A stretch of 64,000 nucleotides of DNA from Perna viridis (taxonomy: Eukaryota). The stretch spans positions 6,324,001 to 6,388,000 of the forward strand of contig CM074512.1 in assembly GCA_037379345.1 (NCBI GenBank), read 5' to 3'. Below, one piece after another: positions 1 through 64,000 of the stretch (within the stretch, counting starts at the first letter, position 1; each line of letters opens with the position of its first letter). A program made the translations under genes and the position numbers. Under the pieces are notes generated by a model. That model saw only the letters and a list, made by a program, of their open reading frames with translations, was not told the DNA's origin and ran no database searches.

Positions 1-285
1 TTTCTCTACATCCAGGTAACTTTAAAAAGTTATTCAAACACACATTAAGCTATGCCAGTTAATTAGGTCCTCAGACCTTTTCGGCACATAAACTGATGCG
101 AAATGGAGGCATTGTATTACACCAAAAAAGGACGAGACAGATATTTAAATTGGGCAAAACCCAAAGAAGGTGAAGATTTGTTTAAATTTTATCGATATGC
201 AACTAGTTGGGGCCACAAGGCATCATTAAAAGGGATTAAATTTCATACTTAAAAAATTGTTTTAGCGACCATTTATTATTCTTAC

Positions 286-3200
286 CCATTTCCTTTCACT
301 GTTGTAACCTTCTTCGTACTTCTCCAGTTGACCTTGGAATTCATTGTGATTTTGTCACGTGCAACTCGTGGAATGATGTAATCTATATTGGTCCTGGTAA
401 TTATAGATGTTGGCCTCAGAATAAAGTTTGCTCTCCCCTTGGTAGTAAATACGGGCGACTGAATGTTTATCTTGGACTGCAATCGTGTTTGCTTGGCATT
501 TCCGGTGTCTCTTACTTGGACTGCAAGTGAGCACGTATGTTTTATGCAAATATTGGCAAAAAGCATTGTTTCTCTTGGAAAGAAACACGCTGTTACCAGG
601 AATGAAATAGCGTCCAAAATGACATATAGTAAAAATGCCGTTTATTGACATGACCTGCGTATTTTACTTAAAATAGTTTTTATGGTGAAAGAGAGATATG
701 TTGTATTTCATTTAACAGATAAAAAATGTTTATATCAACAGTGTTAGATACGCATATTACGTCAATAAATGGTAATTCTCTAAAATGACCTTAATAAGGA
801 TATCCTGTTATTTCTATTGCCTTACAAATAAAATAAACTTAGTAAAACAAAGTAACACCGTGTTTAAGCTATTTCATTTGAAATGAAATATGTTTTTTAT
901 TAAATTTCTTGTTGTTTCATTTTTTGGTGTTACGTTTTGTTTACCTTATGTTCAGTTATCGTTTATATTCGGTTTTTGATGCACCAGATTTGTTCCGTTA
1001 TTGACGATATTATTGCCGATATTTATAATTATTTTAGAGAGAAGATTTCTTGCTTTATGCCATTAAAAGATTAAATGTTATTCATATGTAATGTTACTTA
1101 CCAAGATATTTCATTGGTGATTTAGTAAGACCAGTTACCGTCAAGTCCACTTTAACTGCTTGATTGAATTTAACTTCTACGGAACCTCCAAGTCCCATTA
1201 CGTCCTTAGAGAGAGCTTTGATGGAAACAAACGGGCTGTATCTGAGTGATTTTTTAGTTTGAAGGGTTTGAAGTCTGGTCTCAAAACTGTATTCCTCCTT
1301 CTTACTCAAGGATACGCTGGCTTTTATAGACCTTATTACCTTTTTATTCAATACTGATACTGTGAACAGAATATATCCATATATAATATTTATATCACAG
1401 ACATTTCAATAATAAACTCTTTAAGATTTGAAACAAGATTTCTTTTTTTTTTACTTTTGAGAATTATTAGTATGTGAATTTTTATTATACCGATGACGTC
1501 CTGCAAATGCCTTCTGATTTGGAAAATAAATAACAAAAGTGCGAAAAAGTATCACAAAAGCCCGGCAATGCAGATTTTACTGTTTTTTGGCATAACCTTG
1601 CTAAAACAATCTTCCCAAAATAAGCTGTTGTGGATTTTTCTGTCTTGCATTCTCAATGGTGTTATGTTCTTCATTTCTTAAAGTTAATGTATTAGCCATT
1701 GTTTTATATAACTTACCTCTCATATTGATAGTATCCTTTGACACTCCGTAGACAGAAACAACAGCATCAAGAGTTTTTCCCGCTAAAAACTGAACAGTTC
1801 CGTCAAGTTTAATATTATCGCTTCGTGGTATAATTATTTCTAACGTTGGGGTGTAGATCCAAGTGGAAGATTTCTTCTGTTTTGCTATGGCAGCATTTAC
1901 GGAATATTCTCTCTGATCAATTGTAAGTTTACCATTTAATTTTCTCTCCTTTGTCACAATAGCGCCTAAAATTAATTTCTGTATAAGTTAGCAATTGCAA
2001 TTATAATCCTAACAAGAATAAATAATTGAATCGATTTTAATGTTTATCTATTTTCTCTTTATTATTTGGACGCATTTTTGAAAACTTATATAAAACTTAC
2101 AGAGAAAATGATTTCTTGATTTTGAAGTAAAACCTTACCATTGAATGCTGCTTTTTTCCATGGAGACAACATGACCATCTCTAAATTGTGTTTATTCAAG
2201 TTCAAGTTCAATCCAACTTTCATCTGTCTGTCGACCTTAGATCTTGGGGTGTTAAATTCGGCATTCACCGATACAAGGGATTTCGTCTGAAAAAGATATG
2301 TAAACTATTTATTTGTTTGTTTGTTTGTTTGTTGGGGTTTAACGTCCGAGCAGCAATATTTCAGCTATATTCAGACAATGAACATGAAATCGATGATAAA
2401 ATGAACATGAAATAATGAAATGAAAAAGGGATGGGACACAAGGACAATGGTGTCGACAAATTTAGATTGCCACTGGAAATAGGGAGAGGTGGGAAGGGTC
2501 GGGCAATTCAGCCTCCTGTGGCGGAGCCCTATGGTTCCTACTCAGGGAAAATACCACAGTAAGGTTCTTTAACGTGCGAGGAACGTGGCATCTTTCCCAA
2601 CACGGTGCACCACTACGGTTTGCGGTCAGGTTTTCCGTATTATAGCCTGACAACCCTAGCATGTAACACGCCAGGGGTACCCCATTCCACCACCTGGGGC
2701 ACACATCCCAGTTGCTCTGTGGGCAGAGCGCCCTAGCCCCCGGCTAAGGTTCTGAGCACTATTTAGTCGCCTTTTACGATAAGCTTAGCGCTGCTGCAGG
2801 CCTATTCTTTTAACACCCGGACCTGCACGGGGATGTAAACTATTTAGGTTATTGTTGCCACTGACTTCCAATCTAAAAAAGTTGCTGCTATTCTTATAAT
2901 ATTAAAGATTTGTGCGTGAAAAGGTTGATGGTCCCACACTGTTACTCTTATAAATGTTTCTTTTTAAATGATCATTTTTTTATTATCTCAATTATCTCAC
3001 CAACACATGTTAATTGACTGTTGCAATAAATTTCTTTATCAGTTTAAGAATGTTGTTGTGAATGTAATTACCTTAGCAAACTTATACTCCATTTTGTAGC
3101 TATTATGAGAATCCCTCTTGTAAAGAGTAATTCCAGCTCTGACAGGACCCGTTAGTGGAAAATATGGAGCATCACTTTTTATTGAAGCATTTGGGTAAGA

Positions 3201-6200
3201 GATTTCTCCACACATTTCTAGACCGATGACCTGAGCAAGTGTGTCACCTGTACAAATTTTTTTCGTCTGTCTGTTTTTTGTAACCATTTTCTGTTCTTTG
3301 GCTTCGTCACGATGAACAGTGAAAAAACTTGTTCTACAATGCGAAACTTAAAGTTTTAAACAGCAAAAAGATGTTTTAAAAGGGGATATTTTTTTTAATG
3401 TTTAGATAATTACTTTAGTTCAGTATGTACTCTACTCTGACCAGTGAAAACCATTCGTATTTCACTGTACTCACAGATTTTATTCGCTTAGAATTTTTGT
3501 TATTGCTTTTTTTTACTAATAGGATTGAAATAATGAAGTTCTGTGGTTCGTCAACAATCTCTGCAGTTTTGTGGTAAATTTAGTAAAGGGGTTATGTTTT
3601 ACCTTGCTTCTAGGATCTCCGTCTTCATGTCTGGGGTTTTCCATTCAGCACTTAACAGTTGTCCTCCCTTAAGTTCAATATGACCTTCAAGAGCGGAAGC
3701 TGAGTTCATTGATGAAATCATCTTCATTCCAGCTTTTGTGACAAAAGCGTCGACACTCATCAGACTTGTAACTTCAATAGCAGCACTGGACAAATGTAAT
3801 GATAAGAATTAACACATATTGGTAATATAATTTAAGATCTTGTACAGCAACCATATAATGCTATCAAATCAAAAGTAATGACAAGAATTTACATTGTGTA
3901 TTATAACAATAAAAGAAACAATAAAAATATAATGTTTTAGAAAATTACCTAGGCTTAATTTTTCCGTTGACAGAGATGGTCCTTGGGTTTGATCTTAGTT
4001 GTCTTAGATCCATTTTACCAGAGGCTGTGAGATGGACAGTAGCACTACCATCAACACTTATGTTCAGTGGGAATCCAGTCATTGTTGGTATTATCACGCT
4101 GGTGTCCAGAAACATAATGTTCTGGGTCATGGAATAATCTTGTTCTTTCGCAAGGTTGATAATGAAGTCTAAAATGTTGAAGTTCTTTCCCTCCAATAAG
4201 GTTTTAACATCATCAGAGTTGATGTACTGTAGTTCATTTCCAAAGATTCTTAGATACATGCTTCCTCTCAAATCCTCCATCGTTTTACCGTACTGGAAGA
4301 CAATATACGAATTAGTTGTATGCTTTTCTACATAGAGTTTACAGGAAATTCACATTACAACAAACTTAGATATAAAGAATTCACAATGTGCAAGTTTTCA
4401 ATCAACTTGAATACATACTCATGTAGTTCTTTTGAGTACTTTAAGTAAAAAAAAAACTATAAGGACGTCTTTGTTTTGTCTTGATAAATACATCATTAGC
4501 TAAAGTGTTATTATTAATATATTATATTCATTATTTAATACCTGTTCATTCAGTTTATTCATGGCCTGGTTACTTATACCCTTTACGTTCTGCTTTGTAG
4601 CTTCTTTAGCTTTTCCGAAGTATCCCTCTGGGCCAAAATAGGACTCAAGGAAGTACTCTAGTCCTTCAACTCGTCCTCCAAGCTCAAAAAGGTTTACTGA
4701 TTGTCCAAATAAGTCAAAAGTGACGTTGGTGGTAACTGATCGTGGTAGGAAGGATTTGGATGACCAGATAAGGTTACTTTCAATAGAAGCACCGGTGTTG
4801 ATCTTATCTAGGAAAAATGACGCCTCATAGTTTCTGGAATATTTTAGCTTTTCTAAGTTGAATTCTTTCTTCAGAATCTTGTTTGTCAGTATTCTTTTGA
4901 TATTTTGTTTCAGAGGACTTGAAGTCTCCATAAGATTTTTCAGGTGTGTCCAGACAAATGACCCGACTTGGTTGACATCTTCTGACTCCAGTGTTGTCTG
5001 TATGCGTTTGAGTATTGAAGTTGAAGGACATTTCATCAAATTTAGGTAGGCCGCAATTCTCAGTTCAGAATCTTCGTCGCGGTTTGTGTAAAGCGACATT
5101 AAGTCATTTCTCTGGAACAAAAATGTTTCCTACTTACACGAGTATAAATAAGTGTATGACGTTATTGAAAACAATCCTCACCAGTCTCTTACACAAAGAA
5201 AACAAGCCTGACCGTAGCCTCCATTTAGTAAAGGTAAGCACTTACCTCACCAGAATAACGATCATGTATTTTTATTATCATTGATGTTATTTATATTTAT
5301 TTGAGCTTAATGATATTCCATCACAGTTACTTATTTTAATAAATAATTGTCCGGTTAATTACAAGGTATAAAAATATAAAGAAATCTTAAGTTGAACCTA
5401 TCTATCGATACTGATTGCATTTTATTAAATTGAGTTAGTTTTGATGGATATTTGCATATGTCTTTTTTTGTTCGAATAATAATGCCATCTCTGTAATGAA
5501 AATATAAAAATGGGAAGATTTCAAGGCTCGTAAAGCTGGCCCATCATTATATTCCTGAAATACTTAGCGTATCACATTTGCCTGAAATCTTGAACCAATA
5601 AAACAAGAATAAAATAAAAAACTCGTGACTTGCTTCATTCGACAATTCTCCTAACATAAACACATAAGTCTACCTTCAATAATCTAATATATTTTATCAA
5701 TTTCGAGATTCCTGATTATTCTTTTTTCGCTGAAAAAAAAACATGCATATTAAATAAGAATGATCTACCCCCCCCCCCCAACCATTAAAACAGAAAAAAA
5801 TGGATAACCGGACAAGAGGAAGAAACAAATAGTCCTGTAAAATATATTGTAAATGATACATACACTTTCGTCACATGGCATACGTCTGAAAGCTTGAGCT
5901 GCAGCAAGCCGCACTTCAGTAGGGTTTTCCTTCTTGGTCAAACAACTGCTGATTACAGGGATAGTAGAGACAAATCCGGTGTTACCAAAGGCGCGTAGAG
6001 TTTGGATTACCTGTTAAAGAATCATTCTATTGCAGATTTTGTAGCACTTGCTTATTGACAATAAGCGAACTTTAATTATTGTTTAGTTCAAAATTCAGTT
6101 CACGTGTGTATCACATGTTTATACAATACGCTACGAAAAACACAGAATAGAAAAAAAATGCATAGTCTTGTTGTTTAATTGTTTTAGACAAGGATAACTT

Positions 6201-9200
6201 ATCTTATCCACTGCTTAATGACTTAATGACATACATTGTTGACATTGTTCTCATCCACATAGCAACCAACAGCAATTTTGTCCTCCAAGATGGAAATAAG
6301 GTTGATCATGTCAAGGTCGTTCGTACACTGTGATGTCTTACAGTAGGTGTTTATCAAAGAGGAAACAGCTAGCATGGCTTGACCATTCTTAGTGTTAGTC
6401 ATCAGAGGCTGACATAAAAAAAAACAATTGAAATATGACATAATGATAGCGTTATACAGTATATGTTATAATGAAAATAAATCGTTGTGCTTTCTTAAAC
6501 TATTTGTTTTGTCTATTTCATTAAAAGCAGCGATTATTTGAATAACAACGTGTTTTGTTTTGCTTTTTTTTACTTTTTTTCAAGACTGCTAGACATAAAA
6601 TATAGTGTACCTTGAGCTCCATCAGCATATCTTTAGTTGGATTTTGGATGAAAGCTAGGCTAGTGAGCCACATGTCTGCTTCGTTTCCGGTAACCTCATT
6701 GCTATTGATTAGATTTGTAAGCATTCTCAAAGACGCTTGGGTACCAACCATAGGAATGGCATCAAGGAAATATTTCCTTAAAAATAAAGTAACCTGTCAT
6801 TTAAAAGGTGATATTGTAAAGAAGCATTCAACAAAACACAATTTATGTAAACCTTAAAAAAAACAATTAATTATATTCGGTAAGGTAAGTGTATTTCTGA
6901 TAACAATGTTACTTACTCGATATTTTTGTTGTCTGCACACACATTTCCAGAGTGGACCTTTTTATGTACTTTGTCCATTGCATTAGTACTTAAAAGCTTC
7001 ATCGATTTGACCAGACTAGAAAACTGTGAAGCCGTTGAAATTTGTACGTGGTCTTTGGATGACTGACAAATCTCCTGGAGTTTACTGATTACCTCTTTCT
7101 GTGCACTTTCTGAATTGGTGTTGTCAATGGTGTGCTCAAAAGCCAGAGATGTTCTCCTTGACACAGACGCTGCAAGATTATTGTTTCTCAAATTGTATTC
7201 TTGTATTAATTATACGAGGGAGTTAAAATTAAAGTAATTTGGTCATTTATGGAAGATTTCAATCTCAGGAAAAAGTTTAAGATTGCTTCGAAAATGTTTA
7301 TAGAAAAATTCCACATACACTGAAGGGCATTATGAAACAAAAAGAGAGTAACATTGAAGCCATTAAAGATAGAACAAGATTACCTCCAGATGGACTTGTC
7401 TTGTGTTCACTGACGTACTTCAGAGTTTGTTTTGTGTCAGTTACAGCCCCGCTGGACTCTCGTGAAAATGGCCTTAAAACGTGTTGTTCATCACAATCGC
7501 TGCTCTGAAGGATACCAGATTTGCTGATTCCCTGCTGGCATACGTGGGTACTCTTCACCAACGGTAAAGACTGTATCTCCTGTATACAAAAAATATTTTT
7601 GGTTTACTGCCAAAGAGTTAATGTTGGTGATGCCCAATACCAAGAAAGTAATTTAAAAAGAAAAGAAATTATTTTTGTCATCAATGTCTGCTATACACCT
7701 GGGTACTAGTACATGTATCTACTAGCAGATCTGAAATGAATCTGATATATTGTTTTCAAACCAAATTGGTGGTTATACAATCGTTCAGCAGATTAAAAGT
7801 TCACATTAATTTAGTATTTGAATTTGTTGTAACTAACAAATAACGGAATGATAAGAGTTAGGTGCAAGACTTACAGAGGGGACTCTATATGGTGTTCCTT
7901 GCATGGCAGTTCTGTAACCATGGCGATCAATACATCCCATCATGTTCTTGGTCTTTTTTATTGTCATCGTGTACCATCCATTAGATTCGACAGAATAATC
8001 AACTCCACAGCTTCCTGTTACATCCACCTTGAAATTAATTGCCAAATTTTAAAATATTCCCCTTTTTTCGGCTGCGTTTTATAATGAAGTAAAGACTTGT
8101 GATCGATAAGACAAACTCGATAATAATCATTCACAAATAAAACAAAAAAATAAGGAACGGGCTATTATTCAAATAGGAATACCTACGACTAGCATTTAAC
8201 TGTGTATATGGTCTTTTATACCATTCACTGCAACTCTGTACAAATGTTATTAAGCATACCATGATGTATGGTTAATTTAACGTACCTCTTGAGTTTTCTT
8301 TTCCTGACTGAAGTCGTCCATCGAGTTTTGAAATGCAGAAATAATCGACCGTTTGATGTTCAAAGCCCAAGTTTGTTCCTCGTCAGATGGGCAGATTTCT
8401 TCAATGAGACCATCTTGGAAAGAGAACATCAAAGAATGTTTCTCGAGGCTCTGTCTGAATTTTTCTGTGACGTCAGCGTTTCTTATTGACTTTGGTAATT
8501 TTGGGTCAGTTTCGGTCAAGACCACATCAGATACCTAAAGCATGCATGGTAAAATAAAAATAAACAAACTGTGAATGTATCTGGTTTCAACCCAGAAATG
8601 TATTGTCAGGATGTTTTATTATTTGCCTATATAGGTACAAATTTTAACTGGTTTCATGATTACATGCATTTGAATAGTTCTCACAACTTTAAATTAACGA
8701 ACTTCGAAACATAATATCATGAACAAAGCAAACGAACAATATAATCGTCATATTACTATGTTATATGTTGGTAAATATGCGCCTTAAAGTGAAGATTTTA
8801 TGCTTTTTACTAGAAAAGGTGATTACTGTTGTCCTATTTATACAGTTTAACATTCAAGACTTTGTTAAATGATAAATTTATTATACTTGTCATATTTCCC
8901 TAATATCAGTCGAACTAGTGACTGAATGCATGATGAGGGAACCTGCTTAGGATATACATGCATGCAGTTTATAAAGATGCCAAGTACGATGACATAGTTT
9001 TTATTATTCTCTTACCCGCAATACAATATCACACTTAGATAGAACCTCGATATGAACTTTTGCAGCCATGTTGATTTCTGCTTTGTCTTCAGCGGATCCG
9101 TGAATTGAAGTCGATACCTTCGATGTGTAGTCATAGTCGTATGTTTTTCCAGTTTCGTATCCAAATTTCGTTGAAGCTGAAAATCAAAGTCAAAACACAT

Positions 9201-10135
9201 TTTTGAATCAATTTATCACAGTGGAAGTGTCGCAGTTTCTCCGTCAGATTTATTCGTGTGTGTAAGCTCGAATAAAGAGTTATTTCGTATCTCTCTTAGT
9301 TGTTTAAAGCGCCATGTGAAAGACTTGTTTTTCCTTGATCGGAAATCGAGTTATAATTGCATATCATTCATGTAAAAAAGTGGGGTATCTAGATCGTATT
9401 CCATTTCATTGACATTAAGAATTATACAGATGAGCTCAAGTACCCCTCTTTAATCGAGAATTTCCTCACCTGTACATTGTCGAGAACATGTATCTGTTTT
9501 CGGTAAAGTAGCTAAAAAGAAAGTAATAAGAAATATAGATTTGGTTAACACGCAGTGTCTATGACAAACGGCGATACATTGTTTCAAAATATTCCAATGA
9601 CATTAAAAATCAAAGTACGGTTGTACTGCAAACCTTTATTTGGAATCATTTTGCTAGCCAAAGTACATGGAAAGAAATGAATTAATAAATTGATGTACAC
9701 TTAAGTCAAATAAATATAAACAGAATCGTGATCATTTATTTCGAGAAATATACAGATTCTTTTTGGGTGTATTGTGGTTTTAATCCCATACCATTTGTTT
9801 GTTCTAAACAATTTGCCAATATCATGTTCCTCTTGTGAACCAAACGAAAGTACCACTACCTCTAGTAAGTAATGTAGTTATCCAGGCTATCAATTTTCAA
9901 TTTCATATACATGGTATCAAAACTTCATATGAAAAAAGAAATTATATGAGCCTTAATATTTATATATTTTTGTCTTTCACAATTGATAAATAAATGATAG
10001 ACTGCTCCTTTAAAAATTAAAAAAAAATCGAAGAAAACAAAACAGAACAAAAACATGCAAATGTATACAAAAAATAGACTTACCTGCATGGCTGAGTACC
10101 ACTAGGGCGCATATAGCAATAACTGTTTGACCCAT
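286..10135 (-). CDS. apoLp: Apolipophorin/apoB-like LLTP, copy B, exons 1-18 (continues beyond the left edge)
   Basis: Exons: 10084-10135, 9470-9511, 9016-9176, 8286-8534, 7875-8027, 7384-7579, 6917-7169, 6611-6776, 6235-6408, 5864-6010, 4542-5111, 3949-4292, 3603-3785, 3072-3333, 2139-2286, 1717-1965, 1102-1359, 286-520. Same exon lengths as copy A, splice sites intact, no stop or frameshift seen. Confidence 0.9.
2312..2832 (-). mobile_element. SINE-like/non-autonomous non-LTR retroposon in intron 14 (copy B, 521 bp)
   Basis: 14-bp TSD ATGTAAACTATTTA at 2298-2311 and 2833-2846. 3' tail ...GCTGAAATATTGCTGCTCGGACGTTAAACCCCAA(CAAA)n. GC-rich head CCCCGTGCAGG...CGTAAAAGGCGACTAA. Internal CACGTTAAAGAACC core-like motif. 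Confidence 0.85.
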
Positions 10136-10190
10136 ATTGGGCTATTTGTGTGGGTTTCTGTATTCTGGAAGTACTGTGTAAGGACTGGTC

Positions 10191-10364
10191 TTTTATAGTC
10201 GATTAAAGATAACGGGTTGCTGACACAGTTTGGACAAAGGGATAAATTTCGCGATAATATACCTATTATTACTTATTATCCATGTATTGTAAAGTTCATA
10301 TCAAAAGTTATCTATCCAATATTTCATAATCAGCAAAATTAATGCTCAAATATTGAGATGATAA
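10191..10364 (-). promoter_or_regulatory. Proximal promoter of copy B (same TATA and GATA cluster)
   Basis: Appears identical to 44027-44200 at offset 33,836. Confidence 0.62.
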
Positions 10365-11682
10365 TCATTTCACAATCAGTGCAAGTTTTACTTTAATAAT
10401 ATATTATAATGTATTGATATGTATACATAAACATATTGGAAAAGTTTACGTATATTGTATGCCCAATTTAAACAAAATGTATATATTTTGTACTGTTTGT
10501 TTTATCGTTCTTTGAAATCCATTGGAATCCACATATGAATAGAATGTTGTCTCAATAGTATACTGACAACGCTAATCGAGTAAAGGTCGTCTCTTTTTAA
10601 AGTATGAAGAGTTTTCAGTAACATAAAGCTTCTTGTTTTTTTTTATAAGATTCATTCTAAAATGTTCCATGAAGACAAAATAGAGGATTATTAGGAAGTA
10701 AACCATCTCGACCTAAAAGGGTATTTATACTGGTGAAACCATCCTTTAAATGTATTTTATTCTACTGTTGTGTATGTAAGCTTTCTTTGTTTACAGATTC
10801 CATATTTTGGCCGTGTCTTTGCTCTCCCCCTTCCGGAATTCTGTTGTCTCTGTATTGCCTTACTGTTTTGACGCTTCTTAGTTTTTTTTTGCTGATGTTT
10901 TCAAAATTGTCGTTCATGTCTGCAAGCTCCATGAATGCAGTCGTCGATGTGAGACCCGACAGGGAAGTCAAGAACGACCCCACATCAGCTCCTTGAATGA
11001 TTTTACAGACGTCTGCTTCTCTAGCATTGTTATTGTTGAGCATAAATTAGGGCAGATAAATATTGCAATCAGCTCCTATACATTAAATGAAATACCTATT
11101 ACCTTTCTCGTTACATCCCAAATCCTTTTATTTTGCTGCGGTTGTATTTTTTTTCATGTGCTAATATATTAGTACTGGTTTTGCTTTGTACGGACGAGCC
11201 AGAAAAATGTTCTAAATATCGTCTGGTATCATTGAATATGGACCAGAAATGGAGTCTTTTATTATAAAACAAGTGTAGACACAGACTGGCATTGCCCGAG
11301 GGGCAAGTATGGACGAAGACATACATACGATTTGTCTTGAACGTGTTTGCATTGTCTTGAAAACTTCTCCATTTACTGATATCAATAATTGAATTATGCA
11401 CATGTTGAAAAATATCCATTAAGATGTGTTATATATAATTTCTAAACATCTAAATGGGGAACAAATTCCACTATGGGTTGCCATAAGACAAGTCATATAC
11501 ATATTAGAAGGCTTCTTCCTTGAAGGTGTACTTGCATGGGTGTGTTGAACTTGCTTTGTTATGTTAAGGATTGGCCATATACAGGTTAGCTGGTTAAATT
11601 CTGGACTCTCATTTAAAAAAAATTTTTTTTTAGATTAACAGAAACCTACAGTGTGGTATCTGTCAGTTACATGGATGGCCTT

Positions 11683-11890
11683 TATTCTAAAATGGTAGGG
11701 GCCATAAACTCAAAATCAAATAAGAGCAATTCTTTAGTACTAAAAAAATTCATAACAATTGATCAACCATAACTATAAAGTCCTCGCAGGAAAACCAAAT
11801 GAATATTCTAAAATGGTAGGGGCCATAGACGCCGCTGACGGTGACGCCGCTGTCAGCACCATACCAATATACAATGTTTTGCGGTAACAC
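11683..11890. mobile_element. Remnant resembling a bivalve Helentron-associated non-autonomous element (HINE)
   Basis: Direct repeat ATTCTAAAATGGTAGGGGCCATA twice, then a (GACGCC)-like microrepeat and ATACCAATATA...GCGG. Family assigned from recalled pattern. Confidence 0.4.
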
Positions 11891-12203
11891 TATTACATTA
11901 AATATATACATATATTTAGGCTAATTTAGGGGTTTGGGAATAATCAATTTTCAATTCCCTAAAAAGCCTGTCAATTATTCTTCCTTAGGACCAACTTGGT
12001 AGTGTGTGATTTGCTAAGAATTTACGTCTATAAGGTCTTTGTTTTTACATTAGGCCTAGTTAAACAGTTCTATAGCAAAAGAGAATAAAACTGCATAATG
12101 GAAAAAAATTCCCACCTACAGACAGATAACAGATAACATTCGAAATTCTTATGAAACAAAATTACAATACCGATATATGAAGGACTTTAAGACTAAATCC
12201 ATC

Positions 12204-12327
12204 TATTGAGACGGATTGATATAAGACTTTCAGTCTTGTTTCTGAATCCTGTGATTAATTTGCAATTGTTCGTCTATTGTTTTGGTTAGATGTTAAAACA
12301 TGCAAATTACTTAATAAATATGTTTAA
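12204..12327 (+). mobile_element. 5'-truncated LINE (CR1/L2-type) 3' end
   Basis: 12-bp TSD ACTAAATCCATC (12192-12203, 12328-12339). Ends AATAAATATGTTTAA, like the LINE tail near 60500. Confidence 0.6.
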
Positions 12328-13479
12328 ACTAAATCCATCGATACTGGCTCACAGTTAACACTTTAAAATCAATATTTCAACTAAATCTTGTATCAAACAA
12401 TTTTAATCAACTTCTAAATAGTTATATACATTTATAGCCTGAAAATTGTTTCCTTGGACAAAAACTGTATACTATAGTACTTGTTTTGCAGCTGTATAAA
12501 ATATATCCAGAGGCAGTGCCAATATCGTTTGGTTTCAGAACCAACGTAACATGTATGTACATTCAGCATTTCAAAACACTGTCATTGATTTTTCTTTAGA
12601 ATCTCTATTTCAATAAATCCTGTAAATCTTCACAATTTAATAAAACTTAGTTATTTTTATGTGTGTAGTATTAATGTCTTGATGCTAAACGAAACCTTCA
12701 CCCTTTTAACAGAAAAGCGATTCATTAATATTTGTCTATCTGCAAATATAAGAAAAGAAAAAGAGTAGACATTTATTTTTTATACTTTACAAAAATAATA
12801 AAAAATGAGTTTTTTTCCATACATGTAGTTGTATATCAATGCCTGCATTTGTTGATTGAGTGTATGATGTTACTTTACATCTATAATCATATAAAGTAAA
12901 TCCAACTGTGCAATTCAAAAGCAATGTCTATTGAATATTCTAAGACAAACATCATCTGACATCACTATGGCTATAAAACATTTTTAAAGAACATTGCATG
13001 TGCAATGTATTTTATCTTGTATGCGCATATGTGTACAAGATCATAATAAAATGAGCTCAGACCAACGCCATCAAAACAAAAAATACCTCAAACGCAGAAT
13101 CCCAAAAGAGATTTGGCCGTGGACTAAGTCTAAAATTATTACAATGTAGTTGTTTAGTCTGCATATTTGGTTTTAATTGTATTCTGAGTTTGGTGTCACT
13201 ATAATGACTTATTTCATTTCAAAAGGTTTAAATAAAAATAAATCCCTACCTACCGACCTAACAAAATTTCAGAATGGTGATCGGAAACATAACCGGCCTT
13301 AGAGTTTCTCATCAACCAGTAAACTGACTTACCTATCTGCCTTACATGCACTTGAAACTGTTGATTTTATCCCTAAAGTATTTTGCTGAGTAAAAGATTC
13401 AGCAAATGCTGTAGGCTGTACAATATAAGCGTGCAGATCACAAACTGGATCCCTAGGTCATGGATCGACATCAAATCTT

Positions 13480-13720
13480 TAATGAATTGAATGAATGAAC
13501 GTGGTCACCTGATTACTGTAATTTCCTCGAATACACCATGACCCACATTCACGGGTATGGCTATGCTCGGGGACTGTGTAAAGGCTTCGATTCTTTACAC
13601 CGTCCGTAAGAGACCCCAAATGATAGCCAATAGCGTTAAGAAACCCCCGAGTCCGGCATGAATTACAAATACCACATATGAGTGCAAACCGGGTCTAACA
13701 GTATTCAGTATATGTTAGCA
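13480..13720 (-). mobile_element. Possible SINE/LINE 3' portion with (TTCA)n tail
   Basis: GC-richer island with nested hairpins ending in a TTCA-repeat tail on the minus strand. No TSD found. Confidence 0.3.
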
Positions 13721-14228
13721 CGAAAACAAAAATTAAACCGAGTATAAGTATAGTCAGCTGATGGTCAGCGTCTCTCATATCTTGCAAATGATTGGCTAAA
13801 ACTGTGTTACGAAAGATTTTTAGGGAAATTTAGTGGTTAATATCCACAAATACAGTCGAATTATCAACTAAATCACCTGCTAGAAGAAACTATGTCCTAT
13901 GTAGCTTTATAATGCACAAAATGAAGGGTGTAACGGATATGCGGAAAGTGCTATCAGTTTCAATTTTATTGTTATAGTGTTATTTAACAATAATAAGTCC
14001 TTGTTGTCGCATACGTTGTTGGGAAAGACATTTACATGTTTTTTTTTTACCAACACATGTAAGTACATATTTTTTCCGTAATTCAACTTATTTTAATTTC
14101 GCGACCTTATATGGATCCTCAATGACTGGGAAATAATTTACATAATTATTTGCATAAATTTTATTGACTAACTCATATCATTGCACGTTTTTTTCTACTT
14201 TCATCTACCCCAACGTGACGTCTTATGA

Positions 14229-14345
14229 GCATGAGCAATTCTGTGGGTGTTTCTATAGAAGAGGATGCTTACTTTACAGGTGCACCTGTTACATGCTTCC
14301 CCTTTTAGTGCATTAGTTGCTCCTTTACGTTTTTTTTTTGTGTTA
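14229..14345 (+). mobile_element. Penelope-like element (family 1) 3' UTR fragment
   Basis: Degenerate copy of the ATGAGCAA...GAGGATGCTTAC...GGTGCACCTG...GTTGCTC motif also at 21320 and 57003. Confidence 0.55.
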
Positions 14346-14649
14346 TTTTCGCTAGTAAACATGTTACACTACCGTATATCGTTGAATAACACTATAACAA
14401 CAAAGTTGACAAAAATAGCACTTTCCGTTACTCTTTTCTTTTATGACTAATTTTGTCCATTTCAACATAAACTTTCTCCAAACATGTTGTTTTTAATGTG
14501 TGAAAATGATTTCTCAATAATGCTCAAACGCATTACATGCCTTGAACGAGCTATATCGAAAAAAAACATTGCTATTTTTACACAATTGGAACATTAACCA
14601 ATCAAATTTATTACTCTCAGCACCTAACGATCTGTTGCCTACACTCATG

Positions 14650-14750
14650 ATTTTTTATCCATTTCATATTCATCGCCTGAATATAGCTGAAATATTGCTG
14701 CTCGGGCGTTTAAACCAAACAAACAATCAATCAATCAATCAATCAATCAA
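14650..14750 (+). mobile_element. 5'-truncated retroposon sharing the 3' tail of the intron-14 element
   Basis: 12-bp TSD CCTACACTCATG (14638-14649, 14751-14762). Tail CTGAATATAGCTGAAATATTGCTGCTCGGGCGTTTAAACC(AAAC)n(AATC)n. Confidence 0.8.
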
Positions 14751-14861
14751 CCTACACTCATGCACACAATTTGACGCTTAGATAAGTTTACATTTGTATA
14801 CCATTTTGGTCCTTGGTCTTAGAAATTTGTTGTCATATTACTAGGTCAATTCATAGATAGG

Positions 14862-15040
14862 TTTACATGCTCTAAGTTTTTAGTGGAGTCCGAGTTGCTC
14901 ATTTGCTTTTGTTACTTTGTATGTATGATTTAGTTACTTTATGTTCTTTGTTGTGCATGTCTGTTTTCCATGTCTGGTCTTTGTTCCCGGATTACATTCT
15001 TTTGATTACCGCTATAACCTTGATTCCCTTGATAACTCTT
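14862..15040 (+). mobile_element. Penelope-like element (family 1) 3' end
   Basis: Matches the GGAGTCCGAGTTGCTCAT...GATTACCGCTATAACCTTG...ACTCTT end of the other copies. Confidence 0.7.
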
Positions 15041-15687
15041 TAGGTATAACATGATCTGATACGAGAGCGTGTAAACAAACGACGTAATTTAAATTTTATG
15101 AAGAATTGGAGCTGTAACATCAACGAAACAAAAGTAAAGGGACGCCATCTGGAACGATAGTAACATACTGAACACACTGACAAACGAAAATATCCTTTGG
15201 ACATAAATCAGTACATATTCAGCAGTTAGTTTCAACTGATTTGATGCAATTTCTTTTTGACAAGTTATCTTAAATTTTGATAGGATAAAACAAAATAAAA
15301 AGTGATTATCAGCTAAACTGTGTAGGTTTGAATTCATACATGCAAATGATAAAAGTAGTCATACCATATTTTGAAAAAGTGACAACATTTTCCCGTAGAA
15401 AGGTGGTATTTCTTTCCGCATTCAAAGAATTGAAAAAATAAGCAAAAGGCAAAATATTTTACAGCTAATATATGTTTTCTTATATCTGCATGTAAAGACT
15501 TTTGAATGACCAATGGGAATTAATCGCATATTCGATTTTTGTTTCATATTCAAGAAAAGTTTTTTTAAACTTTCAAAAAGGAGATAAAAAGTGCAAAACT
15601 AGCAGTGTCGACCTTTTAAATCAGAAAAAAATACTTAAAGATATTGTCATTGTTGACAAAAAAGTAAAATGATAAAATGCTTAAAAT

Positions 15688-15693
15688 TTTATT
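15688..15693 (-). terminator. Polyadenylation signal AATAAA of copy A
   Basis: tttatt on the + strand, ~100 nt downstream of the stop codon. Confidence 0.6.
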
Positions 15694-15793
15694 GTATTCA
15701 ATGCTTTGTAAAATAAAAAAAAGAATAAACAAAACCAAATACAACCAAATAGAAATTATAGTGGTTTCAATTATCACAAAAACGTCAGGTCAA

Positions 15794-16824
15794 TTAACGG
15801 CATTTTTTCTCCACTTGCCACGAGTTGGCAAGTTTATTGACATCAGTGGTAATGTGTCGGTCTGATGTCATCATATCGTTGTAACGTTCGTTGTCATGGA
15901 CACCTAAAAGTCCGGCAGTTCTACCATGAAACCAGTGGCTGACGTCAACTTCGTAAGATTGTTTCTTTAAGTTATTAACGATGTTAAACCCTTGACCATC
16001 GATAAAGATTTCATCTCCGACTTGAGAAACTCTTAGTTCGTCGGAAACGTAGGGAAGTTTCTTTTGAGAACCATCCACACGTACCTAGAAAATTCATGAT
16101 ACATAGTTTAGGTTATTAGTATGTAGGAAGTTACTCTTTGAATTTAAAAAGAAAAAAAATAATGAATTATATAATGAAGGCAAACATGGATAAAGGGCAA
16201 GTAACAAACATGGATAACGAGCAAGTAACGAACATGGATAACGAGTAAATAACGAAAATGAAATAGTGTAAAGTTGAGAATGACCAAAATCCTTTACGAC
16301 ACCAATCAATTACACTATATTACTACAAATTATGTAGGCGGTGATGAATAAATGAAGAATAAAGAACCACATTCAAAATATATAATATGTGAGTTTTAAA
16401 TGGAAACTAAACTGATCCTTAATTTCATAGTCAATGTACATTGAGAGTTCTGGAAATTATTTTGGACGTAAATGTGTATAATAGCATGAATGATTTCCTA
16501 TCCATTGACACTAATATGATTTCTTCAGATGAAGATTATACCTTAGGTATAAAACGCCAACTTCTGTCTGAATATACTTGATTTTCTTTTCATGAAAAAG
16601 AAAAAGATAAGTGTTTATGCTTACCATTCCATTAGGTGAAACTTGAACATTTTGAGTGGCTGACAATACAATGAGCTTCTTCTTTTGTCTTGCCATATAG
16701 TTCAGGATAATGCTGAATTTATCATGCCCGAAGTCACGTGACAAAACGTAACTACATTTGCCATTAAAGTCAAATTCTTGACCATCAAAGGTTGTGTAAC
16801 GATTGCCATGAATATAAGCATGGG
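15794..16824 (-). CDS. Terminal exons 29-30 encoding the von Willebrand factor D domain
   Basis: AHAYIHGNRYTTFDGQEFDFNGKCSYVLSRDF...VSHWFHGRTAGLLGVHDNERYND...ANSWQVEKKCR*. Confidence 0.9.
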
Positions 16825-19800
16825 CTGGAAAATAAATATTTGCTTCGTTAAGAATTCCTTTAACAAATAGGCTTTTGGAACAGGGTTCTGTTGCTACAAG
16901 ATTGAAGTCATCACTACAGAAGTTTTATGGTCGTTATCGTGAACTCGTGGATCGTTATGGTGTATCCATCAGCACCATGAAAACTGATTTATTCAACGGG
17001 TCATATTTTTCCTTACCCTACCGGCGCACCTGGTCCTACTTCCAGTTTTTAGTGGAGTCCGAGTTGCTGATTTACTTTTGTTACTTTGTATGTATGATTT
17101 TAGTTACTTCATGTTTTTTGTTGTGTATGTCTGCTTTCCATGTCTGGTCTTGGTCCCTGGATTACATTCTTTTGATTACCGCTATAACCTTGGTTCCCTT
17201 GATTACTCTTTTAAATTAAAAAAAACATTCCTAATCATGTTTTTTTGTACTTGTAAGCAAAATATAATTCCCTAAATACTTCCTTTTGGGACGCTTACCC
17301 AACCTGGTCTATGATCCAAGTTTTTAGTGGAGTCGAAGTTGCTCATTTACTTTTGTTACTTTGTATGTATTATTTTAGTTATGTTTTTTGTCGTATTTGT
17401 CTGATTCCCATATCTGGTCTTTGTACCTAGCCTGGATTACATTCTTTTGATTTCCGCTAGAATCTTGGTTCCCTTGATTACTATTTTTGAGACAATGGTA
17501 TTATTATTAAATAAACATGTTTTAATTTCTATAAAAACAGGAGATGTGTAATCGTTACCAAAGAGACAGTCATCCACCAAATATCTAGCAACAAACAATA
17601 AAGCGTCTACAGGTTACTCTACGGTCTTCAATGATGGGCAAAAATGCATATTTCCATTTTCCAGGTGTAAATTTGTCATAGAAAAATAATTTTTTCTTAC
17701 CTCCAAAGTTTGGTAGTACGGCGTGTGACCAAATATCGTCCCATGATGGTAGAGGATTTCTGTGTGGGATCAGAGATCTGATATTTTCCAATGGATTAAT
17801 CATTCTGTCGATTTCTAGGAGAGATTTCATCTCCAACGGTAGATATATGTCCATTTCAATATGACCCTTTTTGGGGTCATACACAGTAATTTTAGTTTTC
17901 TTCATATCAAGTATGATGTCTCTAAGATTGCTGAATTCCTCTTCAATATCTTTTTTGATGAAGTTGACGAATTTGGCAAACACTGAGTGAATATTTTCTT
18001 CAATTTCCCAGTATTTGTACGCTGATGATGCCTGCAAAAATTATTGTATTAAGTACATCTCAAAAGACAAAAAAGAAAATTAATGAAAAATAAACATAAA
18101 CAAAACAAAACAAAAACGTAAAACTCCATAAAGAACAAATGTTCCAATATATTTCGACGACAAAAAGTGTATATTTTATTTTGAGGTAAAATCATTTACA
18201 TGTATTGTGTCATACTTAATTTCTTATTTACTTTTTATCAACATACGCAAAGGTCAACAGTATTTCAAAATTCTACGACATACCATGTTATAAACTGATG
18301 TTGGCATAGTTTTGGTAAGTTCGCTTTTGATAGTTTCTCTTGTATTGTATATGACAGTGTTGTACTGGTCAGCCATTTCTTTCAAAGGAATTGTGGGTAG
18401 TCTTGATTTTACAGCATTTATAATTTTGTTGCTAGACAGTGAGGAAACTGAAGCTGAAATTGAAAGTTGTCATGTTTTTTTTTCGCACTGTTCATCACTT
18501 AACATATGCTTTATGAAATTCACCAGAAAATAATGGTGAGGATAATGAAGCTTTTGTTATGATTTAAAGTGAAAAGTAGTTTTTCAATTTTTTATGTCGG
18601 ATGAAAGGCAATATAATTTTCAAAATATTGTCAAACATAATGTACAGTCATAGAGTAACAATTTATATCGTAAATAACAAAAGTAAAACGAAACAATAAA
18701 ACAAAAAAAAATCAATGAATCAAAAAGAAAGATGTTATGAAGTCGCACGATTTGAAAAACGCGTAAATTAAACGAATATAAAGAAATTGTTTTGATACAA
18801 TAAATTTTACTGGTAAAACCAATTATATCGTTTATTTAAAAAAATCGATTGAGTAGGTCATTTACCTGTTACTGGCTTCCCATACTTGTTGTAAACTCTT
18901 TCAATTGATGTCGACAGTTTGGATGATTCAGAGTGGACGAAATCAGCAATCTGAGAGTAATATTGGAGTGATAAGTCCTCCGTCAGCTGAAACAAACGAA
19001 GTGTTACGCTGTAAAGACCAGCAGATACTTTCATTATATATCAAGTTAACATTTTGTAACAATATTTAATTTTGTAAGACAAAACAGATATTTCTGTGGT
19101 AGAGAAAATTAAATTCAAAATACCTTGACAAGTTGTGTAACCTCAGCTAGGTACAGATTGTATCGTGTCATATCGATATCTCTGGTCAATTCAATGATGT
19201 CGGCCTTCATTTTCTGGACATGATTTCTAAAAATAAAGAAAGAGTATTTTATGGCATTACACCTTTTTGTATTTTTTATAAATATAAGACAGAAACGGGT
19301 ATATAGTTCACACACCATGATACTTAATCATACATGTGTTTAAATACAGAAAAAAAGTATACAATATTTTGATATTCAGATTGTTATTGATAACTGAATC
19401 ATTACTGATATTAATAAAACTCAAAGTTTTAATGGTTTATTTCAAAATTTTTAAAAAATCACTAAAAAATTGGTTTTGGTTCATTATCCATATTCAAAAA
19501 AAATATTCAGCCATCGTCGAAACATAATTCACTTCTTTGTTAATATCTTCGCCTATAAAAGGTCAGAACAACATCTCTCCACACCAAATGACATAACACA
19601 TATACTAATGCAACCCAGAAATCCCTGCTGTATATACAGTTATAAAAGTATGAAGAAAACTTTCTTTCCTTTCATAGCTGGACTTCTATTAGACCACATT
19701 TGAAAAGGAAAGCGCTAGTATTCCAACTTCAATGGATCAATGTTTTTTTGGGGGGATGCTATATCTACTCTTATGAATTAAGTGCCAATTCAAATCATCT

Positions 19801-22800
19801 TCGCCTAAAACTCCCTTCCATTTTTATTGAACTGTGAAAGGACTTTCATTTTGTTGGTCCACGTAGAATTTGTTAAAAAAATATTTGAACGATTTCTGTT
19901 AGCTTTTTAATTTATCAACACATTTATTTCAAGTTATATCTAGCCTACATCTATTTTCTAAAATACAACTTTTCCATTTCACAGGTATGGCATGTACGAT
20001 AGCATAATATTCTAAGACATTTTAAGCCATGACATCTTGAAGTTTGGAAATTGAGAATATATGAGGAAATAACCCTACCTCCTCTAGTGTATGACTAACT
20101 ATTTTTTTTTTTATCTTTGATACATGATACGTATTTGTATATTTGACCAATTGAATAAAAAGGACTTCTTCATTAACTTATTACGATACCGAAGAACAAA
20201 GGAGATATATTTAAAGGTACATTTATTGGCATTGCCTAAAAAGATATATTATTCGTTAATGTAATTGTCTCACCTGATAATTTTTTGAGTCGTCTTGAAA
20301 TGTGAGGAAATGTCTTTGAGATAATAATCATTATTCGCCTTCATTCGCTTGAGGTCGGTAATTCTATCAGACAAGGATTTCAGGTAAGGCTTTAGATCTT
20401 CTTTGATTGCTGTAACAATTATGGAGTGTTTGTGTTGAACCTCCTGTTCTACTGAAGTCCAAGTGGTCTCCAAAACTTTGTTAATTCCGTCTCCATATTT
20501 ACGGATTTTATTCATTCCAGCAACCTGGAAGTATAGATTATTAACATGCTAATCAAACAGTTTACCTTTCCCTAGCTTGCCGTATCTACTGTAGACAAAT
20601 AAATTAAAGGGATTTACTGTTGAGGTCTACCATTATAAAACAGAGACGTCATACTGAAATATCTAATAAGAGAAAATCCTTACAAAAATAAACACAAAAC
20701 CTAGTAACTTACATCACACAGGAACAATTATTGAATTTAATTACAGAAATCCACTGAATCTATCTACATGACATCTATACATCAATCCCCCGCCTTTTCA
20801 TTCAAGTTTACCTCAAATTGTACATACTTCATCATAATTCCTATATTTTTTTAAAATTTATTTATTATTTTCTTACTTTGGCTAATATGAGACAGTATAG
20901 TTAGACATCTGTAACTACACCTAATTTTGGTAGAAATTATCGCATCCGGTATTATATTGCTATTATGAACGATTGTAGTTTCTAAGCACTTTCGATAACT
21001 ATACGACAAACGCGATTACTTTATTGTCAACTTTTCTTTCATCTGTGGCAGCATCCCTTCAGCACCTGCGTATTTAATTTACATATCACAACTCATATGT
21101 TATGCCAGAGCTTGCCGTAACTACGCAGACGTTTTGTACCGCGCTAGACTTCTTACAATTAGGCTTCAGGAACAGGATTATGCTGCTACAAGATTGAAGT
21201 AATCAATACGGAAGCTTAATCATTACCCTAATGAATTCGTGGATCGTTACCGTATATCCATTTGCACCATTAAAAAGTTATCTTTCCCTCTTTCGTCTAC
21301 CTTGGTGTTGACTTTTTATCAGCAACTCGGCAGATGTTTCTAGAAAGGCAGAGGACGCTTACCCTACCGGTGCATCGGTCCATTATCCCAGTGTTTAGTT
21401 GAGTCCAAGTTAATCCTTTACCTTTGTTGCTTTGTACGTGTTATTTTGGTTCATTTCATGTTCTTTTTTGTATGTGTCATTTATCCATGTCTGGTCTGTG
21501 TACGTTCTTTTGATTTCCACTAGAATCTTAGTTTCCTTGATTACTCTTTCAGTTTTTGTCTTTTTTTTTCTTGTAGAAATGTCTTATTCACTTTTTGGCG
21601 TTGAAATAAATCATGCAGAAGTATCACCTTGACTGTTTTGAGAAGGTCAGGGTTCCAATGGACTGAAGTATGCAGTATTCTTGAAGTCTTGAGGCGAAGG
21701 TTAAGAAGGGTATCAGCAATTCTCTTTTGGTTCACATTTCTGTATACTTCAGCTGTAAGTCCGGTACTATCAGCCAGTTTAGCATTTACATGAAGAATAT
21801 TCTGTGGATTGTCTGTAATAATTCAAGAAACATCACTGACAATCTTTTAATTTATCCAATGACGAATTCATCGCTTAAAATACGGTAGTCAGTTTATTCA
21901 CTTAACATTGCGTTTCATATCCAATATAAAATAAATGGTTCTTATACAAACAAATACTCAGTTTAAGATATTATTATTTTCTCAAGTTAAAAAAATGATA
22001 TTGATTTGATGAAGGGGAATTGTCTTGTACTGGTGAAACATAACTAGCACAGGAAAAATAACAATTTGAGCAGTCAGAGTATTTGTAATTAACGTACCAA
22101 TATCGTAGTTAATGCTTGCATCAAGACTGGTGTCTGATGGGTCGAGGACGACCTCAGCATTGATAGGTTTGATATTGTCATACAAGTTCTGAATACTGAT
22201 TCTGTAAGGTGCTGATGTCTGTAGTTGGCCTTTTACATTGATTGCTTTGATTGGAGAATCAAGCTGAAAAAAATCAAAGCACATGATGCAATAATTCACA
22301 AACCTTATAATAGTCTGAACAAACTTAAGAGACACAAAGATGCGCTAAAATTGATTTCATTGATTGAGATCTTTACTTTTCTAGTTCAAATATGTTTAAA
22401 AGTTAGTATGACTTTTTTGTAAAACTCACTATACAAGGAGTAATTAATGCAAAATACTTTTAAACACAATTCATTTCAATTATTCACCTCCAGTTTTAGT
22501 GTGTTTTTCAAACTGTTAATTTCAGTCATTAACACAACGTTTTTAGTCTGTCTGTCTGATGTGAGGTATTTCACATCTATTGAAGCAATTTTACTGTATT
22601 CAGTAGATTCTAAACTTGATGCCATTTCTACGTCAACGGTTGTGTAAGGATGTTTGATTCCAACGTTAAGATTGTAGTTTGTCTCACTACCAGATGAATT
22701 GTCTTCTAGTTTTGTGGTCAGTAATAATGTTTTGGAAGGATCTCTGGAGTATCGTAAGGCAGTTGTCCCATCTAACAAAATTCCTCCTTTATTGACTTTA

Positions 22801-25800
22801 ACGTGCGAGTCCAGATGTACGTCCTTAAATAAGAAATCGAAATATTTAAATAAACGAAATAGATTTGCACTTGTAAAACAATTTTCTATGAAAACAAATA
22901 CGTTGAATGGTTTGAAACATGTAATACTGATTTCAGATTAGTTGTATGTGTAAAATTAATTGAAAAAAAAATCGATTTTGGTAATGAAAACAAAACAATA
23001 ATAGTATTTAGTTTTAACTTTTAAAAAAAATAAATGAACCTTATAATTTGATTGATTTTTTTTTATATTATTCTTTCATATACCTGGCCAATACTTGGCA
23101 TCTCAAGGATAACATTTGCTTCAACACCTTCATCACTTGGATTGATCTCTCCTTTAACAGTCACTTTCTTTGTCTGGTCTCTATCTGCATCCCAGTAGAA
23201 GGCAGTAGTTGCCATCGTAGAACCAAGACGCTTTTGAACTTCATTGGAAACCATGACCGACCTAGAAGGAAATCTGAGCTTAATACTTGAGGCCCGTTCA
23301 TCTTCAGTGTGTTTACAATCAAATGTGTATCCAAATACATCCTTGTTACCCACACTAACATCGAAGGTGGCAAAATCTTTCTTGTTATTCTTTTCAAGTT
23401 GACCTCTAAAGCCGAACGACTTTTTCGGGTGAGTCAATCTGAGTGCTATACTACATTTGTCGTCGTTATGGTTCAGATAGGTTTCCATGTCAATGCTGCT
23501 GTCGGTTTTGTCTGTATTCCAATTCAAGCTAATGTCAGTATTCATTTTACCAGCCTCCATATTTCCACCGATCCTAAAGTTCATAGGTCTGGGATGTCGT
23601 GTAATAATTGAAACGGTATGATGCTCTGCTTTGGTGTAAACAGCATCAAGGTCTATCAAATGCTTTGCATTGTGTTCCAAGAAGATAGATACCATTTTAT
23701 TATCGTCAGAATTTTTATGTCCAATGTCGATCTTTGCCATTTTCAAGCTTTTAAATGGAGTTGAAATAACCAATGAATTTTTTATACCGTTAGTTACATC
23801 ACAAGTTGCATCAAGTGATATTTTATTATCTTTGTTCCAACTAGTTTCGACATGTGATTTGTATTCTCTGCCTGTTTTCTGGTTTACCAAGGATGCACTC
23901 ACACGTTCTAAATGTTTGAAACCTGTTGTAAGAATTGCTGTAGTCTCCATGTCCAAAATAGAAGCATATCGGAGATGTATTTCTGAATAGACAGGTTTGA
24001 ATAACGGAGTGGTTAATTCAAAAGTGACCCGCAGATCATGTCGGTCACCAGAGCATGACATTCTTACATCAGAAGATTCAAAACCATTGAATGGTGTTAG
24101 TACGGTGACTCTGGCTGTCATAGGACTGCTATCAACATCAATCAAAGTTTTGAAACTAAGGGCTTGGTTATTAAGTTTCGCTGATGTTTCTAGATTGTAA
24201 ATGTTGTTTCGACTTTCAAGGAATCCTTTTGCAGAAAAACGTCGTGCTATTTTGAAAGGAGTGTTAAGTTCCATACTCAGGGATTTGGATGTCAGTTTGA
24301 AATCCCCAACTAGTTGAATACCAGTTGAACATTCGCAGCTTGTAAAAACAGTAGCAGTTGTATCAATATTGTGCCTATAGATAAATCTCATCAGCTCATG
24401 TCCTTTGATAGGTGTTTTCACTTCAGCTTTGATATCAGCTTTGTTGTAGCGTTTGTTAAATACGTTAACGCTTATTTCGTAAACTTTTTCAGGAGAAAGG
24501 GAGAAAACGACAGAGTTTGAAATCGTGTTTGCCTTAATGGCACACTTTACTGAAGCAACCATGGATCTAATAGATGTGAAAGGCGTCTGAATCTTTATCA
24601 TTGCTTCAAATGAAGGTTGTACTTTAAATGTAGATTCTAGTCTTATCTCATTATTATCCAGTTTGGTTTTAACCATGACGCTCATGTCATTAAAAGATCT
24701 TGCTCCTGAAATTTCCATTTCTGCCCTTTTTACTGTTCCTGCAACACTGATATCTACTGATGATGTAGCTTTCGCTTGATTTCTTGTGCTAATGTCAAAA
24801 TTAGTAGTTGATGTGAAATAGTTTTCACTGCCGATGGATGCAGAGAAAGATGATGTGAACTTCTGAAAAGAGCCTGATGTATCATACTTTATGTTAATGT
24901 CTTCAACAACTGCAGTTTTCAGATCCAAATTTCCTTGGATAACACCCATGCTTCCAACGTGTTCGAAAGTCAAGTCATAAATTGTTTGGCTTTCAATTTG
25001 AACATCTGACGTTAACAGGAAATTTGTAGGATTGTCGTTAAAGTTAATGTTGAAGGACATATCACTAATACCAGAGAATGGTGTCTTTACGTTAACCTCT
25101 CCATTGAATGGAAGGCTTTTATCGAAGGAAGAACTTATTTCAAAATTCTTAGATCCAATTCTCCCATTAATCTGAAGTGAGGTTGTTTTACCTCTAGTGT
25201 CATACTGCATATTAGCAGAAACGTCTTTATATCCTTGGAATGGTGTATCAATTGACATTTTAGCATCAATCATGTCATAAGATACAACTGAGAAGTCACC
25301 AGACATAGCCTGTCCGTTGTAGTCTACATTCAGGTTCAACGAGTTCTGAAAATCAGCAAATTTACGGACGATCAAAATCTTGCAATTATGTAATGAAGAA
25401 CCATCAACGTTGACCAAAATAGAGGCACCAAGTTTATTTTTGGTGAGCTGAAATGAAGATGTCACTTCGAGATCTTTTGTGTAAGGTGTTGTTAAGGAAA
25501 GTTTAGCAGTATATTTATTATCAAATGACAGAACTGCTGCTAAAGTTGCTTTCTTATCGTTGTATGATGATTCTGTTTCTATACCAAATCGTGAACCTGT
25601 TGTTATCAAGTTAAATTTTGAACCTATGTTATAGTTCTTACGACCGTAGTTAATCTGGACATTGGTGGTGAAAGCAGTGGGTTGCCCTCTGTACTGAATG
25701 TTGCAAGTCACGTCATTCGTCCATGGCGTTTTAATTTCAAGATTACTGGAAAACCCAGACACAAAGTCAACAGACAAATCGCCCGACACTGTTTGACCAT

Positions 25801-28800
25801 TGAAACTGACTTCAACTATGGACTTAAAGCTATCGGAGTTTTTCATCATATTTAAACTGACATGTCCTGTGTGTTTAATAGATCCGTAGCTGGCCGCAAT
25901 GTTAGACGTAAATGCTTTTGGGGTTCCTTCAGTTGTAAGAGACGCTCTCAAATTCTTTGTCCATGATGATTTTATGTCAAGTTTTCCAGAAACTGTTGAT
26001 TTTGTGTTAAAAGCAAAGTTTGCTGAACAAGATTTATCATTATAGTTCACGTTTATTTCGGTTTTAAACTTTCTGATGGAACCTCTTGTTTTGAAATCAA
26101 TCGTAGCATCATGTTTGAGAGATCCGCCATAACTGATCTTTATATCTGATTTTAAGCTAAGATGGTTATTTGCAAGATTTCCAGATACGACAACATCGTC
26201 ATAAAATGGTGTCTTTAAACGGAACTGAACTGTCAACTTATCTTTTGAATTAAAAGATAGAGAAAATGACCCTCTCTGTTTGTTGTATTCAAGAGAACCC
26301 ATCGTTGATAATTTTTTCAATGAACCATCAAATCCGAATTGAAAGCTAGTATCATGTTGAAGTTTTCCCCCATAGGTCACTTTCAGGCATGTCTTGGAAT
26401 GCTTAAGGTTACCTTCTGTAGAAAATGCAATGATTATATCATCTGTAAACGATGTTTTGGTTGTCAACTTGCCTTCAATTAAATCACTCGTGCTGTCGAA
26501 AACAGCTGTGACTGCTGCATTCTTCTTGTTGTACATTAGTGATGTTTCACCTGTGAACTTGCTCATAATACCAATTGCTTTAAATGTAAAACTTGCATCG
26601 TGTTGAAGTTTTCCACTGTAAGTAATTTTAAGGCACGACTTGAAATTATTCAGTTTGCCTTCATGAGAAAAGTGAATAATAACATCTTCGGAAAAGGGTG
26701 TTTTCACCGTCAATTTCCCTTCAATAAACTCAGAAGTGTCGAAAGCAACTACTGCTGATGTCACTTTGTTATTGTAGGTCAAAGACGTTTCTGTATTAAA
26801 TTTCGCTAGAACACCATCGTGATTAAATTTCAAACTAGCATCATGCTGGAGTTTTCCACTGTATGTCATTTTAAGACATGACTTGAAATTCCTTAGTTTG
26901 CCTTCATGAGAAAAGTGAATAATCACATCATCAGAAACAGGTGTTTTCACCGTCACTTTCCCTTCAATGAATTCAGATATGTCGAAAGTAATTTCGGCTG
27001 ATGTCATTTTGCTGTTGTAGGTCAAATATGTATGTGTATTAAATTTAGCTAAACCACCATCGTGATTAAATTTCAAACTAGCATCATGTTGAAGTTCTCC
27101 ACTGTATGTTATTTTGAGACATGACTTGAAATTCCTTAGTTTGCCTTCATGAGAAAAGTGAATGATCACATCATCAGAAACAGGTGTTTTCACTGTCAAT
27201 TTCCCTTCAATCAATTCAGATGTATCGAAAGTAATTTCGATTGATGTCATTTTGTTGTTGTAGGTCAAAGATGTATCTGTGTTGAATTTAGTTAGACTAC
27301 CATAGTGATTAAATTTCAAATTAGCTTCATGCTGAAGTTTTCCACTGTATGTTATTTTGAGACATGACTTGAAATTCTTTAATTCGCCTTCATTAGAAAA
27401 GTGAACAATAATACTGTCTGTTATAGGTGTCTTCAGAGCAGCCTTTCCTTCAATACTGTCTGTGGCTTTAAATGAAACATCAATGGAAGCCTGTTGTCCG
27501 TTCAATCCAATTTCTGCATATGTGTTGAAATTTGTTAATGTTCCTTCATGACTAAAAGATCCTTTCAATTCAAATGATCGTTTTCCATATGTCAATCTAC
27601 TCATCGAATGGAAGTTTTTTACTCGTCCTGAATGTTTTATTAAGGCCGAGAAATCTTGTGTATATGGTGTTTTTAATTCGAGTTGTCCGTCAATATTATT
27701 TGTACCGTCGAAAATAACTTTTATACTGTTTTTTTTATTAATGATTATTGCTTCAGCATATGACCTGAAATTGTTAATTTCTCCATCAAAGTCAAGTTTT
27801 CCTGAAACTCGTTTACCATTATACACAGCTTGTGCTGAAGATTTAAGAGACTTAAAGTCTCCAATGGTAGAGAATGTCACTTCCATTTCATGTTGTTTAG
27901 CTCCGTTATATGTCAACTGAGACAGTGAGCGGAAATCACCGAAGTCATCGTTATTCGAAGTTGCGAAAATGATGTCCTCTGTAAATGGGGTTTTAATCAC
28001 AGCATCAATCTGTATTCCATTAGTCAAGTCTGTTGTCACTTGTCCAGTTATCTTATTGTTACCATATCCAGTTTCGACAACTGATTTAAAGTTATTTTTA
28101 GTTCCATCATGATTAAGTTTTAGAAGAAGGTCTTTGGTGTATGGACTTTTAACCGTTGCCCTGATATCGACACGGTCGGCAAAAGTACTTGTAAGATCTG
28201 CCTCAGCAACCTTCCCATTGACGGATATTTCAGCATGACTATCAAAGTTATTTGGAGTCCCTGCAATACGTGTAGATATATCACCCGATTTAAGATAACT
28301 GAATGGGGTCTTGATAGTGAATGAAGCTTTTGCCATGTCACTCACTGAAAATAGTAAATTCGCTTCGATTTTCTGTTGATTAATTCCAGCTTCTATTTGC
28401 CCGTTCAACTTTCTCTTTGATCCAGATTTAGAATACGTTAAGTATATTGTTTCTGCATCTTTAAATGGTGTTAACATTATGATGTTTCCTTTAATGTCTG
28501 ACTTGCTTTCCATTTGTGTCTCCAAAGAAAGTTTTTTCTTCCCATAAAATATCTGGACTAAAGCTTTGTTGTTTAACATTCCTCCATCATATTCGTAAGT
28601 TCCTTGAATCTTAGGCAGGTTACCAGCTTTCAAAGACATGGTTCCAAACGGAGACCCCTTTCGTCCAATTAACGAGTCAAAAGAAAAAATAGATTTCTTG
28701 CCATAATCAATGTTTATTGAAGTCTTCATTTTACCTCCATCGTTGTGATGAACATTTGCTTTTACGGTGTCAAAATATGGTGTCATAAATGTGAATTTTC

Positions 28801-31800
28801 CTTCGACCCCACTAATAGTATTAAACTTGAGATCAGCGAAGCTTTTTTTCTTGTTAAAAAGCAGATTTGTTCTAGAATGGAAGTTGTTTATACTGCCACT
28901 GTATGTAAAGGACACTTCTGTAACTGGGTATACTTTTGAAGGTATTGAAATCTTGGTTTCTGCGGACAGCTGATTCACAGAGTCAAAGTTTAGTTCAGCT
29001 ATATATTTGTCCTTATTTGATGCAATATTCAATTTCGTATTGAAGGCAGTTAAATGACCAGAATGTGAAAAGGAACCTGTCACCCTTTCATAATTTTTGA
29101 ATGGTGTCATTACTGTTATATCAGTGCTTCTTGTTTGTCTGTCAACCAAGAAATCTACTGAAATTGTATCTTTCTTGAAGTAAGTTATCTCCGCATTTGT
29201 CTTTATCTTTTTAGAAGATACATCGTGCTGCAGAGATGCTTTTACGTTTTTGTAACCAGCATAAGGAGTCTGTGCAGCAACCAAAATATCGATAGATGGA
29301 TTTACAACAACATTCACATCCCCAGCAATTACATATTGCTTTCCCCGGGAAAATTCGGCGTGAGACTGAAAGTTGGTTAATGTTCCTTCATGAGAAATTT
29401 CTGCATTCATTTTTTTCCAGCCAGCAAATGGAGTCTCTAGTGAGGATGCCCACATAATTTTAGAGCCTAAAGATGTCTTCATATTGGCTTTTATCATATC
29501 TTTTCCTCTCTTAACACTCGCATCGCATTTAAAATTCTTCCAATTCCCCTCATGCTTAACATTAGCGACGACTTTCTTAAATCCTTTGAACGGCGAGACA
29601 AAAATGAGGGTTGCTTTCATGACTTTTGCCAAGCGGAAGTTCAAATCGGTACTGATTTTTTCTTTTTTGCTAAAAATCAAATTAATTCTATTTCTAAAAC
29701 TTTTGAGTTGCCCTTTATGAACGATATTCAATGTCATATCATCAAAGAACGGAGATGCTAATTTCAAGGATGCCTTTGTACTCTTGCCTGTGATCAGTGC
29801 GATATCAGCTGAATTTGGTTTCATTTTTCCGTAAACGTATTCTGCATGGGTTTTCAGATTCTTTAGAGATCCTGTATGATGGAAGGAGGCTTTAAAATCT
29901 TTTATATAGGCAGATTTGATTATCAAAGATCCTTGCATCTTGGCAAGATTTTTGAAAATAACTTTTGCCTCGTGTGGTTCTCCTTTCTTAAACTGGGTCC
30001 TCATTTCAGTACTAAATTGTTTAAAGTCTCCCTGATGGGTGGCTTCAAAGCTTATTTTGTCTAAATTAGGACATTTGTATGAAATAGCTGCTTTAAAATT
30101 CTTAGCCTTGTTGTTCAAAGCAAAGTCAAAAACATGCTTCTGATTACCTTTATACTTCAGTTCAGCGTGAGTTTCGAAGGAAGGATATTTTCCTTGGTTG
30201 AAGAAAGATAAACTGACTGGATAGTGGAATGGACTTGTCAAAGTGGCAAACCCTTCGGTTTTTTTGCTTTTGTTGAAAGCAAAATCAACGGAATAATGCT
30301 TTCCTTTCGGATACTCAATACCTAAAGATGAAATCAAGCCCGTTGTTTCGTCAACTTTATGCTTAAGTGATGCCGATGCGTGTCGTAAGGCTCGGAAAGG
30401 AGTCTTGATTTCAAGGGAAACCTCGATATTGTTAATATTCATTTGATGAGTTGCTTTTCCAGTAATGAATTTGCTTGGCATGTATTCAATATTAGCTAGT
30501 GTTGTAGTAAGTTCTCCTTTCCTTTGGCTAGAAATCGTAACTTGACTGTATGGAAGGCTTTCAAATGGAGTTTCAATTCTTAGGTTTCCATCGATGCTGC
30601 CATACATATTAAATGCACCTGAAGCAAGGAGTTTTTTTGTTGTTGGCTCTGCCTCGACACTGCCAATAAAGGAAAACGATCTGCGGTCACCTTTAGCTTC
30701 TAGTACTGAGTTAATAGTCTTCATTGTTTCGTATGGTGTAGCAATGGATGTTGTGAAAACGAAATGGTCATCAACTCGGAATTTGTTTTCTACTGAAATT
30801 TTTCGTCCTGTTGAGTAGTCCATTGACACCAACGTAACGATTACACCGTCAATATTACTTTGCTTTGCCACCATAACAATATCATCTGCAAATGGTGATG
30901 AAACCTTCAAGGACCCTTGTGGATATCCAGATGTCATATCTAAAGCTGCATCTGCGTGGACTTTCTGACTATCTTTCGCCAAATCAAGGTTTATTTTTTT
31001 CACTGGATCAGTGGTATAGCTTAGGTCTGCTGTATATTTAGTTCCCATTGGACATGTGTACGATAGGGCGGATCTTTTTTCTGATTTTTTATTAGAGAGT
31101 TGAAAAGATCCAGACATAGTTCTCATCCCTGAAAACGGGGTTACAATGTTCAGAGTTCCCTCAGAGAAACTGTCTCGCATTATATAACGTGATTTGAGTT
31201 CGATGTTTTTCCTAGGCAAATATTCAATGTTCAATTCAGATGATGTCATTCCAGATGTAAGTTTGCTGTTTACTGTTACTTGGCTGTATGGAATTTCCGA
31301 GAATGGAGTATCAAGTCGAAGTTTACCACTCAGTCCGCTGACTGTGTTCCATTCAGAGCTAAGCTTAACTGTGTTTGCCTCTAAATATGCCATACCATTT
31401 CCGTTTTGTAATCTGAACAATCCTTCTATTTTATTGATATTTTGAATTGAAGAGCTGAGAGATATTTTTAAAAACTTGATGTTATCCCATTTATGTCTTT
31501 TTTCAACAGATAGTATTTCTTCATTTCCGTACTGAAGAGAGGTAGATAACAGCATTTCATCATCGTTAGCACCACCAGCTATAATTACTATAGGTTTGGT
31601 AAATGGTGTCTTTACCTTAATTTTACCGTTTTGTCTGTTCTGCTGTCGGTCAAAGGAACCTGATATGTCAATTTGTTTTTCATTCATTTTCATATTGACC
31701 TGGCCTGTCATTGGATATTTTTGATAGTCTGAAACAACTAAAATCTCGTTTGAAACACCAGAGGAAGACAAAGTGGTCTTGAAATTAACTTGTCCAACTT

Positions 31801-34800
31801 TTCTGTTGTAAACAACTTTACCAGACATGAGGGGTTTTCCTCCTAGAGAAGCACTTATTGAACTGTCAACTAATGATGGCTGGTGGGTGTGATCAACACG
31901 GAGAAGAATTTCTTCGTTGAAAGGAGATTTTAGTTTAAAACTGACAGATATTCCACCCTGTTTTAATGTCAGGGCCTGTCGTCCACTTAAATCTATTTCG
32001 AAAGGTTTTCCTCCGATATTTGTGGTAAACTTTGAAGTTATTTCTCCGCTAGAATGGATATGATCCCATTTTGTCCTGAATGTATCCCGTCCAGCTGTAA
32101 GGATTACTTTGCCGTTTGTTTTGAATCCTGCTCTAGTAAATTTGTGACTTCCTTTTCCTTCATACATAAATTTCTCTCCATTAAGGTCAAATGTAATGGA
32201 GTTGTAGAATTTATTATCTGATAGTTGATTGGTAAGAGTCAGGGACGATGAGCCGAGTCTATGGTAGGACGTTTTAATACTGACTGATCCTTTGATGTCA
32301 TTGATATTATTGTTGTTTAAGTCAACTATCAGATGAACGTTTTCCTTGTTAAGTTGCATTTTCAGACTTGATTCTAGTTTGGTATTGAAAGTATGATTGA
32401 TTTCAATAGATGACGATTTAATGCCAGTAAAAGGTGTTATAAGAGTAACCGCTCCATTGATGTTTACTCTCCCAAATGGTTTGTCAAGTCTCACTGTTAA
32501 AGCAACTTTCTTAGAATTACCCCATGACAACTCAATTTCATTTGAGTATTGCCTATCAGAAGATACAAGATTGTACTTAAGCAGTCCATCTTTAGATAAA
32601 GTCTGTATACGAATTTCTCCAGATTTTTTGCTATCGTCATCAGCATGGATAAGATCGAAAGCGAATCTAGATTTACCTCCAACGGATACGTCGAAATGGC
32701 TCTTGGTTTCTTTGCCTATAACGTGGTTGTAGTGAGTGTTAATATTCTGAATTGGATTAGTAACATCAAATGTAGCACTGACCTCTTTTGCGTCCTTATT
32801 GATAACTTCTCCGACTAGTTGAATCCTTTTTGATGGATCTATGTCAGCATCCCATTTGAAGTCAACTTTCCCAAAGTATTTGGGATGATTTTTTTCAGCC
32901 TCGATTTCAGCTATGATACGGGTCTTATCAACTCTGATATCACCACCTACTTTGATCATTGTGCTAGGTTTGTACTGTGAGGTAAATGTCATCGCTAAAC
33001 GTTTTCCTAATTGCACACCTACGCGAAAGTCACGTTTTCCTCTGTTCAACTGACCAGCTATAGTGAAAGTTTTCATGTTTGGAAGGGAAATGACATTAGA
33101 AATATCAAATTCGTTAGTTGAAGCCACCTTAGCTGTTGATATAACAGAGGCCTTTGTCTTTCCTATAACGGCTGAAAAGTCATTACGATACTTTTGTTTG
33201 TTTTGTTGTATGAACACGTTAGAGAAGGTCATCGATCGTTGATTCAAAGACATCGAAATTCCCCCGGCAATTGACGATAATTTTTTACTCTTATCTTTAA
33301 GGAATACTGATGCTGAAATGGTGTGTTTCTTTCCTATAGACATTGAGAGTGTAGTATCAAGAGATTTCTTGTTGTGACTATGGCTTCCTTTAATTTGCAC
33401 ATCTATACCCTGTCAAAACAAAAGAAACTAGATTTATAGAGGTCAGACAAGCAAAAGAGGAAAGAATATTTTTACTTAATTTTCTTTAAAAATGGTTTAT
33501 ACGACATTTTAATATTTCATTTGTTTACTTCAAAATACTCACTTTTTCACATCAACCATAGGTACATTGATTAAAAACATATTTCAAAAAATATAGAAGC
33601 AACACATAGATGGTTATTGATATAAAGAAAGACGCTTACTGTTTCGGGATGTTGGAGTTGTGCATTAAGACTAACATCACTTGCTCTCCATGCCAACTGA
33701 TGTTTGACAACCGATGAAAAATTGATAGTTTTGTCTAGGTTTTTCTTATTAGCTCCATATTTGACACTGACGTCAGACTTGGTCAGCTTGGCGTTGCTCA
33801 AAATGTTGACTCCAAGATTGAGGTTTAGGTAAGACATCTTTTTAAAGTTTAAAACTCTGTTAAAAAAAATAAAAGAAATGACATCACGAACATCTCAATA
33901 GAGACAATCATTTAAAATATAAACACTAAAACATCCTTTTTGCTGTGGCGATGATATCCAATTTTCTCTACATCCAGGTAACTTTAAAAAGTTATTCAAA
34001 CACACATTAAGCTATGCGAGTTAATTAGGTCCTCAGACCTTTTCGGCACATAAACTGATGCGAAATGGAGGCATTGTATTACACCAAAAAAGGACGAGAC
34101 AGATATTTAAATTGGGCAAAATCCAAAGAAGGTGAAGATTTGTTTAAATTTTATCGATATCCAACTAGTTGGGGCCACAAGGCATCATTAAAAGGGATTA
34201 AATTTCATACTTAAAAAATTGTTTTAGCGACCATTTATTATTCTTACCCATTTCCTTTCACTGTTGTAACCTTCTTCGTACTTCTCCAGTTGACCTTGGA
34301 ATTCATTGTGATTTTGTCACGTGCAACTCGTGGAATGATGTAATCTATATTGGTCCTGGTAATTATAGATGTTGGCCTCAGAATAAAGTTTGCTCTCCCC
34401 TTGGTAGTAAATACGGGCGACTGAATGTTTATCTTGGACTGCAATCGTGTTTGCTTGGCATTTCCGGTGTCTCTTACTTGGACTGCAAGTGAGCACGTAT
34501 GTTTTATGCAAATATTGGCAAAAAGCATTGTTTCTCTTGGAAAGAAACACGCTGTTACCAGGAATGAAATAGCGTCCAAAATGACATATACTAAAAATGC
34601 CGTTTATTGACATGACCTGCGTATTTTACTTAAAATAGTTTTTATGGTGAAAGAGAGATATGTTGTATTTCATTTAACAGATAAAAAATGTTTATATCAA
34701 CAGTGTTAGATACGCATATTACGTCAATAAATGGTAATTCTCTAAAATGACCTTAATAAGGATATCCTGTTATTTCTATTGCCTTACAAATAAAATAAAC

Positions 34801-37800
34801 TTAGTAAAATAAAGTAACACCGTGTTTAAACTATTCCATTTGAAATGAAATATGTTTTTTATTAAATTTCTTGTTGTTTCATTTTTTGGTGTTACGTTTT
34901 GTTTACCTTATGTTCAGTTATCGTTTATATTCGGTTTGTACTGATTTTTGATGCACCAGATTTGTTCCGTTATTGACGATATTATTGCCGATATTTATAA
35001 TTATTTTAGAGAGAAGATTTCTTGCTTTATGCCATTAAAAGATTAAATGTTATTCATATGTAATGTTACTTACCAAGATATTTCATTGGTGATTTAGTAA
35101 GACCAGTTACCGTCAAGTCCACTTTAACTGCTTGATTGAATTTAACTTCTACGGAACCTCCAAGTCCCATTAAGTCCTTAGAGAGAGCTTTGATGGAAAC
35201 AAACGGGCTGTATCTGAGTGATTTTTTAGTTTGAAGGGTTTGAAGTCTGGTCTCAAAACTGTATTCCTCCTTCTTACTCAAGGATACGCTGGCTTTTACA
35301 GACCTTATTACCTTTTTATTCAATACTGATACTGTGAATAGAATATATCCATATATAATATTTATATCACAGACATTTCAATAATAAACTCTTTAAGATT
35401 TGAAACAAGATTTCTTTTTTTTTTTACTTTTGAGAATTATTAGTATGCGAATTTTTATTATACCGATGACGTCCTGCAAATGCCTTCTGATTTGGAAAAT
35501 AAATAACAAAAGTGCGAAAAAGTATCACAAAAGCCCGGCAATTCAGATTTTACTGTTTTTTGGCATAGCCTTGCTAAAACAATCTTCCCAAAATAAGCTG
35601 TTGTGGATTTTCCTGTCTTGCATTCTCAATGGTGTTATGTTCTTCATTTCTTAAAGTTAATGTATTAGCCATTGTTTTATATAACTTACCTCTCATATTG
35701 ATAGTATCCTTTGACACTCCGTAGACAGAAACAACAGCATCAAGAGTTTTTCCCGCTAAAAACTGAACAGTTCCGTCAAGTTTAATATTATCTCTTCGTG
35801 GTATAATTATTTCTAACGTTGGAGTGTAGATCCAAGTGGAAGATTTCTTCTTTTTTGCTATAGCAGCATTTACGGAATATTCTCTCTGATCAATTGTAAG
35901 TTTACCATTTAATTTTCTCTCCTTTGTCACAATAGCGCCTAAAATTAATTTCTGTATAAGTTAGCAATTGCAATTATAATCCTAACAAGAATAAATAATG
36001 AATCGATTTTAATGTTTATCTATTTTCCCTTTATTATTTGGACGCATTTTTGAAAACTTATATAAAATTTACAGAGAAAATGATTTCTTGATTTTGAAGT
36101 AAAACCTTACCATTGAATGCCGCTTTTTTCCATGGAGACAACATGACCATCTCTAAATTGTGTTTATTCAAGTTCAAGTTCAATCCAACTTTCATCTGTC
36201 TGTCGACCTTAGATCTTGGGGTGTTAAATTCGGCATTCACCGATACAAGGGATTTCGTCTGAAAACGATATGTAAACTATTTATTTGTTTGTTTGTTTGT
36301 TTGTTGGGGTTTAACGTCCGAGCAGCAATATTTCAGCTATATTCAGACGATGAACATGAAATCGATGATAAAATGAACATAAAATAATGAAATGAAAAAG
36401 GGATGGGACACAAGGACAATGGTGTCGACAAAACGTGGCATCTTTCCCAACACGGTGCACCACTATGGTTTGCGGTCAGGTTTTCCGTATTATAGCCTGA
36501 CAACCCCAGCATGTAACACGCCAGGGGTACCCCATTGCACCGCCTGGGGCACACATCCCAGTTGCTCTGTGGGCTAAGGTTCTGAGCACTATTTAGTCGC
36601 CTTTAACGACAAGTTAAGCGCTGCTGCAGGCCTATTCTTTTAACACCCGGACCTGCACGGGGATGTAAACTATTTAGGTTATTGTTGCCACTGACTTCCA
36701 ATCTTAAAACAGTTGCTGCTATTCTTATAATATTAAAGATTTGTGCGTGAAAAGGTTGATGGTCCCACTCTGTTACTCTTATAAATGTTTCTTTTTAAAT
36801 GATCATTTTTTATTATCTCAATTATCTCACCAACACATGTTAATTGACTGTTGCAATAAATTTCTTTATCAGTTTAAGAATGTTGTTGTGAATGTAATTA
36901 CCTTAGCAAACTTATACTCCATTTTGTAGCTATTATGAGAATCCCTCTTGTAAAGAGTAATTCCAGCTCTGACAGGACCCGTTAGTGGAAAATATGGAGC
37001 ATCACTTTTCATTGAAGCATTTGGGTAAGAGATTTCTCCACACATTTCTAGACCGCTGACCTGAGCAAGTGTGTCACCTGTACAAATTTTTTTCGTCTGT
37101 CTGTTTTTTGTAACCATTTTCTGTTCTTTGGCTTCGTCACGATGAACAGTGAAAAAACTTGTTCTACAATGCGAAACTTAAAGTTAATATTTTAAACAGC
37201 AAAAAGATTTTTTAAAAGGCGATATTTTTTTTAATGTTTAGATAATTACTTTAGTTCAGTATGTACTTTACTCTGACCAGTGAAAACCATTCGTATTTCA
37301 CTGTACTCACAGATTTTATTCGCTTAGAATTTTTGTTATTGCTTTTTTTTACTAATAGGATTAAAATAATGAATTTCTGTGGTTCGTCAACAATCTCTGC
37401 ACTTTTGTGGTAAATTTAGTACAGGGGTTATATTTTACCTTGCTTCTAGGATCTCCGTCTTCATGTCTGGGGTTTTCCATTCAGCACTTAACAGTTGTCC
37501 TCCCTTAAGTTCAATATGACCTTCAAGAGCGGAAGCTGAGTTCATTGATGAAATCATCTTCATTCCAGCTTTTGTGACAAAAGCGTCGACACTCATCAGA
37601 CTTGTAACTTCAATAGCAGCACTGGACAAATGTAATTATAAGAATTAACACATATTGGTAATATAATTTAAGATCTTGTACAGCAACCATATAATGCTAT
37701 CAAATCAAAAGTAATGACAAGAATTTACATTGTGTATTATAACAATAAAAGAAACAATAAAAATATAATGTTTTAGAAAATTACCTAGGCTTAATTTTTC

Positions 37801-40800
37801 CGTTGACAGAGATGGTCCTTGGGTTTGATCTTAGTTGTCTTAGATCCATTTTACCAGAGGCTGTGAGATGGACAGTAGCACTACCATCAACACTTATGTT
37901 CAGTGGGAATCCAGTCATTGTTGGTATTATCACGCTGGTGTCCAGAAACATAATGTTCTGGGTCATGGAATAATCTTGTTCTTTCGCAAGGTTGATAATG
38001 AAGTCTAAAATGTTGAAGTTCTTTCCCTCCAATAAGGTTTTAACATCATCAGAGTTGATGTACTGTAGTTCATTTCCAAAGATTCTTAGATACATGCTTC
38101 CTCTCAAATCCTCCATCGTTTTACCGTACTGGAAGACAATATACGAATTAGTTGTATGCTTTTCTACATAGAGTTTACAGGAAATTCACATTACAACAAA
38201 CTTAGATATAAAGAATTCACAATGTGCAAGTTTTCAATCAACTTGAATACATACTTATGTAGTTCTTTTGAGTACTTTAAGTAAAAAAAAACTATAAGGA
38301 CGTCTTTGTTTTGTCTTGATAAATACATAATTAGCTAATGTGTTATTATTAATATATTATATTCATTATTTAATACCTGTTCATTCAGTTTATTCATGGC
38401 CTGGTTACTTATACCCTTTACGTTCTGCTTTGTAGCTTCTTTGGCTTTTCCGAAGTATCCCTCTGGGCCAAAATAGGACTCAAGGAAGTACTCTAGTCCT
38501 TCAACTCGTCCTCCAAGCTCAAAAAGGTTTACTGATTGTCCAAATAAGTCAAAAGTGACGTTGGTGGTAACTGATCGTGGTAGGAAGGATTTGGATGACC
38601 AGATAAGGTTACTTTCAATAGAAGCACCGGTGTTGATCTTATCTAGGAAAAATGATGCCTCATAGTTTCTGGAATATTTTAGCTTTTCTAAGTTGAATTC
38701 TTTCTTCAGAATCTTGTTTGTCAGTATTCTTTTGATATTTTGTTTCAGAGGACTTGAAGTCTCCATAAGATTTCTCAGGTGTGTCCAGACAAATGACCCG
38801 ACTTGGTTGACATCTTCTGACTCCAGTGTTGTCTGTATGCGTTTGAGTATTGAAGTTGAAGGACATTTCATCAAACTTAGGTAGGCCGCAATTCTCAGTT
38901 CAGAATCTTCGTCGCGGTTTGTGTAAAGCGACATTAAGTCATTTCTCTGGAACAAAAATGTTTCCTACTTACAAGAGTATAAATAAGTGTATGACGTTAT
39001 TGAAAACAATCCTCACCAGTCTCTTACACAAAGAAAACAAGCCTGACCGTAGCCTCCATTTAGTAAAGGTAAGCACTTACCTCACCAGAATAACGATCAT
39101 GTATTTTTATTATCATTGATGTTATTTATATTTATTTGAGCTTAATGATATTCCATCACAGTTACTTATTTTAATAAATAATTGTCCGGTTAATTACAAG
39201 GTATAAAAATATAAAGAAATCTTAAGTTGAACCTATCTATCGATACTGATTGCATTTTATTAAATTGAGTTAGTTTTGATGGATATTTGCATATGTCTTT
39301 TTTTGTTCGAATAATAATGCCATCTCTGTAATGAAAATATAAAAATGGGAAGATTTCAAGGCTCGTAAAGCTGGCCCATCATTATATTCCTGAAATACTT
39401 AGCGTATCACATTTGCCTGAAATCTTGAACCAATAAAACAAGAATAAAATAAAAACTCGTGACTTGCTTCATTCGACAATTCTCCTAACATAAACACATA
39501 AGTCTACCTTCAATAATCTAATATATTTTATCAATTTCGAGATTCCTGATTATTCTTTTTTCGCTGAAAAAAAAACATGCATATTAAATAAGAATGATCT
39601 ACCCCCCCCCCCAACCATTAAAATAGAAAAAAATGGATAACCGGACAAGAGGAAGAAACAAATAGTCCTGTAAAATATATTGTAAATGATACATACACTT
39701 TCGTCACATGGCATACGTCTGAAAGCTTGAGCTGCAGTAAGCCGCACTTCAGTAGGGTTTTCCTTCTTGGTCAAACAACTGCTGATTACAGGGATAGTAG
39801 AGACAAATCCGGTGTTACCAAAGGCGCGTAGAGTTTGGATTACCTGTTAAAGAATCATTCTATTGCAGATTTTGTAGCACTTGCTTATTGACAATGAGCG
39901 AAATTTAATTATTGTTTAGTTCAAAATTCAGTTCACGTGTGTATCACATGTTTATACAATACGCTACGAAAAACACAGAATAGAAAAAAAATGCATAGTC
40001 TTGTTGTTTAATTGTTTTAGACAAGGATAACTTATCTTATCCACTGCTTAATGACTTAATGACATACATTGTTGACATTGTTCTCATCCACATAGCAACC
40101 AACAGCAATTTTGTCCTCCAAGCTGGAAATAAGGTTGATCATGTCAAGGTCGTTCGTACACTGTGATGTCTTACAGTAGGTGTTTACCAAAGAGGAAACA
40201 GCTAGTATGGCTTGACCATTCTTAGTGTTAGTCATCAGAGGCTGACATAAAAAAAAAAACATTGAAATATGACATAATGATAGCGTTATACAGTATATGT
40301 TATAATGAAAATAAATCGTTGTGCTTTCTTAAACTATTTGTTTTGTCTATTTCATTAAAAGCAGCGATTATTTGAATAACAACGTTTTTTGTTTTGCTTT
40401 TTTTTTACTTTTTTTCAAGACTGCTAGACATAAAATATAGTGTACCTTGAGCTCCATCAGCATATCTTTAGTTGGATTTTGGATGAAAGCTAGGCTAGTG
40501 AGCCACATGTCTGCTTCGTTTCCGGTAACCTCATTGCTATTGATTAGATTTGTAAGCATTCTCAAAGACGCTTGGGTACCAACCATAGGAATGGCATCAA
40601 GGAAATATTTCCTTAAAAATAAAGTAACCTGTCATTTAAAAGGTGATATTGTAAAGAAGCATTCAACAAAACACAATTTATGTAAACCTTAAAAAAAAAC
40701 AATTAATTATATTCGGTAAGGTAAGTGTATTTCTGATAACAATGTTACTTACTCGATATTTTTGTTGTCTGCACACACATTTCCAGAGTGGACCTTTTTA

Positions 40801-43800
40801 TGTACTTTGTCCATTGCATTAGTACTTAAAAGCTTCATCGATTTGACCAGACTAGAAAACTGTGAAGCCGTTGAAATTTGTACGTGGTCTTTGGATGACT
40901 GACAAATCTCCTGGAGTTTACTGATTACCTCTTTCTGTGCACTTTCTGAATTGGTGTTGTCAAAGGTGTGCTCAAAAGCCAGAGATGTTCTCCTGGACAC
41001 AGACGCTGCAAGATTATTGTTTCTCAAATTGTATTCTTGTATTAATTATATGAGGGAGTTAAAATTAAAGTAATTTGGTCATTTATGGAAGATTTCAATC
41101 TCAGGAAAAAGTTTAAGATTGCTTCGAAAATGTTTATAGAAAAATTCCACATACACTGAAGGGCATTATGAAACAAAAAGAGAGTAACATTGAAGCCATT
41201 AAAGACAGAACAAGATTACCTCCAGATGGACTTGTCTTGTGTTCACTGACGTACTTCAGAGTTTGTTTTGTGTCAGTTACAGCCCCGCTGGACTCTCGTG
41301 AAAATGGCCTTAAAACGTGTTGTTCATCACAATCGCTACTCTGAAGGATACCAGATTTGCTGATTCCCTGCTGGCATACGTGGGTACTCTTCACCAACGG
41401 TAAAGACTGTATCTCCTGTATACAAAAAATATTTTTGGTTTACTGCCAAAGAGTTAATGTTGGTGATGCCCAATACCAAGAAAGTAATTTAAAAAGAAAA
41501 GAAATTATTTTTGTCATCAATGTCTGCTATACACCTGGGTACTAGTACATGTATCTACTAGCAGATCTGAAATGAATCTGATATATTGTTTTTAAACCAA
41601 ATTGGTGGTTATACAATCGTTCAGCAGATTAAAAGTTCACATTAATTTAGTATTTGAATTTGTTGTAACTAACAAATAACGGAATGATAAGAGTTAGGTG
41701 CAAGACTTACAGAGGGGACTCTATATGGTGTTCCTTGCATGGCAGTTATGTGACCATGGCGATCAATACATCCCATCATGTTCTTGGTCTTTTTTATTGT
41801 CATCGTGTACCATCCATTAGATTCGACAGAATAATCAACTCCACAGCTTCCTGTTACATCCACCTTGAAATTAATTGCCAAATTTTAAAATATTCCCCTT
41901 TTTTCGGCTGCGTTTTATAATGAAGTAAAGACTTGTGATCGATAAGACAAGCTCCATAATAATCATTCACAAATAAAACAAAAAAATAAGGAACGGGCTA
42001 TTATTCAAATAGGAATACCTACAACTAGCATTTAACTGTGTATATGGTCTTTTATACCATTCACTGCAACTCTGTACAAATGTTATTAAGCATACCATGA
42101 TGTATGGTTAATTTAACGTACCTCTTGAGTTTTCTTTTCCTGACTGAAGTCGTCCATCGAGTTTTGAAATGCAGAAATAATCGACCGTTTGATGTTCAAA
42201 GCCCAAGTTTGTTCCTCGTCAGATGGGCAGATTTCTTCAATGAGACCATCTTGGAAAGAGAACATCAAAGAATGTTTCTCGAGGCTCTGTCTGAATTTTT
42301 CTGTGACGTCAGCGTTTCTTATTGACTTTGGTAATTTTGGGTCAGTTTCGGTCAAGACCACATCAGATACCTAAAGCATGCATGGTAAAATAAAAATAAA
42401 CAAACTGTGAATGTATCTGGTTTCAACCCAGAAATGTATTGTCAGGATGTTTTATTATTTGCCTATACAGGTACAAATTTTAACTGGTTTCATGATTACA
42501 TGCATTTGAATAGTTCTCACAACTTTAAATTAACGAACTTCGAAACATAATATCATGAACAAAGCAAACGAACAATATAATCGTCATATTACTATGTTAT
42601 ATGTTGGTAAATATGCGCCTTAAAGTGAAGATTTTATGCTTTTTACTAGAAAAGGTGATTACTGTTGTCCTATTTATACAGTTTAACATTCAAGACTTTG
42701 TTAAATGATAAATTTATTATACTTGTCATATTTCCCTAATATCAGTCGATTTAGTGACTGAATGCACGATGAGGGAACCTGCTTAGGATATACATGCATG
42801 CAGTTTATAAAGATGCCAAGTACGATGACATAGTTTTTATTATTCTCTTACCCGCAATACAATATCACACTTAGATAGAACCTCGATATGAACTTTTGCA
42901 GCCATGTTGATTTCTGCTTTGTCTTCAGCGGATCCGTGAATTGAAGTCGATACCTTCGATGTGTAGTCATAGTCGTATGTTTTTCCAGTTTCGTATCCAA
43001 ATTTCGTTGAAGCTGAAAATCAAAGTCAAAACACATTTTTGAATCAATTTATCACAGTGGAAGTGTCGCAGTTTCTCCGTCAGATTTATTCGTGTGTGTA
43101 AGCTCGAATAAAGAGTTATTTCGTATCTCTCTTAGTTGTTTAAAGCGCCATGTGAAAGACTTGTTTTTCCTTGATCGGAAATCGAGTTATAATTGCATAT
43201 CATTCATGTAAAAAAGTGGGGTATCCAGATCTTATTCCATTTCATTGACATTAAGAATTATACAGATGAGCTCAAGTACCCCTCTTTAATCGAGAATTTC
43301 CTCACCTGTACATTGTCGAGAACATGTATCTGTTTTCGGTAAAGTAGCTAAAAAGAAAGTAATAAGAAATATAGATTTGGTTAACACGCAGTGTCTATGA
43401 CAAACGGCGATACATTGTTTCAAAATATTCCAATGACATTAAAAATCAAAGTACGGTTGTACTGCAAACCTTTATTTGGAATCATTTTGCTAGCCAAAGT
43501 ACATGGAAAGAAATGAATTAATAAATTGATGTACACTTAAGTCAAATAAATATAAACAGAATCGTGATCATTTATTTCGAGAAATATACAGATTCTTTTT
43601 GGGTGTATTGTGGTTTTAATCCCATACCATTTGTTTGTTCTAAACAATTTGCCAATATCATGTTCCTCTTGTGAACCAAACGAAAGTACCACTACCTCTA
43701 GTAAGTAATGTAGTTATCCAGGCTATCAATTTTCAATTTCATATACATGGTATCAAAACTTCATATGAAAAAAGAAATTATATGAGCCTTAATATTTATA

Positions 43801-43971
43801 TATTTTTTGTCTTTCACAATTGATAAATAAATGATAGACTGCTCCTTTAAACATTAAAAAAAATCGAAGAAAACAAAACAGAACAAAAACATGCAAATGT
43901 ATACAAAAAATAGACTTACCTGCATGGCTGAGTACCACTAGGGCGCATATAGCAATAACTGTTTGACCCAT
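15794..43971 (-). CDS. apoLp: Apolipophorin/apoB-like large lipid transfer protein, complete copy A, 30 exons, ~5,512 aa
   Basis: Exons (minus strand): 43920-43971, 43306-43347, 42852-43012, 42122-42370, 41711-41863, 41220-41415, 40753-41005, 40446-40611, 40068-40241, 39697-39843, 38377-38946, 37785-38128, 37439-37621, 36902-37163, 36111-36258, 35690-35938, 35074-35331, 34248-34482, 33640-33856, 23084-33409, 22488-22823, 22098-22263, 21628-21812, 20274-20524, 19124-19226, 18866-18986, 18284-18453, 17701-18031, 16625-16824, 15794-16084. All are GT-AG with matching phases and sum to 16,539 nt. LLTP motifs: signal peptide MGQTVIAICALVVLSHA, FGYETGKTYDYDY, LNIKRSIISAFQ, EVDVTGSC, EDSELRIAAYL, NQVGSFVWTHL, YSRNYE, SFLPRS, YLRIFGNEL, PTMTGFPL, PYFPLTGP. 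C-terminal VWD with YTTFDG and TAGLLG. Confidence 0.93.
16181..16256 (+). repeat. 24-bp minisatellite x3 in intron 29
   Basis: AACATGGATAACGAGCAAGTAACG-like units. Confidence 0.75.
16862..17485 (+). mobile_element. Two tandem Penelope-like (family 1) 3' fragments in intron 28
   Basis: LEQGSVATRLKSSLQKFYGRYRELVDRY (RT C-terminus) plus 3' UTR at 16862-17210; second 3' UTR copy at ~17288-17485. Confidence 0.75.
21000..21550 (+). mobile_element. Penelope-like (family 1) RT C-terminus plus 3' UTR in intron 23
   Basis: Decayed YDKRD..IVNF.FICGSIPSAPAY..YISQLICYARAC, similar to 56330-56840. Confidence 0.75.
23084..33409 (-). CDS. Giant exon 20 (10,326 nt, 3,442 aa): amphipathic beta-strand repeat region of the LLTP
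   Basis: ORF 23063..33400. Acceptor gacag|GGT at 33409 and donor CAG|gtatat at 23084, both phase 0. Alternating hydrophobic/polar residues with about 30 [TS]P[FYW] turn motifs. Confidence 0.95.
26340..27430 (-). repeat. Coding tandem repeat, 243-bp (81-aa) unit, 4-5 well-conserved copies
   Basis: The ttccactgta-like anchor recurs at 26365, 26611, 26854, 27097 and 27340. Protein unit ...KTPVSDDVIIHFSHEGKLRNFKSCLKITYSGKLQHDASLKFNHDG... Confidence 0.92.
36284..36662 (-). mobile_element. Same retroposon in intron 14 of copy A, with two internal deletions (379 bp)
   Basis: Same TSD at 36270-36283 and 36663-36676; lacks 122-bp and 20-bp segments. Confidence 0.85.
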
Positions 43972-44026
43972 ATTGGGCTATTTGTGTGGGTTTCTGTATT
44001 CTGGAAGTACTGTGTAAGGACTGGTC

Positions 44027-44200
44027 TTTTATAGTCGATTAAAGATAACGGGTTGCTGACACAGTTTGGACAAAGGGATAAATTTCGCGATAATATACCT
44101 ATTATTACTTATTATCCATGTATTGTAAAGTTCATATCAAAAGTTATCTATCCAATATTTCATAATCAGCAAAATTAATGCTCAAATATTGAGATGATAA
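44027..44200 (-). promoter_or_regulatory. Proximal promoter of copy A: TATA box plus GATA cluster
   Basis: TATAAAA at 44027-44033 (minus), ~56-62 nt upstream of the ATG. Six GATAA/TTATC motifs at 44044, 44077, 44089, 44112, 44144 and 44196. Confidence 0.65.
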
Positions 44201-44849
44201 TCATTTCACAATCAGTGCAAGTTTTACTTTAATAATATATTATAATGTATTGATATGTATACATAAACATATTGGAAAAGTTTACGTATATTGTATGCCC
44301 AATTTAAACAAAATGTATATATTTTGTACTGTTTGTTTTATCGTTCTTTGAAATCCATTGGAATCCACATATGAATAGAATGTTGTCTCAATAGTATACT
44401 GACAACGCTAATCGAGTAAAGGTCGTCTCTTTTTAAAGTATGAAGAGTTTTCAGTAACATAAAGCTTCTTGTTTTTTTTTTATAAGATTCATTCTAAAAC
44501 ATTCCATGAAGACAAAATAGAGGATTATTAGGAAGTAAACCATCTCGACCTAAAAGGGTATTTATACTGGTGAAACCATCCTTTATTTAAGCAATACAGT
44601 TTTTTTATTTTTCAAATTTCTGTACTACCATTATATATCTATATTTAAACGTCATCTGGATATTCACGATAATTTTCCAATATTTAAATCTAATAAATGA
44701 CATTTCTAGTATAGCAGTTAGTATTCAAAGCTGTCAAGTTGTAAGTAAGCAACTTTGCACTACATTTTTAGAACAGATTTTGTATGGACTATAGAGTTTC
44801 AGATATACAATATGAAGGAGGGTATACAAAAAAACGGAAGATAATACTA

Positions 44850-46020
44850 AGTTGAAATGGTATAAGGAGAATATGTATCTGGATGAAATGTTAGCCCAAG
44901 GCCATCCATTGGTCTTCAATGAACGACGAGGAAACCTTCACACCACAGTGCAGGCTACAACTGGCCCCAAAACATCATTATACACAGGTACAGCGAAAAA
45001 GTTGCCCCTATATACTCAAGAAACTAAAGGTGATCGAAATAAAACATACAGAGGCCAGAAATTCGTGACTGGGATAGGCGCAATAAATGCGGCGGGGTTA
45101 AAGTACTTTGGCGTGAGCATAACCCTTTCCTTTTACAATCTGGCCACTGCGGAAAAAAATTTCACAATTAAACACACCTAGAAATCAGTCTAACAAGATC
45201 TGAGTCCCTTGTTAAAACGGAAGTAAAGAAATTGATTATAAATAACACTTAAGTGTACAAACTAAGGACTACTAGCAGTTAACTGATATGCCAGCTCCAG
45301 ACCAGTTTAATCCTACAAAAGTTAAGTCCCTTCGTATGTAAATTCAATCCCAATTCTTCCCATGCGGGGTTCATACAATAAGGACACAACCCATGTCTTG
45401 ACAAAAACGCCTTTTAAATATATAGTGTTTTAATTTCTATGTAAAGACCCTATGAGAAAATCAATGGGTCTACCAAAAAATGCCATCCTTAACGATTAGA
45501 CAACAATATCATAACTATATTCCTTACGAATGAACCTATTTAACGGTTTAGTTAATTTATAGGGTGTGTATCGAGCATTCCGTGCTTTACATAGAATATT
45601 ACCGTAAAACAAAGAGTGGGAGATATCCGCACGTACTAATCCTTTACAAGTAAATCTGAATTTGAGAATGAGTTCCTTGTTTCGTTAAAAAAAAATTGTG
45701 AATATTTTTACGAGCGTGTGATATCGAAAACCTTGATGTAGCAATTTATCGGTTATATAAAGATTCCTTTCGTTAAAATCAGAAACATTCTTACAAATGC
45801 GAGCAAATCGAACACATTGATTGTTACAAGGGGATGTCACCTAAAAACGGATAGTTAACAATAGGGAAAGAAAAGTCATCCCTTTTATCGTAAATTTTAG
45901 TATTAAGTTTACCATTATCGATATGACTACTAAGATGAAGAAACGGATATTCTTTTTATTATCAATATTAGCTTTATTCAAAGACAGTTCTACAGGATAT
46001 TTAATTTTTACTTTCGAAAA
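44850..46020 (-). mobile_element. Penelope-like element (family 2), decayed RT C-terminus plus 3' region
   Basis: Minus strand reads YPVELSLNKAN...IDNGKLNTKIYDKRDDFSFPIVNYPFL...VRFARICKNVSDFNERNLYITDKLLHQGFRYH. Second copy at 59860-60439 plus 63671-64000. Confidence 0.75.
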
Positions 46021-46289
46021 TGTTTCACGTACGTCAAAACATCACACAGACCGAAGGGCCAATAAGATGATTATTTCTCTAGTATAAGTACTAATACTGG
46101 AATAGGCATTTAAAAATGCATATATTGCACTAAAGTAGGTATAAAATTGTCTTTAAGTTAGATTAAATATTTAGTCTTTCGTGCAAACTTTCCCGGCACG
46201 TGCCAGCAATCCCGTGAGTAACAGGCCATGTCTGAATAAACTGAGTAAATCGAATCACTGATATTTGAAAAAAGAATCATATACATCAA

Positions 46290-47205
46290 ATAGTTGACCA
46301 TTCTAATAATTATAATTATTTAATAACAAGGAAACAATGTATTGGAGAGTTTTGATATGTATATCATAGTAGACTCCACATATTTTCTGGAATCAATTTT
46401 CACGATGTCTTTTGCGTTGATTTTGTTTGCAACTCTGGTAAATTCGCACTTCGACGGGCTTCACCACATTTTGATTGCACAACATTTTGGAGGTCTTACA
46501 ATTAGATAAATTCTTTATGCTCAGCATATATTTAAAACAAGCTTTGATGTAAAAAGTGTGTCTCTTAGAGTGAACAAATAGTTTGTAGATTCCTGTTGCA
46601 AACAACGATCGTTTCAAGTCTACACAATGGACTCTAACAATGCTGTGCAAATGATGTCGACTTAAGTACTTTGGTTTTCTTTTTTCCAACCATTCCCCAA
46701 GCTTCGAGTATCGTACTGTAGTTGCTTAGTTTTCATTTTTGTTCTTTACTGAGACAAAGGCCACGCACACATAACGAATTCATCTATAGTACTTACTTCA
46801 GTCCGTAAGATACAAATTGATGTCATTGTATTTATGGTATGAATTTGTCGCATATAGCAAATGGTTGGAAAATTCTTTTGTACAGATTTTAACAAAAATG
46901 GTGATTTTTGGTAAAAATTTGTACTAATAGAATCCTCCAACCATTTGCTGTATGCGACACTTGTGTAATAAATTTCAAAATTTAAAACATATGGAATAAA
47001 GCCTGAACTTTCTCTCTCGGACATTCTCCCGTCGAAACACTGATGAATTTAAAAAAGCATTTGAAAATTGCTGTAAATTGTTTAGAAAATCTAGGATAAT
47101 CAATTGATAATCATGAATAACCAAAATATTATAACTCATACCAAAAACCTCGTTAAATCTAGGCGTTCTTCGGCACTTGTAATCATATTTTGGTTATTCA
47201 CTCTT
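46290..47205 (-). mobile_element. Possible Crypton-like decayed element
   Basis: Broken reading IDEFV...KNKNEN*ATTVRYS resembles a Crypton N-terminal region. Inverted repeat TGAATAACCAAAATAT / ATATTTTGGTTATTCA at ~47114-47200. Weak, recalled pattern only. Confidence 0.3.
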
Positions 47206-47592
47206 TTCAATTAACTTTTGGAGGAACCACGAGCCTGACAGGAAAAACAGACTAAAGACATTTTTTTCGTTACCTTAACATTGTTCATATGTATTCAAAT
47301 TTTAAGAAAATGGTATTTCTTCAAGTTAAAAATCGTGTTAACATCTCATACTGTAAAAGCGAAAAAAGCGATTTCAAATTACATGAAACCTTTAATGAAT
47401 ACATTATCTACAATAGTCTCTAAAAGTTTCAAAACTGAATGAAAACCAAGGTACCGGCTGTCCACATAGCTGATTTTAAATCAGAACGAGGGAAGTTGAG
47501 AAAAGCGTATATCAAACTTTCTCCAACAGATAAGAATTTAGTGGGTTTTTTTCAAACTGCTTAAATACATGTGAGTAAATTTTCAAGGTTTT

Positions 47593-47682
47593 CATATTTT
47601 ACAACATTTCCCTGGTCTCCATATTTTACAATATTTCCCTGGGCTCCATATTTTACAGCATTTCTCTGGGCTTCATATTTTA
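47593..47682 (+). repeat. 27-bp minisatellite x3.3
   Basis: CATATTTTACAACATTTCCCTGGTCTC-like units at 47593, 47620, 47647, 47674. Confidence 0.85.
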
Positions 47683-48949
47683 GTTTTAAATTAAAAAATA
47701 AAACATAAAACAGAACTTCAGAGTTAAACAGGTTCTCCCTTCCAAATACTATGCTAAGTTACATTAGTGTAGCCAAACCAAGCGGAACACAACAGGAGAC
47801 CAGTTTACTTCAAAATCAGACAAAGATGTGCAAATCGAAATTTTTGTCCATCTCCTACCATTAAATAGAAAAAGTGTCAAAAATATGGTGGTTTTATTGT
47901 ATTTCTTAAAAATGTGTTGTTTGAAAATATTCAAGTATTGAAAAGTTCCATCTGATAATGCTCTATGGTTTGTCGCGAAAATATATTGGTTATGATCCTA
48001 TTTTATTTGGTTCAATTTATATTTCGCCTGAAAATAGTGAATATTGTGATATTTTTTATGTGATATAAGAAGATATCGTGAAGCGCATTACAGAGAAGGG
48101 CTATAAAGGCTGCCTTTTTGGAGACTTCATTGCTTGAGCTGGTCCTAAAGAAGACTGTAAATTTAGATGATTATTTTGTAATGCTATTCAATTAGATGAT
48201 ATCAAATCTTGGTAGGTTATGTGTTGATTGTAATCGTTACAACTACGATATTTTTATCAATAATTATGGTAATCGTTTACTACATTTGTGTAAAGACTTA
48301 AATTTGTTGATAACTAATAGTAAAGTTGGTCAAGATTAGCAAAAATGGACATTCACATGTAAAGAATCACCCAGTATTGATTGCTGTATTTTATCATCTT
48401 TTTAACTAGTGTCAATTATTTTGTAATTCATTATGTAATGATGATAAAATCACTTTTTCCTAAAAAAACTGAGTAGTAACATAATTGCTATGTAAAACAA
48501 GGGAATATAAGATATTACATATGTAAACAAATTAAAATGGAAAAATGAAAATTGTCTACAAAGTGAAATAGCTTAAACTCTAACCGGTGATACCCATATG
48601 AAGAAGGGATTTTCCAAGAAAAAAGTTATGAACGTTTCAGGGCATGAAATAGAAATTTAAGATATTTTGCGGGAAATTTGATATTTTTAAACCTTTAAAA
48701 AACTTTATTCGCAAATTTTTGCATATTTTTGCATGGTTTCTATGGTAACCTTATTTGTTGTGGTTAAATGTTTTCCAGAAAATTTTAACTGCATTGGCTT
48801 GAGCTATTTCTAGATACATGTATATAGATTTACAGATGCTTGACAATTTTTTTTAAAGTGATGAATGTTACAAAGCGTCAGATTACAAGACCAAAATTAG
48901 GCAGTTCTACCATACTGTGGAGTGCTGGCTTAAAAATGTTGAAACTGAA

Positions 48950-51810
48950 CAAAATGATAAGTCTGAAGATATTAATCCAAATGAATACTGAAACTAATAC
49001 TGTTATTACTGAAATAGATGTACTTGATAATGTTGAATGTCTGAAATAGATGTACTTGATAATGTTGAATGTCTGAAATAGATGTACTTGATGATGTTGA
49101 ATGTCTGAAAAAGATGTACTTGATGCTGATGAATGTCTGAAATAGATGTACTTGATGCTGTTGAATGTCTGAAATAGATGTACTTGATGATGTTGAATGT
49201 CTGAAAAAGATGTACTTGATGCTGATGAATGTCTGAAATAGATGTACTTGATGCTGTTGAATGTCTGAAAAAGAACAAGGCCTATAATACTGATATGATA
49301 TGAAAAGAATTTCTAAAACATGCATGTGACATGTTATTGCCAGTTTTGTCAAATTTTTTAATGTATTTTTGATTCTGGTATTTTTCCTGATTCTTGGTCA
49401 GAAAGTATTATTATTCCATTATATAAGAATAAAGATGATCCATGTAGTCCTGACAATTACAGTATAACAATTTTAAGCTGTTTTGTTAAGCTTTTTACTT
49501 ACCAATAACAATAGCCTTAATTGCTATTTAAAATTATGTTTAAAATGTATTATTTGAGGAACAAGCAGGTTGTAGAAAACACCATAGTACATGTGACCAT
49601 GTATTCAATTAAAAATATTTAACTGACTTATATAATAGATGTATTAAAACTTTCATTTATTATCGCAAAGCTTTTGCCGTATGGCTCAAATTGTTATCAA
49701 ATTGTATAGATGTTTACGATTATTCGTAGTACGTATATAAGTGCAAAATCCTGTGTTAGACGAAGTGTCGAATTATCAGATACTTCTTGCAACTCAAAAT
49801 TTCAGTACTTGATATTTGCATATGATTTGCATAAATATGCAGTTATACGGCACGTAATGCTGCCGATCCTCGCCGTGTATACCACCATAGCGTCATAGTT
49901 TTAGCTTCATAAGAAATAAATGTACCTCTTAAGTAACAAACACATGTGTTCTACGTGTGTTTCTTGCTCGTACGAAAACGGGAAGTTTACATGAAATGAT
50001 CGGTTAGCATTTAACATTAACAAGTTTCCGATTCAAGCACTGAAGCTCGTTACAGATCAGATCAGATCGTTACTGGTTCCCTTGTCAACATCATAAGCGA
50101 CCCAAAGATCGCTACAACGTACCTTTTCAAAAATATATTATACATATGTCTATGCGTGTTTTTGCTTGTATATGAACGGGAAGTTTACATAAAAAGATAA
50201 AATGATCGGGTAGCATTGAATTTATGGAATATTACCTAACTAGTTTCCGATTCAAACACAGGCGTTCGTTACAATTGATTATATGAAGGTCACATATAAT
50301 ATCAGGACACCGATATCTATAATGTACACCATTGCCAGTTGTTTAATCTTGTTCCGGATGATTGAAAACGTTTGGGTCATAACGGTTTCGAACGAGTACG
50401 CAGGAACCAAGATTTCAGCGAAAGTCCCCCGATTTTAGAACATATCGCATTTGTATCATTTCGGATATTGAAAGTAAGCCAAAATCAGTGTCAGTGAATA
50501 TTTGACGATTAGCGACTTTGAAGACTTAAGTCTTTGATTTTCTTTATTTTTAAATGACCTTGTAGAATGCATGTTTCATGCATATGACGGTTTACCAACT
50601 ATTTACAATGCTGCAAACATATCTCTCAATACAAACGAATTACCAGTTTATTTGAAGTTGTATTTGTAACTTAATGCTGAGGACACTGCTATTTTAGCAG
50701 AATCTCAAAATGAGCTGCAAGCTGCTTTAAACGCTATGTACCTATATTGTAAAACCTGGAAATTGGTGGTAAATGCTACCAAAACCGAAATTGTAATATT
50801 TGGTGAAAAAATAGAAAATACTGTATTAACTTTCAATGGGGAAGTTCTTGATATTGTAGATGACTTTATATACCTAGAAGCTGTATTTATGTCAAATGTA
50901 TCTTTTTGTAAAGAAATAAATTAGTTAATCAAACTCTGTACAACATTTTAAGATAAAGTAGAAAACTTAATTTACCTGTTGATATAAGTTAGAACACGTC
51001 CAAGTATAGCTTTAAGGTTGTGAACTATGGAGTTTCAATAATAATGATATTTTTTATTCTTTTGGTATACAATTTTACAAACAAATACTTGGTTTAAAGA
51101 AGAATTCAGTAAATTGAATTTGTTATGGAGAGTTAGGTAGACTTCCAATTGATATTGTTATAAAAAGTAGAATGAAAGGTTTCTAGAAAAAGATTATATG
51201 CAACAATCATGTAAAATTTGTGCTATATCGTATAAACATTCAAAATTCTTAACTTGTATAGACATTATACAGATATTTTGTTATCACAAAATAAACCATA
51301 TAATTTAGCATTGTATAATATGATTAAAGAAAGGTTAGATGTGATCAGTTCAAACAGTCATAGTGTGAGAAATTATGTGATGCTGCAAAATGTTTGAATT
51401 GATCTGCCTTTTGTAATTATATATGTTTGAATCACATACTGATTTTGGGGGAGTAGATAGAGACGATCGTATTTGTGATATCTGTAATATGAATAGTATT
51501 GGTGACGAATTTCACTTTATTTTTATGTGAATTTTCTAATGAAGTTTCATTCATTATTTAACATTGATGATTTTAATACATGTTGCAAAATTTTGAAAAA
51601 TGATATTGTCGGTTATTAACCATATTTTCAAATTGTTGCCTTCTTTTCTTTCCATATTTAACACTGTATGATGTACTTGTACACACTTTTGATTCTTTGC
51701 AAATATTAAAATAACTATTTAGATTTCTATCATGCTATATAATTGCTATAAAATTTCATTGTTTGTATTCACAAACTCCAACTGGGGTCTTGAGAAAATA
51801 AAACGTTCAA
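48950..51810 (+). mobile_element. Decayed non-LTR retrotransposon (RTEX/CR1-group RT) with an internal insertion at ~49790-50510
   Basis: Fragments SGIFPDSWSESIIIPLYKNKDDPCSPDNY.ITILSCFVKLF, EEQAGCRKHHSTCDH, AEDTAILAESQNELQAALN, WKLVVNATKTEIVIF, YGELGRLP and C-terminal CDICNMNSIGDEFHF. Many stops and frameshifts. Confidence 0.8.
49009..49272 (+). repeat. 32-bp minisatellite x8 inside the LINE ORF
   Basis: GAAATAGATGTACTTGATGATGTTGAATGTCT units every 32 bp from 49011 to 49267. Confidence 0.95.
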
Positions 51811-51825
51811 AGGTCAATTTGAATG

Positions 51826-53770
51826 TAGGACGTTTCGGACTGGGATGTTTCGGCCTAGGATATTTTGGCCTTAGATGTTTCGGCCAGGAAATTTAGAAAA
51901 GATAGACTTTTCAGCCAAAGTGTATTTATGTAATCGCACTTAAAGTTGGGCGCAAAACATCAATAGACAGGGTAGGGTTACATATTTTATTTCTAACAAT
52001 GACACTGGATGTCTGGATATTACAAGAAAAAAAAACCTGCAAAATAAATACAATCATAAGTACTCTAACTTACAAACTTTTCAGAAAATATCAATTCTAT
52101 ATCAGACAAAATACAATTTATACATAAAACATCAACATTAACCGTGTACATGTAAATTCTGATTTTTAACACAGACTTTGTTCCGTGCCACATTTATTCC
52201 AGCTTACATGTATATAAAATATTCGCATCTTGCCACTTGATATTCGCATCAAGCTACATATATAAATATTACCAAATATGAAAAATAAAGTACGCTTGTA
52301 GTTTTTTACAAACTTCAACAATATAAACGCATATAAAATCGTAACACGCTATATCTTCTATATTATGCGGTAAGCAAACTAATTAACTATATACATACAA
52401 AAATAACTATACAATAAATTGACACTCTGCTTACATTACATCAAGGTGCAAAGGATGCAAAATCGTCTACAGTCTACATGCAAAACCTCAATCACAAACA
52501 GGTTAATCTATACTATAGGTGACATATCAAAATACCTGTAGAACAGAAATACCTTACATATAATATTTTGTCACCTGTATTAAATCACCTGTAAAACTGA
52601 TTTGTACTTTTACGATAAAAATATAATTGATCCAGTTAACAAAAGTACTTACGGTTAACGAAAATGTTTACGATTGCCCTTTAACTTTAAAATGATCAAG
52701 ACATTAAATCATTCATTCCGGAGAGCTCGAATACGCATTCACTCAGTTTATTTATTTAAACATTCTTTATACTGGAATTACGTTAAACTTGCTTATTTAT
52801 GAAAATTGCATGAAAAACAATAAACGTTATTCTTTTATTAAATATGCACTGTATCATTAGATTTAAGCGTTTAACATCTACACAACGCACATCGCTCAAT
52901 CATCATTCAAATAGGGGAAAATCATGCAAACACATTCCAATTAAAATATTCAGAATTCTGGCATATTATATAAATATATTAGTAATTTATGAGTAGAACT
53001 AACCTGTCAAGTTGCAGTAGAAAAACTCCAAGAATATAGTAAGATATAAGTTGAATTAAATATTTCCAAGACACATCTTATCTATCCGAGAAATTATTGA
53101 AGAGTGACATATAAAAGAACAAAAGAACTTTAGCGCCGAAAATATATCCAATAGAATTTAAAGAAAGAGAGCGGTCAAATCAACCATGAAATGGAAAACC
53201 CTTTGAATTCAATACAGTGAGATAAAAATTAACAGAACCACAGAAATAGTCATCGGTCAAAAAGTCATATAACCGTAAATCGTCAATTAAATATAAACTA
53301 TAATTATTTGATAACCAGTTCCATTGAAATATCCATGAAACCATCTTTATTAGCCTAAGCAAATACAAATAAAATATAAAAACGAAAACAACAAATACAG
53401 TGAAACCTAACAAATTACTGTCTACCACATTTATTTCCAATGTAATTGGTCAAGTTCTATTAAAAGCCAATTCTGAGAAATTAAAAACTGTAATCTTTAA
53501 TTCTTTAGCATAATTGATGTACTGTTTGGACAATAAAGTGTTTAAACTTTGAAAACTGGGAGCATGGACCAAGTGCACCGATAATGAAAGCGTCCTCTGT
53601 TTTTTTCCAGAAACATCCGTCAAGTTGCTCATATAAAGTTAGGAGTAGACGAAAGAGGAAAGGAAGAGCTCTGGCATAACGAATGAGCTGTGATATGAAA
53701 ATTCCATAAGCAAGTGCTAAATTAGTATATTTTCAGACGAAATGTCCGTTAGCCGAAATTTCCTAGGCTA
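51826..53770. mobile_element. Putative non-autonomous DNA transposon with 15-bp subterminal repeats
   Basis: (GGATGTTTCGGCCTA)-like x4 at 51828-51890 and inverted GACGAAATGTCC..GCCGAAATTTCCTAGGC at ~53736-53768. Ends and TSD not resolved. Confidence 0.4.
53545..53712 (-). mobile_element. Penelope-like (family 1) fragment
   Basis: Reverse copy of the 3' UTR motif joined to AYGIFISQLIRYARA. Confidence 0.65.
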
Positions 53771-55261
53771 TTACCTCTAACAAATAAATATATCCGCACA
53801 CAAACCCGCATGCATCATCGACTGTAATCAACAACCTGTAGACATCAAAGAGTCTGTATACGGTATCGGGAACATTTTGCACAAAGACTAAATAACTGAC
53901 TATTTATAACTATTTTTATTATTAACTTAGTGAATCATATGAATATTTACATGCATTTTGTACATTGGTATAACTTTTATTTGAGTACAATATCTTCTTA
54001 TAGGTCGTAGTGCTACTTTTATGTCCGAAGTGCACTAAGACCGGTCTTTGCCATGATTAGACGGATCCGGTATGTGAACATAGCTGTACACGTTTGATTG
54101 CATTGCATTGCAATTTGTTCTTAATTGAACAACTGTGGATTATTGTTATCAGCCCCCCCCCCAAAAAAATAAGCCTTTGATTATATGAGTCATATGAAGT
54201 GAATCGTCTTCTAAACCATTGACACACAGGAATGTTGTAATTTTTTTCGATTTCAAATATCAAAATATCAAAATTGCCACTTTGTATCGGTTTTAATAGA
54301 ATATGATGTGCTTCAATATCAATGATACATTTTACAACTTGATTGTTTCAAATAAACCGAACTATCAACCACATTAAACCCAAAGACTAAAAAATATACG
54401 TATATGCAACTTAGCCTTAAAAACTCCGTTTCTAAGCCACCTAGTCTCTGAATAAGTTGTTACCCAGCTGACAAATAGTCTTGAAACGCATAGCTTCCGA
54501 GACGCTAAGTCTCAGAAACACTGTGTTTCATGCAAGTCCAGAATTAATCACAAATCATCTGTTGGAGTGGTGCGACTATTCCCTAGCGCTAGGGAAATTG
54601 CACTTTAGGAACAACCCGGTAGTTTGCAACAATCCTAACAGCTTCTTAAAACTGCTTATTCTAAATAACAAGATCCGAAACAGGAACTTCTTCGTCTTGA
54701 TTTCTCGAACTCACTTTTCGGCTTTATCCTTTATTCTACATTCTCTTCGCTATGGTTTAAAATATTGTGACGATCTTATCTTAGTAAGTAAAATTTATTT
54801 AGGAAAACACTTGTTATGTATGAATCGCCGTTTTTTTTTATAATTTTTATTATCCCCCTGTTTTCTTTCCTATTTGTGCACGTAGGTACGTCAATGCGTA
54901 TATTACTAAGTTACTTAAAAATACGTTTTTAGAACATTCAAGAGTTGAATATAATAGTTTATGTCTATTTGTTTCGACCATGCCGCCGTTGTACCCTTCC
55001 TTGAGACATTAGGTTATTGTCAACGTCATCTTAAAGCAGGACAGTTAAATTTGAATCTTGAAACTCTTCCTTGGCTTAATAAAGAAAAATATGTGAATAT
55101 TTGATCAATATAAAACGACGTGTTGAAATAAAAAAACTTGCAAGGAATTATTTTGGCGTTCTTTGTACCCTGTGAAGCCCCCAACACATCACCACGTTCA
55201 GATAAGAGACGTTAATGGCATTATTGGAAAACCAATCGACTTGTTTAGTACCATTCTGTGT

Positions 55262-55515
55262 AAGAGTAATCAAGGGAACCGAGATTCTAGCGGAAATCAA
55301 AAGAATGTAAACCCGGAACAAAGATCGGACATGGAAAACAGAAGAACACAACAAACAACATAAAGTAATTAAGATAATATATAAAGAGAAACAAAAGTAA
55401 GTCAGACTCTACTAAAACCTGAAAGCATGGACCAGGTGCACCGGTAGGGTAAGCGTCCTCTGCGTTTCTAGAAACACCCGCCGCTCATGAAAAGTCAAGT
55501 CCGGGGTAGACAAAA
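55262..55515 (-). mobile_element. Penelope-like (family 1) 3' end
   Basis: AGAGTAATCAAGGGAACC...GGTAGGGTAAGCGTCCTCTG is the reverse complement of the family 3' UTR. Confidence 0.7.
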
Positions 55516-56243
55516 GAATCAGAATCAGGCAGTGGATGACATATCATAATTCTCAATTTGGTCTGTTTTTGCCTCAACTATATTCAATATATCTAGAAAA
55601 CAACTGAAAAGCTATTTGAAATTTCCTAAAGCATCTGTGGCTTATATAGTTTTTGACTGGAAATCCCCCCCCCCATTTTTTCATAGTACATTTCAACTAA
55701 ACTTGATTTATCAACATCTTAAAAAGGCAAATTTAACAAACACTTTCAAGGCTATCAAGTATGAATACTTGGTTAATGCAGTAAGATCTCTGTGTTTTCC
55801 CTTCATGTGACACACCTTATATACATTTAGCCCGATTTTTAGATGGAGAAGCACTTAAAAGTGTAGACAATGTTGCTTAGCCTATATACAGTCTATTGGC
55901 AAAATACGGGAGTATAAAAGCCTATATTTAGGGTCTTGGCATAAGATTCAATAGGTTCGTAACTTTTTATCCCTTAGGTCATTGTATGACTTAAGAGTCA
56001 GATACAGGATGCCCGGTTGTAAGCAGATTCTATTGTAACAAACACTCAATTTTACAACAACAACAAAAAAATAAATAATTTTATTCATCAAAGTCTTTAG
56101 TATAGCTCAGAAATTACAAATCATTGACATAGGAAAGTGAAAAATATATGTATGACCAAAACACACATTTCAACTCTAGAAAAACAGACCCATTCCAGTT
56201 GCACGTCTATATACACACTGGTATATAGGCATGCCCAAACCCC

Positions 56244-56322
56244 GTGCGGGCAACATTTGAGCCATGAATAATAACACCATCTCCAACTCGAATATTCCCA
56301 CGACTGGTATGCCATTTCTGAG
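56244..56322 (-). mobile_element. Short BEL/Pao polyprotein C-terminal fragment
   Basis: Reads SQKWHTSRGNIRVGDGVIIHGSNVAR, like the DUF5641 region downstream of Pao integrase. Confidence 0.45.
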
Positions 56323-56327
56323 ATAAA

Positions 56328-56840
56328 GAATACTACAGACACTGTGAAGTCAACCTAATATCTTGACCTACACTTAGAGATCGATGATAAAGGAAAACTA
56401 CTGACCAAACTTTACGACAAACGTGATGACTTTTCTTTCAGAATTGTCAACTTTCCTTTCATCTGTGGCAACATCCCTTCAGCACCTGCGTATTTAATTT
56501 ACATATCACAACTCATATGTTATGCCAGAGCTTGCCGTAACTACGCAGACTTTTTGTATCGCGGTAGACTTCTTACAGTCAAGCCTCTGGAACAGGGCTA
56601 TGTTGCTACAAGATTGAAGTCATCACTACAGACATTTTATGGTCGCCATCATAAATTCGTGGATCGTTACGATGTATACATCTGCACCGTGAAAACTGAT
56701 TTGTTCATCGTGTCATAGTTAGTTTGATTTTAGTTACTTTATGTTCTTTGTTGTGTATGTCTGTTTTCCGTGTCTGGTCTTGGTCCCTGGATTACATTCT
56801 TTTGATTACCGCTATAACCTTGGTTCCCTTGATTACTCTT
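56328..56840 (+). mobile_element. Penelope-like (family 1) RT C-terminus plus 3' end
   Basis: DTVKST*YLDLHLEIDDKGKLLTKLYDKRDDFSFRIVNFPFICGNIPSAPAY...ARACRNYADF. Confidence 0.85.
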
Positions 56841-56862
56841 TCCCCCACTTTAATCGTAGGAC

Positions 56863-57730
56863 AGAGTAATTCCAAGCTTCTAGCGGAAATCAAAAGAAAG
56901 CAATCCAGGGACAAAGACCAAACATGCCAAACATGGAAAACAGACATACACAACAAAGAATTTTAAGTAAGTAAAATAATACATACAAAGTAACAAAAGC
57001 GAATGAGCTACTTGGACTCCACTAAAAACTGGGAGCATTGAACTGGTGCACCGGTATTGTAAGCGTCCTCTGCGCTTCTAGAAACATCCGCCGAGTTGCT
57101 CATAGAAAGTCAAGTCCGGGGTAGACGAAAGGGGAAAAGAAAACTATGACACGATGAACAAATCAGTTTTCACGGTGCAGATGGATATATCGTAACGATC
57201 CACGAATTTATGATGGCGACCATAAAATGTCTGTAGTGATGACTTCAATCTTGTAGCAACATAGCCCTGTTCCAGAAGCCTAACTGTAAGTCTACCGCGA
57301 TTCAAAAAGTCTGTGTAGTTTCGGCAAGCTCTGGCATAACGTATGAGTTGTGATATGAACACTCCATACGCAAGTGCTGAAGGGATGTTGCCACAGATGA
57401 AAGTAAAGTTCACAATTCTGAATGACTTTACAGTGTCTGTAGTATCCTTTATCTCATGTTCTTTTGGGTAGATGCGATGTATCAAATCCCTGAAATTAGG
57501 ATTGTTTAAAGATAATACGTCATCTATATAGCGGAAACTGAGATTGAAGAATCTAGCCAAACGATATTCTTAATTTCTGATCAGATCAGCCATAAAGTCA
57601 GTCTCATAAGAGTGAAGGAATAGGTCAGCAAGTAAAGGAGCACAATTTGTTCCCATTGGAATGCCGACCGTTTGTTGAAAAAAACGTCCACCACACTGGA
57701 CAAATATGTTTCGATTAAAAATTCCAGCAT
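56863..57730 (-). mobile_element. Penelope-like (family 1) RT core plus 3' end
   Basis: FQQTVGIPMGTNCAPLLADLFL, FRYIDDVLSLNN and ISQLIRYARAC (ORFs 57570..57797, 57144..57560); frameshifted. Confidence 0.9.
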
Positions 57731-57734
57731 TTTG

Positions 57735-59427
57735 TAAACATCTTCCTCTGTATATTTGGAAGATGATTTGGAATGCCTTGTTGTTGTCAAGGGACAACCT
57801 TGCCTCTCTTTCTTACTTACTGCCGTTATGTCTGCTGGCATCTAAGGCAGCAACAAAGGGTCTCCATTGGTGATTTGTTTAATGAGTTCGGTAACCCCTG
57901 GAATCCAAAACTCATCTTCGCCAATGTAGCATCATCACCTGAATGGCATTTATCGAGGAACAATCAATTTAGACAGTCTGTGCTTGCTTCGAAGGAGAAT
58001 AAACTCAACTTTATTCCGTGTCTGTTTTAACCACTCACCCATTCTTTGTCCTACAGTGATGATCTCTTCTGCATTCAACGACAGACATAGACGTTCATAT
58101 CTCATTGACAAGTCGTAGGTAACCTTGACACATGCTTAGTTCGGTTCCGGACGGTAATGAGGCTAGTCCGTGTGTGAGCAATACTCTTGAAAGTAGCAAA
58201 GTTGAGATCATTTAAGGGAGTTGGCATTAACATTTCTGTGAATGATTTGAGGAAAGCTGACATTTCTTGGATCAAGAATGTGCAAAAGGAGTTGCCTAAC
58301 GACTTGTCAATAGATATGAACGTCTAGGTCCATAAGCAATGCCATTTTTGTGTTGATGCTACATTGGCGAAATTGAGACAGCAAATTAGAAATAAACAAA
58401 GTACAAGAATCGGAGTGAGCTCTAACTCAAATACCGTCTTGCCTACCGATCGTGCGTTGGGCGTTATGAAGGATTTAAAGGTTGACGATATAGATTTGAT
58501 CGCAGATGTCCATGTACTGAGAAGTAAGTGGCTATTAGGTAGAGAAGTTAAAGAAACTAAGAGTAGAGGCGGTCATGTTCGTAGCTGTGTGGTCAAAACA
58601 GATAAAACACAGGTTGAGCTACCAATTACAAAATTGTGCTTGCTTGAACTTCCTGAATGATAATATTGTTATAACATATGAAATTATATTGATTTTCAAA
58701 CTCAGTAGATTATATGCTATAAGGTCAAACGTTGAAAACTTTTATTACAAATATGTATTGTGTACTTATAGTTAATTTTAATGAATCTGTACCAATTCCA
58801 TGGTGGAGGTTGCAAGAACCGTTTTTAAAAGGATCTTATTTGTTATTCCTGTTTGTATTATTGTCCATATGTGTATTTATACTATATAGTAAAAAATGCT
58901 CGTGACTTTAATTTGTAAGGGCTCGTTAACAATTATACATTTTTAATTACTAGTAATAGGTTACCGGGAAACGTCGTAACGTTTTTCCGTGAAATTGCAC
59001 GTACTGTTACGTAAAACGTTTGTAACGTATATTGGGTAGAACTTGGAACTTGTATCGGCGATTTTTGTAAGCTGCGGATTTAGAGATTTGAAGACCAAAG
59101 TTGGTAAGATTAATTTATCTATAATTTGTATAAAAACATATTGTTTATGATCAATGGTATTTATCTAATTTAATAACCAACAACGTATCATTGGTTGTCA
59201 GAAACTTAAGAAATTGACTTCAGATGCATTATAATTATTGAAGGAAGTTTGTTTATTTCTATGTAATACCACTTATTTGATGTTTTGTTTTACTTAGTTA
59301 TTTCAGAGAATCGTTCTAACAGCGTGTGGCCTATTTACTTTTACACACTGTGTGTTGAAATGTTGTGTTGGTGAAACGATGAAAAAAGTACGCATTACTC
59401 AATTATTAAAAGACTAAATCCTTAACA
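57735..59427 (+). mobile_element. BEL/Pao LTR retrotransposon remnant with putative 3' LTR (58811-59427)
   Basis: RLVRV*A...ISVNDLRKADISWIKNVQKE and LKVDDIDLIAD..LRSKWLLGR...GHVRSCVVKT...LPITKLCLLE (DUF5641-like). Purine tract GGTGGAGG at ~58802-58809, then TG...TAACA with ATTAAA near the end. Confidence 0.72.
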
Positions 59428-59859
59428 AATATATTTATTTTGAAAAAAACATTATACAATGACTAATATTAGGATAGAAAAACAAGTTTCGAACACTTGT
59501 ATAAATTTCACATTTTAAAAGTAATCACCAGAGATTGTGGTAGTGAAATAATGAAACGTGGTGAAGAAAAGACCACACCAAGATACACATTATCAATTAA
59601 TACTAGAAGAACCTAATCGACAATATCGCTAATAAATACTTGAAATAACAGTGGACCTTAGGAGCACCATATTTTTATCGATACCAAAAAGGATTTTCGT
59701 CCGTTTAAGACCATCCTTTGCATTCGATCTTTCCATTATCTATAAAACCATGATAGCATACTTCAATAGATATCCATTTTTTCTTTACTAACCAACCCTC
59801 GGTGCCAAACACGACCAGAAGGTTTGCTAATGTGGAAAATATAAGGAGAATGGGTATGG

Positions 59860-60439
59860 TGAATATGTCAAAGAGCCAACAACCACACCGGGATGAAAAA
59901 TGTCCGCTCAAGGCCACACATGGGTCTTCAATGAGCAACGAGGAAAGCCTCATATCACTGGGCATGCAGTAGCTCGCGATAAAACAACATTATACACAGA
60001 TACAGTGAAAACAGTTGCCTCTTCATGCTCCAGCAACATAAAGTTAACTGAAAGTGAAACAGATACAAGACAGGCAGAGGCCAGAAATTCTAGAGGCGGG
60101 CAAAAAACAAATGCGTCGGGTTTAAAGTTTTTTGGAGTGATCACAACCGTTCCTCTTTTAAACTGGCCATTGTGAAAAAATATAAACACAAATAGAGTAC
60201 ATATAAATCAGTTCAAAAAGGTCTCAGTCCCTTGTTAAAACATAGATAAGAAACTGATTGTACGTTACACAAATGCACAAACAAAGAACTACTAGCAGTT
60301 AATTGATATGCCACCTCCAGACCAGTTTAAATCTACGAAAAGATATGCCATCATCGTATGTAAAATCAATCCCAATTCTCCCCACGTATGGTTGATAACC
60401 AAAGTACATCATAAGTCATACAATAAGAACACAACCCAT
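59860..60439 (-). mobile_element. Penelope-like (family 2) copy, left part, interrupted at 60440
   Basis: Colinear with 44850-45395. Confidence 0.75.
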
Positions 60440-60490
60440 CATTGGGGTAAAACTGATGACCGTAACGACCGTTGCGGTCCTCCAAAGATG

Positions 60491-60684
60491 TTTAGTTAGT
60501 TTAAACATACTTTATTGCTAAAATTTACAGGCAATTTGATTGGACATAAGTTATACCAACTTACAAAGGTCCTTTCCACATAATTAATTACAAATATTTT
60601 ATGAACATACGTCAGCAATAAAACATAATATACAATGTAAACAATTAATTGTGACAAAACTGAATCAAGAACAGTATATATATG

Positions 60685-60742
<58 letters not shown>

Positions 60743-61860
60743 CATATGTGATGAACTTGTCATTTCAATATCTGTGGCGATAGTTATCAGAACTAAAAAG
60801 AGTATAAAAGAGCGAAAATATGGGAAATTTTAACAGGATGAAGTTAAAATTGCTGCTGTGATCATCCTATGTCAAAACGCTTTGGTTGTTTGATGAATAA
60901 TTGAACTGATTTAAATATATCTTTGTTTAAATCATCAGATAAGGTGTCATTTCCAAAAAGCAAAATTTCGATTGTTAGTTCTGGTAAAAAGGCAGTATTA
61001 TTCTTCATTTATTTTTTTTCTTTTCTCTAAATATAAATATAACACGGAATAGATCTGCATTCAGGGCACTACACCTATGTCGAAGTTTCGTGTGTAGAAT
61101 ATTATGTAATCTATAACCTGTGAAATAATAAGAAGGAGGTTTATTATATATTTCAAATCGGTTGGCTTTTTTGAATCTAGAAATGGTTGGTAGATTACGT
61201 ATATATGATTCCAAATTGTCCCAAAATCTAATCGCGGACGGGAAAAAAGAGTTGGAAAATAACTGTAATCTTGTAAATGGTTGCAGATAGTCAGAATCAG
61301 TTCCCAAGTTTCTTTGCCTTACATCTCGTTGAAACGGTGATAAACAGTCATTAAGATAAGATGGACAATCTTGATGGTGAATTTTATAAAACTCAGTCAC
61401 ATTCTTTTCCTTCTAGATTGAAGGGTTTCCCAAACCAGTTTCAAAATATAAGGATTCTATATTTGCAAATTTTGAAAGACCAGTGACAATTTTTGCCGCC
61501 TCATGTTGCACTCCTTCAATTTTGTTCATATCATCTTGTGTACAACCATCCCAAAGTTCACAGGCATATTTCAAGAAGGATACAATATAGGCAATGTATT
61601 TTTTTCCAGGTTCTGTCTTATATTTATACTAAGAATAAATTTAAATTTGCGCAGCATGGAAAGCTGATAGGAAGCGCTTTTTACTATATATTGAATATGA
61701 GAAGTCCAAGAACACCTCCTTTAATAGTACCGTACCTATATCTGATAGGCAATTTCCTATTAATACCTTTGGTTCCTGTTTGCCATATAATTTTCAATCC
61801 ATTTTGATAAATTTTCAGATATACCATATGCCTTTATCTTTTAAATTAAGCCTTTGTGCT
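60491..61860 (-). mobile_element. 5'-truncated CR1/L2-type LINE nested in the TIR element
   Basis: ORF 61005..61400 (PSYL...FSNSFFPSAIRFWDNL...HTKLRHRCSALNADLF). 3' end AATAAAGTATGTTTAAACTAACTAAA. Confidence 0.75.
60691..60739 (+). repeat. (TG)n microsatellite
   Basis: About 24 TG units. Confidence 0.97.
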
Positions 61861-62389
61861 AAACGCGGTCAAACGCTCCGAAGACAGAGGATGGAAATAC
61901 GGATAAAAGTATTTTTCGGGTAGCATATGGGTAAAATATATGATTCATGAGAAATAACATGATAAAAAATATCGACGGGATGACCGTCACGAAGAATGTA
62001 GGATAACCGTAACAGAACAATTGACTGACGAATGGGGTGGTCGTAACGATTTATTTGATACGAAATATTGATCAAAATATTGTAAAAATATTGATTTGGG
62101 TAAAAATACTAAAATAGTTACTGAATTGATCAATAAGTTTATGTGTTTATCCACGCAAGTAAAATAGACTGGGAAAACAGAAGAAACTACATTATTCTTA
62201 TACTTGAAGTCATTATTTGCGAGTTTTTGTGCGTTCAAATTTGGTATTTTTATTTTTTTCTTTTGTTCCCTACATGTTTATCTCAGTATCAAATTAAGTG
62301 GAGTGTTAAAGTACATATTATAATTTTGTAATAATTTATGTTATGTAATATAGAAGGAGTATAACAATAATACATGCTTAAAATTAATT

Positions 62390-62825
62390 TTTAATGTTAC
62401 AAATTGTATTTATAATATTACAAAATATTTTCTAATATTAAACAATTATTTTGTAATATCAAAAAGTATGTTTTCTAATATTAAAAAAAAGATTTTCTAA
62501 CATTACAAATTCATTTTCTAGTATTACAAATTTTATTTCTGATATCGCAAAACCCTTTTTGATATAAAAAATTCAATTGAATTTCTGATATTAAAAAAAA
62601 CATTTTTAATATCAGAAATTGATTTTCTAATATTAGAAAATAGAGTTGTTGTATACAATTACGATTTTTAATATAAGAAAATCAATTTGTAACATTTAAA
62701 AATGTGAGTACTTTTGCATTATTGCAAAATTATTTTTTAATATTATAAATTCATTTTCTCATATTACAAATTCAATTTGTAATATTACAAAATGTGTGGT
62801 ATTTTTTAATATTATTAAATCATTC
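62390..62825. repeat. AT-rich foldback/MITE-like array of TTTTCTAATATTACAAA-like units
   Basis: Degenerate ~21-bp units in both orientations; central 18-bp inverted repeat at 62580-62620. Confidence 0.6.
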
Positions 62826-63670
62826 TGACACTATTACATACAACTGTACTAGCTTGAACTAATAGATTTGTGGTAAGTAAATTTACCACATTAATCTGCT
62901 TAATCACCAAAGAGTCTACCACTTAATGTTCTCCTGCTATTTGATATATGAACAAATGTTTACCACTTGTGTCTATTTTCTTATCATAGCTGTTTCTCAT
63001 TTCACTTAAACGATCATATTCATAACAGTTCAGACCTCACATAGAATTATATTACGAAATTAGAAATTGTATGCCACACATACACTCTCTTCCGTATGCA
63101 AGCCAACAATATTGCCTAGCACACGCTACAGCTATACATGTACATTATCACAATGTTTCTGCATTACTTAGCACGGAGGTACTTTGTTGTTCGGCTGTTC
63201 CGTTAAGGGTTTTTGCTTATCATCAGAAAAGTTTTCAAAGATGAATCGCCGAATCCATTGATTCAACGTGGTATTTTTTTCAACGTTTGTTACGTTTAGG
63301 ATTTTATCAATTTTAACATTATTAAGTGAAATAATTTGCGATTCTAGGTTTATCATTATTGTAAAGACGAAATATTTTTGTTTCTCATGTTACGGACATC
63401 TCTTGTCGCATGTTACAGTCATCCTTAGAAAAGAAAATTCTTCGTTACGGTCATTCTACTGATATGTTTACCCCTTAATTTCTAATTAATTATACATTTT
63501 ACCCACATGCTTTCCGTTTCAAAAATCAGGCATTGATGAATGACTAACTATCTGTCATATTCATTTTTTTTAAATAATTTGAAAAGACAACTTTATTACA
63601 AAAAAATATTCTTACCCGAATTTCCATCCTCCATCTTGGGCCGTTACGGTCATCCGCTTCACCCCAAGTG

Positions 63671-64000
63671 AACCTATGTCATGCCGAAAACTGTTTTTAA
63701 ATATAGTGTGTTAGTTTCTTTATATTATGACTCTATGAGCGAATCAGTGTTAACCTGAATAGTAATTTATCATTTACAATCATTACTATATCCCTTATGA
63801 ATAAGCCTATTCAACGGATTAGAAAATTTACTGGGTGAGAATTGAGCTTTGTGAAGAATATTGTCAGAAAATATAGGGTGGGAGATACCCGCACGTATTA
63901 ATCGTTTAAAAATAATTGGGTTTTTTTGGTTTTTTTGGTTTTTTGTTTTTTGTTTTTTTTTTGTTTGCTTTTTTGTTTTTACGAGCTTGTGATATCGAAA
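63671..64000 (-). mobile_element. Penelope-like (family 2) copy, right part
   Basis: Resumes colinearity with 45390-45730 (GTGGGAGATACCCGCACGTA, ACGAGCTTGTGATATCGAAA). Confidence 0.7.

What the first reader, a model, noticed from the sequence alone, without database searches (positions are those of the whole stretch)
23084..33409. 10.3-kb exon built from ~50-aa and ~81-aa beta repeats: an extended lipoprotein beta-belt
Seen: one exon encodes 3,442 aa of alternating amphipathic strands with about 30 [TS]P[FYW] motifs, spaced ~50 aa in much of the exon and ~81 aa over ~25.4-27.9 kb. The total of ~5,512 aa exceeds human apoB-100 (~4,560 aa) and insect apolipophorins (~3,300 aa). Established: apoB also has one giant exon and wraps LDL with an amphipathic beta-belt. 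Inference: belt length here is set by modular repeat addition and may determine particle size. The TPF-type repeats also recall the crustacean dLp/HDL-beta-glucan-binding protein precursor, hinting at a joint lipid-transport and immune role.
Basis: partly seen in the sequence, partly recalled or inferred. Interest (0 to 1): 0.7.

Follow-up and report, generated by a model that had tools for sequence, protein, structure and literature searches.

The report
Mussel lipoprotein with repeat-built giant belt
One 10.3-kb exon of a mussel gene of the apoB-type fat-carrier family encodes a run of about 255 regularly spaced strands predicted to form a fat-binding belt more than twice as long as that of human apoB, but such belts, some longer, are common in invertebrates, so this is a well-built member of a known kind.

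Summary
Exon 20 (33409-23084, minus strand, 3,442 codons) of a 30-exon, 5,512-aa gene is spliced at exactly these ends, with no inner joint, in contigs of three studies. The protein is a bivalve APO-family lipid-transfer protein (LPD_N, DUF1943, DUF1081, VWD). The 54- and 81-aa repeats are four and six strands of one 13.5-residue amphipathic meander. AlphaFold models of 55% of the exon are all beta; for the longer one apoB-100 is the top Foldseek match (low TM). The predicted belt is about 290 strands against apoB's 120. Close homologs differ by even numbers of strands, so modular growth is supported; control of particle size is untested. The belt ranks 8th of 114 homologs. The repeat occurs across the crayfish dLp/BGBP precursor, mostly outside BGBP, and the furin sites that release BGBP are absent, so an immune role has no support. 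Extras: N-glycosylation sequons are depleted 20-fold; the gene lies in three 99%-identical tandem copies; paralogs in this genome have the same exon at about 2,920 and 1,970 codons. The scan noted a similar belt in another genome (e1-7832671).

The parts
15794..43971 (-). Whole gene (copy B), 30 exons, 5,512 aa, APO-family large lipid transfer protein
   Evidence: Homology-guided GT-AG model without stops; only the two ends of exon 20 were checked against transcripts
36111..43971 (-). Exons 1-15: hydrophobic N-terminus (likely signal peptide), Vitellogenin_N/LPD_N, DUF1943, DUF1081
   Evidence: Pfam on single exons: PF01347 49.9 and 52.3 bits, PF09172 103 and 82 bits, PF06448 43.7 bits, all above cut-off
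33640..35938 (-). Exons 16-19: predicted start of the beta-belt, ahead of the giant exon
   Evidence: Beta moment exceeds helix moment from about residue 900 on; no Pfam match
23084..33409 (-). Exon 20, 10,326 nt, 3,442 codons: about 255 predicted amphipathic strands at 13.5 residues each
   Evidence: AlphaFold models of 29840-33409 and 26423-28495 are all beta
27851..32515 (-). First zone of four-strand (52-56 aa) units, each with a [TS]P[FYW] loop
   Evidence: Motif spacing, autocorrelation peaks at 52-55, 106-109, 160-162, model strands
25430..27850 (-). Ten six-strand (80-82 aa) units
   Evidence: Autocorrelation z = 29 at lag 81; unit alignment; six strands per unit in the model
26580..27411 (-). 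Youngest part of the array: 3.4 copies of a 243-bp unit
   Evidence: TRF 88% matches; three units 85-91% identical in DNA, 80-84% in protein
23680..25429 (-). Second zone of four-strand units
   Evidence: Motif spacing and repeat HMM; not folded
21628..22823 (-). Exons 21-23: predicted end of the belt, conserved in most homologs
   Evidence: Used as C anchor, found in 114 of 122 proteins in the right place; beta moment
17701..20524 (-). Exons 24-28: predicted amphipathic helical segment
   Evidence: Helix moment exceeds beta moment
15794..16824 (-). Exons 29-30: VWD domain, protein ends right after it (no C8)
   Evidence: PF00094 36.6 and 33.6 bits; stop codon
286..10135 (-). Exons 1-18 of tandem copy A; its giant exon lies just left of the window
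   Evidence: 98.5-98.8% DNA identity to 33963-44585; all 30 exons mapped, 5,512 aa, no stop
10745..10752 (.). Junction between the 3' flank of copy B and the promoter side of copy A, with a 4-base microhomology

Best explanation
This is a bivalve APO-family (apoB/apolipophorin-type) lipid-transfer gene whose giant exon encodes a predicted single, uninterrupted amphipathic beta-sheet that likely wraps a lipid particle in the hemolymph, as the beta-belt of apoB-100 wraps LDL. Shown: the exon, its splicing, the domain order, the 13.5-residue period, the four- and six-strand repeat units and length change by even numbers of strands among relatives. Predicted: an up-down sheet of 10-residue strands with one greasy and one polar face, about 290 strands (139-147 nm) from DUF1081 to the helical tail, without the helical inserts of apoB. 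Inferred: the N-terminal module is loaded with lipid in the ER with the help of MTP, the sheet binds lipid with its greasy face as it is made, the proline loop every fourth or sixth strand sets the bend, and in-frame unequal crossing-over inside the intron-free exon adds or removes hairpin pairs without flipping the faces, so that a longer belt carries more lipid.
For: Domains LPD_N + DUF1943 + DUF1081 + VWD; DUF1081 is reported as specific to APO proteins (PMC1783640, passages; PMC10799875, passages). Tree of 65 N-modules places it with Mytilus P0003 (100) in a bivalve clade of long-belt paralogs (95). Fourier peaks at 2.1 and 13.4-13.6 residues. Two AlphaFold models cover 1,881 of 3,442 residues: 51 and 87 full strands, no helix of 4 or more residues, mean pLDDT 78.5 and 73.8. 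Faces 66% and 17% hydrophobic against 52% and 31% in shuffles. Foldseek ranks four apoB-100 entries first for the 1,190-aa model (E 1.5e-10 to 3.6e-7). The N-module is constant (1,104 +/- 38 aa) while the belt varies from 1,429 to 4,845 aa and tracks motif count (rho 0.79, 114 proteins; rho 0.49, p 0.04, in 18 disjoint pairs). In 16 disjoint close pairs the 22 indels of 20-130 aa fall at 23-30 (4), 35 (1), 46-58 (11), 78-84 (2) and 96-110 (4). Only 2 N-x-S/T sequons against 45 expected, which fits passage through the ER under selection against glycans.
Against: No lipid binding, particle or tissue was observed for this protein. pTM is low (0.38, 0.34), so the overall curve of the sheet is not predicted. 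The fold matches are weak in shape (TM 0.21, rmsd 43-80 A), and for the 691-aa model teneurin shells and outer-membrane barrels score as well as or better than apoB (rank 11 in Foldseek; VIA Z 9.1-9.3 against 13.1 for a barrel). No sequence match of the belt to apoB-100. The planned test for indel quantisation was borderline in disjoint pairs (16 of 22 against 53% expected, p 0.05); the stronger figure (0 of 22 at odd strand numbers) uses windows chosen after seeing the data, and an aligner favours gaps in repeat register. 45% of the exon was not folded. Transcripts of other individuals match copy C better than this copy.
Confidence: 0.8

Rival explanations
1. Molecular ruler: the belt closes once round the particle, so strand number fixes its circumference; this protein would make discs or spheres of about 44-47 nm, and its paralogs with shorter exons smaller ones.
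For: About 290 strands x 0.48-0.51 nm = 139-147 nm (120 strands = 61 nm in PMC11839476, passages). One genome holds three exon sizes, about 1,970, 2,920 and 3,442 codons. Bivalve paralog clades keep distinct belt ranges, 2,090-2,584 and 2,935-3,915 aa. Large discoidal lipoproteins exist in a crayfish and a polychaete (PMC8416765, Discussion); their diameter of about 40 nm is recalled and was not found.
Against: ApoB-100 serves particles of many sizes with one belt that is proposed to slide past its own N-domain. A 140-nm belt could equally make two turns round a 22-nm particle. Crustacean precursors are cut into pieces. No particle size is on hand for any mollusc protein of this family.
Confidence: 0.3
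2. Joint lipid carrier and pattern-recognition protein: part of the belt binds beta-1,3-glucan or LPS like crustacean HDL-BGBP.
For: The crayfish precursor named beta-glucan binding protein 1 (P0159) carries the same repeat: 5 of its 25 [TS]P[FYW] motifs and 2 HMM hits above the reversed control lie in the BGBP segment. [quoted passage not shown]
Against: 10 HMM hits above control lie in or at the end of the large dLp part and 1 in the small one; none of 7 BLAST matches between the belts lies mainly in the BGBP segment. The furin sites at 3047 and 4152 have no counterpart; the single R-x-K/R-R site here is absent from the Mytilus ortholog. No glucan-binding domain in Pfam. The repeat is shared by spiders, annelids and priapulids, so it marks the belt, not a ligand.
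Confidence: 0.15
3. Lipid-transfer catalyst or yolk store rather than bulk carrier: like insect LTP the long sheet would shuttle lipid between cells and other particles, or be stored in eggs like apolipocrustacein.
For: Drosophila apoLTP is an APO protein that carries little lipid and acts as a transfer protein (PMC3406001, passages); apolipocrustacein is an APO-family yolk protein (PMC1783640). Four of the listed RNA-like runs, three of them from studies with a holder, have next to none of the exon's words, which hints at tissue-limited expression. Tandem amplification fits a need for high dose.
Against: Whether the long insect homologs found here are LTP was not established (they are unnamed). 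In a snail the Apo genes are not highest in the ovotestis and vitellogenin is the yolk protein (PMC10799875, passages). Tissues of the runs are unknown.
Confidence: 0.2
4. The three tandem copies are partly an assembly artefact (uncollapsed haplotypes), and this copy is a redundant or weakly expressed duplicate.
For: Copies are 99.2-99.7% identical in the exon. Three RNA-like runs lack the allele private to this copy at 20 of 21 sites and carry the copy-C allele at 5 of 10 C-private sites. A second paralog also appears as a 98.6% pair.
Against: Three pairwise different copies need at least two loci in a diploid. No N gap in 162 kb. Differences are mostly transitions (57 of 82) and richer in silent changes than chance (A 19 of 57, B 8 of 21, against 21% silent sites), with no frameshift. 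The A/B junction has a short microhomology. An unnamed ENA protein differs from B at 16 and from C at 15 residues (start residue aside), so it mixes alleles of both. Mytilus galloprovincialis has three consecutively numbered loci of the sister paralog at 96-98%. Contigs collapse variants and cannot count copies.
Confidence: 0.25

Closest known systems
Molluscan apolipophorin-like (Apo) proteins; nearest Mytilus galloprovincialis P0003 (5,242-aa model) and oyster proteins of 5,383-5,435 aa
   Same: Domain order, giant belt with the same repeat, 49% identity over the whole exon and 77% in the N-module
   Different: One extra six-strand unit (78-aa indel); three tandem copies here; six-strand spacings are seen in the mussel paralogs and not in the oyster proteins
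Human apolipoprotein B-100 (PDB 9e9r, 9ea7, 9bdt, 9bde; PMC11839476)
   Same: Homologous N-terminal module (E 2.5e-49 over residues 36-980, tested with the mussel paralog P0019); a long amphipathic sheet of about 10-residue strands behind it; best Foldseek match; one giant exon (exon 26 holds at least residues 3059-3826; its 7.6-kb size is recalled)
   Different: About 290 predicted strands against 120; no helical inserts against nine inserts of 1,779 residues; regular proline-loop repeat; C-terminal VWD; no sequence similarity in the belt
Crustacean dLp/HDL-BGBP precursor (Procambarus P0159, Penaeus P0127; PMC8416765)
   Same: Same N-module (34-35% identity), beta signal throughout, same [TS]P[FYW] repeat at 52-57 spacing
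   Different: The precursor is cut at two furin sites into three apoproteins and has no VWD; this protein lacks those sites and keeps a helical tail and VWD
Insect apolipophorin-II/I and apoLTP
   Same: APO family, LPD_N + DUF1081 + VWD
   Different: No furin site behind the N-module; longer than apoLp-II/I (about 3,300 aa, PMC1783640), but shorter than two unnamed insect homologs of 6,115 and 6,231 aa

Membership tests
APO family of large lipid transfer proteins | N-terminal LPD_N / Vitellogenin_N module | tested here: met
   PF01347 above cut-off on exons 4 and 11
APO family of large lipid transfer proteins | DUF1081 domain (reported only in APO proteins) | tested here: met
   PF06448 43.7 bits, cut-off 25; definition from PMC1783640
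APO family of large lipid transfer proteins | Groups with molluscan Apo proteins in an N-module tree | tested here: met
   (65 of the 122 full-length proteins; no vitellogenin, apoB or named apoLp-II/I rows, so unrooted among Apo-type proteins)
APO family of large lipid transfer proteins | Secreted (signal peptide) | tested here: inconclusive
   Hydrophobic 17-residue N-terminus like that of homologs; sequon depletion; no signal-peptide predictor was run
APO family of large lipid transfer proteins | Lipidated in an MTP-dependent way and circulating as a lipoprotein | not testable with these tools
   Needs density gradients and proteomics
apoB-100-type beta-belt | Continuous amphipathic antiparallel sheet behind the N-module | tested here: met
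   Predicted for 55% of the exon; beta moment over the rest; shape not resolved
apoB-100-type beta-belt | Nine large, mostly helical inter-strand inserts | tested here: not met
   No helix of 4 or more residues in either model; no 100-residue window with helix moment dominant between the N-module and the tail
apoB-100-type beta-belt | Structural match to the solved belt | tested here: inconclusive
   Top four Foldseek hits for one model, rank 11 for the other; TM 0.21; other long sheets score alike
Crustacean dLp/HDL-BGBP precursor | Two furin sites that release a central BGBP of about 1,100 aa | tested here: not met
   Only one R-x-K/R-R site, at residue 1476, not in the Mytilus ortholog
Crustacean dLp/HDL-BGBP precursor | Shared belt repeat | tested here: met
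   HMM hits up to 45.7 bits, reversed control at most 14.3; this feature comes from this work, not from the family's literature
Crustacean dLp/HDL-BGBP precursor | Beta-1,3-glucan binding | not testable with these tools
   Needs a pull-down
Insect apolipophorin-II/I | Furin site just behind the N-module | tested here: not met
   No R-x-K/R-R before residue 1476
Vitellogenin | LPD_N + DUF1943 + VWD without DUF1081 | tested here: not met
   DUF1081 is present; criterion from PMC10799875

The most novel reading that the evidence does not exclude
Invertebrate APO proteins are length-programmable lipid belts: a pure beta-sheet of hairpin-pair modules, kept free of N-glycans, whose strand number sets the circumference of a lipid disc or particle. 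One mussel genome would encode three calibres (about 145, 215 and 255 strands in the giant exon), the largest near 45 nm across, and tune their dose by tandem duplication.
Probability: 0.25. Interest if true: 0.68.

Novelty: new member of a known kind. Interest (0 to 1): 0.38.

Why it matters
The region between DUF1081 and VWD of invertebrate apolipophorin-type proteins has no Pfam family in this protein and, in the papers I could search, no structural description. Reading it as one strand lattice explains why these proteins range from 2,900 to 7,000 residues and gives a natural length series (three sizes in one genome) with which to ask whether belt length sets lipoprotein size, a question open also for apoB-48 against apoB-100. 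A regular, insert-free beta-belt could also serve as a scaffold for large lipid discs. The gene family and its likely function are known, and the feature is shared by many animals, so the finding is informative rather than surprising.

Tried and rejected
Pfam on the exon: only sub-threshold PLL and DUF2760. PDB sequence search with the exon and with a belt profile: no apoB or other belt match. ESM Atlas: best score 0.86, below its own threshold, a lead only; its PF21013 (LOC400499) hint was followed: the family hits the start of the belt in amphioxus (118 bits) and abalone (32 bits) homologs but none of the 6 window exons tried nor the giant exon. Two separate repeat families: rejected, both lengths are multiples of 13.5. 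Exceptional size: rejected. Internal splicing: no joint in contigs of three studies, rare forms not excluded. Splicing of the other exons and the tandem junction were not checked against reads, so copy number in other individuals stays open; contig depth (14-17 in the DNA run) has no single-copy baseline. Teneurin/Rhs shell or outer-membrane barrel: same meander topology, rejected as family because the flanking domains are LLTP. Indel phase test over 810 gaps in pairs down to 33% identity gave no periodicity; such pairs align too poorly. Four homologs were dropped as mis-anchored (P0024-P0026, P0126) and four had no C anchor (P0128, P0133, P0134, P0159) before the 114-protein statistics; five models (P0040, P0055, P0056, P0077, P0032) were dropped from the indel count as alternative or cut models. 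Ten paper searches listed no paper describing this repeat or an invertebrate beta-belt; the library lacks most subscription papers, among them the original dLp/BGBP work, and no supplements were read. PMC10799875 marks SMART internal repeats in its figure of snail LLTPs, which I could not see.
Full report
Observation. The window holds an open frame of 3,449 codons on the minus strand, 33412-23066. Homolog-guided splice-site search gives a 30-exon gene from 43971 to 15794 that encodes 5,512 aa; exon 20 runs 33409-23084, 10,326 nt, phase 0 on both sides. Contigs of three RNA-like runs from three studies stop at exactly these two places and continue into exons 19 and 21; no inner joint was listed. 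The runs are only guessed to be RNA, but the splicing shows that these contigs are transcripts. The frame has 32 [TS]P[FYW] motifs (shuffles: mean 1.5, maximum 7 of 2,000).

One lattice, not two repeats. Hydrophobicity has its strongest periods at 2.1 and 13.4-13.6 residues, and turn-forming residues share the 13.4-13.6 period. Motif spacings are 52-56, 80-81 and their sums. AlphaFold models of exon residues 1-1190 and of frame residues 1640-2330, each with about 40 aligned relatives, are all beta with 87 and 51 full strands, mean pLDDT 73.8 and 78.5, pTM 0.34 and 0.38. The 54-aa unit is four strands and the 81-aa unit six, with the proline motif opening a longer loop. In the 691-residue model one face is 66% hydrophobic and the other 17% (52% and 31% in 500 shuffles). 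Ten six-strand units span 27,850-25,430, and three of them are 85-91% identical in DNA, a recent expansion.

Family. Single exons match Vitellogenin_N, DUF1943, DUF1081 and VWD above cut-off. DUF1081 marks the APO family (PMC1783640, passages; PMC10799875, passages). The nearest named protein is from Mytilus galloprovincialis, 49% identical over the exon. A tree of 65 N-modules puts the gene in a bivalve clade with belts of 2,935-3,915 aa, apart from a second bivalve clade with 2,090-2,584 aa. The same genome has the homologous exon at about 2,920 codons in a tandem pair of paralogs and about 1,970 codons in a third gene.

Comparison with apoB-100. The solved belt is 120 strands, 61 x 4 nm, 1,774 residues, with nine inserts of 1,779 residues (PMC11839476, passages; preprint 10.1101/2024.02.28.582555, passages). 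Homology is clear in the N-module (E 2.5e-49 with the mussel paralog P0019) and undetectable by sequence in the belt. Foldseek ranks four apoB-100 entries first for the longer model (E 1.5e-10 to 3.6e-7, TM at most 0.21); for the shorter model apoB is rank 11 behind teneurins and VIA Z 9.1-9.3 lies below several barrels. The match therefore shows a long meander sheet and fits, but does not prove, homology. Here the segment from DUF1081 to the helical tail is 3,915 aa with no helical window, about 290 strands or 139-147 nm by extrapolation. The belt would be 2.4 times that of apoB, although the protein is only a fifth longer.

How common. Among 114 full-length homologs that could be anchored (of 122), the N-module is 1,104 +/- 38 aa and the belt 1,429-4,845 aa; this belt ranks 8th and the protein 10th. 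A repeat HMM from this exon hits homologs in molluscs, annelids, nemerteans, a priapulid, chelicerates, crustaceans and insects, weakly in hemichordates, and nothing at 10 bits in reversed sequences (after iteration the reversed maximum is 14.3).

Modular growth. Belt length tracks motif count (rho 0.79 over 114 related proteins; 0.49, p 0.04, over 18 disjoint pairs). In 16 disjoint pairs at 50% identity or more, the 22 indels of 20-130 aa lie at 23-30 (4), 35 (1), 46-58 (11), 78-84 (2) and 96-110 (4), that is at 2, 4, 6 and 8 strands; the planned test gave 16 of 22 against 53% expected (p 0.05), and windows for odd strand numbers, chosen afterwards, hold 0 of 22 against 36%. Whelk homologs differ by 50, 100, 150, 200, 250 and 400 aa and abalone ones by 220 and 441. 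An even number of strands keeps the chain direction and the greasy face in register (inference). Whether length sets particle size is untested; apoB's belt is proposed to slide to fit several sizes.

BGBP. The crayfish precursor P0159, named beta-glucan binding protein 1, has furin sites at 3047 and 4152, as described for Astacus (PMC8416765, first part, passages and Discussion). It carries the repeat, but 13 of 25 motifs and 10 HMM hits above control are in the large dLp part against 5 motifs and 2 hits in BGBP. Seven weak BLAST matches (E 8e-8 to 7e-4; reversed control 0.004) fall mainly outside BGBP. The mussel protein lacks both sites. The likeness is real but reflects a shared belt, not a shared glucan site.

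Sequon depletion. The exon has 2 N-x-S/T sites against 45 expected (1,000 shuffles: mean 45, minimum 26; mirror motif 46). The median observed/expected ratio in 114 belts is 0.26; three insect-type long homologs are near 1.1 and four short abalone paralogs 1.25-1.75. This fits a secreted protein whose polar face must stay free of glycans, perhaps because it packs on another turn or copy of the belt (inference).

Tandem copies. The exon occurs three times on contig C2: copy A at -551 to -10,897, this copy B, and copy C at 90,257-79,911 in window coordinates, all with an open 3,449-codon frame, plus a decayed 3' fragment further left. A-B, A-C and B-C differ at 82, 71 and 31 bases. Copy C has a more distant 5' end (82-86% around exons 1-3). 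Transcripts of other individuals lack B-private alleles at 20 of 21 sites, carry the C allele at 5 of 10 C-private sites and the A allele at 2 of 61 A-private sites, so the main expressed sequence there is C-like. At least two loci must be real; expression of copy B itself is not shown.

Other papers. PMC8545670 (passages) lists the APO subfamilies; PMC6509969 (passages) links scallop apolipophorin expression to carotenoid-rich muscle; PMC3406001 (passages) describes apoLTP; PMC13332989 (passages) places apoB residues 3059-3826 in exon 26. No searched paper described this repeat (ten searches, see Tried and rejected).

Verdict. A real, well-supported feature of a known family. Interest 0.38; new member of a known kind.

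Noticed in passing
window 1-10748 and 33963-44585; loci L001-L008: The gene lies in a head-to-tail array of three near-identical full copies plus a decayed 3' fragment; B shares its 5' end with A but its body is closer to C, as gene conversion or unequal crossing-over would give.
   Followed up: partly
window 23084-33409: N-glycosylation sequons are depleted about 20-fold (2 against 45), a pattern shared by most lophotrochozoan homologs but not by long insect ones or short abalone paralogs.
   Followed up: partly
G000:C2:11,040,000-11,102,000 (L012-L018) and G000:C1:34,270,000-34,310,000 (L021-L024): Two further APO-type loci: a tandem pair 98.6% identical with giant exons of about 2,920 codons that also show 81-aa spacings, and a single gene with a giant exon of about 1,970 codons.
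   Followed up: partly
Homologs P0174, P0162, P0169 (Mytilus galloprovincialis): Three consecutively numbered loci of the sister paralog are 96-98% identical, and one differs by a 48-aa in-frame indel in the belt.
   Followed up: partly
Homologs P0122, P0036, P0129: Pfam LOC400499 (PF21013) matches the start of the belt in amphioxus and some invertebrate homologs, a lead that a vertebrate gene other than APOB may be the closer relative of this family.
   Followed up: partly
window 49009-49274: Intergenic 32-bp tandem repeat, 8.3 copies, 94% matches.
   Followed up: no
window 14867-17490, 21023-21550, 45300-46050, 53500-57570, 59700-61800: Dispersed repeats, several with short frames that look like fragments of reverse-transcriptase elements (judged by eye; not searched).
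   Followed up: no
L007-L008, window coordinates 105015-101761, minus strand: A 1,085-codon open frame just upstream of copy C whose start resembles the endonuclease part of a LINE-type retrotransposon (by eye).
   Followed up: no
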